From: a virus
Length of the DNA stretch: 42,086 nucleotides
Direction: 5' to 3' (one strand)
Virus record (IMG/VR): IMGVR_UViG_3300027832_000001
Part shown: one piece after another, positions 1 to 42,086 of the stretch
Position numbering within the stretch: position 1 is the first letter of the stretch
Layout: every line of letters starts with the position of its first letter
Made by a program: the position numbers and the translations under genes
The notes under the pieces: model-generated
The model's database searches: none
The model's input: only the letters and a program-made list of their open reading frames with translations
What the model was told of the DNA's origin: nothing

Positions 1-127
1 TGGGTCGCCCTCACCGGCTGGGTCTGCATGATCGCCGCTGGTGGCTTCGGTGTCCGCTACGTGGGAGACGGATCGTGAACCGTGAAGTCGTGACCATCGA
101 CCAGATGGTCAACGGCGACCTGATCGC
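1..127. repeat. Terminal redundancy identical to 41960-42086 (circular-assembly overlap; unique genome length 41959 bp)
   Basis: Read directly: the string tgggtcgccctcaccggctgggtctgc... at base 1 restarts at 41960 and runs unchanged to the last base. Bases 1-78 are therefore the 3' end of CDS 41825..42037. Confidence 0.95.
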
Positions 128-449
128 CATTGCTGAATGGCCCGATCCTGACGCCGAATATTTTGTCGGTATCAGCCCCGTCAATCCCGACCGTTTCGCG
201 ATGGTCAACGAGTACGGGTCACTGAGCTACGGCACAGCAAGTGCCAAATGGCAGCGTCTCACGAAGTCCGCACGTGACGGCATGACCCTGGGTAGCACCG
301 TTCGTGTACGCACCAAGGACGGCAAGAACCGCACCGACGTGGTCGAGGAGATCAACTCGCAAGCGATCACCCTCGCCACCCCGAGCGGACACGACCGGGG
401 CAAGTTCTGGTGGACCCACATCATCTCGCTGGAAGGGGTGGAGTCGTGA
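75..449 (+). CDS. Hypothetical protein (124 aa)
   Basis: ORF track. GTG start overlaps the stop of the upstream gene (GTGA). No recognisable motif. Confidence 0.6.
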   Translation: MNREVVTIDQMVNGDLIAIAEWPDPDAEYFVGISPVNPDRFAMVNEYGSLSYGTASAKWQRLTKSARDGMTLGSTVRVRTKDGKNRTDVVEEINSQAITLATPSGHDRGKFWWTHIISLEGVES

Positions 450-691
450 TGAGGAACGCCTACAACCGAGAAGACACGAAGAACCACTGTGTGCATTGCG
501 AACGCCAGATCACCCTCGATACGAGGTGGGCCCGCCAGAAAGGGTCGTTGGGCATCTGGTATCACGACGACCTTTTGGACTACGACTCCTCAGGCTATTC
601 GTGCGGCCTCGACGACGGCGAAGACAACGAAGCCGAGCCTTACTCAACCTCACGGCCAACTATGAGCCAGCGAGGAAGGAACAACCAATGA
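449..691 (+). CDS. Small CxxC protein, paralog A of 1904..2116
   Basis: Internal ATG at 449 of ORF 410..691 overlaps the upstream TGA. Sequence DTKNHCVHCERQITLDTRWAR...GIWYHDD is repeated almost verbatim in 1904..2116. Confidence 0.6.
   Translation: MRNAYNREDTKNHCVHCERQITLDTRWARQKGSLGIWYHDDLLDYDSSGYSCGLDDGEDNEAEPYSTSRPTMSQRGRNNQ
466..650 (+). repeat. Dispersed repeat copy A (paralog pair)
   Basis: ~185 nt similar to 1915-2099. 473-538 is identical to 1922-1987 (GACACGAAGAACCACTGTGTGCATTGCGAACGCCAGATCACCCTCGATACGAGGTGGGCCCGCC). Confidence 0.9.
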
Positions 692-870
692 CGCACGACG
701 AGATCATGGCCGACATCAACGACCGCATAGACCGGGGCATCATCGCTTTGGGTGGGCGGAGCGGTAGAGGAGACTCACTTCGCGATCGAGGAAAGGTTGA
801 CGGGCTGAAACTCGTCAAGGACTGGCTGCGGAGCTACGAAGGTATGGACATGGAAACGAGCGAGCAATGA
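688..870 (+). CDS. Hypothetical protein (60 aa)
   Basis: ATG 688 in the frame of ORF 304..870. ATGA overlap with the upstream stop. GAGGAAGGA RBS at 672-680. Confidence 0.55.
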   Translation: MTHDEIMADINDRIDRGIIALGGRSGRGDSLRDRGKVDGLKLVKDWLRSYEGMDMETSEQ

Positions 871-1040
871 CGACGACAGACCAGAGGGTCCAGCAGTACG
901 TAACCACGAAATGCGATCACAGAGAACGCGTGGCTTGCACCTGCTGGTCGTGTGGCCCAGCCGACGATCCCGTATGGGTATGCCGGTGCGGGATGGAGTT
1001 CAATAAGAGGGCGCGAAAGCTGCGGAAGAGGACAGCATGA
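867..1040 (+). CDS. Small zinc-ribbon-like protein (57 aa, below ORF-track cutoff)
   Basis: Hand translation gives MTTTDQRVQQYVTTKCDHRERVACTCWSCGPADDPVWVCRCGMEFNKRARKLRKRTA. ATGA overlaps at both ends fill an otherwise empty gap. Confidence 0.5.
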   Translation: MTTTDQRVQQYVTTKCDHRERVACTCWSCGPADDPVWVCRCGMEFNKRARKLRKRTA

Positions 1041-1561
1041 TCCCGCAATTGATCTTCCCGGCAGACGTGGCTAGCAAGATGTTCCCGGCGGACAGCAAAT
1101 GGCTGCTACCCAACGAGCCGCCGTCGATCACGTGGCTGGCAGGCCAGGTGGTCTGCGAGGCGTGCGACGGCTGTGGCGACATCAGTTACCCAGAATGGGA
1201 AGGCAGGCGCCAGCCGTGTAGCGACTGCGACACGCTCGGCTATCCGCCCATCGTTGAGATCGTCAGCCAACATTTTGGTCATCGTCGGGCTGTCCCTGAA
1301 TTGGGGATTCAGCAGAACGTTGTCATCACCGTGCACGGTCGGCTTGCACTCGGGGCACCTGTACCGGTCCACGGTGAGGACGATCAATCGTGGGATTGGG
1401 TGCCGTCGATCGAGATAGGGGACGAGGGCGCATGGTACTACTACGACCAGGCGTACTGCGATGACCCGAGCATCGAGACAAAGCCATCTGACATCTCGGA
1501 CACCGTGGCTGGCACGCTCGTGCCTGGCGGTGTCGCCTATCCGGTGACGGTGGCGACATGA
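1037..1561 (+). CDS. Hypothetical protein with a DnaJ-type Cys-rich motif
   Basis: ORF track. Contains CEACDGCG (CxxCxGxG) followed by CSDCDTLG. Confidence 0.6.
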   Translation: MIPQLIFPADVASKMFPADSKWLLPNEPPSITWLAGQVVCEACDGCGDISYPEWEGRRQPCSDCDTLGYPPIVEIVSQHFGHRRAVPELGIQQNVVITVHGRLALGAPVPVHGEDDQSWDWVPSIEIGDEGAWYYYDQAYCDDPSIETKPSDISDTVAGTLVPGGVAYPVTVAT

Positions 1562-1770
1562 GCAACGACCGTGTTTACTTGACTACCAGCCACTACCGCC
1601 ACCACTCCACAAAGACGCTTGCCGACACTCTGGCGGAAGCCAGCCGGACCGACTGGACGCCGTTCGATGTCTACGAAATCGACCTAACCCGACCTGATCG
1701 GCCGTCGATCCGTCTTGTCGCTTCACGCAGCAAAGGTGATCCGCCCCCGGTGACGGTGGAGACGCCGTGA
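1558..1770 (+). CDS. Hypothetical protein (70 aa)
   Basis: ORF track. ATGA overlap with the upstream gene. Confidence 0.55.
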   Translation: MSNDRVYLTTSHYRHHSTKTLADTLAEASRTDWTPFDVYEIDLTRPDRPSIRLVASRSKGDPPPVTVETP

Positions 1771-1903
1771 GATGCGCACACTGTCACCTGTTGATCCATC
1801 AGGCGAAAAACACCGACCGGACGTGGCGACATGAAACAACCGGGCGCACCTCATGCGTCTCCAACGTCGCCACACCCCATCACGCACCAGAAAGGCCAGC
1901 ACC

Positions 1904-2116
1904 ATGACCACCAACCGAGCAGACACGAAGAACCACTGTGTGCATTGCGAACGCCAGATCACCCTCGATACGAGGTGGGCCCGCCCGAAAGGATCATTGG
2001 GCATCTGGTATCACGACGACCTCGTGGACTACGACTCCTCAGGAGAGTCGTGCAACATCGACGACGGCGAGGACAATGAAGCCGAGCCTTACCCAACCCA
2101 TACGATTCCTCGATGA
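1904..2116 (+). CDS. Small CxxC protein, paralog B of 449..691
   Basis: ATG 1904 inside ORF 1853..2116, with GAAAGG upstream. Shares a 66-nt identical core with paralog A. Confidence 0.6.
   Translation: MTTNRADTKNHCVHCERQITLDTRWARPKGSLGIWYHDDLVDYDSSGESCNIDDGEDNEAEPYPTHTIPR
1915..2099 (+). repeat. Dispersed repeat copy B (paralog pair)
   Basis: See copy A. Confidence 0.9.
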
Positions 2117-2448
2117 GCGCCTTCCGCCATACCCGCCCGATGGTCGGCCACATGAGCGACCGAGGCTTCTGGCATTCTGGCGCTCGGTCGGTCTGCTCGA
2201 AGTGTGACGACAAGAGCCACTCGGCTCACCCCGGCAAGACTGTCTGCCAGTTTTGTCGGCTCGACCTCGGCGACGTGATCGAGAAGAGAGTCCACGCCAC
2301 GGTCACTCACGGCCGAGGCGAACAGCCAACCAGATTCTCTGCTTGCCGCTCGGGCGATTGCAACGAGCGTGTGTTTGTCGGCTCGACCTGCGAAGCCTGC
2401 AACACCTACCAAGATCCGAACAACCAAACCATAGGAGAAACGAAATGA
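2113..2448 (+). CDS. Cys-rich hypothetical protein (several CxxC pairs)
   Basis: ORF track. ATGA overlap. Contains CSKC...CQFC and C..DC...CEAC. Confidence 0.55.
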   Translation: MSAFRHTRPMVGHMSDRGFWHSGARSVCSKCDDKSHSAHPGKTVCQFCRLDLGDVIEKRVHATVTHGRGEQPTRFSACRSGDCNERVFVGSTCEACNTYQDPNNQTIGETK

Positions 2449-2816
2449 GTTACATGACGGTTGCCGAAACGGCCGACCGCCTCGGCGTGTCACGCCAGGC
2501 AGTTCACAAGGCCATCAACAACGGCTCCCTACCGTCCGAGGCCCAGGTGGAGCATGGTCGTGTTGTGCGTTACCTCGTGGCTACTGAAGGAGTCAAGGCG
2601 AGGCTGTCGGCGCAAGCCCGTCCGCCCGGTCATCTGTCGGTGGCCGAGGTCGCCGCCCGGCTCGACGCTGGCACGTCTTCTGTCTCTCGGTGGATCTCGT
2701 CCGGTCTGCTGCCGACGACGAAGGTTGGTGGGTCGTACCTGATCGACCCAGCCGACATTGTTGCTTTCGATTCGCCTGGCCGGACTGGCTCTGACCGGAA
2801 GTCGGCAACGGCGTGA
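2445..2816 (+). CDS. DNA-binding protein with two excisionase/MerR-type helix-turn-helix repeats
   Basis: ATG 2445 (AGGAGA RBS, ATGA overlap) inside ORF 2253..2816. Contains MTVAETADRLGVSRQAVHKAINNG and LSVAEVAARLDAGTSSVSRWISSGLLPTTKVGGSYLI. Confidence 0.6.
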   Translation: MSYMTVAETADRLGVSRQAVHKAINNGSLPSEAQVEHGRVVRYLVATEGVKARLSAQARPPGHLSVAEVAARLDAGTSSVSRWISSGLLPTTKVGGSYLIDPADIVAFDSPGRTGSDRKSATA

Positions 2817-3106
2817 GCAGCCAGACGCGCCTCCGACTCACCGATGAGCAGATGATGCACATCTGTACCGGGGCAATAGAGAACTGGGTGGACGGCATCG
2901 TGTTTACCTTCGAGTGCTTCGGCATCGACCTGACCGCCGTGGACTGTCCCTCGATCAAGCCGTCCGATTATGCGATCCCGTCTATCCAGTGGCGCGCCAT
3001 CGCCGACTCGATGGTCAAGCCAGGGGTGACCGATCATGTGGCCCTCGCCAATCATGCTCTGGACTGGATGAACCTCGGCCCGAGCGCCTACGAGGAGGAC
3101 GCATGA
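2813..3106 (+). CDS. Hypothetical protein (97 aa)
   Basis: ORF track. GTGA overlap with the upstream gene. Confidence 0.55.
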   Translation: MSSQTRLRLTDEQMMHICTGAIENWVDGIVFTFECFGIDLTAVDCPSIKPSDYAIPSIQWRAIADSMVKPGVTDHVALANHALDWMNLGPSAYEEDA

Positions 3107-3130
3107 TGGGGACTCGTCGGTTGGGGATTC

Positions 3131-3187
3131 CAGAATAGTTTCGGGCGAGGGGTTGACGACCCGACTCGGGTCGGATAGAGTGAGGGT
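3131..3187 (+). promoter_or_regulatory. Promoter-operator cassette copy 1
   Basis: -35 TTGACG at 3153-3158. 17-nt spacer containing the perfect palindrome CGACCCGA-C-TCGGGTCG at 3157-3173. -10 TAGAGT at 3176-3181. ATG at 3188, so no room for a leader or RBS. Confidence 0.7.
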
Positions 3188-3580
3188 ATGACTACTACGA
3201 CAACTCCCTCCCGCCTCGCTACCGAGATCGCCGCCAAGTGCGACGAGAATATGAACGGCTACTCCGTCCACCTCGATCGCCTCAAGGCTATGCCCCTCAC
3301 CTCGGTCGAGGAAGCCGCTGAGATCGCCGTCTCGATGGCCGAAGCAAAAGCCTGCGCCACCCTCTACCGCCGTTTCAGCTCGGTCGCCAAGTCGATGATC
3401 GACGCACCGGACCGTGGCATCTCCGCCGCCGAGATCAAGCTGGAAATGATGAGCGTGCTCGTCAGCCTCGCCGTCGAGGGTGCCGACGATCGCTGGAGCG
3501 GTCGGGGCAACGACCTCGCCCGCTCCGCCAACGATGCCCGGCAGAAGCAGATCTCCCGCATCCAGTCGATGATTAACTGA
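3188..3580 (+). CDS. Hypothetical helical protein (130 aa), sole gene of cassette-1 unit
   Basis: ORF track. The ATG lies 6 nt after the -10 element. N-terminus is MTTTTT. Confidence 0.65.
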   Translation: MTTTTTPSRLATEIAAKCDENMNGYSVHLDRLKAMPLTSVEEAAEIAVSMAEAKACATLYRRFSSVAKSMIDAPDRGISAAEIKLEMMSVLVSLAVEGADDRWSGRGNDLARSANDARQKQISRIQSMIN

Positions 3581-3591
3581 TCCCCCGTGGC

Positions 3592-3655
3592 CCTCGGCTC
3601 CCGCCGAGGCGCTGCGATGATCTCCCGAGTTCGCCACAGGCTCGGGAGATCATCG
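3592..3655 (+). terminator. Two consecutive hairpins closing the cassette-1 unit
   Basis: Hairpin 1: CCTCGGC (3592-3598) pairs with GCCGAGG (3603-3609). Hairpin 2: a perfect 15-bp stem, CGATGATCTCCCGAG (3615-3629) with CTCGGGAGATCATCG (3641-3655). No U-tract follows. Confidence 0.5.
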
Positions 3656-3689
3656 GAGCGACCGCTCCACCGACCAGAAGGACAATCAA

Positions 3690-4028
3690 ATGAGAAATCA
3701 GATCGAATCCGAAATCAGGCCTGGCACTTTCGTCGGCTTGTCGGCTCGTTGCGTCGAGGAGAACCGAGCGTCGTACAGACTACTTTCGACAGAGGTGAGC
3801 CGTTGGGAACGAATCGGTGGCCCAGCCGACGGCGAGACATACTTCGGCGGCACGCTCAACTCCGGCCCGATGCACGCTGGCGCTTGGACCGACTCCGACG
3901 GAAAGTTCCGTCACGGCACGTTCAGCTGCCATCAAGTCACCGACGTGGATCTTTCCAATCCTCGCAAGCTCGTCATCATGACGACGGACGGCGAGATCAC
4001 CATCGACATCTTCGAGGAGCAGTCGTGA
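3690..4028 (+). CDS. Hypothetical protein (112 aa)
   Basis: ORF track. AAGGA RBS upstream of the ATG. Confidence 0.6.
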   Translation: MRNQIESEIRPGTFVGLSARCVEENRASYRLLSTEVSRWERIGGPADGETYFGGTLNSGPMHAGAWTDSDGKFRHGTFSCHQVTDVDLSNPRKLVIMTTDGEITIDIFEEQS

Positions 4029-4342
4029 GCGAGATACAGACAGCAATCACGAACCCCGACGAGTACAACGGATGGGTCAACCGGGAGACGTGGGCGGCTG
4101 CGCTCCATCTCTCCAACGACGAGGGACTGTACCAGCAATGCTTGGAGCTGGTCGCTGGCAAGCTGCGCTGGTCTGCCGGTGACGCCATCGAAGCGTTCGT
4201 GATGGAGCAGGTCGAGATGATCCTGTTCCCATACGAGCACGACTGGCCGCCGACCGACCTGTGGCGCATGTTCATCTACGATGTCGGCAGCATGTGGCGT
4301 GTCGATTGGCAAGCCGTAGCCGACTCGTTCCTCACGGAATGA
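4025..4342 (+). CDS. Hypothetical protein (105 aa; NPDEYNGWVNRETWAAALHLSND N-terminus)
   Basis: GTG 4025 (GTGA overlap) in the frame of ORF 3587..4342. Only this 3' part avoids overlap with 3690..4028. Confidence 0.6.
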   Translation: MSEIQTAITNPDEYNGWVNRETWAAALHLSNDEGLYQQCLELVAGKLRWSAGDAIEAFVMEQVEMILFPYEHDWPPTDLWRMFIYDVGSMWRVDWQAVADSFLTE

Positions 4343-4467
4343 CCGTGACGCTGACCCAATGCTCACGCTGCGGCAGATGGATCGCCGCCATGACGATCCA
4401 TCAAGGCATCTGCCCAGCCGATAGGCCAGCCCGAGTCATGAGCTCTGATCCTCTCCCATCCCATTAG
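4339..4467 (+). CDS. Small CxxC protein (42 aa)
   Basis: ATG 4339 (ATGA overlap) inside ORF 4261..4467. Contains CSRCGRW. Confidence 0.45.
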   Translation: MTVTLTQCSRCGRWIAAMTIHQGICPADRPARVMSSDPLPSH

Positions 4468-4471
4468 ACAC

Positions 4472-4506
4472 GAAGCGACCTCGGCTCTGACGGCCGAGCG
4501 TTGCGA
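4472..4506 (+). terminator. Conserved hairpin element, copy 1 (copy 2 at 33644-33675)
   Basis: GAAGCGACCTCGGCT..ACGGCCGAGCGTTGCGA follows a gene end at both loci. Stem is CTCGGC/GCCGAG. Confidence 0.4.
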
Positions 4507-4624
4507 TGAATCCATCAAGCCGAGAACGGTCGCCGCAAGGTCCGTCGGGGTCCGTCTGTTCCCTCATTGAGACTTGGTGGATTCATCGGAGCGAACCAGC
4601 CCCACCTACAGGAAGCCGAACCTG

Positions 4625-4831
4625 ATGCTCGACGCCATTCTGATCGCATCCATAATCGGCCTGCCCGCATTCGCTGGCATCCGCTGGCTCTACTATGAAG
4701 CGATCCATTCAGCCGAGATCGACGCCGCCAGCCGCCGAGCCGTCCTGAGCGAGCTGGCAGACATTCGGGTCCATCGGCCCACCCACATCGTCAGCACCGC
4801 CGACAGCGCCGCAGAACAGCCTGAGAACTGA
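4625..4831 (+). CDS. Small membrane protein
   Basis: ATG 4625 (AGGAAG upstream) in ORF 4574..4831. Hydrophobic segment LDAILIASIIGLPAFAGIRWL. An upstream TTG/GTG start is possible but lies inside a 16-bp stem. Confidence 0.5.
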   Translation: MLDAILIASIIGLPAFAGIRWLYYEAIHSAEIDAASRRAVLSELADIRVHRPTHIVSTADSAAEQPEN

Positions 4832-4887
4832 TCCCTCCGGCACACCCCGAACCCGAAACGACGACCGGAGTCGGGTACGGTGCCGGT

Positions 4888-5229
4888 ATGAACGAAGCCG
4901 AGTTCGAGCGACAAGTCGTAGACACTGCCACCATCTTCGGATGGCGCACCGTCGGCCACCGCCCAATGCGAACCAAACAAGGATGGGCGACCGGCTGGAA
5001 ATATGAAGGCGTCGGCTGGCCCGACCTCACCCTCATCCACCACACCGGAAAGATCATCGTCGCAGAAATCAAGATCCCACCAAACAAACTGTCACCCGAA
5101 CAAGCCGTCTGGCGAACCACCCTCGAAACATGCGCCACCAACAGCGAAGGCCACATCGAATACCGACTCTGGACACCCGACGACTTCAACGAAATACTCC
5201 GCCTACTCTCACACGGCCGACAACAATGA
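4888..5229 (+). CDS. VRR-NUC domain nuclease (PD-(D/E)xK)
   Basis: ORF track. GWPDLTL...IVAEIKIPPNKLSPEQ matches the D...ExK...Q core of the VRR-NUC family. Confidence 0.7.
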   Translation: MNEAEFERQVVDTATIFGWRTVGHRPMRTKQGWATGWKYEGVGWPDLTLIHHTGKIIVAEIKIPPNKLSPEQAVWRTTLETCATNSEGHIEYRLWTPDDFNEILRLLSHGRQQ

Positions 5230-5363
5230 ACACCAACCACAACCGCACCACCTGTGGCCCACCCGCCCACACCACCACAATCGCCAACACCCTCATAGCG
5301 CACACCACCGAAGCCCGCCTCCACCAATGTCCACAGAAAGCCACACATGCCCAAGAAGCCTGA
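5226..5363 (+). CDS. Possible small ORF (45 aa) in a G-depleted tract
   Basis: ATG 5226 with ATGA overlap, inside ORF 5130..5363. Low-complexity T/H/A-rich product. Overlaps terS by 17 nt. Confidence 0.3.
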   Translation: MNTNHNRTTCGPPAHTTTIANTLIAHTTEARLHQCPQKATHAQEA

Positions 5364-5835
5364 ACCGATTGAACAGCCCTCGATGCTCGACGAGCACAAG
5401 GAGCGGATCATCCAGATGAAGCTGGCCGGTATCAGCGACCGGCAGATTGCTGATTCGCTCGGCGTGTCGAACTCGGCTGTCTCTCGGTATGTGAAGCGGG
5501 CGTCGGTGCAGTCGGCGATCGACGTTGCTCACGGCGCTCTCGTCAAGCGCGCTCAGCATCAGATGGCGATGGCGCTTGGCCTTGCTACGCAGACGTTGAT
5601 TCATTACGCCAGCATGGAGAACTTCGATACGATCCCTCATCAGCATCGGTTGAAAGCGACCGAGCTGCTCATCAGCGCTTCGGGCGCTTCTCGCTCGGTC
5701 GAGGTGAATGCGTTGTTGGCGGTGTCGGTGACGGAGATCGCTGCGAACTCTGCTCGGTCGAAGGCTGCTGCGATCGAGGCGACGTTGGTGGACACCCCGG
5801 TCGGCGAGATCCCGCCGCTGCGGCTCGCCGAATAA
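5347..5835 (+). CDS. terS: Terminase small subunit (HTH type)
   Basis: ORF track. HTH segment SDRQIADSLGVSNSAVSRYVKR. Lies just upstream of the large terminase. Confidence 0.6.
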   Translation: MPKKPEPIEQPSMLDEHKERIIQMKLAGISDRQIADSLGVSNSAVSRYVKRASVQSAIDVAHGALVKRAQHQMAMALGLATQTLIHYASMENFDTIPHQHRLKATELLISASGASRSVEVNALLAVSVTEIAANSARSKAAAIEATLVDTPVGEIPPLRLAE

Positions 5836-5874
5836 CGCATACGGTACACGGCATCTTCCCGTGTACGGTATGCG
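5836..5874. promoter_or_regulatory. 16-bp inverted repeat between terS and the RHH gene
   Basis: CGCATACGGTACACGG (5836-5851), loop CATCTTC, then CCGTGTACGGTATGCG (5859-5874). One G-G mismatch. Ends 2 nt before the ATG at 5877. Confidence 0.6.
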
Positions 5875-5876
5875 GC

Positions 5877-6026
5877 ATGTCCAGACCCAAGACCAAGGGT
5901 GACTCGATCTCGCTTCGGCTACCGATCGAACACGACCGGAAGCTCCGAGAGTTCGCTGAGGCGAAGAACGAGACACCCGCCGAAGTGATCCTTCGGGTCA
6001 TGGGGCGATCGCTGGACGCCCAGTGA
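5877..6026 (+). CDS. Ribbon-helix-helix (Arc/CopG-like) protein (49 aa, below ORF-track cutoff)
   Basis: Hand translation gives MSRPKTKGDSISLRLPIEHDRKLREFAEAKNETPAEVILRVMGRSLDAQ, a beta strand followed by two helices. Its stop overlaps the terL GTG. Confidence 0.55.
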   Translation: MSRPKTKGDSISLRLPIEHDRKLREFAEAKNETPAEVILRVMGRSLDAQ

Positions 6027-7408
6027 CCGAGTCTCGTGCCGACCGGCTCGCCCGAGCGGGCAAGCTTTCGGAACTCTTCGCTCAGCTCGACGACGACGAG
6101 GCAGCCGAGCTGGCCTACGACTGGTCTTTCTGGCAGCGACCGGAGCAGGCGATCCCGCCCGGCAATTGGGATGTCTGGATGAACCGGGCCGGACGAGGGT
6201 ACGGGAAGACACGCACCGGCTCCGAAACGATACGAGATCTCGCTCACAGCTCCCGTACAGGCTTGCTCGCAGCGGTCGCCCCAACGTCGGGCGACGCACG
6301 GGATGTGCTTGTAGAAGGCGAATCAGGGATACTCGCTGTCTGCCCTCCGTGGGACCGCCCGAAGTACGAGCCGTCGAAGCGGCGACTGACTTGGGAATCG
6401 ACCGGCGCACGACTCACCCTGTTCTCCGGCGAGGAACCCGACCGGCTCCGAGGCCCACAGCACGAGGTCGTATGGGTTGACGAACCAGCCTCGATGGACT
6501 CGGGCGGCGAGGTGATCGACATGGCCCGCCTCGGCCTTCGGCTCGGCAAGCCGAAACTGATTATCACCGGCACCCCGAAACGGGTGGCTTGGATGAAAGC
6601 GATCGAAGCGGAAGCGAGGACCGTCACCACGACCGGCTCAACCTACGAGAACCTCGGCAACCTCGCGCCCGCATTCATTCAGGTTGTCCTCGGCAGATAC
6701 GAGGGCACCCGACTCGGCCAGCAAGAACTCCACGCCGAATACTTGGACCACGTCGATGGCGCTCTTTGGATCATGGCGACGATGGACGCCTCCCGCTTCT
6801 CCGTATGGGACGCCACGCAACCGGACGTGTCGCTGAGGGACGGGATGATGGCGCACGGCATCGAGGCACCGAAGCCCGACGGACGCATGTGGCGGACGAT
6901 CGTCGCCGTTGACCCTCCCGGCGAGACAGCCGAATGCGGCATCGTCGTCGGCACCTCGCCGACCGGAGCGAAAGCGGGCAGGGACCACGCCGTGATTCTC
7001 GCTGACGAGTCGCTCGCCGGTACACCCGAACAATGGGGAGCCGCCGTCGTCGCCGCCGCTCGCCGCTGGGACGCCCAAGCCATCTACGTCGAGAAGAACC
7101 AGGGCGGCGACATGGTCCGCTCAACGATCCACGCCGTTGACCCGTCGGTCGTCGTCAAGAAGATCACCGCCAAAGAGTCGAAGCAGGCACGAGCTGAACC
7201 TGTCTCGGCGCTCTACGCAAAGGGCTGGATACACCACGCCGGTTTCTTACCGAAGCTCGAAGACCAGATGACCGAGTGGGTTCCGAACGAGTCGAAGTCC
7301 CCTGACCGGCTCGACGCTCTCGTCCATTGTGTCCGTACTCTGCTCGAAGAAGTGCAGCCTCGCAGCGTCGGCCGAGTGGCGAGGTCATTCGGCGACCGAA
7401 ACTTCTGA
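6023..7408 (+). CDS. terL: Terminase large subunit
   Basis: ORF track. Walker A GRGYGKT, Walker B VVWVDE, C-terminal nuclease-like IVAVDPPG. Size and position fit. Confidence 0.9.
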   Translation: MTESRADRLARAGKLSELFAQLDDDEAAELAYDWSFWQRPEQAIPPGNWDVWMNRAGRGYGKTRTGSETIRDLAHSSRTGLLAAVAPTSGDARDVLVEGESGILAVCPPWDRPKYEPSKRRLTWESTGARLTLFSGEEPDRLRGPQHEVVWVDEPASMDSGGEVIDMARLGLRLGKPKLIITGTPKRVAWMKAIEAEARTVTTTGSTYENLGNLAPAFIQVVLGRYEGTRLGQQELHAEYLDHVDGALWIMATMDASRFSVWDATQPDVSLRDGMMAHGIEAPKPDGRMWRTIVAVDPPGETAECGIVVGTSPTGAKAGRDHAVILADESLAGTPEQWGAAVVAAARRWDAQAIYVEKNQGGDMVRSTIHAVDPSVVVKKITAKESKQARAEPVSALYAKGWIHHAGFLPKLEDQMTEWVPNESKSPDRLDALVHCVRTLLEEVQPRSVGRVARSFGDRNF

Positions 7409-7422
7409 CGTAGACTCGACCT

Positions 7423-7722
7423 ATGTCCGCTCTCTTCGTCGTCGTCCTGCTTCTCGCCTGCTGGCGTGTCGCCCGCTTCTTGGCGCTCGACGAGCTGAGC
7501 CGTCCGGCCCGCGAATGGCTGATCGGCAAGGTCGGTGAGGAGTCGCAACTCGCTTACCTGATCTCGTGCCCGTGGTGCATCTCGTTCTGGTCGAGCATCC
7601 CGCTCGTATGGCTGGCGCTCGTCCATCAGGATCAGCTCGCCGCCCAAGTCATCATGTTGGCGCTCGCCGGTTCGCTCGCCGCCGGACTCGGGCAGACGAT
7701 TGAGGATCGGCTCGACCGGTGA
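7423..7722 (+). CDS. Membrane protein, DUF1360-like (CPWCISFW motif)
   Basis: ORF track. Three hydrophobic segments and a CPWC motif. Confidence 0.6.
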   Translation: MSALFVVVLLLACWRVARFLALDELSRPAREWLIGKVGEESQLAYLISCPWCISFWSSIPLVWLALVHQDQLAAQVIMLALAGSLAAGLGQTIEDRLDR

Positions 7723-7826
7723 GCGATCCGCTGACCTGGACCGACATGCAAATGGTTTTGTTGGGCGTCAGTATTCTCGCTTTCTGTCTCGCCGTGCTTG
7801 TCTGGTCGGAGCGTCGAGAGCGCTGA
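7719..7826 (+). CDS. Very small membrane protein (35 aa)
   Basis: Hand translation gives VSDPLTWTDMQMVLLGVSILAFCLAVLVWSERRER. GTGA and TGATG overlaps link it to both neighbours. Confidence 0.4.
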   Translation: MSDPLTWTDMQMVLLGVSILAFCLAVLVWSERRER

Positions 7827-8044
7827 TGATGTGGAGAAGGATCGCGGCTCTCTGCATCGTGGTGCCGTGGCTTCTCGTAAAGCTTGCCCGCAACACATAC
7901 GTCACCAAAAGTGACCTGCTCGCCGAGCGGGAACGAACCGATCATGCTGTCATCGAAGAAGCAGAACTGATTGTCGCTGCCGAGGTCCGACGCCGATCCC
8001 AAGATCAACACCCCTCACAGGAGTACCCTGACAGTCATGGCTGA
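7826..8044 (+). CDS. Small membrane protein (72 aa)
   Basis: ATG 7826 inside ORF 7700..8044. TM segment IAALCIVVPWLLV. Confidence 0.45.
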   Translation: MMWRRIAALCIVVPWLLVKLARNTYVTKSDLLAERERTDHAVIEEAELIVAAEVRRRSQDQHPSQEYPDSHG

Positions 8045-9947
8045 TCGCTCACCCGCACGTTCTACGCCGCACCGGTATTCGCTGGTCGCTGCCGCCGAGG
8101 TAATCGCCTCCGCCGATATCTCCCGCCCGTACACGTCTTCGGGCATGATGCTCGAATGGCAGGAGCGTGCCTGGGGCTACTATGACCGGGTTGGCGAGTT
8201 CCGTTTCGGTGTCGGCTGGTGTTCGAATGCGATGTCGAGAGTGAACCTGACTGCTGCTGCTCCGCCCAGGCAGGTCGGCGACGAGCCGACAGCGATCGAC
8301 GTGGAGAGCGACGAGGTGACGCCATCGCAGCGGCGTGCGATTGAGCTGGTCGAGCAGATCGCGGGCGGAGCTTCCGGCCAGGGGCAACTGTTGGGCGAGT
8401 TCGGTTCGCATCTTTCGATCGCCGGGTTCGGCTGGCTTGTTGCGGAGCCGAGGCTCGGAGATCCGAACTCCGATTCGTATGAGACGTGGCAGGTGCTGCC
8501 GCAGGATGCCCTGAAGTTTGAGGGCACGACCAACCAAAAGATTTTCCTCCGTATCGGAGACGGCAACAAAAGCGACGCCTGGCGACCGGTACACCCGAAC
8601 TCGCTGATCGTCAAAGTGTGGCGTAAGCATCCTCGTAAGCCGTGGCAGCCGGACGCCCCGGTCCGGGCCGTGCTCCCCGTATTGGAGATCATCGAGCTGC
8701 TCACCGATCACATTACAGCGTCGGGCCGCTCACGTCTCGCTGGTGCCGGTCTGCTTGCGATCCCGTCGGAGACAGAGTTTCCGCCACCGCCTCCGGTCGA
8801 GGGTGAGACGACCGTTGCCACCGAGCAGGATCGGTTCGACCATTTCGTCGAAGAGTTGACGAACGCCATGACAACGCCGATCAAGAATCGGCAGTCCGCT
8901 GCTGCTGTCGTGCCTTTGCCGATCGCGATCCCCGGCGAGTTCATCGACAAGATCAAACACATCTCATTCTCGACGCCGTTCGACGCCCAGGTCCGCGAGC
9001 TGATGGAGGATGCGATCAAGCGTCTGGCGCTCGGCCTCGACATGCCGCCCGAGGTGTTGACCGGCATGTCCGGTGTGAATCATTGGACGGCGTGGCAGGT
9101 CGAAGAGACAGCGATCACCCTACACATCGAGCCGAATGCTGAGATCGTCTGCAACGCTCTGACCGAAGCATGGTTGAAGCCTGCTCTGCGTGCCGAGGGG
9201 TTCGATGAGAACGCTGCGATGGTCTGGTATGACACGAGCGACCTGACTTCTCCGCCCGACAAGTCAGGCTCGGCTGTCGAGGTGTACGACCGCATCCAGC
9301 TATCTGCTCAGGCGTTGCGTCGGGAGACTGGATTCACCGAGGATGACAAGCCGAACGAGGACGAGTTCCGCCAACGGGTTCTGCTCGATGCTGCGAAGGG
9401 CGCTCCGGCGCTCGCACCGTCGATGCTGGCGAAAGCTGGCATCCTCGCCGAAGAGATCGCCGACGCAGTGGCCGACATCCAGGCTCCCGCATCAGCCCCT
9501 ATTTCGCCGTCTACGGAGTCGGAAGCCGGATCTGGCCCAGTTAGGTCCGCACCGTCCCGTGACGGCAGGCCGAGCCAGGTTTCTGCGGCGCTCGATTCGG
9601 CGGTCATCATGGCTTGCGATGGCATCGTGGACCGGGCGATGGAGATGGCAGGCAAACGTCTCCTCGGAGCGATCGGCCGCAAGACCGGGCACGGTCCACA
9701 GGGTGTGGATAAGAAGGGCGATGCCCGCATATTGCATCTCCAATATGATCCGACGGTGTACGCCGACCTCGACCAGCTACTCACCGGCTCGTTCGATCGG
9801 GTCGGAGTCGTCGCCGAATACTTGGGTATCGACGAAGACGCTCTGCTCGCAACATTGAACGCATACTGCCGTGGCCTGCTGGCTGCCCAACACGAGCACG
9901 ATCTGATCCGGCTGTCGGCGGCGCTCGGCGCTGACGTAATGGTCTGA
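8037..9947 (+). CDS. Portal protein
   Basis: ATG 8037 (AGGAG upstream) inside ORF 7971..9947. 636 aa, located between the terminase and the MuF-like gene. Confidence 0.8.
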   Translation: MADRSPARSTPHRYSLVAAAEVIASADISRPYTSSGMMLEWQERAWGYYDRVGEFRFGVGWCSNAMSRVNLTAAAPPRQVGDEPTAIDVESDEVTPSQRRAIELVEQIAGGASGQGQLLGEFGSHLSIAGFGWLVAEPRLGDPNSDSYETWQVLPQDALKFEGTTNQKIFLRIGDGNKSDAWRPVHPNSLIVKVWRKHPRKPWQPDAPVRAVLPVLEIIELLTDHITASGRSRLAGAGLLAIPSETEFPPPPPVEGETTVATEQDRFDHFVEELTNAMTTPIKNRQSAAAVVPLPIAIPGEFIDKIKHISFSTPFDAQVRELMEDAIKRLALGLDMPPEVLTGMSGVNHWTAWQVEETAITLHIEPNAEIVCNALTEAWLKPALRAEGFDENAAMVWYDTSDLTSPPDKSGSAVEVYDRIQLSAQALRRETGFTEDDKPNEDEFRQRVLLDAAKGAPALAPSMLAKAGILAEEIADAVADIQAPASAPISPSTESEAGSGPVRSAPSRDGRPSQVSAALDSAVIMACDGIVDRAMEMAGKRLLGAIGRKTGHGPQGVDKKGDARILHLQYDPTVYADLDQLLTGSFDRVGVVAEYLGIDEDALLATLNAYCRGLLAAQHEHDLIRLSAALGADVMV

Positions 9948-9949
9948 CG

Positions 9950-10795
9950 ATGGCGACTCCGCCACCACTCAAAGCTGACGAGAATGGCTTCGTCTCCGAA
10001 GCCGACTTCGAGGAGTGGATCGTTTCTTGGGAGGTCGAGTCGGCCCGCCTGATGGGCGACGCCGCAGCGAAGATCGCCGAGGAGCATCTCAACATGTACG
10101 TCGAGACTTTGGTGGCGGCGGGCGACCCTGCTGTTTTCGATGCGATGACAGCCGAGTGGCAGGTAGCTGTCGATGAGTTCTTGGCGCTCGGTGTGAAGCC
10201 GCTGTATTTGCAAGGTTCGATTGGTGCCCAGTTGGGTGCGCCGTTGATGCCGGTCGATCTGCTGGCGACATGGACCCAGGTCGTGAATGTGAACGCAGCG
10301 AACTATGTGATGACGGCCAGCAACCGGATCGTTGGTGCGTCGTCGTCGATCTGGTCGCAGGTCCAATTTGCTGCCGAGCAGTCGATCTCATCTGGCGTCG
10401 AGATTCCGAAGCTCCGCAAGGAGGTCGAGAACATCACTGGGTATGCGCGTGGCCGGGCACAGGCGATCGCTCGCACCGAGGTGATGGGCGCATACAATGG
10501 TGGCGACATGGATGGCGCTCGGGCGCTCGGCGCTTACGGCCCTGTGGAGAAGTCTTGGTTGGCGACGGGTGGGCCGCGTACTCGTGAGAGCCACGCCGAG
10601 GCTGACGGGCAGACTGTGTTGATGGAGGAGTCGTTCATCGTGGGTGGTGTGGCGATGGATCGCCCGCTCGATCCGTCTGGCCCTGCGGAGGAGGTCGTGA
10701 ATTGTCGGTGCGTGATGCAAATGTTTTTCGTGGGCGACACTCGGCCGGATGGGACGACGATCGAGGCGGCGACCGAAGAGGCTCCACCAGAATAG
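9950..10795 (+). CDS. MuF-like head morphogenesis / minor capsid protein
   Basis: ORF track. ARTEVMGAYNGG...SWLATGGPRTRESHAEADGQ...VNCRCV matches the Phage_Mu_F / SPP1 gp7 domain pattern. Confidence 0.75.
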   Translation: MATPPPLKADENGFVSEADFEEWIVSWEVESARLMGDAAAKIAEEHLNMYVETLVAAGDPAVFDAMTAEWQVAVDEFLALGVKPLYLQGSIGAQLGAPLMPVDLLATWTQVVNVNAANYVMTASNRIVGASSSIWSQVQFAAEQSISSGVEIPKLRKEVENITGYARGRAQAIARTEVMGAYNGGDMDGARALGAYGPVEKSWLATGGPRTRESHAEADGQTVLMEESFIVGGVAMDRPLDPSGPAEEVVNCRCVMQMFFVGDTRPDGTTIEAATEEAPPE

Positions 10796-10845
10796 TTTCG
10801 GGTTGAGGGTTGACGACCCGACTCGGGTCGGATAAGATGATTGAC
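10788..10845 (+). promoter_or_regulatory. Promoter-operator cassette copy 2
   Basis: -35 TTGACG at 10810-10815. Palindrome at 10814-10830. -10 TAAGAT at 10833-10838. ATG at 10846. The conserved AATAG supplies the MuF-gene stop codon (10793-10795). Confidence 0.65.
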
Positions 10846-11103
10846 ATGACCGACACGACAACCTTCCCCATCTCGACCTCCACGACGACCGGCACCGACG
10901 CCGAGACTGGCCGACGGTGGGCCGAGTTCCGAGTCCTCGCAAACGGCAACTACATCGGCCAGGCAATCGAGATCACGGCGGGCGGCTGCTGGGCCTCCTT
11001 CGGTCACGGTGACCGCCCGGCCGGAACCTTCACCACGAAGACCGACGCCAGCCTCAAGCTCGCCGCCGACTACGCCGCCATGATGGCCACCCGGCCCTTC
11101 TGA
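10846..11103 (+). CDS. Hypothetical protein (85 aa), moron gene 1
   Basis: ATG 10846 inside ORF 10810..11103, 7 nt after the -10 element. N-terminus MTDTTT. Confidence 0.6.
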   Translation: MTDTTTFPISTSTTTGTDAETGRRWAEFRVLANGNYIGQAIEITAGGCWASFGHGDRPAGTFTTKTDASLKLAADYAAMMATRPF

Positions 11104-11150
11104 TGCCCCTCGCCTCCCGAACCTCGAACCCGACCAGAAAAGAGAATGCG

Positions 11151-11612
11151 ATGACAACCTCCACGACCCTCCGATCCGAAGCCGCCCGGCATGAGCAGGA
11201 CGCCGCCGACAGCTTCGACCGCTGCGACACCGACGGCTTCGTCAGCCAATGGGCGTCCGGCTGCATGGCAGCCAAGAAGCGCCTCGCCGCTGCCATCGCC
11301 GACCGGGGTGGAGTCGCTGAGTTCCCGGCGCTCTTCGATCTCGACGGCAACCTGGTCGCCGCCAAGCTGATCGACGGCAAATACGGGATGGTCTGGGGCA
11401 TCCTCGCCTCCGACGATCCGGCGAGCGACATCACCGAATGGGTGACGGCATTCCCGGTGCGTGAGTCCACGATGGCGAAGAAGGGCTACGCCGAGGGCAT
11501 GGTCCTCGCACCGGCCTACGCCGACCTCCGAGGTGCCAACGCCTGCAACGTCACCGCCCGCTCCATCCGCACCGACGGCGGATTCTCCCGCAACGTCGAG
11601 ATCGTCGCCTGA
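11151..11612 (+). CDS. Hypothetical protein (153 aa), moron gene 2
   Basis: ATG 11151 inside ORF 11103..11612. N-terminus MTTSTT. No motif recognised. Confidence 0.6.
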   Translation: MTTSTTLRSEAARHEQDAADSFDRCDTDGFVSQWASGCMAAKKRLAAAIADRGGVAEFPALFDLDGNLVAAKLIDGKYGMVWGILASDDPASDITEWVTAFPVRESTMAKKGYAEGMVLAPAYADLRGANACNVTARSIRTDGGFSRNVEIVA

Positions 11613-11630
11613 GTCGATCAGCCAGTCAGC

Positions 11631-11672
11631 GAGCGCCCCGACCGGAACATGGGTCGGGGCGCTCTTTGCGTT
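11631..11672 (+). terminator. Intrinsic terminator closing the moron
   Basis: Perfect 13-bp stem, GAGCGCCCCGACC (11631-11643) with GGTCGGGGCGCTC (11652-11664). 8-nt loop, then TTTGCGTT. Confidence 0.8.
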
Positions 11673-11742
11673 CCGGGACACCCACCGGGTTCGAGCATGA
11701 CGGTCCACCTCCGATCGGCCCGTATGGGTCTACGCTGTCCGT

Positions 11743-13125
11743 ATGAGGCTCGCACTCGAAGACAACAAGGTCACACTCGCCGAAGATGACGCTCTCCTGG
11801 AGGACTCGCTCGACGACATGGAAGACGCGCTCGACGACGTGGCGGTGGCCGACGACCTCGAACCGGACGACAGCTTCGACGGCCGAACCAAATGGATTCT
11901 GCTCGTCGAGGGCATCGAGACAGGCGACAAACGACTCTTCGAAGAAGGCGCGATCACATGGCGAGATCTCCCGCTCCCGCTCATGGCGACCGACATGACC
12001 GGCAACGGCCACGACGGCGCACAGCTCGTCGGCCGGTTCGTCGAGATCTACCGTGAGGGCAACCAGGTCATCGGCGTGTCCGAGCCGATCGACTCCGACG
12101 ACGACAACGTGCTCCGACTCCAGAGGCTCATCGACAGCGGCGACCTCAAAGGAATCTCTGTGGACCTCGACAACATCGAAGGCTCGATGATCGTCGAAGA
12201 GATGCCCGACCCGACCGAGAACGAAGACGGCACAATCGGCATTGATATGTCGATGCCGAAGATCCGTATCTCCGCCGCCCGCATCATGGGTGCGACCGGC
12301 GTCCCGTTCCCGGCGTTCGCCGAGGCCCACCAGATCCAAGCCAGCCTCATCGCCGGAGCGATGTCGCTCGACACCCTCCAGACCGCAGACGTGGCCCTCA
12401 TCAATGCGCCAGTCCGACCGCCGCTCCACTGGTTCGATGACCCTGGCTTCGTGGGCCCGACGCCGATGGATGTCGAGTCCGACGGATACATCCGAGGCCA
12501 CGTCGCTCTCTGGGCGTCATGCCATCGCGGCTTCGATTCCTGCACCCCTCCGCCTCGCGCCCCATCCGGCAACTACGAGCACTTCCACACCGGCCAGATC
12601 ATCACGGCCGACGGCTCGAAGATCGGCGTCGGCAACATCACCGTCGATTCCGGTCACGCCGACATCAGAGCGAATGCCAACCTCGCCAAAGAGCACTACG
12701 ACAACACCGGCTGGATCGGTGCCGACGTGCGTTGCGGCGAGGACAGCTTCGGTATCTGGATGGCCGGTGCGATCCGCTCCGACATCAGCCCTGAGATGTT
12801 GCGGGCGCTGATGGCAACCGACGTTTCTGGGGACTGGAGGTCGATCAACGGACGCTTACGACTGATCGGGCTGGCCTCGATTCCGGTGCCCGGTTTCGTC
12901 AAGACTCAGGTCGCCTCGGGTGAGCTTCTTGCGATGGTCGCCTCGATCCCGGTGTGCGCCGCCGACCTCGACCCGATCGACCTACGAATAGCAGACAGGA
13001 TCGCCCTCTCAGTAGGCCGTACACGAGAGCAAATCATGGCAGATCGAGATCGTGTCGCATACGGCATCGGACGCCACCCAGCGCAGCAGAGAGCTGCCCT
13101 GGCAAACCGGATTCATGGCAAGTAG
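11743..13125 (+). CDS. Capsid maturation (prohead) protease
   Basis: ORF track. GHDGAQLVGRFVEI...LIDSGDLKGISVDL resembles the HK97-type S78 protease core. Acidic N-terminus. Lies upstream of the capsid gene. Confidence 0.65.
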   Translation: MRLALEDNKVTLAEDDALLEDSLDDMEDALDDVAVADDLEPDDSFDGRTKWILLVEGIETGDKRLFEEGAITWRDLPLPLMATDMTGNGHDGAQLVGRFVEIYREGNQVIGVSEPIDSDDDNVLRLQRLIDSGDLKGISVDLDNIEGSMIVEEMPDPTENEDGTIGIDMSMPKIRISAARIMGATGVPFPAFAEAHQIQASLIAGAMSLDTLQTADVALINAPVRPPLHWFDDPGFVGPTPMDVESDGYIRGHVALWASCHRGFDSCTPPPRAPSGNYEHFHTGQIITADGSKIGVGNITVDSGHADIRANANLAKEHYDNTGWIGADVRCGEDSFGIWMAGAIRSDISPEMLRALMATDVSGDWRSINGRLRLIGLASIPVPGFVKTQVASGELLAMVASIPVCAADLDPIDLRIADRIALSVGRTREQIMADRDRVAYGIGRHPAQQRAALANRIHGK

Positions 13126-13447
13126 CAGCTCATGGCATGAGGCGGCTCCGTTCGGAGAGGTCAGCCCGTGAGGCTTGACGCACAGCAGGCACGCGCTGCC
13201 TCGACGCAAGTGATCCACGAAGTCTTTCGAGATGACGTTTCGACCGGTCGCCGTTTCACTTCCCTGCCAGCAGCACAACGCTACGCACACTCGGTCGGTG
13301 GCACCATTCGCCCGCTGGCTTGACACGTCTGCTACAGTTACAACTGATCCGCCCCACCGGTATGACCGGTAGCGGTGCGAACATGGGTATGACCCTGGCG
13401 CATGATGATTCCTCAATCTCATACACCCCGCCCAGGAGGCACCCAAA

Positions 13448-15034
13448 ATGGACACCAATCTTCCCGAATCCTTCGACGGCATCACCGATGCTGAGCTTGA
13501 CGCAATGGAAGCGTCGATCATCGAAGAGTTCGACGCAAAGTACGACAACGACACCCCGGCACCAGTCGCCGACCTGACCGAGATCGCCGAGGCACTCGAT
13601 GCCGTGCGCTCCGAGCAGGCTGCCCGCACCGAGCAGGCTGACGCCGACTCCGAGGCGCGCGCTGCTCTCGGTGACCGGGTTCGCCCAGTCGCCGAAGAAG
13701 ATGTCTTCGAGGAGATCGTCGCCGAAGTCGTCGAAGAGATCGAAGTTGCCGAAGAGCTGGAGTTGGTCACCGCCAGCCTCAAGCCGAAGGCACCGTCCGC
13801 TCGCCGCATGGCGACTCGCGACGTGACTCCTCCCGCTGCCGAAGCGAAGCAGATGACAACGATCACTGCCGCTGCCGACATCCCTGGAATCACTTCCGGC
13901 TCGCAGCTCGACCGCATGGGACTGGCACGAGCATTCGCTGCCCGTTCCCGTGGCCTCGCTGACCACTCGCCTCGTGTGGGTGTCGCAACCGTGGACACCG
14001 GAATCCCCGAAGAGCACTTCGTGCGTGACGGTGGAGACTCCGCCTCGCAGGTCATGGAAGCGGTCGTCGCTTCCTCGCTCCGTGGCAAAGATGCCCAGTC
14101 CCTCGTCGCTTCGGGTGGCTTCTGCACCCCGTCGGAGAACATGTACGAGCTGTTCAGCATCGAAAGCCGTGACGGTCTTCTCGACCTCCCGACGATGGGC
14201 GTGTCACGCGGTGGCATCAACATCCCGAGTTACATCGGCTTGTCCGATGTTTCTTCGGCGCTGTGGACCTGGACGGAGGCGACCGACATCACGCCGGGCG
14301 CATCGGTCAAGGCTTGCCTGCAAGTTCCGTGCCCGACCTGGACTGACTACCGGCTCATCGCCGAGGGTCTGTGCTTGACGGCTGGCAACTTCATGGACAA
14401 GAGCTACCCCGAGATGCTGGCCCGCACGACGGACCTCGCGATGACCGCCCACATGCACCGTGTGTCGGCAGCTCATCTCGCAGCCATCGTCGCCGGGGCA
14501 ACCGCGGTCACCGTGACCTCGCTCCCGACCGACGCCGCTGGCGACATCCTGAGCGCCGTAGACCTTCAAGTCGCTGACTACCGGAGCACCTTCACGATGT
14601 CTCCGAACGCAGTGCTCGAAGCGGTCTTCCCGACCTGGGTTCGTGGAGCAATCCGCTCCACCCTCGCAGCCCGTGCAGGCATCGGATACTTCGATGTCAG
14701 CGACGAGGACATCACCCGGTTCTTCACGATCCGCGGTGTGCGTCCTCAGTTCGTGACCGGACAAGATCCGATCACGACCGGCACAGCGCTCACGGCATGG
14801 CCGACGACGACCACCTTCCTGCTGTTCCCGGCAGGCGGCTACGTCGCAGGCGACGGCGGCACGATCGACCTCGGTGTCGTTCGTGACTCGACGCTCAACG
14901 CAACCAACGACTTCACGTTGGCTTGGACGGAGCAGTTCATGCTGACCGCCCAGCGTGGTCCTGCTGCACGCAACGTCACCGTCTCGACGGTTGTTGACGG
15001 GCAGACCGGCGGACCTGAGTTCGTCGGAGCCTGA
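13448..15034 (+). CDS. Major capsid protein with an N-terminal acidic scaffold-like (delta) domain
   Basis: ORF track. The first ~140 aa are an acidic coiled-coil-like segment. The C-terminal part has HK97-fold-like features (ASGGFCTP, DLGVVRDSTLNATNDFTLAWTEQF). No separate scaffold gene is present. Confidence 0.7.
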   Translation: MDTNLPESFDGITDAELDAMEASIIEEFDAKYDNDTPAPVADLTEIAEALDAVRSEQAARTEQADADSEARAALGDRVRPVAEEDVFEEIVAEVVEEIEVAEELELVTASLKPKAPSARRMATRDVTPPAAEAKQMTTITAAADIPGITSGSQLDRMGLARAFAARSRGLADHSPRVGVATVDTGIPEEHFVRDGGDSASQVMEAVVASSLRGKDAQSLVASGGFCTPSENMYELFSIESRDGLLDLPTMGVSRGGINIPSYIGLSDVSSALWTWTEATDITPGASVKACLQVPCPTWTDYRLIAEGLCLTAGNFMDKSYPEMLARTTDLAMTAHMHRVSAAHLAAIVAGATAVTVTSLPTDAAGDILSAVDLQVADYRSTFTMSPNAVLEAVFPTWVRGAIRSTLAARAGIGYFDVSDEDITRFFTIRGVRPQFVTGQDPITTGTALTAWPTTTTFLLFPAGGYVAGDGGTIDLGVVRDSTLNATNDFTLAWTEQFMLTAQRGPAARNVTVSTVVDGQTGGPEFVGA

Positions 15035-15050
15035 GTAAGTTTCTGAGGAT

Positions 15051-15093
15051 CGACGCAACCTTCTCCCCTGGGGGTTGCGTCGGTCCTTTGGTT
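15051..15093 (+). terminator. Hairpin after the capsid gene
   Basis: 10-bp stem, CGACGCAACC (15051-15060) with GGTTGCGTCG (15073-15082), followed by the T-containing tract GTCCTTTGGTT. Confidence 0.55.
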
Positions 15094-15126
15094 CGGTTCA
15101 ACTAACACGAGATCAAAGAGGCAACA

Positions 15127-15945
15127 ATGGCTGGAGTTCCAGATATCTACGACGTGACCACGGCACCGGTCTCTGCACCACGAGCATTCGGCGGATTGAG
15201 CGTGTTCGACTTCGAGGACTACGGCGAGCACGCTGGCCTCGGGATGACATGGGATACGACGGCCTGCTTCCAAAGTGGCTTCACATACAACGCCTGCGTG
15301 GATCCCTCACGAGATCCTCTGACCGCCTCGGGTTGCAACATCCAGGGCTACGCCGACCCGTTCGCTGTCTACACTTACGACACCGACTCGATCGGTGCGG
15401 GGAGCCGCAGCATCGCCCAGCACGAGGCCAACGCTACGGCCCGACTCCTCGCCGCTGAGCAATGGGGTTTCGAGCAGTACCTCGTCGCCTACCTGATCGC
15501 AAACAAGACTGACGTGGCGATGGCCGGGCTGGCCCCTGCCGCCGACGGCAACACCACCGCTCAGCGGGCGTTCATCGCACTCGCCACCGCCGAAGAAGCG
15601 ACAGCCCAGATCACCAACAACGAACGCACACTGTTCATGAACACCTGGCTCGGCTCGCTGCTGATCTCCCAGGGTGCTCTCAAGCCCTTCGGTGGCGTCA
15701 TGAAAACGCAGCTCGGTTCGAGGGTTGCGATCACAGCAACCAATCCGCTGACCGGCACCTCGCCCGCCACGATCTACGGCTCCGGCCCGTGGAAGACGCA
15801 TCGGGGTGCAGTCGAAACTCTCAACGGGACGACGGCCCCAGGCACTGCGGTCAACGACGTGTCGATCATCGCCCAACGGGTCTACGCCATCGGCACCGCT
15901 TGCGGCGTCGTAGCTGTCGATTCGGGCATCCTCAAAGTCCCATAA
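15127..15945 (+). CDS. Virion structural protein, unresolved (second capsid-fold protein or major tail subunit)
   Basis: ORF track. AAAGAGG RBS. The C-terminus TAVNDVSIIAQRVYAIG resembles the capsid C-terminal pattern, but homology was not tested. Confidence 0.4.
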   Translation: MAGVPDIYDVTTAPVSAPRAFGGLSVFDFEDYGEHAGLGMTWDTTACFQSGFTYNACVDPSRDPLTASGCNIQGYADPFAVYTYDTDSIGAGSRSIAQHEANATARLLAAEQWGFEQYLVAYLIANKTDVAMAGLAPAADGNTTAQRAFIALATAEEATAQITNNERTLFMNTWLGSLLISQGALKPFGGVMKTQLGSRVAITATNPLTGTSPATIYGSGPWKTHRGAVETLNGTTAPGTAVNDVSIIAQRVYAIGTACGVVAVDSGILKVP

Positions 15946-15979
15946 TTCAACCAATACCCGCCCGTAGGAGGCAACAGCA

Positions 15980-16639
15980 ATGGCAACCAAAATGCTCAAC
16001 TCATTGAAGGGCCGGGTCATCCGAATCACCCGTCTCAACGACTGCGGCGTCCCCGTCGTGGGACTCTGCTCGTCAATCGTGACGGCCGGGTTCATCACTC
16101 TCGGGTTCGCGCCCGAGGTCGAGAGCGGCGAGGAGTACACCCAGAAGAATGCGTGGGGCGATTTCTGTATCAGCGAGAAGGACGCCGACATCAACAAATG
16201 GGTCAACGTGTCGCTCTCGCTCTGCGAGGTGAACCCCGACATCCTCGACATCGTTGGTGGCGGTAGCCCGATTATTGACGGGACCGACACGATCGGTTCG
16301 AGCTTCGGTGCAGCCAACAACACCGAAGGCTTTGCGATCGAAGTGTGGACGAAGCAGGCTGGCGGCAACTGTGCGGGCGGCGTCGCCGAGTGGGGTTACT
16401 TTGTCGCCCCGTTCTGCATCAACGGCACCCTCGACGGCTCGGTCACAATCGAGAACGGCACGATGGCTGTGGATCTCAAAGGCCAGGGCCAAGCCGCCGT
16501 AGCCGCCTGGGGAGTCAACCCATACGGAGACAATCCGCTGCTCGCCGGAGCCGGGTTCCCGGTCGGCGATATGTGGGCGGTCGTCCGTACCACGGTCCAG
16601 CCTCCCGCTGTCACCGACGGTTGCGTGGCTCTCGCATGA
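15980..16639 (+). CDS. Virion structural protein, candidate major tail tube subunit (by elimination)
   Basis: ORF track. AGGAGG RBS. 219 aa with 7 Cys. No other gene of suitable size lies upstream of the chaperone genes. Confidence 0.35.
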   Translation: MATKMLNSLKGRVIRITRLNDCGVPVVGLCSSIVTAGFITLGFAPEVESGEEYTQKNAWGDFCISEKDADINKWVNVSLSLCEVNPDILDIVGGGSPIIDGTDTIGSSFGAANNTEGFAIEVWTKQAGGNCAGGVAEWGYFVAPFCINGTLDGSVTIENGTMAVDLKGQGQAAVAAWGVNPYGDNPLLAGAGFPVGDMWAVVRTTVQPPAVTDGCVALA

Positions 16640-16803
16640 GTCATCCTTTCGCTGACATGCTGCGTGAGGTTGTGGCGGGCACCAGGGTCGATCCTGGCAT
16701 GGCGAAGGCCACGCCAGCAGCAAAGCCCGAATCAAAAATTGAGGCGAAGCCCGAGGCGAAGCCCGGACGCCGCAAAGGCAATTCCGCAGCCAGCGAAGAC
16801 TGA
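16636..16803 (+). CDS. Small Lys/Pro/Ala-rich protein (55 aa)
   Basis: ATG 16636 (ATGA overlap) inside ORF 16345..16803. Confidence 0.45.
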   Translation: MSHPFADMLREVVAGTRVDPGMAKATPAAKPESKIEAKPEAKPGRRKGNSAASED

Positions 16804-16819
16804 CAAGTAGGATTGGTCC

Positions 16820-17527
16820 ATGAGCCGCACCGTTGCCCAGCCGTGGACCAATCTTGTCACCTATCCGTGCGACGTTTCCGCGGTCACTGCTGACATCCTC
16901 GCCCAAGCTTTGAGCATGGCTCAGTCGTGGATGTTTGCTCTGTCCGGTGCTCGCATCGGGATGTTCACAACGACCGACGATATGTACCAGGCCGAGTGCG
17001 GCCCGAGATGTTTCTTCCCGTACAAGGATGCTCAGGGCCAGTGGCGGAACGGTCTTGTCGGGGCGCACGATTGTTGCCGCATCGAAATCTTCCGGCAGCC
17101 GGTCAATGCGATCACCCAGATTAAACTGTCAGGCGTCGTCCTCGACCCGACCGGATATGTGTTGACCTCCAACTCGGTTCGTCGCCTCGATGCGTGCTGG
17201 CCGTGCATCGACAGTTGCGAAGCACCGATCATCCAGTTGGATTACACGTGGGGCGTCACACCGGAGCCGTTGGCGCTGGCTGCTGCTGGCGAGCTGGCTT
17301 GCGAGTTCATCAACATCCTCGTCGGCAGCGAATGCAAGCTGCCGTCGGGTGCTTCGCAGATCGTCCGTCAGGGTGTCACCGTCACCCGACCGAACATCGA
17401 GTCGATTCTGTCCAACGGTCTGACTGGCTTGCCGATCGTTGATGCGTTCATCCGCACATACAACCCAGCCGGGTTGAGGCAACGTTCTCGTGTCATCAGG
17501 ATTGACGGAGTGAGCGTGGCGACATGA
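16820..17527 (+). CDS. Virion protein, possible head-to-tail adaptor (Cys-rich)
   Basis: ORF track. Called from its position in the connector region. 10 Cys in 235 aa. Confidence 0.4.
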   Translation: MSRTVAQPWTNLVTYPCDVSAVTADILAQALSMAQSWMFALSGARIGMFTTTDDMYQAECGPRCFFPYKDAQGQWRNGLVGAHDCCRIEIFRQPVNAITQIKLSGVVLDPTGYVLTSNSVRRLDACWPCIDSCEAPIIQLDYTWGVTPEPLALAAAGELACEFINILVGSECKLPSGASQIVRQGVTVTRPNIESILSNGLTGLPIVDAFIRTYNPAGLRQRSRVIRIDGVSVAT

Positions 17528-18039
17528 CCACGGATGTCACCTTCGGCCCGTACCAGGTCGCAGAGTGGTTTCTTGCGGCGTCGCTCGGCGATCTCGCTGC
17601 GTGTGGATCTGATCCGATCACGACGGCATATGTTGGCGCTGGTCTTGCACCGTGGGACGATTGTTGTGGCCAGCTTGTCGTGACACCGGAGTCCATGTTT
17701 CGGTCGTCGGCGTTCCCGGCCGAGTCGGCGACGGATGACCATTGCGACGGGGCGACGATCGCAATCGGCATCGTGGCGACTTTGGTGCGTTGTGTTCCGA
17801 CATTGTCCGACTCCGGTAAGGCTCCGTCGGCTGAGCAGATCAACGTGGCGCACAAGAAAGTGTTGGATGATGCTGCGATCATGTGGCGTGCGTTCACGTC
17901 GCCGATGCCGGTGGAGAACGAGTGGGATCGGGCACAGGTCCGGCAGGTCATTATTGACACGACGGGCGGGTGCGTTGCGATCGAGACTCGCTGCATTGTT
18001 GGCGTCGAGTCTTCTCGCTGGTGTGTGCACTGCTCATGA
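17524..18039 (+). CDS. Virion protein, possible head-tail connector (Cys-rich)
   Basis: ORF track. ATGA overlap. 9 Cys in 171 aa. Confidence 0.4.
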   Translation: MTTDVTFGPYQVAEWFLAASLGDLAACGSDPITTAYVGAGLAPWDDCCGQLVVTPESMFRSSAFPAESATDDHCDGATIAIGIVATLVRCVPTLSDSGKAPSAEQINVAHKKVLDDAAIMWRAFTSPMPVENEWDRAQVRQVIIDTTGGCVAIETRCIVGVESSRWCVHCS

Positions 18040-18341
18040 CTGTTGTTCAGGTCCGGCTCGACTCGCCCGAGCTGGCGCAGCTCTTGTCTTCGCCGACCGG
18101 GCCGGTCGGCCAGGATCTTGTCCGGCGTTTGCAGCGAGTCACGAACAAGGCGCGCACGTTGGCTCCTGTTGACACCGGCAATCTTCGAGGCTCGATCGAC
18201 TGGGAAGTTCTCAAACGTGGGAACCAGTTGGTCGGTGTCGTCGGGACGAATGTGCCGTATGCGCTTTACATCGAGAAGGGCACCAGATACATGGCCCCTC
18301 GCTCATTCCTGAAAGATGCGTTGTCGGCTGCCCGTTTCTAG
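18036..18341 (+). CDS. HK97 gp10-like neck / tail-completion protein
   Basis: ATG 18036 inside ORF 17970..18341. APVDTGNLRGSI...VPYALYIEKGTRYMAPRSFL matches the gp10-family pattern. Confidence 0.6.
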   Translation: MTVVQVRLDSPELAQLLSSPTGPVGQDLVRRLQRVTNKARTLAPVDTGNLRGSIDWEVLKRGNQLVGVVGTNVPYALYIEKGTRYMAPRSFLKDALSAARF

Positions 18342-18452
18342 CCCCTGAGACGGCGCTATATGCCCGTCTAAGCGCTTCAAGCCGGTATTCGCCGCCGTTG
18401 CCCCGGTCGGGATGGTTGGCTTCTCAGATCGCGCCGACTACTGTCGGGGTTC

Positions 18453-18890
18453 ATGGCACTCTCAAGCAAGAACCTCCAAGCACTCAATCGGGCGAAGGAA
18501 AGGATCGCTGAGTCGGCGATCGTCCTCGAACGCACATACTGGGAGTCGGAGTTCACATTCAGGTTTCGGCCGGTGCTCACGATGCCCGCCCTGGAGGTCA
18601 TCTCAAAGATTCAGGCTTCGACCGGCGACGACGTGATGGCGCAGACCGGCAACGTGAAAGATCTGTTGATACTGATGGCGCTCGACGATGAAACGGAGGA
18701 GCTGATCGACATGCTCATCGTCGAAGGCACTTTGGACATCAAGTCGATGATCGCTTTGCAAGCCGATGTGGTTTCTGCTGCCGCAGCGCGCCCTACCGTG
18801 AGGTCGTCGTCATCAGCGGATGGATCGCTCTCCAGTGGTCCAGCTTCGACGGCCTCTGCACAGCCCGAGGAATCGACGCTGCCGCTCTGA
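18453..18890 (+). CDS. Tail assembly chaperone (G-like)
   Basis: ORF track. Immediately upstream of the tape measure. A downstream -1 frame is open with no start codon. Confidence 0.65.
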   Translation: MALSSKNLQALNRAKERIAESAIVLERTYWESEFTFRFRPVLTMPALEVISKIQASTGDDVMAQTGNVKDLLILMALDDETEELIDMLIVEGTLDIKSMIALQADVVSAAAARPTVRSSSSADGSLSSGPASTASAQPEESTLPL

Positions 18891-19102
18891 GTCTCGACCG
18901 TCTGCTGAATCTGTTTCTTGCGATCGCATATGAGCGGGCCGACGCCGAGATCATCGAGGCGATCGACGATGCGTTGATGCCGCCGAATCAGATCGACTCG
19001 TTGACTGGTTTGCCGTTCGGTTGGGATGAGGAAGACGAACTCGAAGGACTCGGGTCGTTGCTTACAACGGCGCTCCCGGTCGGCGACGCTTCTCCGAAGT
19101 AG
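18453..19102 (+). CDS. Tail assembly chaperone frameshift product (G/T-like, -1 shift somewhere in 18692-18890)
   Basis: The -1 frame is open from 18692 to the TAG at 19100-19102. It has no ATG/GTG/TTG before 18974 and encodes a globular-looking sequence (REVVVISGWIALQWSSFDGL...LLNLFLAIAYERADAEIIEAIDDAL). Confidence 0.55.
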
Positions 19103-19111
19103 GCTGCGAGG

Positions 19112-21844
19112 ATGGCTGGTCCTATCGCTGTTGCAACAATCGAGATTGTTCCAGAGCTTGCTACGTTCAATTCTGGAATCAAGGAAGCATTCTCGAAAGC
19201 ACAAAGCCAGGCGGCGAAGGCTGGCGAAGATATTGAGGACTCTTTCGGTGAGGCTGCCCGACAGTCAATCGACGAGTTCCAAAAGTTCAACACCGGCACA
19301 TTCAAGGATGCAACGGTCGGCGCTGATCGGGCTGGCGAGCAGATCGAGGATTCGTTCAAGGAGGCGCAGCGAACATCGAACAAGGCACTCGGAGGCATCG
19401 ATCTCAAGAAGGCTGCTGCTGGCCTCGCAGGCCTATTTGCTGGCGCTCAGCTCGGCTCGTTCTTCAAGGATGCGACGCTCGACGCTCAACGGTTGAACTC
19501 AGCGCTGGCGAACACTGATGTGATTATCACAGCGACGGGCGGCGTGGCCGGTATAACAGCCGACGAGATCCGCAAGTCTGCTCAGGAGTTGTCGCTGCTG
19601 ACCGGCGTCGCCGCCGTAGACATTCAGGAAGCATCGAACGTTCTTCTCACATTCAAGAACATCGGTTCCGATACGTTCGATCGCACTACGGCGGCGGCGC
19701 TCGACATGACCGCTGTGCTCGGCGGCGATGCGAAGGGTGCTGCTGTCCAATTGGGCAAGGCTCTGAACGATCCGACTAAAGGCGTGTCGGCTCTGGCGAA
19801 AGCTGGTGTCACGTTCACCGATCAGCAGAAAGAACAGATCAAGACAATGCAGGAGTCCGGCGATCTCGTCGGTGCTCAGAACATCGTGCTGGCCGAATTG
19901 GAGGGACAGTTCAAAGGTGCTGCGGAGGCGTCGGCAGACTCGACCGCAAAGATCGGCGCGGCGTTCACAGCATTGAAGGAGAACGTCGGGCAGGGTCTGA
20001 TCGGAGCGCTCGACGAGGTGACCCCTGTCCTGCTCGATCTGATTACCGCCATCACTCCCGCCTTGACTTCGCTCGGCGTGCTGCTGGGCGATGCGTTCAA
20101 AGCTCTGCTCCCGGCGATCAGCGAACTCATCAAGGGACTCACACCGCTCTTCGAGATTTTCGGTGCAATGATCCCCGTGGTCGCACCGATCATCCAACTA
20201 ATTGCCGAAGTGCTCGTCGTCGCATTCCAGACGTTGGCCGACGTTCTGGTCCCTGTTCTCGATGCGTTGGCACCGGTCGTCAAGATGATCGCAGGGAAGC
20301 TCGGCGAGGCGCTCACGAAGATCGCTCCGATTCTCGCCGAGGTCGCTGGGATCATCGCCGACGTGTTCGTGAAAGCGATCGAGATAGCAATACCGATTCT
20401 CGATCAACTGTTCCCGATCTTCACTGAGATTGTTGGCATCGTTGGCGGCGCTCTCACACAGATTCTTGGAGTCCTGGCGACAGCATTTCTCGACATATTC
20501 ACGGCGCTCGCCCCGTTGATCCCGATTCTCGCAGGCGTGTTACTGACGGCCATCGAGCTGCTCGCTCCGCTGTTCACGACGGTCGTCGAAGCCATCGTGC
20601 CGCTGATCCCGTTGATCGCTGATGGGTTGGTCAAGGCAGTCGAAGGATTGATGCCGCTGCTTACGGTGCTGCTCGATGCGTTCGCGCAGATCGCACCGCT
20701 GCTGATCGACGCACTCGTTCCGATCTTGCCGATCCTCGTGGATTTGTTTCTGTCTCTGATTGAGGCGCTTCTACCGCTCGTTCCGACGCTTGTCCTATTG
20801 GTCGAATCATTGCTCCCGTTGATGGTCCAAATCATCGAGGCGCTGACACCGCTGCTTGAGGGAGCGGCTGAGATCATCTCCGCCGTTCTGGTCGTCGCCG
20901 TCGAGTTCCTGTCGGACAAGCTGACATGGCTGCTGGAGGAAGTCATTATTCCAGTCGTTGAGTTTCTGGATCAGAACTTCAAACCTGCGCTTGAAACGCT
21001 CGGTGAGAAGGCGGGCGAGGTCGGCGGCTTCTTCGTCACGATGGGAGAGTTCTTCCAGGGTGTCTACGATGACGTGCTGTTGCCGATCAAAGACTTCTTT
21101 GTTGGTGCGTTCAAAATTGCGATTGAAGCTGCCGGTGTTTACTTCGAGGTTCTCGGCACGGTGTTCGACACTGCGATGGGGGTCATCCAAACAGTCTTCG
21201 ACACTGTGCTCATGCCGATCAAAGACTTCTTTGTTGGTGCGTTCAAAATTGCGATTGAAGCTGCCGGTGTTTACTTCGAGGTTCTCGGCACGGTGTTCGA
21301 CACTGCGATGGGGGTCATCCAAACAGTCTTCGACACTGTGCTCATGCCGATATACAATTTCTTCAACGACGTGTTCGGGACGGCGTTCGAGGCTGCCGGT
21401 ACAGCACTGGAGACGCTGGGCGAAGTGTTCAGCACCGTGTGGGGCGGGATCACGACGACGGTTGACACGGCTGTCGGTGCTGTCAAGACGGCCATCAATA
21501 CAATCATCAGCGGATGGAACGCAATCGAGTTCAAGATCCCCGGCTTCAAGATCGGGCCTATCGGATACGACGGCTTTACACTCGGGCTGCCAAACATCCC
21601 GAAGCTCGCGAACGGTGCGATGATTAACTCGCCGACGCTCGCCCTGGTCGGCGAGGCTGGCCCCGAGCTGGTGCTGCCACTCAACCGTCCCCGCCGTGCA
21701 GCCCAGCTTCTCAACGAGTCCGGTATTGGCGGCGGCGGTGCGGTCGTGTCGATCGCCACCGCAAACTTCTACGATGGCACGGACGCCGATCTGGTGGCAC
21801 AGAAAACGATGCTCGCTTTGAGCGCAAGGAGGCTGACAGCATGA
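19112..21844 (+). CDS. Tape measure protein
   Basis: ORF track. 910 aa, helical and hydrophobic repeats. C-terminal GPIGYDGFTLGLPNIPKLANGAMINSPTLALVGEAGPELVLP. Confidence 0.9.
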   Translation: MAGPIAVATIEIVPELATFNSGIKEAFSKAQSQAAKAGEDIEDSFGEAARQSIDEFQKFNTGTFKDATVGADRAGEQIEDSFKEAQRTSNKALGGIDLKKAAAGLAGLFAGAQLGSFFKDATLDAQRLNSALANTDVIITATGGVAGITADEIRKSAQELSLLTGVAAVDIQEASNVLLTFKNIGSDTFDRTTAAALDMTAVLGGDAKGAAVQLGKALNDPTKGVSALAKAGVTFTDQQKEQIKTMQESGDLVGAQNIVLAELEGQFKGAAEASADSTAKIGAAFTALKENVGQGLIGALDEVTPVLLDLITAITPALTSLGVLLGDAFKALLPAISELIKGLTPLFEIFGAMIPVVAPIIQLIAEVLVVAFQTLADVLVPVLDALAPVVKMIAGKLGEALTKIAPILAEVAGIIADVFVKAIEIAIPILDQLFPIFTEIVGIVGGALTQILGVLATAFLDIFTALAPLIPILAGVLLTAIELLAPLFTTVVEAIVPLIPLIADGLVKAVEGLMPLLTVLLDAFAQIAPLLIDALVPILPILVDLFLSLIEALLPLVPTLVLLVESLLPLMVQIIEALTPLLEGAAEIISAVLVVAVEFLSDKLTWLLEEVIIPVVEFLDQNFKPALETLGEKAGEVGGFFVTMGEFFQGVYDDVLLPIKDFFVGAFKIAIEAAGVYFEVLGTVFDTAMGVIQTVFDTVLMPIKDFFVGAFKIAIEAAGVYFEVLGTVFDTAMGVIQTVFDTVLMPIYNFFNDVFGTAFEAAGTALETLGEVFSTVWGGITTTVDTAVGAVKTAINTIISGWNAIEFKIPGFKIGPIGYDGFTLGLPNIPKLANGAMINSPTLALVGEAGPELVLPLNRPRRAAQLLNESGIGGGGAVVSIATANFYDGTDADLVAQKTMLALSARRLTA
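21083..21346 (+). repeat. Perfect 2 x 132-bp tandem duplication inside the tape measure gene
   Basis: 21083-21214 and 21215-21346 are identical base for base (44 aa: PIKDFFVGAFKIAIEAAGVYFEVLGTVFDTAMGVIQTVFDTVLM). Confidence 0.95.
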
Positions 21845-22770
21845 CCGTCTACCTGACCGATCCGACGTTGGGTGTTCTCAATCTTGGCCCCACCAGCGAA
21901 CAGATCGCAGCCGGAGAATGTGGTGGCACCGGCTACGTCGTTTCGGAGTGGACGGTCGGGTTCCCCGAGGTGCGTGCCGTGTCCCGTGCCAGGGCGCTCT
22001 CCGACGGGTCGGTCGATGATTCACGCTTCGTAGGTCCGAGAGCGATCAGCTTCGGAATCACCATCGACCAAAGAGTGGCTGATCCGCAGGTGCTCGTTGA
22101 GCAGCTCACCCCGTACCTGTCGCCCCGTGTCCGCCCTCGGCTGGTCTGGGCGATCCCTGGGTCCACTCAGGAGCGCTCGGCGGTCGTCCGAGGGCAAGAT
22201 ATGTCGCTATCGATTGTGCGTCCGAAGTTTCATCAGGTGATCGCTTCATGGGTTGCCCCGAACGGGCTGCTCGAATCCCCGGTCGAGAACTCTCGGACGA
22301 TCCGGCCGTCCACCGATGTCGAGGACGGTCGCCATTACTCGACGCCAGCCGACCAGTACGGCCCGTACTACACGAACGCCACCGGCGACGTTGGCCGACA
22401 GTATGAGCCGGGTGCCGGTATCGGTGCGTACATCATCAACAATGCCGGGAACGCTGTCGCAGACTGGACTGCTGTGATCTTCGGGCCGGTCGAGACACCC
22501 AGCTTGACGATCAACGGGACCGAGATCATCTTCAACCGTGACGGCGGTCTGACATTGAACGGCGGTACGTCGGTCGTTCTCGATTCTCGTTCTCGGACGA
22601 TCCTGCGGAACAACGATCCGGCCGATTCGCTGTACGGCAAAGTCAACTTTGACGAATGGGCGTGGGAAGATGTGCGGCTCCAGCCTGGACTCAACAGGAT
22701 CGTCTACGGCGGTGTCGTCATCGGCACGTCGTCGTCCGTCGTGTTCAGTTGGCGGGACTCATACTTGTGA
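21841..22770 (+). CDS. Minor tail protein (distal tail protein-like)
   Basis: ORF track. ATGA overlap. First gene after the tape measure. Confidence 0.6.
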   Translation: MTVYLTDPTLGVLNLGPTSEQIAAGECGGTGYVVSEWTVGFPEVRAVSRARALSDGSVDDSRFVGPRAISFGITIDQRVADPQVLVEQLTPYLSPRVRPRLVWAIPGSTQERSAVVRGQDMSLSIVRPKFHQVIASWVAPNGLLESPVENSRTIRPSTDVEDGRHYSTPADQYGPYYTNATGDVGRQYEPGAGIGAYIINNAGNAVADWTAVIFGPVETPSLTINGTEIIFNRDGGLTLNGGTSVVLDSRSRTILRNNDPADSLYGKVNFDEWAWEDVRLQPGLNRIVYGGVVIGTSSSVVFSWRDSYL

Positions 22771-23834
22771 GCGCCGTCAATGTCGCTGTGGCCGATGTGT
22801 TCACGTTGGGTGTCGGCCCGCATACCGGCGCTCAACCCATCCAAGAGGTCGGCCTGTTCGGTACGGCTTCGGTGGCGATGTCGCTCGACACCGGCCCGAC
22901 GGTCACGTTCGATGTAGCAGGCGACTCTCCTGGCGCACGACAGATTGATGAGCTGGCGACAGATGTCTGGGTGTATCTGAACGGGGCGACGATCGCCCGT
23001 TGCCGTGTCGCTTCGGTGCAGCAGACGTTCGGGCCGGACGGCGACGATACGGTCAACGTCACCGCCGTCGGCTACGAGGCTTTGATGACGGCCCGGCATG
23101 TCCAGTCGCCGCTCGTTTATGCGGGAGTCGATCAGGCGCAGATCGTGTGGGCGCTGATCCAACATACGCAGGCGCAAGCGGGCGGCGATCTGGGCATCAC
23201 TGCCGGGACGCTCGACGGTGGCAGCATCTTACGGGACCGGGCATATCTGATGGGCGAGAACATCGCTGACATCCTGTCGAATCTGTCGGCGACTTTCGAC
23301 GGCCCATGGTGGGGGATCGACGGGCTGCTGAATCTCAACGTCCACCCGTTCTCGACGTTCCCGACTCTGAGCACACCGATCATGTTGGGTGTAACGGCCC
23401 GGTCGATGACCCGCAACTCGGGTGCCTCGACGTTCGCGAACTCGGTGATAGCGGACGGCGACGCCAACTTCACCACCCCTGTCTCGGTCGATGATGCAGG
23501 GATCGCCGCCGACCCGCGAGGACGGTGGGAGAGGATCGCCGGGTTCCCGTTGGTCACTGACCAATCGACGCTCGTGGAGAATGCTGACGGCCTGCTCCAG
23601 TCGGCCCGCTCCCCGATTGCGAGCTGGTCATGCCAGATTGATGCTTCTCGTTTCATCACCGACGCCGGATATATGCCGGGCGACTTCGTCAAGATCGTTG
23701 TCCCTGCTTCGACGGTCGCCCCTTCCGGTGTGCCCGAGTTCTCGGTTGACGGCCAAGTCATGTCGATGACGTTGACGATTGACGCTTCGGGAGAATCGTC
23801 TGTCGATGTCCAATGCGTTGAGGTGGCGACATGA
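22767..23834 (+). CDS. Minor tail protein (baseplate hub / Tal-like position)
   Basis: GTG 22767 (GTGA overlap) inside ORF 22656..23834. Confidence 0.55.
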   Translation: MSAVNVAVADVFTLGVGPHTGAQPIQEVGLFGTASVAMSLDTGPTVTFDVAGDSPGARQIDELATDVWVYLNGATIARCRVASVQQTFGPDGDDTVNVTAVGYEALMTARHVQSPLVYAGVDQAQIVWALIQHTQAQAGGDLGITAGTLDGGSILRDRAYLMGENIADILSNLSATFDGPWWGIDGLLNLNVHPFSTFPTLSTPIMLGVTARSMTRNSGASTFANSVIADGDANFTTPVSVDDAGIAADPRGRWERIAGFPLVTDQSTLVENADGLLQSARSPIASWSCQIDASRFITDAGYMPGDFVKIVVPASTVAPSGVPEFSVDGQVMSMTLTIDASGESSVDVQCVEVAT

Positions 23835-24055
23835 GTGCCGCACGAGGAGCGAAGCCTGGAGTCCAAGCTCAGGCAGCGTTCTTCGAGGACATGCTTCGGC
23901 GGCTCGCTGCACTGGAACGTGCGTCGGGCGGTACGTCTGGTTTCACCTTCTACGGCGAGGCGACTCCGACGACGACTCGTGACGGACACACCTGGTTCAA
24001 GCCATCGACTGCTGCGGCGTCGGTCTGGTCGGCTGGCGCATGGGTCATCTATTGA
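23831..24055 (+). CDS. Small minor tail protein
   Basis: ORF track. ATGA overlap. Confidence 0.5.
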   Translation: MSAARGAKPGVQAQAAFFEDMLRRLAALERASGGTSGFTFYGEATPTTTRDGHTWFKPSTAAASVWSAGAWVIY

Positions 24056-24082
24056 TCTTGACCGTGTTGTAGGCTCGACGCT

Positions 24083-24718
24083 ATGACGATCGAACTTCCT
24101 CTCTGGCTCCAGAACGTCGAGTACAGCGCACGTCTCGACCGGCTTCTCATCGAGCGTGTCGCCCGAGGCTTGGAGCAGGTGTACGAAGGGTTCGAGGTAA
24201 CCCAGGACGGTGTCGGCTCGTTCAATGTGGATGTTGCTGCTGGAGGCTGTGTCATCCAGGGCGACGATTCTGTCGATCAGGGCATGTATATGGTGCAGTC
24301 CACAACGTCCGTAACGGTGCCTGTGCCGCCGTCTCCGGTGTCCGGTACTCGTACCGATACGGTAATCATCAGGGTCAACGATTCGCAGGCTGGTGGCCTT
24401 TCGACTCCAGCCGATCAGGCGGTCATCGAAGTGATCGAGGGGACGGTCCTGCCGGATACGTCGATCTCGTTGGCGACGATTGCTCGCATATCATCTGAGT
24501 CGGCGATCCTTGATTCTGAGATCACCGACACCCGAGTTGTGATCCCGAGCACTCTGGTCAACTCGATCAACGGCATGACTGGAGTGGTGACGCTTACTGC
24601 TGCCGATGTTGATGCGGTGCCGGTTTCGTTCGGGTCGGCGATGCGGTTCCGTGGATACGGTGCTGCGGAGCCTGTCACCGACTTACAGGTTGGCGACGTG
24701 TTCTTCAAGGAGGCGTAG
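24083..24718 (+). CDS. Minor tail protein
   Basis: ORF track. Located in the tail module. Confidence 0.55.
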   Translation: MTIELPLWLQNVEYSARLDRLLIERVARGLEQVYEGFEVTQDGVGSFNVDVAAGGCVIQGDDSVDQGMYMVQSTTSVTVPVPPSPVSGTRTDTVIIRVNDSQAGGLSTPADQAVIEVIEGTVLPDTSISLATIARISSESAILDSEITDTRVVIPSTLVNSINGMTGVVTLTAADVDAVPVSFGSAMRFRGYGAAEPVTDLQVGDVFFKEA

Positions 24719-25632
24719 TGACTACGTTTGCGCCGACAGGTACCGGCCGGACAGGCTCGACTCAGGATTACACGGTCCCAACTACGGCCAGCTTTATTAT
24801 TACTGCGGTTGGTGCGACTGGAGGATATGCATACTTGAACGGTACGACGACGGTGAATCCTGGCGGTACGGGCACGTCGATGTATGGCGAGTTTGCTCTG
24901 ACGGCTGGCAACGTGATCCGTTTCATGGTCGGGCAAGCGGGCGCTAACAACGCCAGCAACCCAGCCAGCCGTGGTGGTGGCGGTGGCGGCGCAACATTTG
25001 TTTACAACGTCACTACGGCCACACTGTTGATGGTTGCTGGCGGTGGCGGTGGCGGTGGCCAATATGCGAACGGCACATTGAAGAACGCAAACTTGACAGC
25101 GGACGGTTCGGCAGGGACGGTCGGCGGTGGTGCTGCCGGTACTGCCCCGAACGGGGGTGGGGCGACCTCCTACGGCGGCGGCGGCGGCGGCTACAGTGGC
25201 AACGGTGCCAACTCTGGATACGGCCAGGGCGGACTGTCGTACACCAACGGCGGCACGGGTGGTGCGCTTTCTAATGACGGCGCTGACGGCGGCTATGGCG
25301 GCGGTGGTGGCAGCTACGCCGGTGCTGGCGGCGGCGGAGGTTACGGTGGCGGAGGCGCTGGTGGCTGGTCATTGTCTGGCGACGGCGGTGGTGGCGGCTC
25401 ATATAACACGGGCACCAATCAGACCAACATAGCTCAGGTAGGAACAGCGGCAGGCTCGGCTTCGATTGTTGCCGCCAACATGGCCCCGACGGCACCGACT
25501 TTGGTTGCTCCAGCAGATTTGGCTGGAGTCCCAACCGCAGACCCGTTGCTTTATGATTGGACGCCGAACGATCCTGATGTGGGTGACACCCAGTCCGAGT
25601 TTGCTTTGGTGCGACGGAAGGTTCCGCAGTGA
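24718..25632 (+). CDS. Glycine-rich minor tail / fibre protein ending inside a fibre-domain motif
   Basis: ORF track. GTG overlaps the upstream TAG. Long GGGGG runs. The C-terminus PTLVAPAD...DPDVGDTQSEFALVRR stops 5 aa after the motif. Confidence 0.6.
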   Translation: MTTFAPTGTGRTGSTQDYTVPTTASFIITAVGATGGYAYLNGTTTVNPGGTGTSMYGEFALTAGNVIRFMVGQAGANNASNPASRGGGGGGATFVYNVTTATLLMVAGGGGGGGQYANGTLKNANLTADGSAGTVGGGAAGTAPNGGGATSYGGGGGGYSGNGANSGYGQGGLSYTNGGTGGALSNDGADGGYGGGGGSYAGAGGGGGYGGGGAGGWSLSGDGGGGGSYNTGTNQTNIAQVGTAAGSASIVAANMAPTAPTLVAPADLAGVPTADPLLYDWTPNDPDVGDTQSEFALVRRKVPQ

Positions 25633-27437
25633 CAATAATTTCTACGACAGTTAGCAGCGAGGACACCAAGGCGCAGTTCCAACGCAAAATTGACCGATGC
25701 CAAAATGGTGTGCTCTGGTCGGTTCTCCGAGCTGCCAGTAGCAGCGCTTTACAGTTTTGGTTTTCGACCGATGACGGCGCAACATGGACGCTAGATGTTA
25801 CAACTATTAGCTCTGGCCATAGTCAAGCAGAGTCGGCGTTCTTTATTGACATCGACGATTATGCGCACGTCACGGTCTATAGCGGCTACTGGAGAGGCAC
25901 GCCGAACGCTGCTAGAACAGCTTGGACGTGGAGTAGTAAAGTAGACTTGTATTGGAATAATGCCACCCCCATGAGTAACACCATTGTTGCTCATAAGGAA
26001 GGCACGGGATGGGTGGCCCACATTGCCCACGTTATCTATTCTTCGGCGTGGTTTTGTGGCTATCGCCGTATCGGAATCAGCTCCTCGGGGGTGCTTACAC
26101 TAGGAGCGTTTTCATTACTTGGCCTGGCTGACGACACCCAGCAATCGCTTTGCACGTCGATCGACTTCAACCATACGGGCGACGGGAAAACTGTCGCTAA
26201 CGGGACTCCAAATGTGTATATGGCTTGGAACGGCGACGACGGCGCTGGTGTCGGCGGCTACACAGTAAATTATATTGAAGCCGTATATTCGTCAGGCCCG
26301 ACCTGGACACTTGGGACACGAATGGCGCTTGGCAATACCGTTGCCCACCAAAATAAAATGTCTATGTACTTTGATGGGACACGAACATGCATAGCTTTCG
26401 TTCCTGCTTCCAGCAACGGACAGAGACTTGTCGCTGTTTGGGAGGTGCTTCCTGGCGGAACGTCTGCGAGTGGATACAAGGCTCCACCGGAAATGAACAA
26501 CAACCAAAGAATCAATATTGGGGCGGCGTATGACAGCGACCAAAATATCTATATCTGGGCGGATGACAACTACCGTGGCAACCTGTACCAGACCATTTTC
26601 AATAGGGCCGCAAATGCGTGGGGCGCATGGACGCTTGTAGCTGCAGCAGCAATCAACTCCAACACCCTGTCAATTAAGCGTGACTGGTCAAACAATTACA
26701 TCGAAGCCATTTGGACCAATCACAACGGCGCGAATCCCACAGATGTCCGTTACGGCAATTTCGGATTAAACTTCCGTCCGTCTATCCCTACGATCCTGAC
26801 TCCAGCCGACAACGCAACAGTCGCCCTCACATCTGGCGTAGATTTCACCTACACTTTCGGTGACCCAGAAGGCGACCTGCAAGTTGGTTACGCCCTTAAA
26901 CGAAGGGCCCTCACGTTAGATGTCGGGGTCGTTTACGCCGCTCAAGAATGGTGGAACGGTACAGCCTGGGTTGGTTCGGAAGCGGAAGTCGCATCCACCA
27001 CGCAGCCGATCTCGATATCGGACTGGCCTGCCATCGGTGACACGTACCAGTATGCGCTCGCCAACTCGGACGCCTCAGGTTTAGGCCCGTACTCGGCATG
27101 GCAGACACTCAACCCTTACGAGTGGTGGGATGGTACGGCCTGGGTTCCGATGGTCGAGGGGTGGATTGTTTCGACCACCTCCGAAGTCACCCAGTCGGTT
27201 GTTCAAGCCGATCTAGAAGTCAGCACTTCCTACAATTGGACTGCGGCAACCAAAGACGCTGCCGGTGCCACCGGGCCTTATGCGGCGCTATTCACATTCA
27301 CCGCAATCGGATCGTTCGCTCGCATCTGGAACGGCTCGTCGTGGCTCGACCATGAGGTCTTCGTTAGGGTGTCAAGCAATAGTTGGGAGCAGCACTCGGC
27401 ACTCATCTGGGACGGGTCGGCATGGGTCAACTACTAA
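25629..27437 (+). CDS. Tail fibre / receptor-binding protein with a BNR (Asp-box) sialidase-like N-terminal module
   Basis: ORF track. FSTDDGATW is an SxDxGxTW Asp-box. The C-terminal half repeats the fibre motif PTILTPAD...DPEGDLQVGYALKRR. The N-terminal ~1.1 kb is visibly lower in G+C. Confidence 0.6.
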   Translation: MTIISTTVSSEDTKAQFQRKIDRCQNGVLWSVLRAASSSALQFWFSTDDGATWTLDVTTISSGHSQAESAFFIDIDDYAHVTVYSGYWRGTPNAARTAWTWSSKVDLYWNNATPMSNTIVAHKEGTGWVAHIAHVIYSSAWFCGYRRIGISSSGVLTLGAFSLLGLADDTQQSLCTSIDFNHTGDGKTVANGTPNVYMAWNGDDGAGVGGYTVNYIEAVYSSGPTWTLGTRMALGNTVAHQNKMSMYFDGTRTCIAFVPASSNGQRLVAVWEVLPGGTSASGYKAPPEMNNNQRINIGAAYDSDQNIYIWADDNYRGNLYQTIFNRAANAWGAWTLVAAAAINSNTLSIKRDWSNNYIEAIWTNHNGANPTDVRYGNFGLNFRPSIPTILTPADNATVALTSGVDFTYTFGDPEGDLQVGYALKRRALTLDVGVVYAAQEWWNGTAWVGSEAEVASTTQPISISDWPAIGDTYQYALANSDASGLGPYSAWQTLNPYEWWDGTAWVPMVEGWIVSTTSEVTQSVVQADLEVSTSYNWTAATKDAAGATGPYAALFTFTAIGSFARIWNGSSWLDHEVFVRVSSNSWEQHSALIWDGSAWVNY

Positions 27438-27462
27438 CGGTCACTCAGCAGGAATGGAAGGC

Positions 27463-27696
27463 ATGATGAAACTCACAAACATCCCGCAACCGGTTCGGGC
27501 CTATGCCTACCGGATCGGTGTCGCCGTCGTCGGTGTCGCTGTCGTCTACGGCCTCATCGACAAGGGTGACGCACCGTCTTGGCTGCTGCTCGCTGCGGCG
27601 ATCTTTGGTATCGGCGGGAACGGTCTTGCTGCCGCCAATACGGTACGCCCGCCACTCCGGTCGTCGGTGGAGCCGAAGCATTTGCCGGAGGCGTAA
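27463..27696 (+). CDS. Holin (r1t/LL-H-like, two TM segments)
   Basis: ATG 27463 (27466 also possible) inside ORF 27265..27696. TM segments AYAYRIGVAVVGVAVVYGLI and SWLLLAAAIFGIGGNGLAAANT. Immediately upstream of the endolysin. Confidence 0.65.
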   Translation: MMKLTNIPQPVRAYAYRIGVAVVGVAVVYGLIDKGDAPSWLLLAAAIFGIGGNGLAAANTVRPPLRSSVEPKHLPEA

Positions 27697-29213
27697 TGTT
27701 GATGATGCCGACCGGCTCGGCTGGTACAGGCTGGGTCGCCACCGGGCCTGGTGTGCTTCGTAATGCCCGTAGCGGCGACGTGAATGGCAGGGGTGTCTAC
27801 TACCGGTTTCAGTCGGAGCAGGATTACGCACCGCCCTACGTCTGGTCTGGTTCTGTCCGCACGATCTCGCTGATGTCGCCGCCCGTATTCGAGGACGGTA
27901 CGCCAGCGTGGTATCGGCCTGGCCTCGTCTTTCATCCGATGTACGGCTCCAGCTCGACGCCCGCCGCTGGCAACGAGGAGAATGTGTTGATCGGCCTCGG
28001 CACCTACGACCGGCCCGAAGGTCACGTCGGCATCTCCGCCGAGCTACGCGCCGAGCGACCCGCCGAACCGTACGGTTCCCGTTCAGGGTACGCCCGCAAG
28101 CACGCCCGCCAGCCTGCACCGTTCCCGTTCTGGGATGGACTCTGGCACAATTTTGAGATCGTCGTTCACAGTCACGCCCACTACACGCTTATGTGGGATG
28201 GCGTCATGTTGGCCGACGTTCTGGAGAACTCGCCCGCCACCATGTCGGGACGCAACCGGGTCGGGCTGCGCTGCGACTTCACTGACATCGAGATCCGTGA
28301 CTGGGCAGTCCAGGAGATTGTGGCCGAGGCGACCGAGCCGATGGTGTATCGGATCGTGCCACGCACCGAGGTCGGGCTACCCGCCGTGGTTCGAGACTCG
28401 ACCGGTGCACTCCGCCCACCGCTCTACAACGAGCCGATGATGACCGCCCACTACACCGGCAACAACATCGACTACACCGGCAAAGACACTGCCGAGATCA
28501 CGCGCCAGATCCAACGAGTGTTCAGTAGCTCAAAGCCGTTCGAGTACAACTACGTGATTGGCCAGAACGACGACGACGAGATCGTTGAGTTTGCCGGAAA
28601 GTTCCAAGCTGCACATTCGGGCGGCGAAAACAACATCTCGTTCGGTGTCCTGTTCTTGCTCGGCGTCGGTGAGCAGGTCACCGACCGGATGATTGACAAG
28701 TGGCGGTGGCTGCGTGACGTGTTGATCTACACCGGGGCGCTACGGGCCGACGTAGACCAGCGACCACACAAGCTCATGCCTGGAGCGCGCACTGCGTGTG
28801 CCGGAGTATCGGTTGACGCGCGCTGGCCCGAGTTCCTCCCACCGTGGCAGACATCTATTTCAGGTTCAGGAGACAACAAAATGATTACGCTCAACAAACC
28901 GATTCGTATGCTCGACACTCGGGACCAGCGGGCAGATCCGTTGCCGTCGGGGACGTGGCCGCAGACTTTGCCTGCCGGGATACCGGCGAGGGCCGAGGCT
29001 GTGTTCGTGACTGTCACGGCGACCGACGCAAGCTCTGGCGGATTCATCACGCTGTGGGGTTCGGGTGCCCGGCCGAACACGTCGAACCTGAACTATCCGG
29101 CAGGGGCTGGCGCGATCTGCAACACGACGCTTACCCGTGTCGTCGGCGGAAAGTTCCAGATGTTCAACGTGTCGCCGTGCCACGTCATTCTCGATGTGGT
29201 CGGTTACGCCTGA
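27696..29213 (+). CDS. Endolysin: ConA/LamG-like domain + Amidase_2 (PGRP) domain + C-terminal wall-binding-like domain
   Basis: ATG 27696 overlaps the holin TAA, inside ORF 27579..29213. WHNFEIVV...GRNRVGLRCDFTDIEIRDW is jelly-roll-like. MTAHYTGN...QAAHSGGENNISFGV is amidase_2-like. RMLDTRD...VILDVVGYA forms the C-terminal domain. Confidence 0.7.
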   Translation: MLMMPTGSAGTGWVATGPGVLRNARSGDVNGRGVYYRFQSEQDYAPPYVWSGSVRTISLMSPPVFEDGTPAWYRPGLVFHPMYGSSSTPAAGNEENVLIGLGTYDRPEGHVGISAELRAERPAEPYGSRSGYARKHARQPAPFPFWDGLWHNFEIVVHSHAHYTLMWDGVMLADVLENSPATMSGRNRVGLRCDFTDIEIRDWAVQEIVAEATEPMVYRIVPRTEVGLPAVVRDSTGALRPPLYNEPMMTAHYTGNNIDYTGKDTAEITRQIQRVFSSSKPFEYNYVIGQNDDDEIVEFAGKFQAAHSGGENNISFGVLFLLGVGEQVTDRMIDKWRWLRDVLIYTGALRADVDQRPHKLMPGARTACAGVSVDARWPEFLPPWQTSISGSGDNKMITLNKPIRMLDTRDQRADPLPSGTWPQTLPAGIPARAEAVFVTVTATDASSGGFITLWGSGARPNTSNLNYPAGAGAICNTTLTRVVGGKFQMFNVSPCHVILDVVGYA

Positions 29214-29270
29214 CGGCCCTCGCCTGGCCGATCCCTGCTTCGGTCGTTTCGGACGGGCTACGATGCTGGT

Positions 29271-29684
29271 ATGAGTATCGCTGACGAACTTCGTACCGCT
29301 GGCCTCGATGTCATCGAGGGTCGCCCGTATGGTCGGATGACCGATGTGGGTGGCGTTGATGTTCTCTCGACAGGGACGGGCCGCTCGCATGAGTGTGCCG
29401 ACGACATCAACAATATCGTCACCCCGGCGAGGGGCACGGTGTATCTCGAACGGTCTGGTCGGGTCTGGCTGCTCGCTGACGGCCCGGTCGGTTCCGATGA
29501 GAATGCGACTGTGTTCTTGGCGCAGTATCGGGATGAGGGTTCGGAGGAGCAGGCCGACGCGCTCGCTGTCGTCCTCGCTGTTCTTGATGCGGCTTACGCC
29601 ACCGTCGCCCCCATTACCGCCTCCGACGCCGTAGACGGCGAAATAGGGGCTGATCCGGTCGATCCCGAAGAAGACTCCGAATGA
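29271..29684 (+). CDS. Acidic hypothetical protein (137 aa)
   Basis: ORF track. Strongly acidic C-terminus. Confidence 0.55.
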   Translation: MSIADELRTAGLDVIEGRPYGRMTDVGGVDVLSTGTGRSHECADDINNIVTPARGTVYLERSGRVWLLADGPVGSDENATVFLAQYRDEGSEEQADALAVVLAVLDAAYATVAPITASDAVDGEIGADPVDPEEDSE

Positions 29685-29798
29685 GGAACGGCCTGATCTG
29701 TTCAGCCGCTATGTCCGGTCAGACTCCGAGGGTGCCGGTTTTAAGCGCCTACTTTGTTCACGGCTGACGAGCTGGCTGATGTCGGAAGGTTGTTGCTC

Positions 29799-30047
29799 AT
29801 GAGCGAAGCAGTATGGGTGTTCCTCGGCGCAGTTATCTCGACCATCATCAGCTCGTCGATCAGCCTGTACCGTTCTCGGCTGAATGGTGCCAGCAATCAG
29901 ATCGAGGCGCTCACGGCATCGGACAATCTGATCGGCCGACTGGAGACTCGCATCGACAAACTAGAAGAGCGAGTCAAAGCAATGGAAGCGGAGCTTGACA
30001 GATATCACGTTCTGTACGGGCCCCTCCCACCGGCGAAGCTGCATTGA
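29799..30047 (+). CDS. Membrane protein with a coiled-coil tail
   Basis: ATG 29799 inside ORF 29754..30047. TM segment VWVFLGAVISTIISSSISL followed by a heptad-like region. Confidence 0.5.
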   Translation: MSEAVWVFLGAVISTIISSSISLYRSRLNGASNQIEALTASDNLIGRLETRIDKLEERVKAMEAELDRYHVLYGPLPPAKLH

Positions 30048-30568
30048 TAGACATCGACAAGATCATCGCCATTATCGCCGCCATCGTTTTCGCGATTACG
30101 GGTGCTGTGGGTCGAGATCTTGCTCCAGCAGAGCGGGGTGTCCAGGTGCAAGTTTCGCCGCCTCCGGCACCGTCACCGAATCCGCCCTCGCCACCGCCGA
30201 GATATCACCACTCTTCGCCGGACGTGGACCGCTGGCATGACGAAGCGATCCGGGCTGGATGGCCCGAGGATGAATGGCCGAGGCTGGCCTGCATCATCCA
30301 TCGCGAATCCCGTGGCGACCCATACGCCCACAACCCTCGCTACCCAGACGACAGCTACGGGCTGATCCAACTCAACATGCGGGCCCACCGCAAATGGGTT
30401 GGGCCGCTCGTCGGCTGGGACTTCACGCACCTGTTCGACGGATACACCAACCTGCTCCATGGGCGCACCTTGTTCGACATGGCGGTCGGCTACTACGACG
30501 ACGGCTGGCGTCCGTGGATCGCGAGCAACGGGTCATGTTCTGGCGCTCACAGCTACCCGAGTAGCTGA
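30044..30568 (+). CDS. Membrane-anchored lytic transglycosylase (SLT-like)
   Basis: ORF track (TTG start, overlaps the upstream TGA). N-terminal TM segment IIAIIAAIVFAITGAV, a Pro-rich linker, then HRESRGDP...SYGLIQLN. Confidence 0.65.
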   Translation: MIDIDKIIAIIAAIVFAITGAVGRDLAPAERGVQVQVSPPPAPSPNPPSPPPRYHHSSPDVDRWHDEAIRAGWPEDEWPRLACIIHRESRGDPYAHNPRYPDDSYGLIQLNMRAHRKWVGPLVGWDFTHLFDGYTNLLHGRTLFDMAVGYYDDGWRPWIASNGSCSGAHSYPSS

Positions 30569-30574
30569 CGCTCA

Positions 30575-30607
30575 CCCTCGCCGCCCATGCGGTACGGGCG
30601 ACGAGGG
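30575..30607. terminator. Bidirectional hairpin at the convergence of rightward and leftward genes
   Basis: CCCTCGCCGCCC (30575-30586) pairs with GGGCGACGAGGG (30596-30607), 11 of 12 pairs. Lies between the + stop at 30568 and the - stop at 30678. Confidence 0.5.
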
Positions 30608-30677
30608 AGGCTGACACCGCGGTAGAAAGGATCGACTCAATGAAGCCGGAAAGAACCGTGGTGGTCGAATGTCAGCC

Positions 30678-30824
30678 TTACGAAATGACCAGCCATAGTA
30701 TGGCAGATCCGGCGACCGCTACCCACAGGGCGACGATTGCGAACGCCCATCGGATGCAGCCGTAGGCGAGGTCGGTTGAGCGTTGATCGGTCGGCTCGCC
30801 CCGGTCGGGTGCAGGCCAGCTCAC
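30678..30824 (-). CDS. Small membrane protein (48 aa, below ORF-track cutoff)
   Basis: Hand translation of the reverse strand gives VSWPAPDRGEPTDQRSTDLAYGCIRWAFAIVALWVAVAGSAILWLVIS. GTGA overlap with the HNH-like gene stop. Confidence 0.4.
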   Translation of the reverse strand: MSWPAPDRGEPTDQRSTDLAYGCIRWAFAIVALWVAVAGSAILWLVIS

Positions 30825-31144
30825 GACCAAGACCAAATGTTGGTTCGGGTCTGCGCTGCCTGCTGGCCTGCCTTCGCTCTGGTCGCTCGACGGTGCGCCG
30901 AGTCTCTGAGCTTCGATGGATCAACGACCTCGATGCGTAGTGACTGCCATTTACCATCGACCTTCCGTTGCCATGTGCCGTCAATCTTCCGCATCGGGAG
31001 TCCGGTGTGAGATAGCGTGCCAGCATTCCGCTGCTTGATGCACTGCTTGCATCGCTTGCAGCCTTTGCCGTCGATGTAGGTGTTTGCCTTCGTGAATGGG
31101 TGCTCGCGCTTGCAATGCGTTGCTATGTTTCGTTTTCTTTCCAC
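30821..31144 (-). CDS. HNH-like / zinc-binding endonuclease-type protein
   Basis: GTG 31144 inside ORF 30821..31249, 2 nt after the ssb stop. Contains HCKREHPFTKANTYIDGKGCKRCKQC. Confidence 0.5.
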   Translation of the reverse strand: MERKRNIATHCKREHPFTKANTYIDGKGCKRCKQCIKQRNAGTLSHTGLPMRKIDGTWQRKVDGKWQSLRIEVVDPSKLRDSAHRRATRAKAGQQAAQTRTNIWSWS

Positions 31145-31146
31145 GA

Positions 31147-31575
31147 TCAGAACGGATCTTCTTCGCCGTACACCGGGTCGGCTGGCTTGGCTTGGCTTCG
31201 CTGCGGCGAGCTGGTCCGCTCGGCGCGAATAACTTCGCATGTCGCCCATCGGAGATCCGGTCCGACGGAATCGGCAACGACCTCGGTGACCGACTTCTCG
31301 TTTCCTTCCCTGTCGGTGTAGTTGCGTTGCGAGAGTCGGCCGATCACGATGAGCCGGTTACCTTTCTGGAGGCTGGCGGCGCAGTTCTCGCCGAGTTCTG
31401 CCCAGGCGGTGACGTTGAAAAATGAGACTTCCTCTTTCCATTCGTTCGTCGCCTTATCCATCCAGCGTCGGTTGCAGGCGATGCCGAATGAGGCGACGCC
31501 TCGACCGCCCGCCGTGTATCTGAGATCCGGCTCGCGGGTGAGGTTCCCGACGAGTGTGACTTGTGCGTCGCTCAT
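31147..31575 (-). CDS. ssb: Single-stranded DNA-binding protein
   Basis: ATG 31575 (AAGGAGA RBS) inside ORF 31147..31701. OB-fold pattern VTLVGNLTREPDLRYT...FFNVTAW...LQKGNRLIVIGRL. Acidic tail EEDPF. Confidence 0.85.
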   Translation of the reverse strand: MSDAQVTLVGNLTREPDLRYTAGGRGVASFGIACNRRWMDKATNEWKEEVSFFNVTAWAELGENCAASLQKGNRLIVIGRLSQRNYTDREGNEKSVTEVVADSVGPDLRWATCEVIRAERTSSPQRSQAKPADPVYGEEDPF

Positions 31576-31757
31576 GATTTTGATTCTCCTTGTTGATGTT
31601 CGATGTTGGACGGCGACCAGATGGTCACCGTGTCGTCGTCGGCGTGATGGTCGCTCCATGTGAATGCCATCGGCAAGCCTTGATGTGTGGCCGGTAACCA
31701 AATGTGTTCGCCTTCATGCCCGTCATAGCCGCAGCATTGGCGGATCATGTCGGGCAT
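31572..31757 (-). CDS. Hypothetical protein (61 aa)
   Basis: 3' part of ORF 31572..32477 starting at MPDMIRQCCGYDGHEGEH. ATGA overlap with the ssb start. Confidence 0.45.
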   Translation of the reverse strand: MPDMIRQCCGYDGHEGEHIWLPATHQGLPMAFTWSDHHADDDTVTIWSPSNIEHQQGESKS

Positions 31758-31804
31758 CACGAGGGCAGCGGACGGGCAGCGTTGGCCCTCATCTTGATCT
31801 TCGA

Positions 31805-32413
31805 TCACTGCCCGGTCCGAGCCTTCGTCCATGTCAGAGCGTCGCCGTGCTTCGACTCGGGGAGAGCGGACAGGGCTGACCCGAACTCGTCGGTGAATGC
31901 TGCGACGAACTCGCCGACCTCGGCCTTCTGCATCGTGGAGATGATGAGACGGATCTGAGTCTCTGCTTCGGTCCTCATGTTGGGTGTCGCCTCCGCCCGG
32001 TGGGCGATGCCTCCATCGTCGTCGTGGGCTTCGAGAGCGAACAGCGAGGTGAGTGCGTAGCGGCGCATGTAGGTGATCGCCGAGCCTGCCTGCTGTGGGT
32101 CGCCTTTGACTGGGAAGCCTGGCCCTGGGAAGGCGATTCGTTCGCCGGTCTGGGTGCAGATCAGCAGCGTCGTGATGACCATGTTGCCGTCGGCGATCTC
32201 GATTGGCTGAGCGAGCGACATCTGGTGCTGTGCGAGGACAGGTTTGAGTCCAGCCAGGATCTGGTTGATGTCCGCATACTTGTAGCTGAATGTCTCGTTG
32301 ATCTTGGCCGACTGGTCCTTGACGACCTTCTCGACCGAGGCGAGGACGTTGGCGAACCTGGTCATCATTTCTGGCGTGTCCATGTTGTTCTCTTTCTGTT
32401 GGGGATGATTCAT
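31805..32413 (-). CDS. erf: Erf-family single-strand annealing recombinase
   Basis: ATG 32413 (ATGA overlap) inside ORF 31805..32449. YKYADINQIL...PQQAGSAITYMRRYALTSLF matches ERF family motifs. Confidence 0.8.
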   Translation of the reverse strand: MNHPQQKENNMDTPEMMTRFANVLASVEKVVKDQSAKINETFSYKYADINQILAGLKPVLAQHQMSLAQPIEIADGNMVITTLLICTQTGERIAFPGPGFPVKGDPQQAGSAITYMRRYALTSLFALEAHDDDGGIAHRAEATPNMRTEAETQIRLIISTMQKAEVGEFVAAFTDEFGSALSALPESKHGDALTWTKARTGQ

Positions 32414-32985
32414 GACTGGTCTTCGTCGGCCGCGAATTGGACTGACCATGACGGCTCGGGCATGGATGCTTCGACACCGGGGATGATCTCGCCGTTCCCG
32501 TCCACCATGAAGCGGAAGTCGGGCGAGGTGTTGGCGATCGACTTGATGCCGGTCACGTTGATCGTCCGGCCGAGGATGTCGGGATGATTGATCTCCGCCC
32601 AGGCGAGCGTCGCTGCCTTGTCGGTGAATGTCAGGGTCGGTGTGTTCGACACTCGGATCTTCGACGTGCCGTAGGGCAGCTCGATCGACTTACGCTTCGG
32701 GTCGTCTCGGAGGAGGGCACGGTGCAATGATTCGATCGGTGCTTGATGCCATGCGATCTGGTTGTTGAAGATGCGGCGGCGGTGGAGGCGGCGGATCTCC
32801 AGCCGGTCCATCTCGGCTTGGTACACGGCGTCGATCTCGTCACGTTGTGCGGTTGCTCTTGCTGCCATCTTCAGGTGCCAGGATGCACGGTCGAGCGCTT
32901 CGGCTGTGCCTTCGGGCATGAGGGCCGGGGTGTCGTAGTCGATGTCCGGCTCGTCGCCGATGGGGATGTCCATGTCTTCGTTCAT
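32410..32985 (-). CDS. gam: Mu Gam-like host-nuclease inhibitor
   Basis: ORF track. N-terminal coiled coil, then KSIELPYGTSKIRVSNTPTLTFTD, as in the Mu Gam family pattern. Confidence 0.5.
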   Translation of the reverse strand: MNEDMDIPIGDEPDIDYDTPALMPEGTAEALDRASWHLKMAARATAQRDEIDAVYQAEMDRLEIRRLHRRRIFNNQIAWHQAPIESLHRALLRDDPKRKSIELPYGTSKIRVSNTPTLTFTDKAATLAWAEINHPDILGRTINVTGIKSIANTSPDFRFMVDGNGEIIPGVEASMPEPSWSVQFAADEDQS

Positions 32986-33042
32986 TGGTTTCTCGTTTCA
33001 GGGTTGTCCTCGACGGGGTGCCGAGATTGGTGGAACAGCCAC

Positions 33043-33071
33043 AGTCTACCCGACCCGAGTCGGTCTGGCTA
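33043..33071 (-). promoter_or_regulatory. Leftward promoter with the same operator half-site
   Basis: The reverse strand reads TAGCCA-17 nt-TAGACT. The spacer holds CGACCCGA-G-TCGGTC (33051-33065). Sits ~50 nt upstream of the gam ATG. Confidence 0.4.
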
Positions 33072-33082
33072 CCTCCAATCTT

Positions 33083-33141
33083 CCAGAATAGTTTCGGGTT
33101 GAGGGTTGACGACCCGACTCGGGTCGGATAGAGTGATTGAC
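33083..33141 (+). promoter_or_regulatory. Promoter-operator cassette copy 3
   Basis: -35 TTGACG at 33106-33111. Palindrome at 33110-33126. -10 TAGAGT at 33129-33134. ATG at 33142. Confidence 0.7.
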
Positions 33142-33384
33142 ATGACCAACCAGACAAACTCCACCACCCACCAGTTTGCGGCATCGCAGATCGAGGTCGG
33201 CGACGAAATCCTGATCCGAGTTCACTCGACGAACCCGAACGACTTCCAGCGTCGCCGCCACTACCTGAAAGTGCTCGCCACCAACGGCGACGGATACAAG
33301 GTCAAGGTCTTCACCGACCAGGGCGAGATGTCCTTCCGCAACTCCGACATCGTCGAGATCGTCACCCACGGCTGGACCGCATGA
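33142..33384 (+). CDS. Hypothetical protein (80 aa)
   Basis: ATG 33142 inside ORF 33106..33384, 7 nt after the -10 element. N-terminus MTNQTNSTT. Confidence 0.6.
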   Translation: MTNQTNSTTHQFAASQIEVGDEILIRVHSTNPNDFQRRRHYLKVLATNGDGYKVKVFTDQGEMSFRNSDIVEIVTHGWTA

Positions 33385-33641
33385 TGACCGCCGCAACCAC
33401 CACCAAAATCGCAGCCGCCAGCCTCGTTCCCGGCGACTTCATCATCAGCCGTATCGGTATCCCTCGCAAGATCATCGCAGTCTGGGGCAACGTTGAGATC
33501 GAGTTCGCAGACGGTTCCACTCAGGGAATTCACCCCGATCACACCGTCACGATCATCGCCACCGAAGCCCGAGCGATCTGCGATGGCCTCGGCCACGGCT
33601 ACCCCGGTGGCGGTCCCTGCCCGCTCGAAGATCGCTGGTAA
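33381..33641 (+). CDS. Hypothetical protein (86 aa)
   Basis: ORF track. ATGA overlap. Confidence 0.55.
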   Translation: MMTAATTTKIAAASLVPGDFIISRIGIPRKIIAVWGNVEIEFADGSTQGIHPDHTVTIIATEARAICDGLGHGYPGGGPCPLEDRW

Positions 33642-33643
33642 GC

Positions 33644-33675
33644 GAAGCGACCTCGGCTACGGCCGAGCGTTGCGA
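33644..33675 (+). terminator. Conserved hairpin element, copy 2
   Basis: GAAGCGACCTCGGCTACGGCCGAGCGTTGCGA, near-identical to 4472-4506. Confidence 0.4.
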
Positions 33676-33743
33676 AGGTCTTCCCGAGTCGGGCGGATCT
33701 TCGGAGCGATCCCCGCTTCCACCAAGCAAGAAAGAATGGCACC

Positions 33744-34937
33744 ATGCCCACCACCGAAGAACTCTCCACCCGACTCCGAAACGAGACGGACCTTTCCAAG
33801 ATCAGCGGCACCCTCGCCGCTGTCGCCTCCTCCCGCTTCGATGTCGTCGCCCCACAATCGGCGCTCCACGTCGAGCGTGACACGGCGACGATCGCCGACC
33901 CGAGCGGCGAGCCGCAACTCACCGACGATGGAGTCACGTCGCCAGTGATCGTCGCCTCGATGACTCGCATGGCGGAACGGCAGATCGCTGGTCGGCTCAA
34001 GATCCCGCTCCAGTACCTCGACCGCCTCCAGAGCAACGAGGACGCCACCCGCGACCTCGCCGACCACTCGATCAACACGCTGGCCGGGATCGACGACCGC
34101 AAGGCGCTCTACCGTTTCTTACGGGCCGACGATGGCCTGGTGCTCCGCTCCGTCCTCTCCGACTCTTATGGACTCTTCGACAACGACCGGGCGCTCCGTG
34201 CTCTCATCGAAGGCCTCGGCGCTTCTGGCCTCGGCCTCGGCGACTGTCAGGTGAAGGGCGACGTGACGCCGGACCGGCTGCGGCTTCGCATCACGGTCCC
34301 GGCGATCGAGCTGGCCGTCCCCGATCTACTCGGCGACTACCGGATGCCGTTCTCGATGAAACCGGAGAACGGCATGCACGACCGACCCGACGTGGGCGAG
34401 ACACCTCCCGTGCTGTGGGCCGGTATCGAAATCGGCAACTCCGAGACAGGCAACGGAACCTTCTTCGTCAGGCCTCGGGCCGAGGTCGCTGTCTGCCGCA
34501 ACGGTCTTGTCAAGCCGATCGAGTTCAAGCGTGCTCACCTCGGCGCTCGGCTCGACGACGGCGAGATCAACTGGTCCGGCGAGACTCGTCAGAACGTGTA
34601 CAAGCTGGTGGCCTCGCAGGTCGCCGACGTGGTGCGTACCTACCTCTCGACCGACTACTTGGTGACGATCGCTGCGGAGATGCGTGCTGCGAAGGGAATC
34701 GTTATCGACTCGGCGGCTTCTGCCATCGAGATCGTGACCGACCAGATCGGGCTGACCGACGACGAGCAGAGAAACGTCTTCGACTGCTTCGCTCGGGGTG
34801 GCGACTCGACGCTGTTGGGGCTGGGCCAAGCGGTCACGGCTGCTTCCCAGCTGGTCGAAGACGGCGATCGTCAGGCCGAGCTGGAAGGCGAGTTCTGGAA
34901 CGTTGTCAACTCGCCAGCTCGTTACGCCTCGGTCTGA
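33744..34937 (+). CDS. DUF932-like phage/plasmid protein
   Basis: ORF track. RSVLSDSYGLFDND and the overall size resemble the DUF932 family (recalled pattern, not searched). Confidence 0.5.
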   Translation: MPTTEELSTRLRNETDLSKISGTLAAVASSRFDVVAPQSALHVERDTATIADPSGEPQLTDDGVTSPVIVASMTRMAERQIAGRLKIPLQYLDRLQSNEDATRDLADHSINTLAGIDDRKALYRFLRADDGLVLRSVLSDSYGLFDNDRALRALIEGLGASGLGLGDCQVKGDVTPDRLRLRITVPAIELAVPDLLGDYRMPFSMKPENGMHDRPDVGETPPVLWAGIEIGNSETGNGTFFVRPRAEVAVCRNGLVKPIEFKRAHLGARLDDGEINWSGETRQNVYKLVASQVADVVRTYLSTDYLVTIAAEMRAAKGIVIDSAASAIEIVTDQIGLTDDEQRNVFDCFARGGDSTLLGLGQAVTAASQLVEDGDRQAELEGEFWNVVNSPARYASV

Positions 34938-34948
34938 CCCGATAAGCA

Positions 34949-34994
34949 AACCTGCCCGGCCACCTCGCAATCGTGCGGAGTGGCCGGGCAGGTT
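34949..34994 (+). terminator. Strong hairpin after the DUF932-like gene
   Basis: Perfect 15-bp stem, AACCTGCCCGGCCAC (34949-34963) with GTGGCCGGGCAGGTT (34980-34994). 16-nt loop. Confidence 0.6.
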
Positions 34995-35073
34995 AGGGTT
35001 GTCGCCCTACCAAGAACTCGAACCGAGGAGAAGAAGTGTACCAAGAAGTGAATGAACTGGCAGAGGTCGTGGC

Positions 35074-35871
35074 GTGAGCATCGAGCGTGTCGCCCTCGTC
35101 CTGAAGAAATCGTGGGGAGTGCCCGGCACCGCCAAGCTGATCTTGATTGGCATTGCCAACCATGACGGCGACGGTGGGGCGTGGCCGTCGATCGACACGC
35201 TGGCGGCATACGCCGAGGTCGATCGACGTGGAGTGCAGCGGCACCTCTCGACGATGTCCGAGAAGGGCATCCTGACCGTCCACACCAATCGGGGTGGCAC
35301 TGATGCCACCCCGGTCGATCGTCGCCCGAATCGCTACGAGATCGACTACGGATACGAGGCGGCGCGAGCGTCGCCTCGCGGGGCGGTGTCTACGACGGCA
35401 CGGGGCGGTGTAGAAGGCGCGAACGGGGCGGTGTCTACGACCGAACGGGGCGGTGTGTGCGCCGCCCTAACCTTCCTTGAACCATCCATAGAACCGTCCA
35501 TAGAACTGTTTACCTCATCGCAAGCGATCGAGGTGCTGCCGCTGGCGAGAGTGCTGGCGTATTCGCTCGACGAAGAGTTCGATCTCTTCTGGCAGACATA
35601 CGGCCGAGTCGGTTCGAAGAAGAAGGCTCGCGAATGCTGGGAGCTGGCAATCCGCAAGGCAGCACCCGAGGTCATCCAGGCTGGCTTGGAGCGATGGACA
35701 GAATACTGGCTGTCGCCCGACGCCGCGAATCAGAAGTGGCCGCAAGGATGGCTCAGCGAAGAGCGGTGGAGCGACGAGCCGCCGTTCGCCTCGAAGAAGT
35801 CTGTCGCACCGAAGCTCGCAAACTCCACCGCCGCTCTCAAGCAGGCCATGCAGAACAGGATGAACCGATGA
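35074..35871 (+). CDS. Winged-helix replication-initiator / replisome-organizer-like protein
   Basis: ORF track. N-terminus AKLILIGIANHDGDGGAWPSIDTLAAYAEVDRRGVQRHLSTMSEKGIL. C-terminus FDLFWQTYGRVGSKKKARECW. Iterons lie within the gene. Confidence 0.5.
   Translation: MSIERVALVLKKSWGVPGTAKLILIGIANHDGDGGAWPSIDTLAAYAEVDRRGVQRHLSTMSEKGILTVHTNRGGTDATPVDRRPNRYEIDYGYEAARASPRGAVSTTARGGVEGANGAVSTTERGGVCAALTFLEPSIEPSIELFTSSQAIEVLPLARVLAYSLDEEFDLFWQTYGRVGSKKKARECWELAIRKAAPEVIQAGLERWTEYWLSPDAANQKWPQGWLSEERWSDEPPFASKKSVAPKLANSTAALKQAMQNRMNR
35379..35456. repeat. Four iterons CGGGGCGGTGT at 22-23 bp spacing (putative origin)
   Basis: Copies at 35379, 35401, 35424 and 35446. Copies 1 and 3 share 18 nt (CGGGGCGGTGTCTACGAC). 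Followed by an AT-richer tract at 35468-35515 containing TCCATAGAAC twice. Confidence 0.5.
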
Positions 35872-36302
35872 CCGAAGAAGAATCTTGGCTACTGGTCGGT
35901 GATCTCGCCGTTGAGACAAGCGGGTGGGATGACATCAACATCGAGGCCACTCGTAAACGCATCGAGGGATGGCCCGACTTCAATTGCGGGCGCGAGGCGG
36001 TCGAGACTGTCATCGAAACACACGACGGTTACGGCCGTCCTCTGTGGGGCGCTCTGAACAATGCGTACCGCTCCTCGGCCCGACGGCGGACGATGGCTGC
36101 TCCGGCGCTTCTTTCGGGCGCTGAGGGACGTATCTTGTCCTTTGCGGAGGGTCGGGTCGTAGCTGCGAAGTCGTACTCTCAATATTGTGTGAAGCGAGAT
36201 ACGAAGACTGACCCGCACATTCTTTCGGGCTTCCGCTCGACCGAGCCGAACCCGAAGATCCTCGATCAGCTTCTGGGCTTTGTGAAGAGTCCCGAGGAAT
36301 GA
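35868..36302 (+). CDS. Hypothetical protein (144 aa)
   Basis: ATG 35868 (ATGA overlap) inside ORF 35634..36302. Confidence 0.55.
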   Translation: MTEEESWLLVGDLAVETSGWDDINIEATRKRIEGWPDFNCGREAVETVIETHDGYGRPLWGALNNAYRSSARRRTMAAPALLSGAEGRILSFAEGRVVAAKSYSQYCVKRDTKTDPHILSGFRSTEPNPKILDQLLGFVKSPEE

Positions 36303-36342
36303 TGCACTCTGAGTTGTCGGCGACCGAATACCGGAGCTTGCT

Positions 36343-36609
36343 GTGAGCGTGACGCCACGAGCGCGGGCGCTCAACCGAGGCCACATCATGGACGCCGACG
36401 TGAAGAAGGCGGAGCGGGCCGAGGCGAGGAGGAACGCTCCGAAGTCGTTGGCGATCGTGCGTGGGCAGCGCGTCTTCCTCGACGGCGGCGAGTGGGGGAT
36501 GGTGTGGTGCAGCGTGTCGCAGGTTCTGGACGCCCACCGGGCTGAGGTCGTGCTCCCTCACGGCGGTCGTTTGATCGTGCCGAGGTCAATGTTGAGCGGA
36601 GGCTTGTGA
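36343..36609 (+). CDS. Hypothetical protein (88 aa; start uncertain, ATG 36388 also possible)
   Basis: ORF track. Confidence 0.45.
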   Translation: MSVTPRARALNRGHIMDADVKKAERAEARRNAPKSLAIVRGQRVFLDGGEWGMVWCSVSQVLDAHRAEVVLPHGGRLIVPRSMLSGGL

Positions 36610-36635
36610 TTCTCCTGCGATGTCCTTCCCAACAA

Positions 36636-36664
36636 CACCCGGCTCGACTCGGGTCGATTAGAGT
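36636..36664 (+). promoter_or_regulatory. Degenerate cassette copy upstream of the HNH / modification operon
   Basis: CGGCTCGA-C-TCGGGTCG (36640-36656), then TAGAGT at 36659-36664. The -35 position reads CACCCG, which is poor. Confidence 0.35.
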
Positions 36665-36728
36665 GAAGTCGATCGGTTGCTCTGCGTGGCCGACGTAACG
36701 GGCTACGGCCCAGAAAGGTTCCGATGGC

Positions 36729-37097
36729 GTGATTCGCTCTGGTCCGATCAAACGTAAGAAGTCAGCGGATCGGACCAGAGCAGGGTCGCCCGCACAGGGT
36801 GCTCAGAGGCCATCTAAGCAACGATCCCGCCCGAGGAGGGCCGGTGTCGCCCCTGATACCGCTGAGGCTGTGAAGGAGCGAGACCAAGAATGCCAGGCGT
36901 GGCCGCTCGGCTTCGCTCTCGATCGCCGATGTTCGGGCCGAGGCCACATTCACCATCGTGTGCTGAGATCGCAAGGAGGCGAGCACACCGCCGAGAATCT
37001 GCTACTGCTATGCGAGGCGCATCACGACCTCGCTCATAACTCACGACGGGCCGAGGCTGAGGCAGCGGGCGTCATCATCAGAAGGGGTATCAAATGA
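36729..37097 (+). CDS. HNH endonuclease
   Basis: ORF track. HIHHRVLRSQGGEHTAENLLLLCEAHHDLAH is a canonical H-N-H core. Confidence 0.8.
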   Translation: MIRSGPIKRKKSADRTRAGSPAQGAQRPSKQRSRPRRAGVAPDTAEAVKERDQECQAWPLGFALDRRCSGRGHIHHRVLRSQGGEHTAENLLLLCEAHHDLAHNSRRAEAEAAGVIIRRGIK

Positions 37098-37528
37098 ACA
37101 ACATGAGTTTGTTCGACGGAGACGGCGACGACGAAGGCGACAAGAAGGACGACCGGCTGGCGACGCTAGTGGCCAGAGTGTTCTTCTTGATGAGCGATCG
37201 TCACTGGCGTTCGCTCGGCGACATCGGCGAGAAGGCGGGAGGGTCGGAAGCGTCCGTGTCGGCTCGGCTCCGAGATCTACGGAAGCCACGTTTCGGTGGG
37301 CACACCGTCGAGCGTCGCCTGGTTGGCGGCGGGCTGTACGCCTACCGGCTCCAGCCGAGCGATCTTGGTCTGCTCGACGGCCGGGCCGAGCGGTCGCCGA
37401 AAGCCGACGCTCGACGCCGGGTGACCGAATACCTCGACAAGCGGGAAGGCCAGCTCCAGGCTGATCTGATCGACTGGGCTTGGTCCGGCGAAACACTGTT
37501 GATGTCCGATCTTCGGGTGCTGCTGTGA
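37094..37528 (+). CDS. Hypothetical protein, possibly winged-helix DNA-binding
   Basis: ORF track. ATGA overlap. HWRSLGDIGEKAGGSEASVSARLRDLRK. Confidence 0.4.
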   Translation: MNNMSLFDGDGDDEGDKKDDRLATLVARVFFLMSDRHWRSLGDIGEKAGGSEASVSARLRDLRKPRFGGHTVERRLVGGGLYAYRLQPSDLGLLDGRAERSPKADARRRVTEYLDKREGQLQADLIDWAWSGETLLMSDLRVLL

Positions 37529-37920
37529 ACGATCACATCCGGCCGGTCATGTCGCAGGCCCAAATCGAACATCAGATCATGGACACCGCCGATGCGTTGG
37601 AGCTGCTCGTCGAGCAGTACGCCGAGATCGCCGAGGCGGCTGGACTGTCCACGGCGGAGCATCTGAAACAGCAGGCGCTGATGACCTTGGCCGTCATCGA
37701 GCATCCGCCGCGCAACGAAAACGGACTGGCAATAAAGCAGGATGCGAAGTCTCGTGACGCACGGATCGAGCTGGCATCAAACGACGAGCGGAAGGCGGCT
37801 GCGATTGCTGGCGCTCGTCGAGAGTTCCAGCGAGAAGCGATGTCGATGCAACGGTCACGGCTCGACGCTCTCCGCACCCTCGCCGCCAACGTGCGATACC
37901 AGTTGAGTAACAACGGATGA
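37525..37920 (+). CDS. Hypothetical helical protein
   Basis: GTG 37525 (GTGA overlap) inside ORF 37480..37920. ATG 37549 is an alternative start. Confidence 0.5.
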   Translation: MNDHIRPVMSQAQIEHQIMDTADALELLVEQYAEIAEAAGLSTAEHLKQQALMTLAVIEHPPRNENGLAIKQDAKSRDARIELASNDERKAAAIAGARREFQREAMSMQRSRLDALRTLAANVRYQLSNNG

Positions 37921-38183
37921 GCACGACCGTAGTCGGGTATGGTGTTGGCATGACCGAGAACGAATCCAAGAAGCTGTCCGCTCTCCAGCTCTCCGTGTGC
38001 CGGGGCAACCTGGCGATGCTCGAACGTAATGCGTTTCTCAAAACGCTGTACGAGAAGGGTGCCACGCAGCCCGAGCTGGCGATCACACTCAACGTAGTGT
38101 CACGCACAGTGGGCGACAAGGAGATCACGCCGGACGCCGTGTACCGGGCGATCAAACGCATCAACGATCGGAGCGGATCATGA
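37917..38183 (+). CDS. Small helix-turn-helix protein
   Basis: ORF track. ATGA overlap. GATQPELAITLNVVSRTVGD. Confidence 0.45.
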   Translation: MSTTVVGYGVGMTENESKKLSALQLSVCRGNLAMLERNAFLKTLYEKGATQPELAITLNVVSRTVGDKEITPDAVYRAIKRINDRSGS

Positions 38184-38809
38184 GTGGCTTCACAGTCAAC
38201 CAAGAGTTCAACGAAGCGATCCCGCTCAGCCAGCTGACGGAGCACCCCGACAACCCGAGGCGAGGCGACGACGTGGCGGTGGCCGAGTCGGTCGAGGCGA
38301 ACGGCTTCTACGGCGCGGTCCTCGTCCACAAGGCGACCGGGCATGTACTCGCCGGTAACACCCGGCTGCGTGTCGCCCGAGAAGCGGGCGAGACAGCGAT
38401 CCCCGGCTTCTGGATCGACTGCGATGAGAAGACCGCCAAGCGGATTCTTCTTGCGGACAACCGTGTGTCTGATCTTGCGTACTACGACGACCAGTTGCTG
38501 CTCGACATGCTCCGAATGGTGGAGGATGAGAGTGGCAACCTGGTCGGCACCGGATACGACAGCTCTTCGATGGAGCTTCTGATGCAGGCTGCTTCGGCGG
38601 AAGAGATCATGGGCGGTGTCCGGCAGGGCGCTACCCCAGAAGACCGTATGGGCGCTTACGTTGCGGCGGACATCCGCTCGCTGATCCTCCCATACGAGCA
38701 CGACGAGTATGAGATTGTTGCGGACGGTCTGATTGCTCTTCGCTCGGCGATGAGTTTGGATACGAACGCCGATGTGATCTTGCGGCTCGTCGTCGAAGCC
38801 ACGGCCTGA
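38180..38809 (+). CDS. ParB/Srx N-terminal-domain protein (ParB-like nuclease domain)
   Basis: ORF track. LTEHPDNPRRGD and LAGNTRLRVAREAG match the ParB N-terminal-domain motifs. Confidence 0.75.
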   Translation: MSGFTVNQEFNEAIPLSQLTEHPDNPRRGDDVAVAESVEANGFYGAVLVHKATGHVLAGNTRLRVAREAGETAIPGFWIDCDEKTAKRILLADNRVSDLAYYDDQLLLDMLRMVEDESGNLVGTGYDSSSMELLMQAASAEEIMGGVRQGATPEDRMGAYVAADIRSLILPYEHDEYEIVADGLIALRSAMSLDTNADVILRLVVEATA

Positions 38810-39789
38810 TGGAGTTGGCGCAGACAGTCGTCCCGCGCATCGTTCGCAAACGAACATTGAGTCCGCTCGTCCGCTGCACGTTCGCCGAGTTGGACCAACG
38901 AATGTTGAACGATTACGGCTCGTGTGACGCAATGATCCCATACAGCCCTCGCCACCCGTGCCCGAACTGCGGACACGTCCAGGTCCAGGCGACCGCCTCG
39001 GCTCCGCCACCCGACGCCGAAATCATCGAGGGCAACGTTGCGCTCATCGACGCCGACACCGGCGAGGTGTCCGCAGTGCAGGTGATCGCCGTCCCCGATC
39101 TGGCGAACCGTTTGGCGGTCGATCTGGGGCACATCAAATGGGATGCACCGGTCAACGCTCGCGGAAAATCAGCGAACGAGACACGACTGTCCGGCATGGT
39201 CGTGACGCACCGGACCTTCGGATACACACCTCCCGTCCCGCTCCGCCGTCGGTATGCGTGTGCGGCCGCAAGGTTCAACTTCGATTACCCTTCTGCCTCG
39301 GCGGCGATCTCCGAGTACGTCGTGGCTGCGGAGCATGTGTTCCGTACACAGGCGGGCGACAAGTATGAGGCGACGGCGACCGAGGTGCTGGCGCAGATCC
39401 CGGCTGCGTGGCGTATCGCTGGCAGCCCGTGGACCTCGGGCATTATCAACAACACGGCGGCTCTCCCGTACCATCGAGACTCGAACAACATCAAAGGTTC
39501 TTGGTCGGCGATGCTGGCGATTCGCAACAACGTCGAAGGCGGTCTGCTGCACCTCGCCGACTACGACGTGTGGTTACGGGTGCCGAACGGTTCGATCTCG
39601 ATTTTCGATGGACAGTCGGTTCTTCATGGCGTATCACCGTTCAAGCTGTCTGGCCCGAATGCTTACCGGTACACGATCGTGTCGTATGCCCGCCGAGGTC
39701 TGCGAGTATGTTGCCCAGACCCGAGGGGCGAGTCGAGGCGCGCCGCTATCGCAGCGACCGCCGCCGACGACAAGAGACGCAACCGATGA
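38809..39789 (+). CDS. 2OG-Fe(II) dioxygenase, TET/JBP-like, with an N-terminal zinc ribbon
   Basis: ORF track. The ATG overlaps the ParB-like gene's TGA. Contains CPNCGH. LPYHRDSNN supplies HxD in an H-R-D-x-x-N context, followed by GGLLHL, the distal His in SVLHGVSP, and YRYTIVSYAR. Confidence 0.6.
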   Translation: MELAQTVVPRIVRKRTLSPLVRCTFAELDQRMLNDYGSCDAMIPYSPRHPCPNCGHVQVQATASAPPPDAEIIEGNVALIDADTGEVSAVQVIAVPDLANRLAVDLGHIKWDAPVNARGKSANETRLSGMVVTHRTFGYTPPVPLRRRYACAAARFNFDYPSASAAISEYVVAAEHVFRTQAGDKYEATATEVLAQIPAAWRIAGSPWTSGIINNTAALPYHRDSNNIKGSWSAMLAIRNNVEGGLLHLADYDVWLRVPNGSISIFDGQSVLHGVSPFKLSGPNAYRYTIVSYARRGLRVCCPDPRGESRRAAIAATAADDKRRNR

Positions 39790-40634
39790 GGGTCTTCGTT
39801 TTCGGTTACGACAGGTTCGAGAACATGACGACCTCGCTGCTGTTGGCGGGCGATGGCGTCGAGCACACGGTTCTTTGTCACAGCGACGAGGACCGGGCGA
39901 AGTTCTTGGCTGGCGGCGCTGTCGGCGGCGAGGTCGTGGCGACCGGGTTGGAGCGTGGCCTCGCTGGTCAACGTAACGCTGCTCTGGACATGCTTGGCGA
40001 CGGCGAGTGGGGAGTGTTCTTAGTGGACGATCTGGTGTCGGTGTCGGAGGTGTCGGGTTACGACGAGCGGCGGCGGACGAGGACGACCGAGCTGGGTATC
40101 AACATGGACAATCAGGCTGCGTTCAAGAACGGCATGGAGTCGCCGATCTCGTGGGACCGATTTATGGTCCGGTGTGCGGAGACGGCGGATGCGTGTGACG
40201 CAATCGGCGCTCGGCTCGGCGGCTTCTGCGGGATTGCGAACCCGCCGTGGCGTGACCGTAAGTGGAAGTTCAATGGTCTGGCCGACGGGCGGGCGTGGGT
40301 TGTGAAGCAGGAGCCTGGGTTCCGTGTCGAGGCTGGCGCTGGTTGCATCGACGATTTCGGGTGGACGGCTCAGCAGATCGAGCGGCACGGTGTGGCCGTC
40401 GTGAACCAGTGGGTGTTGCCGACTGCTCAGAGATACAAGCCTGGCGGCTACGGCTCGATCGACGACCGGCTGGTTGAGAAGCTGGCAGCGGTCAAGTATT
40501 TGACGGCTCGGCACCCAGGCCTGTTGCGTGTGGCTGCGAAGAAGAATGAGCCTGCCGGTTCGCATGTGCAGTTCCGAAGAACGCTGAGTAGGGGTCAGCT
40601 CGATCGGGCGCGCAGGGTGCTCTCCTCGAAATAG
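39786..40634 (+). CDS. Putative GT-A-like glycosyltransferase coupled to the dioxygenase
   Basis: ATG 39786 (ATGA overlap) inside ORF 39408..40634. MRVFVFGYDRF resembles a beta1 strand. GQRNAALDML and GVFLVDDLVSV give a DxD-like acidic motif. Confidence 0.4.
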   Translation: MRVFVFGYDRFENMTTSLLLAGDGVEHTVLCHSDEDRAKFLAGGAVGGEVVATGLERGLAGQRNAALDMLGDGEWGVFLVDDLVSVSEVSGYDERRRTRTTELGINMDNQAAFKNGMESPISWDRFMVRCAETADACDAIGARLGGFCGIANPPWRDRKWKFNGLADGRAWVVKQEPGFRVEAGAGCIDDFGWTAQQIERHGVAVVNQWVLPTAQRYKPGGYGSIDDRLVEKLAAVKYLTARHPGLLRVAAKKNEPAGSHVQFRRTLSRGQLDRARRVLSSK

Positions 40635-40683
40635 TTTCGGGTTCAGGGTTGACGACCCGACTCGGGTCGGATAGAGTGAGGGT
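40627..40683 (+). promoter_or_regulatory. Promoter-operator cassette copy 4
   Basis: -35 TTGACG at 40649-40654. Palindrome at 40653-40669. -10 TAGAGT at 40672-40677. ATG at 40684. The conserved AATAG supplies the stop codon of 39786..40634. Confidence 0.7.
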
Positions 40684-40929
40684 ATGACAACGACGACAAC
40701 CTCAACCGATACCGCCCGAGTGACCGAGTTCGCCTTGAACGGCTTCGCCGTTTGCGTCGGAAAGAACGTGGTCACCCGTAACTTCCGAACCCGAGCCGAA
40801 GCCGAAGTGGCTCTGGCCGAGTGGAACGTGACCGCCGCCGACACGACCGACGGCGAGTGGACCTTCGAGGGTTCCGACCTCGAAGCCGAAGCGCTCGCCG
40901 CCGATCTCCGCCGGGCGGCACAGTCATGA
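40684..40929 (+). CDS. Hypothetical protein (81 aa)
   Basis: ORF track. The ATG lies 6 nt after the -10 element. N-terminus MTTTTT. Confidence 0.65.
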   Translation: MTTTTTSTDTARVTEFALNGFAVCVGKNVVTRNFRTRAEAEVALAEWNVTAADTTDGEWTFEGSDLEAEALAADLRRAAQS

Positions 40930-41222
40930 TCGCCGAGGGTTCCACGGTCTGGATGACCGACGACGTTCACAACTTCCGCAACGTCATCAAGACTCCGCAG
41001 GAGATCAAGCACGGCGACGACGAGTTCGTCATCTGTAGCTTCTTGGGTTACCGCACGATCGGTCGCCTTACCGGCCGCACCCGTCGATTCTTCGGGTGTG
41101 CCTGCCCGACGATCGAGCGGTTCGAGATAGACACCGTTGTCATCGACGGGGCGCTCTGGGGAGTCAAGGGTGAGCGCATCGCCGGGACCGTTGCGGTTCA
41201 CCCCGAACGGATCGTGCGATGA
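40926..41222 (+). CDS. Hypothetical protein (98 aa)
   Basis: ATG 40926 (ATGA overlap) inside ORF 40821..41222. Confidence 0.55.
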   Translation: MIAEGSTVWMTDDVHNFRNVIKTPQEIKHGDDEFVICSFLGYRTIGRLTGRTRRFFGCACPTIERFEIDTVVIDGALWGVKGERIAGTVAVHPERIVR

Positions 41223-41356
41223 GCTTCATCGACGAGCCTCGGTTCCAAAATCGAGATCACATCGACACCCGCCGAAGCGATGCCGCCGCACCCCGGCGTT
41301 ACCCCGACGCCGCCCGCCGCAATCGCGATCACACCGACACAAGGAGAATGAAATGA
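41219..41356 (+). CDS. Possible small charged ORF (45 aa) spanning two 20-bp direct repeats
   Basis: Hand translation gives MSFIDEPRFQNRDHIDTRRSDAAAPRRYPDAARRNRDHTDTRRMK. ATGA overlap upstream. Could instead be non-coding. Confidence 0.3.
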   Translation: MSFIDEPRFQNRDHIDTRRSDAAAPRRYPDAARRNRDHTDTRRMK

Positions 41357-41574
41357 GCATGACCGCACCCGCCCGAGGCTGGGTCAACAAGCCTCGCTTA
41401 CACCCCGACGACGATGAGTACAGCGTCTACGGCTGGGGCCACATCGACTTCCCTGACGATTACAGCCTCGCCCTGTGCGGCATCGTTCTCAACGTCGATG
41501 ACCTTGCCGAGCACGACGGCGCTGAGCCGTGCGAGCTGTGCTCCCCCGACCGGTACGAGCGGTGGTCCCGATGA
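41353..41574 (+). CDS. Hypothetical protein (73 aa)
   Basis: ATG 41353, 5 nt after AAGGAGA, inside ORF 41137..41574. Confidence 0.55.
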   Translation: MSMTAPARGWVNKPRLHPDDDEYSVYGWGHIDFPDDYSLALCGIVLNVDDLAEHDGAEPCELCSPDRYERWSR

Positions 41575-41825
41575 GCTACGACATCGACATGGCTGACGGC
41601 GAGTGGCCGACAGCGAGCATCGACTACACGCTCGACATCCCGCCGATCGAAGGAACCGTCGCCGCCCACCCGGCACGATGCGATTGCAGCCCCTGCTCCG
41701 ACCGGGCCGAGTTCGCCGACTGGACACGCAAGATGGATGCACTCCGCCCGACCGGCGACTACGGTTCGGTTGCCGACTGGCAGCGAGAGACAGCCCGAGA
41801 CGACATCGCAAACGGGTTCGGCTGA
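41571..41825 (+). CDS. Hypothetical protein (84 aa)
   Basis: ATG 41571 (ATGA overlap) inside ORF 41529..41825. Confidence 0.55.
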   Translation: MSYDIDMADGEWPTASIDYTLDIPPIEGTVAAHPARCDCSPCSDRAEFADWTRKMDALRPTGDYGSVADWQRETARDDIANGFG

Positions 41826-42037
41826 TGAGCGGCACGGACGCCCGCCGCCAATGCCCTTGTGGTCGTTGCCAGACGACAACCGGCCGTCGAGCGGACATTG
41901 TTGCAGGTGCCGCAGCCGTCGCCCTCGGCTTCGTACTGTTCGCCGTCGCTGACGGTGGCTGGGTCGCCCTCACCGGCTGGGTCTGCATGATCGCCGCTGG
42001 TGGCTTCGGTGTCCGCTACGTGGGAGACGGATCGTGA
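41825..42037 (+). CDS. Small membrane protein (70 aa) spanning the assembly junction
   Basis: ATG 41825 overlaps the upstream TGA, inside ORF 41603..42037. CPCGRC followed by two hydrophobic segments. The 3' end is duplicated at 1-78. Confidence 0.5.
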   Translation: MSGTDARRQCPCGRCQTTTGRRADIVAGAAAVALGFVLFAVADGGWVALTGWVCMIAAGGFGVRYVGDGS

Positions 42038-42086
42038 ACCGTGAAGTCGTGACCATCGACCAGATGGTCAACGGCGACCTGATCGC
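41960..42086. repeat. Second copy of the 127-bp terminal redundancy
   Basis: Identical to 1-127 by direct comparison. Confidence 0.95.

Follow-up and report, generated by a model that had tools for sequence, protein, structure and literature searches.

Repeated cassettes combining a predicted promoter, a spacer dyad and a predicted leaderless start in an uncultured siphovirus and its relatives

We found that the genome of an uncultured siphovirus contains four near-identical cassettes, each with a near-consensus promoter sequence, a perfect palindrome in the promoter spacer, and an ATG at the predicted transcription start. Cassettes of the same design are present in seven of eight related lineages (3-12 each), with site versions that differ between lineages. 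We suggest that the cassettes are leaderless promoters of the SigA type under the common control of a dimeric DNA-binding protein, and that the copies double as portable homology. We put the probability of this reading at roughly 0.6.

Results

Four cassettes share one promoter geometry

The window (the whole stretch of DNA analysed, 42,086 nt) is the complete circular genome of the phage (41,959 bp). The structural homologues of the phage are all actinophage proteins, and its nearest cultured relatives are actinophages (<40% amino-acid identity). Near-identical copies of the same phage (≥99.95%) were found in four other samples and showed no informative variation. We compared the phage with eight related lineages; the names used below are C1, C2, C3, C4, L090, L003 and L004.

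The cassettes are direct repeats of 78-84 nt, all on the + strand, at 33083-33166 (cassette A), 40626-40709 (cassette B), 3130-3213 (cassette C) and 10787-10870 (cassette D). This confirms an earlier, sequence-only reading of the same DNA, which had reported four near-identical copies. Each cassette reads TTGACG, 17 nt, TAGAGT or TAAGAT, 6 or 7 nt, and ATG, and each contains the exact 17-bp palindrome CGACCCGACTCGGGTCG, which occurs four times in the genome. In cassette A, the -35 is at 33106-33111, the palindrome at 33110-33126, the -10 (TAGAGT) at 33129-33134 and the ATG at 33142. The corresponding positions are 40649-40654, 40653-40669, 40672-40677 (TAGAGT) and 40684 in cassette B, 3153-3158, 3157-3173, 3176-3181 (TAGAGT) and 3188 in cassette C, and 10810-10815, 10814-10830, 10833-10838 (TAAGAT) and 10846 in cassette D. 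The discriminator is 6 nt (GAGGGT) in cassettes B and C and 7 nt (GATTGAC) in cassettes A and D. Within the 6-nt version there is a GAGG that ends just 2 nt before the ATG.

The spacer between -35 and -10 is 17 nt in all four cassettes, and a promoter scan scored each of them 9/12 with that spacing, in agreement with the near-consensus hexamers noted earlier. Hexamers and spacing are those of housekeeping sigma-70/SigA-type promoters (TTGACA-like, TANNNT, 17 ± 1 nt). The arrangement is rare by chance: TTGNNN-16..18-TANNNT-5..8-ATG followed by an open reading frame of at least 40 codons occurs five times in the genome, compared to a simulated mean of 0.19 and a maximum of 2.

Cassette A lies at the divergent early junction and is predicted to drive the early and replication genes to about 40.6 kb. 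Cassette C is upstream of a gene run toward terminase and portal, and cassette D lies after the MuF-like gene and before the protease gene. At two cassettes the TAG terminates the preceding gene: at cassette D it stops the MuF-like gene (9950-10795; TAG at 10793-10795) and at cassette B it stops gene 39786-40634 (TAG at 40632-40634), so the claim that a conserved AATAG closes the upstream gene at two loci holds. In cassette C, the TAG at 3136-3138 closes a 10-codon mini-ORF. A strong intrinsic terminator at 11631-11664 (+ strand; 13-bp stem with 11 G-C pairs, then TTTGCGTT) ends the two-gene unit (10846-11612) that cassette D begins.

Two further sites had been missed. A predicted leftward promoter (33043-33071, - strand) reads TAGCCA-GACCGACTCGGGTCGGG-TAGACT, and its 17-nt spacer holds an operator variant with two mismatches in one arm. 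It is about 50 nt upstream of the start of the Gam-like gene at 32985 and faces the leftward operon at 31147-32985 (- strand), which consists of the Gam-like gene (32410-32985), ERF (31805-32413), a gene for an 86-aa protein, and SSB (31147-31575). By its position this operator-bearing promoter would control the Gam/ERF/SSB operon. Equivalent leftward sites exist in C1 and C2, and in all three phages the leftward promoter has its own lineage's operator inside a 17-nt spacer. The second site is a degenerate copy at 36636-36664 (+ strand), with the operator (two mismatches) and TAGAGT and no -35. It lies upstream of an HNH gene (36729-37097) and a winged-helix gene; C3 has a full cassette-like promoter at this place.

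Predicted leaderless starts and an A/C-rich beginning of the coding sequence

The cassette ATGs are placed as expected for leaderless genes, with the start codon at the predicted +1 and a -10 hexamer upstream in place of a Shine-Dalgarno sequence, following the published definition (ATG or GTG at +1; PMC4633059). Of 40 curated cassettes, 39 have the ATG 6-7 nt after the -10, and a single copy in L090 has it at 8 nt. Shine-Dalgarno-like motifs were found upstream of 1 of 35 cassette genes, compared to 68 of 227 other genes. These comparisons agree with the earlier proposal that the mRNAs are leaderless and that no ribosome binding site is present, a reading that follows from the position of the predicted +1. 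In public annotations of identical contigs, these genes start at the same ATGs.

The first genes of the cassettes are small, mutually unrelated and without a Shine-Dalgarno sequence, and they begin with an A/C-rich stretch encoding T, N and S. They have the properties of real coding sequences (GC3 of 0.82-0.84, high codon scores), and orthologues of two of them, 3188-3580 and 33142-33384, exist in relatives. All are on the + strand: 33142-33384 behind cassette A (80 aa), 40684-40929 behind cassette B (81 aa; no homologue in the relatives), 3188-3580 behind cassette C (130 aa) and 10846-11103 behind cassette D (85 aa; no homologue in the relatives). The sequence ATGACNNNNACGACAAC is present at cassettes B, C and D, and the copy at cassette A reads ATGACCAACCAGACAAAC; conservation into the coding sequence in three of the four copies was thus correctly described.

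We found that A+C content at +4 to +27 was 79% in cassette genes and 58% in other genes (p about 2 × 10^-15), and each of the four predicted mRNAs has an unpaired 5' end of roughly 25 nt. The N-terminal extension is found only in orthologues driven by cassettes. For example, the extension MTTTTTPS of the cassette C first gene is missing from the non-cassette orthologue in C2. The A/C-rich, T/N/S-coding start belongs to the cassette and not to the protein. Mycobacterial reporter data indicate no sequence preference downstream of a leaderless ATG, so the A/C-rich stretch is not explained by known rules.

A dyad at a fixed position in the spacer is shared by related lineages

Allowing up to three mismatches, we found 13 strand-hits of the palindrome in the genome, compared to 0.71 expected; none of 100 shuffled genomes reached 13. 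The spacer contains a second palindrome, CCGAC-TCGG-GTCGG, that overlaps the first (the two are of the forms 5-4-5 and 8-1-8), and it is this second palindrome that is common to the relatives.

The promoter design (TTGACG-17-TANNNT-like) was evident in 40 curated cassettes from 8 lineages. There were four cassettes in C1, three in C2 (plus three further operator sites), 12 in C3, four in C4, four in L090, three to four in L003 and six in L004, and positions A-D are syntenic in C1 and C4. Six lineages have a clear dyad whose core, CGA-N6-TCG, keeps a constant spacing to the -10; the dyad is weak in a seventh, and one lineage has promoters without any dyad. When copies from seven lineages were aligned on the -10, CGA (at -14 to -12) and TCG (at -5 to -3) were each kept in 22-28 of 34 copies.

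The position of the dyad is fixed, and its outer bases are lineage-specific. Variants include CCGAC/GTCGG, TCGAC/GTCGA, ACGAC/GTCGA and CCGA-N6-TCGG; the C1/C4-type site is TCGAC-N4-GTCGA and the C2-type site is CCGA-N6-TCGG. The center varies between copies in C2 and C4, where only arms of 5-6 nt are conserved around variable centers of 4-6 nt. The spacers of this phage and C1 are identical at 12 of 17 positions in register, and both are palindromic. In L004 the hexamers are kept and the spacers are variable, which indicates that the hexamers alone do not impose a palindrome. The conserved half-sites, overlapping the core promoter with dyad symmetry, are as expected for the operator of a dimeric factor. 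Thus, the comparison bears out two earlier predictions, that the hexamers form a promoter and that the palindrome is a protein-binding site. Since relatives keep this layout and each has its own version of the site, the cassettes look like a lineage-wide module for gene control and gene shuffling.

We found no match to the cassette among GenBank phages by megablast. The exact cassette sequence, TTGACGACCCGACTCGGGTCG, had no match in viral contigs and only unrelated coding-sequence matches, without tblastx similarity, in metagenome and genome contigs. The literature searched contained nothing specific on this exact architecture.

Possible recombination at the cassettes

Cassettes within a genome are 77-83% alike. 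In contrast, orthologous copies in different genomes are only 36-61% alike even though the flanking genes are 82-97% identical. Homogenization within each genome extends over the whole 60-nt unit and is not limited to the dyad.

These findings also fit a different emphasis. The cassettes might be primarily portable recombination junctions, in which stop, promoter, start and N-terminal codons travel as one unit and regulation is secondary or absent. Short-homology recombination (e.g., by ERF/SSB/Gam) would move genes among the four loci and co-infecting phages, and gene conversion would homogenize the copies. This possibility overlaps with our preferred explanation and does not exclude it; taken as the primary function, we consider it a tentative second choice. 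Several observations point toward it. The cassette A first gene has a 94%-identical copy at the cassette C locus of C2, and C1_13086, a C1 gene at locus C, shares 68% identity with C2_31224 at locus D. Nucleotide homology between this phage, C1 and C2 breaks off in cassettes or at their edges (near 10781-10792, 3213-3216 and 33162). The homogenized unit is the full 60 nt, the N-terminal extension goes along with the cassette, and the phage has an ERF/SSB/Gam operon, which could possibly be the engine of recombination between cassettes. However, the joints of phage mosaics generally fall at gene boundaries, so some coincidence with cassettes is expected anyway. In addition, gene conversion alone leaves unexplained the dyads with a variable center that are in the same register in different lineages, and L004 keeps its cassettes without a conserved spacer.

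The sequence-only reading had suggested that the cassettes move genes. That suggestion found circumstantial support, in the first genes at differing loci and the homology breakpoints at cassettes, and it stands to that extent. Sequence reading and Pfam/NCBIfam scans of the window revealed no recombinase genes, terminal inverted repeats or target duplications, and we set aside MITE, integron and site-specific recombination readings on these grounds.

More speculatively, a cassette with its stop, UP-like element, promoter, operator, +1 ATG and A/C-rich tag could work as a self-sufficient, movable "expression adaptor", serving the lineage much as attC serves an integron although no integrase takes part. 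Whatever small gene ERF/SSB/Gam recombination brought in behind it would be transcribed, translated without a ribosome binding site and commonly regulated; all operators would be rewritten together as regulator specificity changes, and the A/C bias would reflect an unrecognized requirement of leaderless expression in the host. We regard this extended version as doubtful.

Candidate binding proteins

Three phage proteins, all encoded on the + strand, are candidates for binding the dyad. The first (37094-37528) is a winged-helix protein whose structural model (pLDDT 86) best matches dimeric repressors of the ArsR/SmtB and MarR folds. The second (2445-2816) has tandem HTH_17 domains of the excisionase/MerR type. 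The third (37917-38183) is a small HTH protein present in all lineages. A fourth candidate proposed earlier, 5877-6026, has no detectable DNA-binding domain, and we dropped it.

Each of the three has a counter-example among the relatives. The winged-helix protein is of type A in this phage and of type B in C1 and C4 (89% identical, with near-identical operators), but L090 has a C1-like operator and an unrelated protein at this position. It belongs to a large family that is also found in phages without such repeats: contigs with 50-61% identical homologues are from different phages that have no cassette-like repeats. Scans with the C1 and C2 winged-helix proteins returned only their own contigs. 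In this phage, C1, C3 and C4, the HTH_17 gene immediately precedes cassette C or is separated from it by one gene, and in L090 it lies between two cassettes, but it is absent from the nearly complete C2 genome. The small HTH protein, for which a homologue search returned three proteins only, is part of a conserved g52-g53-ParB-TET DNA-modification module that is also present in phages without cassettes. For gene 38809-39789, the PHROGs label is queuine-tRNA-ribosyltransferase and disagrees with an above-threshold Pfam match to TET/JBP; we treat the gene as TET/JBP-like.

The dyad might instead be read by a transcription factor of the host, by an activator or by an architectural protein, which would couple early phage transcription to a physiological signal of the host. 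The core and its register are conserved where the candidate phage regulators are swapped or missing, and the core is common to lineages with 60-92% ParB identity, so a host factor could equally read it. MerR-type factors bind near -21, the position of the dyad center. On the other hand, a spacer of 17-18 nt is already optimal and the hexamers are close to consensus, so activation should be unnecessary. The core is similar to the LexA box of actinobacteria (TCGAAC-N4-GTTCGA) without being a match. Furthermore, each lineage has its own outer bases in the dyad, which change together in all copies of a genome, the pattern expected if the partner is encoded by the phage and co-evolves with its site. 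Cluster A repressors and stoperators are pairs of this kind (PMC6550527). On balance, we think a host factor or activator is unlikely.

RNA and partition readings

We also considered that the palindrome acts in read-through RNA, as a hairpin affecting termination, processing or stability, or that it is a functionless relic of recent duplication. The palindrome can fold into a 7-bp hairpin with a 3-nt loop, and the cassettes lie within long co-directional gene arrays, so read-through RNA would include it. However, there is no U-tract after the hairpin, and a terminator scan does not list the palindrome. Folding of cassette RNA was no better than that of shuffled sequences (z from -0.96 to +0.45, not significant), and no Rfam family matched at the gathering threshold in the whole 42,086-nt stretch. 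C2 and C4 conserve only the arms around variable centers, and the palindrome is fixed in position relative to -35 and -10 on both strands. Recent duplication cannot account for independent dyads in seven lineages. We consider these possibilities very improbable and abandoned the terminator and Rfam-family readings. Least probable of all, and likewise abandoned, is that the four to six dispersed palindromes are centromere-like parS sites, comparable to the SopB sites that phage N15 has at four scattered positions. The phage studied here does encode a ParB_N-like protein (38180-38809), and the palindromes are in promoters, but the match is to the ParB N-terminal domain only (E = 0.0014, below the Pfam threshold), neither an HTH nor a ParA was found, the gene is fused in the conserved TET/JBP and DNA-modification module that also occurs in phages without cassettes, and the protein is 87-92% identical between phages with differing dyads.

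Discussion

We propose that each cassette is a self-contained expression module with a promoter controlled by a dimeric protein. The repeats themselves are observed, as are their geometry, their conservation and covariation in the relatives, the compositional signature and the breakpoints; that the promoters are active, where transcription starts, that a protein binds, in which direction it regulates and which protein it is are inferences. The 5' end of the module would provide a stop codon for the upstream gene, followed by a T-rich and then a G-rich upstream element. Next would come the near-consensus housekeeping (SigA/sigma-70-type) promoter with its 17-nt spacer. Transcription would start at the A of the ATG, 6-7 nt past the -10, giving a leaderless mRNA, and about eight A/C-rich, G-poor codons may keep its 5' end unstructured. 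The spacer dyad would be an operator centered near -21, with the core CGA-N6-TCG, extended in this phage to CGACCCGA-C-TCGGGTCG. A dimeric protein occupying this site would keep RNA polymerase off the promoter.

All four rightward promoters share the operator with the leftward promoter of Gam/ERF/SSB, so a single protein could switch five transcription units together. Its likeliest role would be feedback shut-off of early and middle transcription in the lytic cycle. We found no integrase, ParA or CI-type repressor in the phage genome, which is why lytic early-gene shut-off seems more probable than lysogenic immunity. The identical 60-80-bp cassettes could also serve as portable homology, by which small first genes would be swapped between loci and between phages.

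If this is correct, nearly all non-late transcription of an actinophage lineage is built on one promoter/operator/leaderless-start module. At about 60 nt, the module would make a compact and strong expression part, probably a switchable one, for use in high-G+C Gram-positive hosts, and the natural series of operator variants would allow study of regulator specificity and of how dispersed sites change in step. It would also be a concrete case of repeated regulatory DNA that marks the joints of phage mosaicism, and the A/C-rich N-terminal stretch at leaderless starts would refine the rules of leaderless translation.

The cassettes resemble known phage systems in part. As in PR and PL of lambdoid phages and 434, a dyad site overlaps the core of strong early promoters, there are divergent promoters at an early junction, and operator specificity differs between otherwise very similar phages. 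Lambdoid operators are tripartite, whereas each cassette has a single dyad within the -35/-10 spacer. Also unlike lambdoid phages, the cassette unit recurs at four to five widely separated positions that include the structural-gene array, its mRNAs are predicted to be leaderless, and no CI/Cro pair or integrase was seen. The CIRs of Streptomyces phage phiC31 are similar in being a highly conserved 17-bp inverted repeat with many intergenic copies, which are linked to repeated early promoters. The CIRs are bound by the c repressor, phiC31 is temperate, and its early promoters are not known to be sigma-70-like.

Cassette D, with its two small genes and the terminator at 11631-11664 between the MuF-like and protease genes, is similar to a moron: it alone has its own promoter (10810-10838) and its own terminator in a late operon. 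Unlike in morons, that promoter is the phage's own repeated early-type promoter, and the other three cassettes have no terminator and are not morons.

Like the stoperators of Cluster A phages (L5, Bxb1), the cassette operators are phage-specific sites with copies across the genome and a consensus that shifts with lineage, and Cluster A phages have one site in the early promoter Pleft (PMC6550527). However, stoperators are asymmetric sites of 13-14 bp, bound by a monomer and oriented with transcription; they number 20-30 copies, are mostly outside promoters and block elongation (PMC6550527). The cassette sites are symmetric and number five to six, four or five of them in promoter spacers, and we do not class them as stoperators.

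Among lytic Microbacterium phages, Cluster EG has an 18-bp inverted repeat and Cluster EC an 18-bp motif, with no function reported (PMC7302621). As with the cassettes, these are conserved motifs of actinophages in short intergenic gaps (8-12 copies), and one EC copy is upstream of a gene inserted between MuF-like and protease genes, the place of cassette D (PMC7302621). Unlike the cassette dyad, the EC motif lacks symmetry, and its distance upstream of starts is 21-30 bp (PMC7302621). In the Hyperion (EG) sequence we found GATCAACC-NN-GGTTGATC followed by a Shine-Dalgarno sequence and without flanking -35 and -10 hexamers, and so we rejected equivalence with the EG repeat.

The Cluster O mycobacteriophages have strongly predicted SigA-like promoters with +1 at the start codon and a multicopy 17-bp inverted repeat (PMC4351075), as the cassettes do. 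The inverted repeat of Cluster O (TGTTCGG-N3-CCGAACA, 34 copies) is listed apart from the 8-9 promoters (PMC4351075). The cassettes are a different arrangement, in which the palindrome is inside the spacer and promoter, palindrome and start form one unit.

A repeated putative promoter cassette in the window

We found that the + strand of the window carries a 78-84-nt direct repeat in four copies, identified by reading of the sites and by a repeat search, in agreement with a sequence-only reading that had described four near-identical cassettes. These are cassettes C (3130-3213, ATG at 3188), D (10787-10870, ATG at 10846), A (33083-33166, ATG at 33142) and B (40626-40709, ATG at 40684). Each has the -35 hexamer TTGACG and a 17-nt spacer, ACCCGACTCGGGTCGGA. 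The -10 hexamer is TAGAGT in A, B and C and TAAGAT in D, followed by 6 nt (GAGGGT) or 7 nt (GATTGAC) and the ATG. The hexamers had been called near-consensus with 17-nt spacing, and all four cassettes scored 9/12 in a consensus scan. The perfect 17-bp palindrome, CGACCCGACTCGGGTCG, is exact in all four; with three or fewer mismatches allowed, there were 13 matches versus 0.71 expected. A stricter composite pattern (TTGNNN-16..18-TANNNT-5..8-ATG heading an ORF of at least 40 codons) occurred 5 times versus 0.19 expected from simulated sequence. As also claimed, conservation extends into the coding sequence (ATGACNNNNACGACAAC, in 3/4 cassettes), and the TAG of the cassette is the stop codon of the upstream gene at two loci, those of the MuF-like gene and gene 39786-40634.

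The earlier reading had overlooked two related sites. A leftward promoter, TAGCCA-GACCGACTCGGGTCGGG-TAGACT (33071-33043, minus strand), lies back-to-back with cassette A, and a degenerate operator with TAGAGT, lacking a -35, lies at 36636-36664. Separately, the fifth match to the composite pattern (TTGGCT-17-TACTGT-8 nt-ATG, 18416-18455) precedes gene 18453-18890 among the tail genes; it lacks a dyad and is kept in the related lineage C2. A 10-codon mini-ORF (ATG 3106 to TAG 3136-3138, within 3092-3138) has a strong Shine-Dalgarno sequence, GAGGAGGA, overlaps the stop codon of gene 2813-3106 and terminates at the TAG of cassette C.

Bases 1-127 are repeated exactly at 41960-42086, indicating a circular assembly with a genome size of 41,959 bp. 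The same phage (≥99.95% identity) is present in at least four other public samples. A megablast search against GenBank phages gave no match, and the structural proteins match actinobacteriophages only, at <40% identity. Cassette C heads the gene run into terminase (6023-7408), portal (7971-9947) and MuF-like protein (9950-10795). Cassette D heads a two-gene unit between MuF and the capsid protease (11743-13125), closed by a strong terminator (11631-11664). Beyond the tape measure (19112-21844), the SLT lysin (30044-30568) and a leftward Gam-like/ERF/SSB operon (31147-32985), cassette A heads the rightward early region (from 33142), which encodes a replication initiator and HNH, winged-helix, ParB_N-like and TET/JBP-like dioxygenase proteins. 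Cassette B heads a block of small genes.

Several other features were noted. The protease start, 3' of the terminator, reads TACGCT-6 nt-ATG (11731-11745) with no -35; it resembles a -10-only leaderless start and may serve the late operon, perhaps activator-dependently, or may be due to chance. The tape-measure gene contains a 132-nt tandem duplication (21021-21284, 80% identity), and the small-gene block a 187-nt dispersed repeat (463-649 and 1912-2098, 92% identity) pointing to paralogous small genes. The stretch of approximately 580 nt that separates the lysis genes from the end of the leftward SSB gene (30569-31146) has no confident gene call, only 73% identity to lineage C1, short minus-strand ORFs with Cys-rich stretches, and no Rfam match. 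A 40-nt inverted repeat (93% complementary) has one arm inside the portal gene (9487-9526) and the other ~20 kb away, where gene 29271-29684 (137 aa) has its 3' end (29619-29658); both arms are kept in C2. Because their RNAs would be complementary on one strand, the arms could mediate long-range RNA pairing or be a DNA inversion or recombination site.

Each related lineage has its own cassette

Graded relatives were recovered with portal, tail, g52 and ParB-like queries. The window's cassette sequence was in none of the seven relatives, even with seven mismatches allowed, but all seven have their own repeated cassette of the same design. In C1 (portal 87% identical to that of the window) it is TTGTCA-ACTCGACCCrAGTCGAG-TAAGGT-GTTGAC-ATG (4 copies), and in C2 (portal 97%) TTGCAT-CCCCGA-N6-TCGGGA-TAAGAT-N6-ATG (3 copies and three further operator sites). 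C4 (ParB-like 92%) has TTGTCA-ACACGAC-N4-GTCGAG(T)-TAGAGT-ATG (4 copies), L090 (ParB-like 62%) TTGCTA-AC(T/C)CGAC-CCGA-GTCGAC-TAGACT-ATG (4 copies), and L003 (portal 62%) TTGCAA-TCCCGAC-N4-GTCGGGG-TAGGTT-ATG (3-4 copies). C3 (portal 62%) has 12 copies on both strands with a weaker dyad, and L004 (portal 60%) has 6 copies of TTGACA-variable spacer-TAtAGT-TGAAGTT-ATG with no dyad. The window, C1 and C4 share syntenic cassette positions. In C2, three of the four positions are occupied, and the early junction has just a leftward promoter with an operator. Cassettes within a genome are 77-83% identical over 64 nt. In contrast, orthologous cassettes are 36-61% identical versus 82-97% for the flanking genes. 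The copies of one genome thus evolve together.

C1 and C3 also have a second repeated motif, ACCAACCAGAAAG(A/C)AGAAACCAATGAC, directly 5' of leadered start codons (L001 3996-5270 and 14009-14625; L008 314-340, 1230-1256 and 10386-10412). Its only good match in the window is in the leader of the Gam-like gene (32983-32999, minus strand).

The spacer dyad is a predicted operator

We aligned 34 cassettes from seven lineages, anchored on the -10. CGA at -14 to -12 and TCG at -5 to -3 were found in 22-28 of the 34, defining a clade-wide core, CGA-N6-TCG, whose axis is fixed ~8.5 nt 5' of the -10, roughly -21 relative to the start. In the window spacer (AC-CCGAC-TCGG-GTCGG-A), the 5-4-5 palindrome of the clade is overlapped by a longer 8-1-8 palindrome. 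Of the two, the 5-4-5 core is the dyad that is functionally conserved. The spacers of the window and C1 are identical in register at 12/17 positions and differ in symmetry, each being palindromic. The copies of C2, like those of C4, have invariant arms around 4-6 central bases that vary between copies. The outer dyad bases are lineage-specific and change in all copies of a genome at once, and the leftward promoters of the window, C1 and C2 contain the lineage's own dyad inside a 17-nt spacer. These are the traces that a dimeric DNA-binding protein leaves, namely half-sites conserved around a free centre, a register fixed on either strand, and lineage-specific outer bases that change together; such a protein is the predicted binder. 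The promoter alone does not impose the palindrome, as L004 keeps the hexamers without a conserved spacer. An RNA hairpin was rejected: there is no U-tract, the cassettes fold no better than shuffles, and Rfam gave no match.

Candidate dyad-binding proteins

One candidate binder is the winged-helix protein 37094-37528. Its model is confident (pLDDT 86), and the top fold matches, with weak E-values, are the ArsR/SmtB and MarR dimeric repressors. Its gene forms a pair with the HNH gene, and the degenerate operator (36636-36664) is found 5' of this pair, where C3 carries a complete cassette-like promoter. At this locus the proteins of C1 and C4 are 89% identical and their operators nearly the same, and the C1 protein is a winged-helix protein unrelated to that of the window. 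However, L090 combines a C1-like operator with an unrelated protein at this position, and the family is large and also found in phages without such repeats. A second candidate, the tandem excisionase/MerR-type HTH protein 2445-2816, is encoded by the last or second-last gene 5' of cassette C in the window, C1, C3 and C4 and between two cassettes in L090, but the C2 genome, which is almost complete, lacks it. The small HTH protein 37917-38183 is also a candidate, being present in every lineage and the first gene of a cassette in L090, but it belongs to a conserved g52-g53-ParB-TET module also found in more distant GC-rich phages without cassettes. The dyad may instead be bound by a host factor.

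The module at 37480-40634 comprises g52, the small HTH, the ParB_N-like protein, the TET/JBP-like dioxygenase and a 282-aa protein without assignment. Its first four genes recur in the distant GC-rich phages with ADDT and P-loop kinase genes, a co-occurrence that suggests DNA hypermodification. C2 has QueD/QueE/GTP-cyclohydrolase-like genes there instead. Gene 38809-39789 is annotated as queuine tRNA-ribosyltransferase by PHROGs and as TET_JBP, above threshold, by Pfam.

Predicted leaderless starts and A/C-rich N-termini

The comparison agrees with the predicted leaderless starts lacking a ribosome binding site. The -10-to-ATG distance is 6-7 nt in 39 of 40 curated cassettes (the exception, one L090 copy, has 8 nt), and an SD-like motif precedes 1/35 cassette genes versus 68/227 other genes. 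In mycobacterial leaderless genes, the -10 takes the place of the SD of leadered genes (PMC4633059).

The 24 nt 3' of the ATG are 79% A+C and 12% G in cassette genes, compared to 58% and 25% in other genes (p about 2e-15). The N-termini include MTTTTT, MTNQTNS, MSNKTQ and MNNRATTTT on otherwise unrelated proteins, and roughly the first 25 nt of the four predicted window mRNAs are unpaired. The L003 orthologue of 3188-3580 is cassette-driven and has an N-terminal extension. In contrast, the C2 orthologue is translationally coupled and lacks the MTTTTTPS extension, which indicates that the extension is a property of the cassette, not of the protein. Mycobacterial reporter work detected no sequence preference 3' of the leaderless ATG (PMC4633059), and known rules do not account for the A/C bias.

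Possible gene movement between cassettes

The first gene of cassette A (33142-33384) has a 94%-identical copy at the cassette-C position of C2, and the first genes at C1 locus C and C2 locus D share 68% identity. The first genes of cassettes B and D have no homologues in the relatives. At the nucleotide level, homology of the window to C1 or C2 stops at or inside cassettes (about 10781-10792, 3213-3216 and 33162). The swapped first genes and breakpoints fit the proposal that cassettes move genes around, but in phages generally, mosaic joints often fall at gene boundaries. The phage's own ERF, SSB and Gam genes could supply the mechanism.

Comparison with known systems

The sequence-only interpretation is largely borne out, subject to the corrections made here. 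For the proposed repressor-controlled regulon, comparison among lineages largely backs the promoter and operator, whereas the binder is represented only by candidates. Searches of the window genome turned up no integrase, CI-type repressor or ParA. The phage looks lytic, and control is therefore probably early shut-off rather than immunity.

Lambdoid operators and the conserved inverted repeats of phiC31 are functional analogues of the cassettes. In the literature we found no report of such a repeat, in which stop codon, promoter, spacer operator, +1 ATG and N-terminal codon tag are fused into one unit. Cluster A stoperators (PMC6550527) are asymmetric, numerous and mostly outside promoters, unlike the spacer dyads of the window. 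The Cluster EC motif (PMC7302621) is also asymmetric, with one copy in the same MuF-protease gap as cassette D. The 18-bp inverted repeat of Cluster EG, checked in Hyperion, lies 5' of an SD without flanking hexamers. Cluster O phages (PMC4351075) have SigA-like leaderless promoters as well as a 17-bp dyad repeat, but the two are separate.

Follow-up and report, generated by a model that had tools for sequence, protein, structure and literature searches.

Three overlapping genes of a viral genome encode a ParB-like protein, a TET/JBP-family Fe(II)/2-oxoglutarate (2OG) DNA 5-methylpyrimidine dioxygenase (5mYOX) and a GT-A-fold glycosyltransferase (GT), and together they probably constitute a post-replicative thymine hypermodification module consisting of a ParB-like activator, a 5mYOX and a GT of the TET-associated glycosyltransferase (TAGT) type. 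The cassette lies in a stretch of 42,086 nt, here called the window, as three translationally coupled ORFs (Table 1). In the proposed pathway, the 5mYOX would hydroxylate thymine of phage DNA at its C5 methyl group, drawing on Fe(II), 2-oxoglutarate and O2, to produce 5-hydroxymethyluracil (5hmU). On double-stranded DNA (dsDNA) it would need the co-translated ParB-like activator, envisaged as a dimer that combines a ParB nucleotide-binding domain (NBD) with a C-terminal dimerisation domain (CTD) and lacks a DNA-binding domain. The TAGT-type GT-A enzyme would then glycosylate the newly formed hydroxyl with a host nucleotide sugar as donor, which would leave a base-J-like glycosyl-5hmU in selected sequence contexts. 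The likely benefit would be resistance to host nucleases, and a role in packaging or regulation might also be considered.

Table 1. Positions in the window of the three-gene cassette (38180-40634), its functional elements and its flanking features
Feature	Position	Strand	Remarks
22-nt promoter/operator-like motif, copy	36645..36666	+	Upstream of the cassette-containing gene string
HNH endonuclease	36729-37097	+	HNH E 1e-4; same overlapping gene string, upstream
Two unknown proteins	37094-37528, 37525-37920	+	Same overlapping gene string, upstream
88-aa weak-HTH protein	37917-38183	+	HTH_23 E 7e-3, below cut-off
ParB-like protein, 209 aa	38180..38809	+	ParB/Srx nucleotide-binding domain ~12-142, short linker, conserved C-terminal domain ~160-209
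ParB nucleotide-pocket motifs	38240..38470	+	HPDNPRRG (box I), AGNTR, LLADN (box III); read from sequence
TET/JBP-family dioxygenase (5mYOX), 326 aa	38809..39789	+	Pfam, fold, residues
Four-cysteine element C23, C39, C51, C54 (CPNCG)	38875..38970	+	N-terminal; predicted zinc ribbon
Catalytic residues H222-x-D224 (+ N227), H273, 2OG-binding R287	39472..39669	+	Coordinates checked in sequence
C-terminal extension after conserved Cys301 (CCPDPRGESRRAAIAATAADDKRRNR)	39709..39786	+	Helix 305-325 predicted (AF2)
GT-A-fold glycosyltransferase, 282 aa, divergent TAGT subfamily	39786..40634	+	Fold and profile
GT active-site motifs R63-N64, D81-D82 (FLVDD), D167-G168-R169 (ADGRAW), D189-D190-F191 (IDDF)	39972..40355	+	Conservation
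22-nt motif, second copy	40658..40679	+	Just 3' of the GT gene; start of next unit

All three ORFs scored strongly for codon usage in a home-made log-odds gene call (52, 55 and 52 for the ParB-like, dioxygenase and GT genes, respectively). Reading of the sequence places an ATGA at 38180-38183 between the upstream 88-aa gene and the ParB-like gene, a TGATG at 38807-38811 between the ParB-like and dioxygenase genes, and an ATGA at 39786-39789 between the dioxygenase and GT genes; the coupled arrangement and the latter two junctions were as described in the original prediction. The upstream string (36729..38183), with 4-nt overlaps between all its genes, is treated as candidate context for the cassette only. 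In a related locus (L005) an HTH_17 gene occupies the position equivalent to that of the 88-aa protein. The 22-nt motif that flanks the string occurs in six copies in the window against none expected by chance, and the copy 3' of the GT gene overlaps a sigma-70-like site (TTGACG-17-TAGAGT).

Bases 1-127 of the window are identical to bases 41960-42086, and this exact 127-base terminal repeat indicates a circular assembly of 41,959 bp, in agreement with the closed genome that had been proposed. It carries 69 called genes, and the largest uncalled gap (484 nt) contains an HNH gene. The genome had been described as devoid of methyltransferases, and a Pfam scan of the 66 other called genes (E<=1e-3, 30 families matched) detected none; the gaps, none longer than 484 nt, are too small to conceal one. 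The Pfam matches of these genes likewise include no ParA/CbiA/AAA_31-type family; neither a thymidylate-synthase-like enzyme nor a DNA polymerase was found in the 41,959-bp circle, and no integrase was found in the genome. The "actinophage" label first attached to the virus is not supported, as the closest TerL relatives (<=46% identity) belong to phages of Desulfofustis, an Actinomycetia bacterium and Brevundimonas.

The assignment of the second gene as a TET/JBP-type dioxygenase was upheld by both profile and fold. The protein matches Pfam PF12851 (Tet_JBP) at residues 169-295, above the family's gathering score (36.7 bits, cut-off 34.9; E 3.1e-9). When its AF2 model (pLDDT 91) was searched with Foldseek against PDB, ranks 1-26 were all TET-family structures (CcTet, NgTET1, human TET2 and CMD1, E 8e-12 to 1e-9), whereas other 2OG oxygenases (PiuC-like, FTO, AlkB) began at E 3e-6, five orders behind. 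The search for homologues gave 214 proteins, and PF12851 is present in nearly all of the 120 listed. The catalytic residues lie in the motifs LPYHRDSNN (H222, D224, N227), SVLHGVSP (H273) and AYRYTIVSYAR (R287), and all five are invariant in 45 homologues and in the 71 or 72 TETs linked to the window GT family. These HxD/H/R residues, CPNCGH and the FLVDD of the GT all occur where they had originally been placed.

Two elements flank the catalytic domain. Within the N-terminal Cys4 element, C39, C51 and C54 are conserved in at least 90% of homologues and C23 appears in the consensus; the pattern suggests a metal-binding zinc ribbon, its likeness to the L40e zinc ribbon being non-significant (E 0.59). 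Nigel gp2, a homologue from an actinophage, does not have the element. At the other end, C301 is followed by a 25-residue tail, predicted to be helical, and close homologues without exception retain C301, E308, R311 and A312. An extension past the last Cys common to both subclasses has been reported as specific to ParB-dependent 5mYOXs (PMC13229309); in the set compared here tail length was no guide to whether a locus carries ParB, and the dioxygenases of loci ordered ParB-GT-TET have tails of 8-10 residues. In phage records these dioxygenases are systematically mis-annotated as "queuine tRNA-ribosyltransferase".

ParB-dependent phage thymine dioxygenases have been demonstrated by O'Toole et al. 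(bioRxiv 10.1101/2025.08.14.668559; PNAS 2026, PMC13229309). The ParB-dependent subclass is 5mYOX clade C1 (clade E in the preprint), exemplified by 5mYOX176/ParB176; ParB-associated phage 5mYOXs convert T to 5hmU in vivo and in vitro, and 5mYOX176 requires its ParB on dsDNA (PMC13229309). We predict that the window dioxygenase converts thymine to 5hmU. Thymine is preferred over 5-methylcytosine (5mC) as the substrate because the genome has no methyltransferase, because just one C5-methylase occurs among the 134 ORFs that neighbour the cassette in 16 non-redundant related loci, and because ParB-associated 5mYOXs have published activity on T. The JBP-like thymine specificity originally favoured thus gains support and matches those experiments. 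The level of activity and the specificity are unpredictable, since many ParB-linked 5mYOXs yielded less than 5% 5hmU in E. coli (PMC13229309).

The same evidence makes it unlikely that the dioxygenase acts instead on 5mC deposited by a host (Dcm-like) methyltransferase, with the GT then producing glycosyl-5hmC, and such dependence on host methylation would leave sparse, host-dependent marks. This alternative does resemble the phage pathways of C5-MT, TET and GT that Burke et al. and Pyle et al. described, and the structural neighbours of the dioxygenase are 5mC-oxidising TETs. TET89 is active on both T and 5mC (PMC8256090), the reconstituted T-dioxygenases 5mYOX97 and 5mYOX176 are reported to oxidise 5mC as well (PMC13229309), and 5hmC, not 5hmU, was the assay substrate for the phage GT-A enzymes that have been characterised (10.1101/2023.12.21.572611).

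The first gene product had been described as a ParB/Srx-fold partner. It matches PHROG ParB-like families at E 6e-31 and the Pfam ParB N-terminal domain (ParB_N) weakly (E 1.4e-3, below cut-off), and a search with a profile of seven TET-linked ParBs recovered the NBDs of Noc/Spo0J/ParB in PDB at E 1e-12, which bears out the fold. These PDB matches are confined to the N-terminal part of the profile, from position 1 to profile position 93-98, and they reveal no HTH (parS-binding) domain in the 209-aa protein. Its C-terminal domain can be aligned with its counterparts in Altadena gp60 and Nigel gp1, and the layout of NBD, short segment, linker and CTD is common to other TET-linked ParBs in the alignment and agrees with the published description (PMC13229309). 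The PADLOC match, to a ParB-methyltransferase fusion model, covers no more than the first 145 model positions, and the protein therefore has no MTase domain. The box I arginine (R27) is invariant and the box III asparagine is retained. AGNTR replaces the canonical GERR, most TET-linked relatives have AGNHT, and the HMMER alignment to Noc places the consensus "GnhT" opposite GERR; this replacement implies loss of the catalytic Glu, with N60 in its place.

The ParB-like protein is predicted to be an activator of the dioxygenase. Alternatively, it could act in partition or packaging, or as a nuclease factor, independently of the dioxygenase, or it could serve purely for targeting; the dioxygenase would then work alone. 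The usual adjacency of the module to terminase genes would fit such a role, as would the targeting during packaging proposed by Aravind and co-workers (as cited in PMC8256090), the existence of a ParB-independent 5mYOX subclass (PMC13229309), and four TET-GT loci (L051, L052, L055 and L056) in which ParB was undetected although space is available upstream. We nevertheless regard this role as quite unlikely, given a protein with no DNA-binding domain and a degenerate GERR, a genome with no ParA, a gene translationally coupled to that of the dioxygenase, and published dioxygenases of this kind, several of which required their cognate ParBs (PMC13229309).

That the third gene encodes a GT-A glycosyltransferase was likewise borne out. 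With its AF2 model (pLDDT 95), the best Foldseek match in PDB was the nucleoside glucosyltransferase AvpGT (E 4e-6), below which further GT-A folds and nucleotidyltransferase folds were ranked, and TAGT-domain proteins were matched in BFVD (E 1e-15 to 1e-9, TM 0.6-0.7). The window GT misses the Pfam TAGT (PF20691) cut-off (11.7 bits against 27.5, E 0.25, over the N-terminal 36 residues only); 13 of 45 relatives match the same family at E<0.01, the best at 1e-5. A profile of the window GT family was aligned by hhalign to one built from 26 TAGT proteins (seed Altadena gp63, Pfam TAGT E 3.5e-16) with a probability of 96.2% and E 2.7e-9 over 227 columns. Across 45 homologues the active-site motifs are either invariant or conserved to at least 90%, and they align with TAGT R73, D90-D92 and E173-D174-F175, so that the enzyme represents a DD / DDF variant of the R...DDD...EDY/F motif reported from GT-A DNA glycosyltransferases of phages (10.1101/2023.12.21.572611). 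A tblastn search for cultured-phage relatives gave no match in 50,697 records. The subfamily defined here escapes the current Pfam and PHROG models. The window GT is predicted to glycosylate 5hmU in DNA.

The ParB/5mYOX/TAGT-like trio is a widespread module. Among 80 IMG/VR loci with the window GT family, a TET gene lies near the GT in 71 and the trio is complete in 60, of which 58 have one of two collinear orders and 2 are rearranged; most of the loci with an incomplete trio are cut by contig ends. The trio was present in all five contig contexts inspected. Loci bearing it span 28-65% GC, and terminase genes usually adjoin it.

This near-obligate linkage of the GT family to TET and ParB, in two gene orders and across that GC range, bears on the possibility that the dioxygenase and ParB make 5hmU while the GT glycosylates a virion protein, a host envelope polymer or a free nucleoside. 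AvpGT, the best solved structure, glucosylates free nucleoside analogues (PMC11959488), actinophage glycosyltransferases have also been invoked for virion glycosylation (PMC13313380), and the window GT scores under the Pfam TAGT cut-off. Such an acceptor is quite improbable in view of the linkage, the overlap of the GT start with the dioxygenase stop, and the relation of the GT to TAGT by profile and fold with aligned active-site motifs. DNA is the preferred acceptor.

We tentatively put forward, as a possibility somewhat short of even, that the cassette writes a base-J-type mark on phage DNA, with a 5hmU-specialised TAGT subfamily adding the sugar and a degenerate ParB-like clamp gating oxidation. 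As the module often abuts terminase genes, the clamp might couple modification to DNA bound for packaging. If correct, base-J-like DNA would be documented outside eukaryotes for the first time, together with a minimal three-gene writer. We found no report of glycosyl-5hmU as a phage product in the literature searched, though two surveys imply it. The cassette had been put forward as an uncharacterised kind of system; its novelty in this sense falls, since the ParB/5mYOX partnership and 5mYOX-linked GT-A enzymes are published and the trio is annotated in cultured Arthrobacter phages. Its value is practical, not conceptual: being compact (three overlapping genes, with no sugar-tailoring, kinase or methyltransferase genes), it is well suited to the reconstitution of a phage pathway from T through 5hmU to glycosyl-5hmU.

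Among known systems, clade C1 shares with the window a TET/JBP gene directly 3' of a short ParB homologue with NBD and CTD (the latter assigned here by sequence) and without a DNA-binding domain, as well as the lack of an adjacent C5-methyltransferase, a phage/metavirome origin, frequent terminase proximity and perhaps the C-terminal extension of the dioxygenase, which in the present set did not track ParB. ParB-dependent enzymes are typically linked to P-loop kinases, AADT and amidotransferases (GATase), and glycosyltransferases mainly to the ParB-independent clade (PMC13229309), whereas the sole partner enzyme here is a TAGT-type GT; the combination of a ParB-linked 5mYOX with such a GT thus differs from the published neighbourhoods. 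The N-terminal Cys4 element also goes unmentioned in the description of clade C1 (PMC13229309). GT-A glycosyltransferases adjoining 5mYOX were characterised by Pyle et al. (Cell Rep 2024, 10.1101/2023.12.21.572611); they glycosylate 5hm-pyrimidine DNA and resemble trypanosome JGT. The window GT has in common with their TAGT family (PF20691) the GT-A fold, the R...DD...DD(F) layout, a TET/JBP neighbour and co-occurring ParB annotation. It belongs to a divergent subfamily, and its predicted acceptor is 5hmU, whereas the GTs characterised by Pyle et al. act on 5hmC from an MT/5mYOX pair. The same order of ParB-like, Tet-like and TAGT genes on one strand is found in Arthrobacter phage Altadena gp60-gp64 and its relatives (Lilmac1015, Bolt007, Klevey and others). 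The window dioxygenase is 32% identical to that of Altadena across 69% of its length. Unlike the window, Altadena has a small ORF that separates ParB from Tet, its TAGT is canonical and it encodes a PIG-L deacetylase in addition; its dioxygenase lacks the Cys4 N-terminal element and its GT has no BLASTP similarity to the window GT. Chromosome-segregation ParB and Noc CTPase clamps share the ParB/Srx nucleotide-binding fold, including the Arg of box I and the Asn of box III, in contrast to which the window protein has only 209 aa, no HTH, GNTR for GERR and no ParA partner in the genome. The trypanosomatid base J pathway (JBP1/JBP2 thymidine hydroxylases and JGT) offers the parallel of 5hmU formation by a TET/JBP enzyme followed by GT-A-like glycosylation, as predicted here; structural alignments of the window dioxygenase with eukaryotic TET-family enzymes show just 10-17% sequence identity. 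The window system differs in having no J-binding or SWI2/SNF2 domain, in its ParB-like putative activator, and in being viral/bacterial rather than eukaryotic.

The best-supported reading of the cassette is ParB activation, followed by thymine oxidation and then glycosylation. The dioxygenase (5mYOX) would be activated on duplex DNA by the ParB-like protein and would convert thymine to 5-hydroxymethyluracil (5hmU), two steps proposed because of the homology and context described here together with experimental results from O'Toole et al. (PMC13229309). The new hydroxyl would then be glycosylated by the third protein (GT) from a host nucleotide sugar, a step proposed because of its relationship to the TET-associated glycosyltransferases (TAGT, Pfam PF20691), the gene coupling, and the work of Pyle et al. 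(10.1101/2023.12.21.572611).

Window bases 1-127 are repeated exactly at 41960-42086, giving a unique genome length of 41,959 bp. This direct terminal repeat is most simply an assembler k-mer overlap on a circular contig, and it backs the earlier description of a closed genome, i.e. a complete circular assembly. The GC content is approximately 61%, no tRNAs were found in the window, and gene calling by codon usage gave 68 genes, nearly all on the plus strand, with high scores for the three cassette genes. The original prediction had their coordinates and overlaps right, and every peptide motif that it quoted was found in the proteins. The string of overlapping genes begins upstream of the cassette, with 4-nt overlaps throughout (see table), and the 88-aa protein encoded directly ahead of the ParB-like gene may be a fourth member of the module with a regulatory or DNA-binding role.

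The gene string is bracketed by two copies of a 22-nt motif, CGACTCGGGTCGGATAGAGTGA, which occurs six times in the window where no copy is expected by chance. Four copies fit the degenerate search pattern without mismatch and two with 3 mismatches; three of the four mismatch-free copies are identical and the copy at 36645 reads ...GAT.... Every copy checked against the gene calls lies between genes, and two of them form a divergent pair separating gene blocks that are transcribed in opposite directions. The motif holds the palindrome CGAC-N4-GTCG and a -10-like TAGAGT, and is probably a phage promoter/operator. A terminator was searched for downstream of the cassette and none was found, only the repeated promoter-like motif being present there.

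Coordinates of the features discussed (window positions, except for the two phage loci in the last lines)
Feature	Position	Strand	Remarks
22-nt motif	3162-3183		
22-nt motif	10819-10840		
22-nt motif	33041-33062	-	
22-nt motif	33115-33136		
22-nt motif	36645-36666		
HNH endonuclease gene	36729-37097		First gene of the overlapping string, then two unknown genes
Weak-HTH protein gene	37917-38183		88 aa; ATGA-coupled to ParB-like gene; HTH_23 E 7e-3, below cut-off
Junction 88-aa gene/ParB-like gene	38180		ATGA
ParB-like gene	38180-38809	+	209 aa
Junction ParB-like gene/dioxygenase gene	38807-38811		TGATG
Dioxygenase gene	38809-39789	+	326 aa
Junction dioxygenase gene/GT gene	39786		ATGA
GT gene	39786-40634	+	282 aa
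22-nt motif	40658-40679		
Altadena locus (L001)	2792-6167		TAGT and PIG-L-type deacetylase set
MO526 locus (L003)	3854-7051		AADT, FAD oxidoreductase and P-loop kinase set

The assignment of the second protein as a TET/JBP-type dioxygenase holds. It matches Tet_JBP (PF12851) with 36.7 bits against a curated cut-off of 34.9; 214 homologues were found, and PF12851 is present in nearly all among the 120 matches listed. Residues H222, D224, N227, H273, and R287 are invariant in a 45-sequence alignment, and H222, D224, H273, and R287 are also invariant in 71 or 72 dioxygenases adjoining GT relatives. Fold comparison was needed because neither the TET nor the GT family had a significant match when its sequence profile was searched against the PDB. 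With the AlphaFold2 model (pLDDT 91), the best 26 PDB fold matches are all TET-family enzymes (Coprinopsis CcTet, Naegleria NgTET1, human TET2, and Chlamydomonas CMD1; E 8e-12 to 1e-9), while non-TET 2OG oxygenases appear from 3e-6 on in the same comparison. The N-terminal element carries four conserved cysteines (C23, C39, C51, and C54) and is missing from the actinophage homologue Nigel gp2. The model and alignment also reveal a 25-residue helical tail beyond the conserved C301; in our loci, the C-terminal extension does not separate ParB-linked from ParB-less dioxygenases.

As judged from sequence and modelled structure, the third protein is a divergent TAGT-type enzyme: it scores below the Pfam cut-off but agrees with TAGT in profile homology, fold, active-site motifs, and genomic context. 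Its Pfam TAGT match is marginal (E 0.25), no PHROG match was found, and tblastn against cultured phages (50,697 phage records) gave nothing at E<=0.01. The family is metagenomic, with 63 clusters at 90% identity and 664 representatives at 50% identity (E<=1e-3). Pfam TAGT is matched by 13 of 45 family members, and comparison of the family with the Altadena TAGT sequence alone gave nothing significant by either BLASTP or hhalign. The family profile aligned with a profile of 26 bona fide TAGT proteins over 227 columns (probability 96.2%, E 2.7e-9), in which the invariant R63, D81-D82, and D189-D190-F191 are aligned with TAGT R73, DDD, and EDF. The GT model (pLDDT 95) has a GT-A fold, and TAGT-domain proteins among predicted viral structures match it at E 1e-15 to 1e-9 (TM 0.6-0.7); the GT-A assignment in the original prediction is thus upheld by model, fold matches, and profile. 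Among solved structures the model matches AvpGT best (E 4e-6), a nucleoside glucosyltransferase, with GT-A glycosyltransferases and sugar nucleotidyltransferases next in rank. The aligned residues correspond to R...DDD...EDY/F, the active site described for phage GT-A DNA glycosyltransferases (10.1101/2023.12.21.572611). An acceptor other than DNA is disfavoured by the overlap with the dioxygenase gene, the linkage of this GT family with TET and ParB, and the relationship to TAGT. Two giant proteins from the representative search, P0214 (3389 aa) and P0331 (1406 aa), match a segment of approximately 30 residues towards the C-terminus of the GT profile (positions ~228-259) 32 and 13 times, respectively; this repeated short motif is probably unrelated to glycosyltransfer.

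The predicted ParB-like partner was recovered by PHROG ParB-like families (E 6e-31) and by a profile of seven TET-linked ParBs that matches Noc, Spo0J, and ParB structures at ~1e-12, the Pfam ParB_N match being below cut-off (E 1.4e-3). Boxes I (NPRR) and III (ADN) are retained. In place of the canonical GERR, the window protein has GNTR and most relatives have GNHT, which removes the catalytic glutamate; the N60 substitution predicts that CTP or NTP would not be hydrolysed. No HTH DNA-binding domain was found in the protein, and no ParA in the Pfam scan of the other genes. A C-terminal block (~residues 160-209), preceded by a short conserved segment and a linker, can be aligned with the C-terminal ends of other TET-linked ParBs, Altadena gp60 and Nigel gp1 among them. 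Published 5mYOX-associated ParBs likewise consist of a nucleotide-binding and a C-terminal domain without a DNA-binding domain, and mutations in the nucleotide pocket did not abolish activation (PMC13229309). A role of the ParB-like protein unrelated to the dioxygenase is disfavoured; in E. coli, ParB-associated phage 5mYOXs produced 5hmU only, or mainly, with the cognate ParB (PMC13229309; preprint data), and 5mYOX176 requires ParB176 specifically on dsDNA (PMC13229309).

The absence of a methyltransferase, part of the original prediction, was borne out by a Pfam scan of all 66 other called genes (E<=1e-3) and by the largest uncalled gap, 484 nt, which is filled by an HNH gene. The scan gave 30 families, including TerL, Mu-F, tape measure, SSB, ERF, Gam, HNH, SLT, holin, and several HTH, with no methyltransferase, thymidylate-synthase-like enzyme, integrase, or DNA polymerase among them. 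A methyltransferase hidden in the ParB-like gene was ruled out, as the 209-aa product has no methyltransferase domain and matches only model positions 12-145 of 436; the PADLOC and PHROG "methyltransferase" models were matched in the ParB domain of ParB-MTase fusions only, and PADLOC on the cassette gave nothing beyond this N-terminal domain and a weak 2OG match. Oxidation of 5mC supplied by host methylation is disfavoured as the dioxygenase reaction; a C5 DNA methylase accounts for only one of 134 neighbouring ORFs in 16 non-redundant loci. In the preferred reading the substrate is thymine. Modification by the published enzymes has an NTR or YTY sequence context. Recombination genes (ERF, SSB, and Gam) and lysis genes including an SLT-domain transglycosylase and a holin are also present in the window. 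The nearest relatives of TerL share only 40-46% identity with it and belong to phages whose hosts are unrelated, so that the label "actinophage" is not established.

Neither the cassette nor 25 kb of the window had a megablast match in the 50,697 phage records, so that no close cultured relative is seen there, and NCBIfam had no match for the cassette proteins or their neighbours. In all five metagenomic contigs looked up for GT homologues, a protein of ~210 aa is followed by Tet_JBP and GT. Scanning IMG/VR with the GT profile, followed by hmmsearch with our own ParB, TET, and GT profiles, gave 80 loci: 34 in the order ParB-TET-GT, 24 in the order ParB-GT-TET, 2 with all three genes rearranged, and 20 incomplete, mostly cut by contig ends. 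Their GC content ranges from 28% to 65%, so that the module is not confined to actinophages. The large terminase and portal are the commonest families among the 134 neighbouring ORFs. The 88-aa gene recurs upstream in contig L009, which is nearly identical, and in L005 the gene upstream of ParB is of the HTH_17 type. Loci L059-L089 (GC 30-50%) carry a second version of the module, in the order ParB-GT-TET, with weaker ParB matches that often cover only ~100 residues. Their dioxygenases stop 8-10 residues past the conserved Tyr (PLKAFKGI) and therefore lack the extension said to mark ParB-dependent enzymes, despite the ParB-like gene. In five loci (L051, L052, and L054-L056) a TET-GT pair is preceded by several kb of sequence in which our profile found no ParB; they may be ParB-less relatives with the same GT family, or their ParB may be too divergent to detect.

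Dioxygenases 30-40% identical to that of the window are found in cultured actinophages. In Mycobacterium phage Nigel, ParB (gp1) and TET (gp2) lie directly ahead of the terminase genes; Arthrobacter phage Altadena has a ParB-like gp60, Tet-like gp62, TAGT gp63, and PIG-L deacetylase gp64, the last of which suggests a GlcNAc-derived sugar; and in Microbacterium phage MO526 the dioxygenase is paired with an amino-acid:DNA transferase (AADT), an FAD oxidoreductase, and a P-loop kinase. The same dioxygenase family thus carries different tailoring sets in these phages. TET/JBP homologues carry the label "queuine tRNA-ribosyltransferase" in several RefSeq phage records (NC_011044, Nigel gp2; NC_008195, Cooper; NC_023741, Stinger; NC_047987, MementoMori) and in PHROG 6059, which looks like a propagated mis-annotation because only a Tet_JBP/2OG-oxygenase relationship is detected.

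The system can no longer be called uncharacterised, as it was in the original prediction, since the field published the same conclusion in 2025-2026; the function proposed from sequence alone matches those publications. Aravind's group had earlier pointed out the association with ParB (as cited in PMC8256090), and the original TAGT/ParB prediction is attributed, via Burke et al., to Iyer et al. 2013. Our literature search found no report of glycosylated 5hmU in phage DNA. GT (31%) and ParB (27%) are the two commonest domains adjoining phage 5mYOXs, and a C5-MT is present in only 6% of these pathways (PMC13229309). In the published ParB-dependent neighbourhoods the partners are kinases, AADT, and amidotransferases, and GTs occur mainly with the ParB-independent clade (PMC13229309); the combination of ParB and GT is common in our 80-locus survey.
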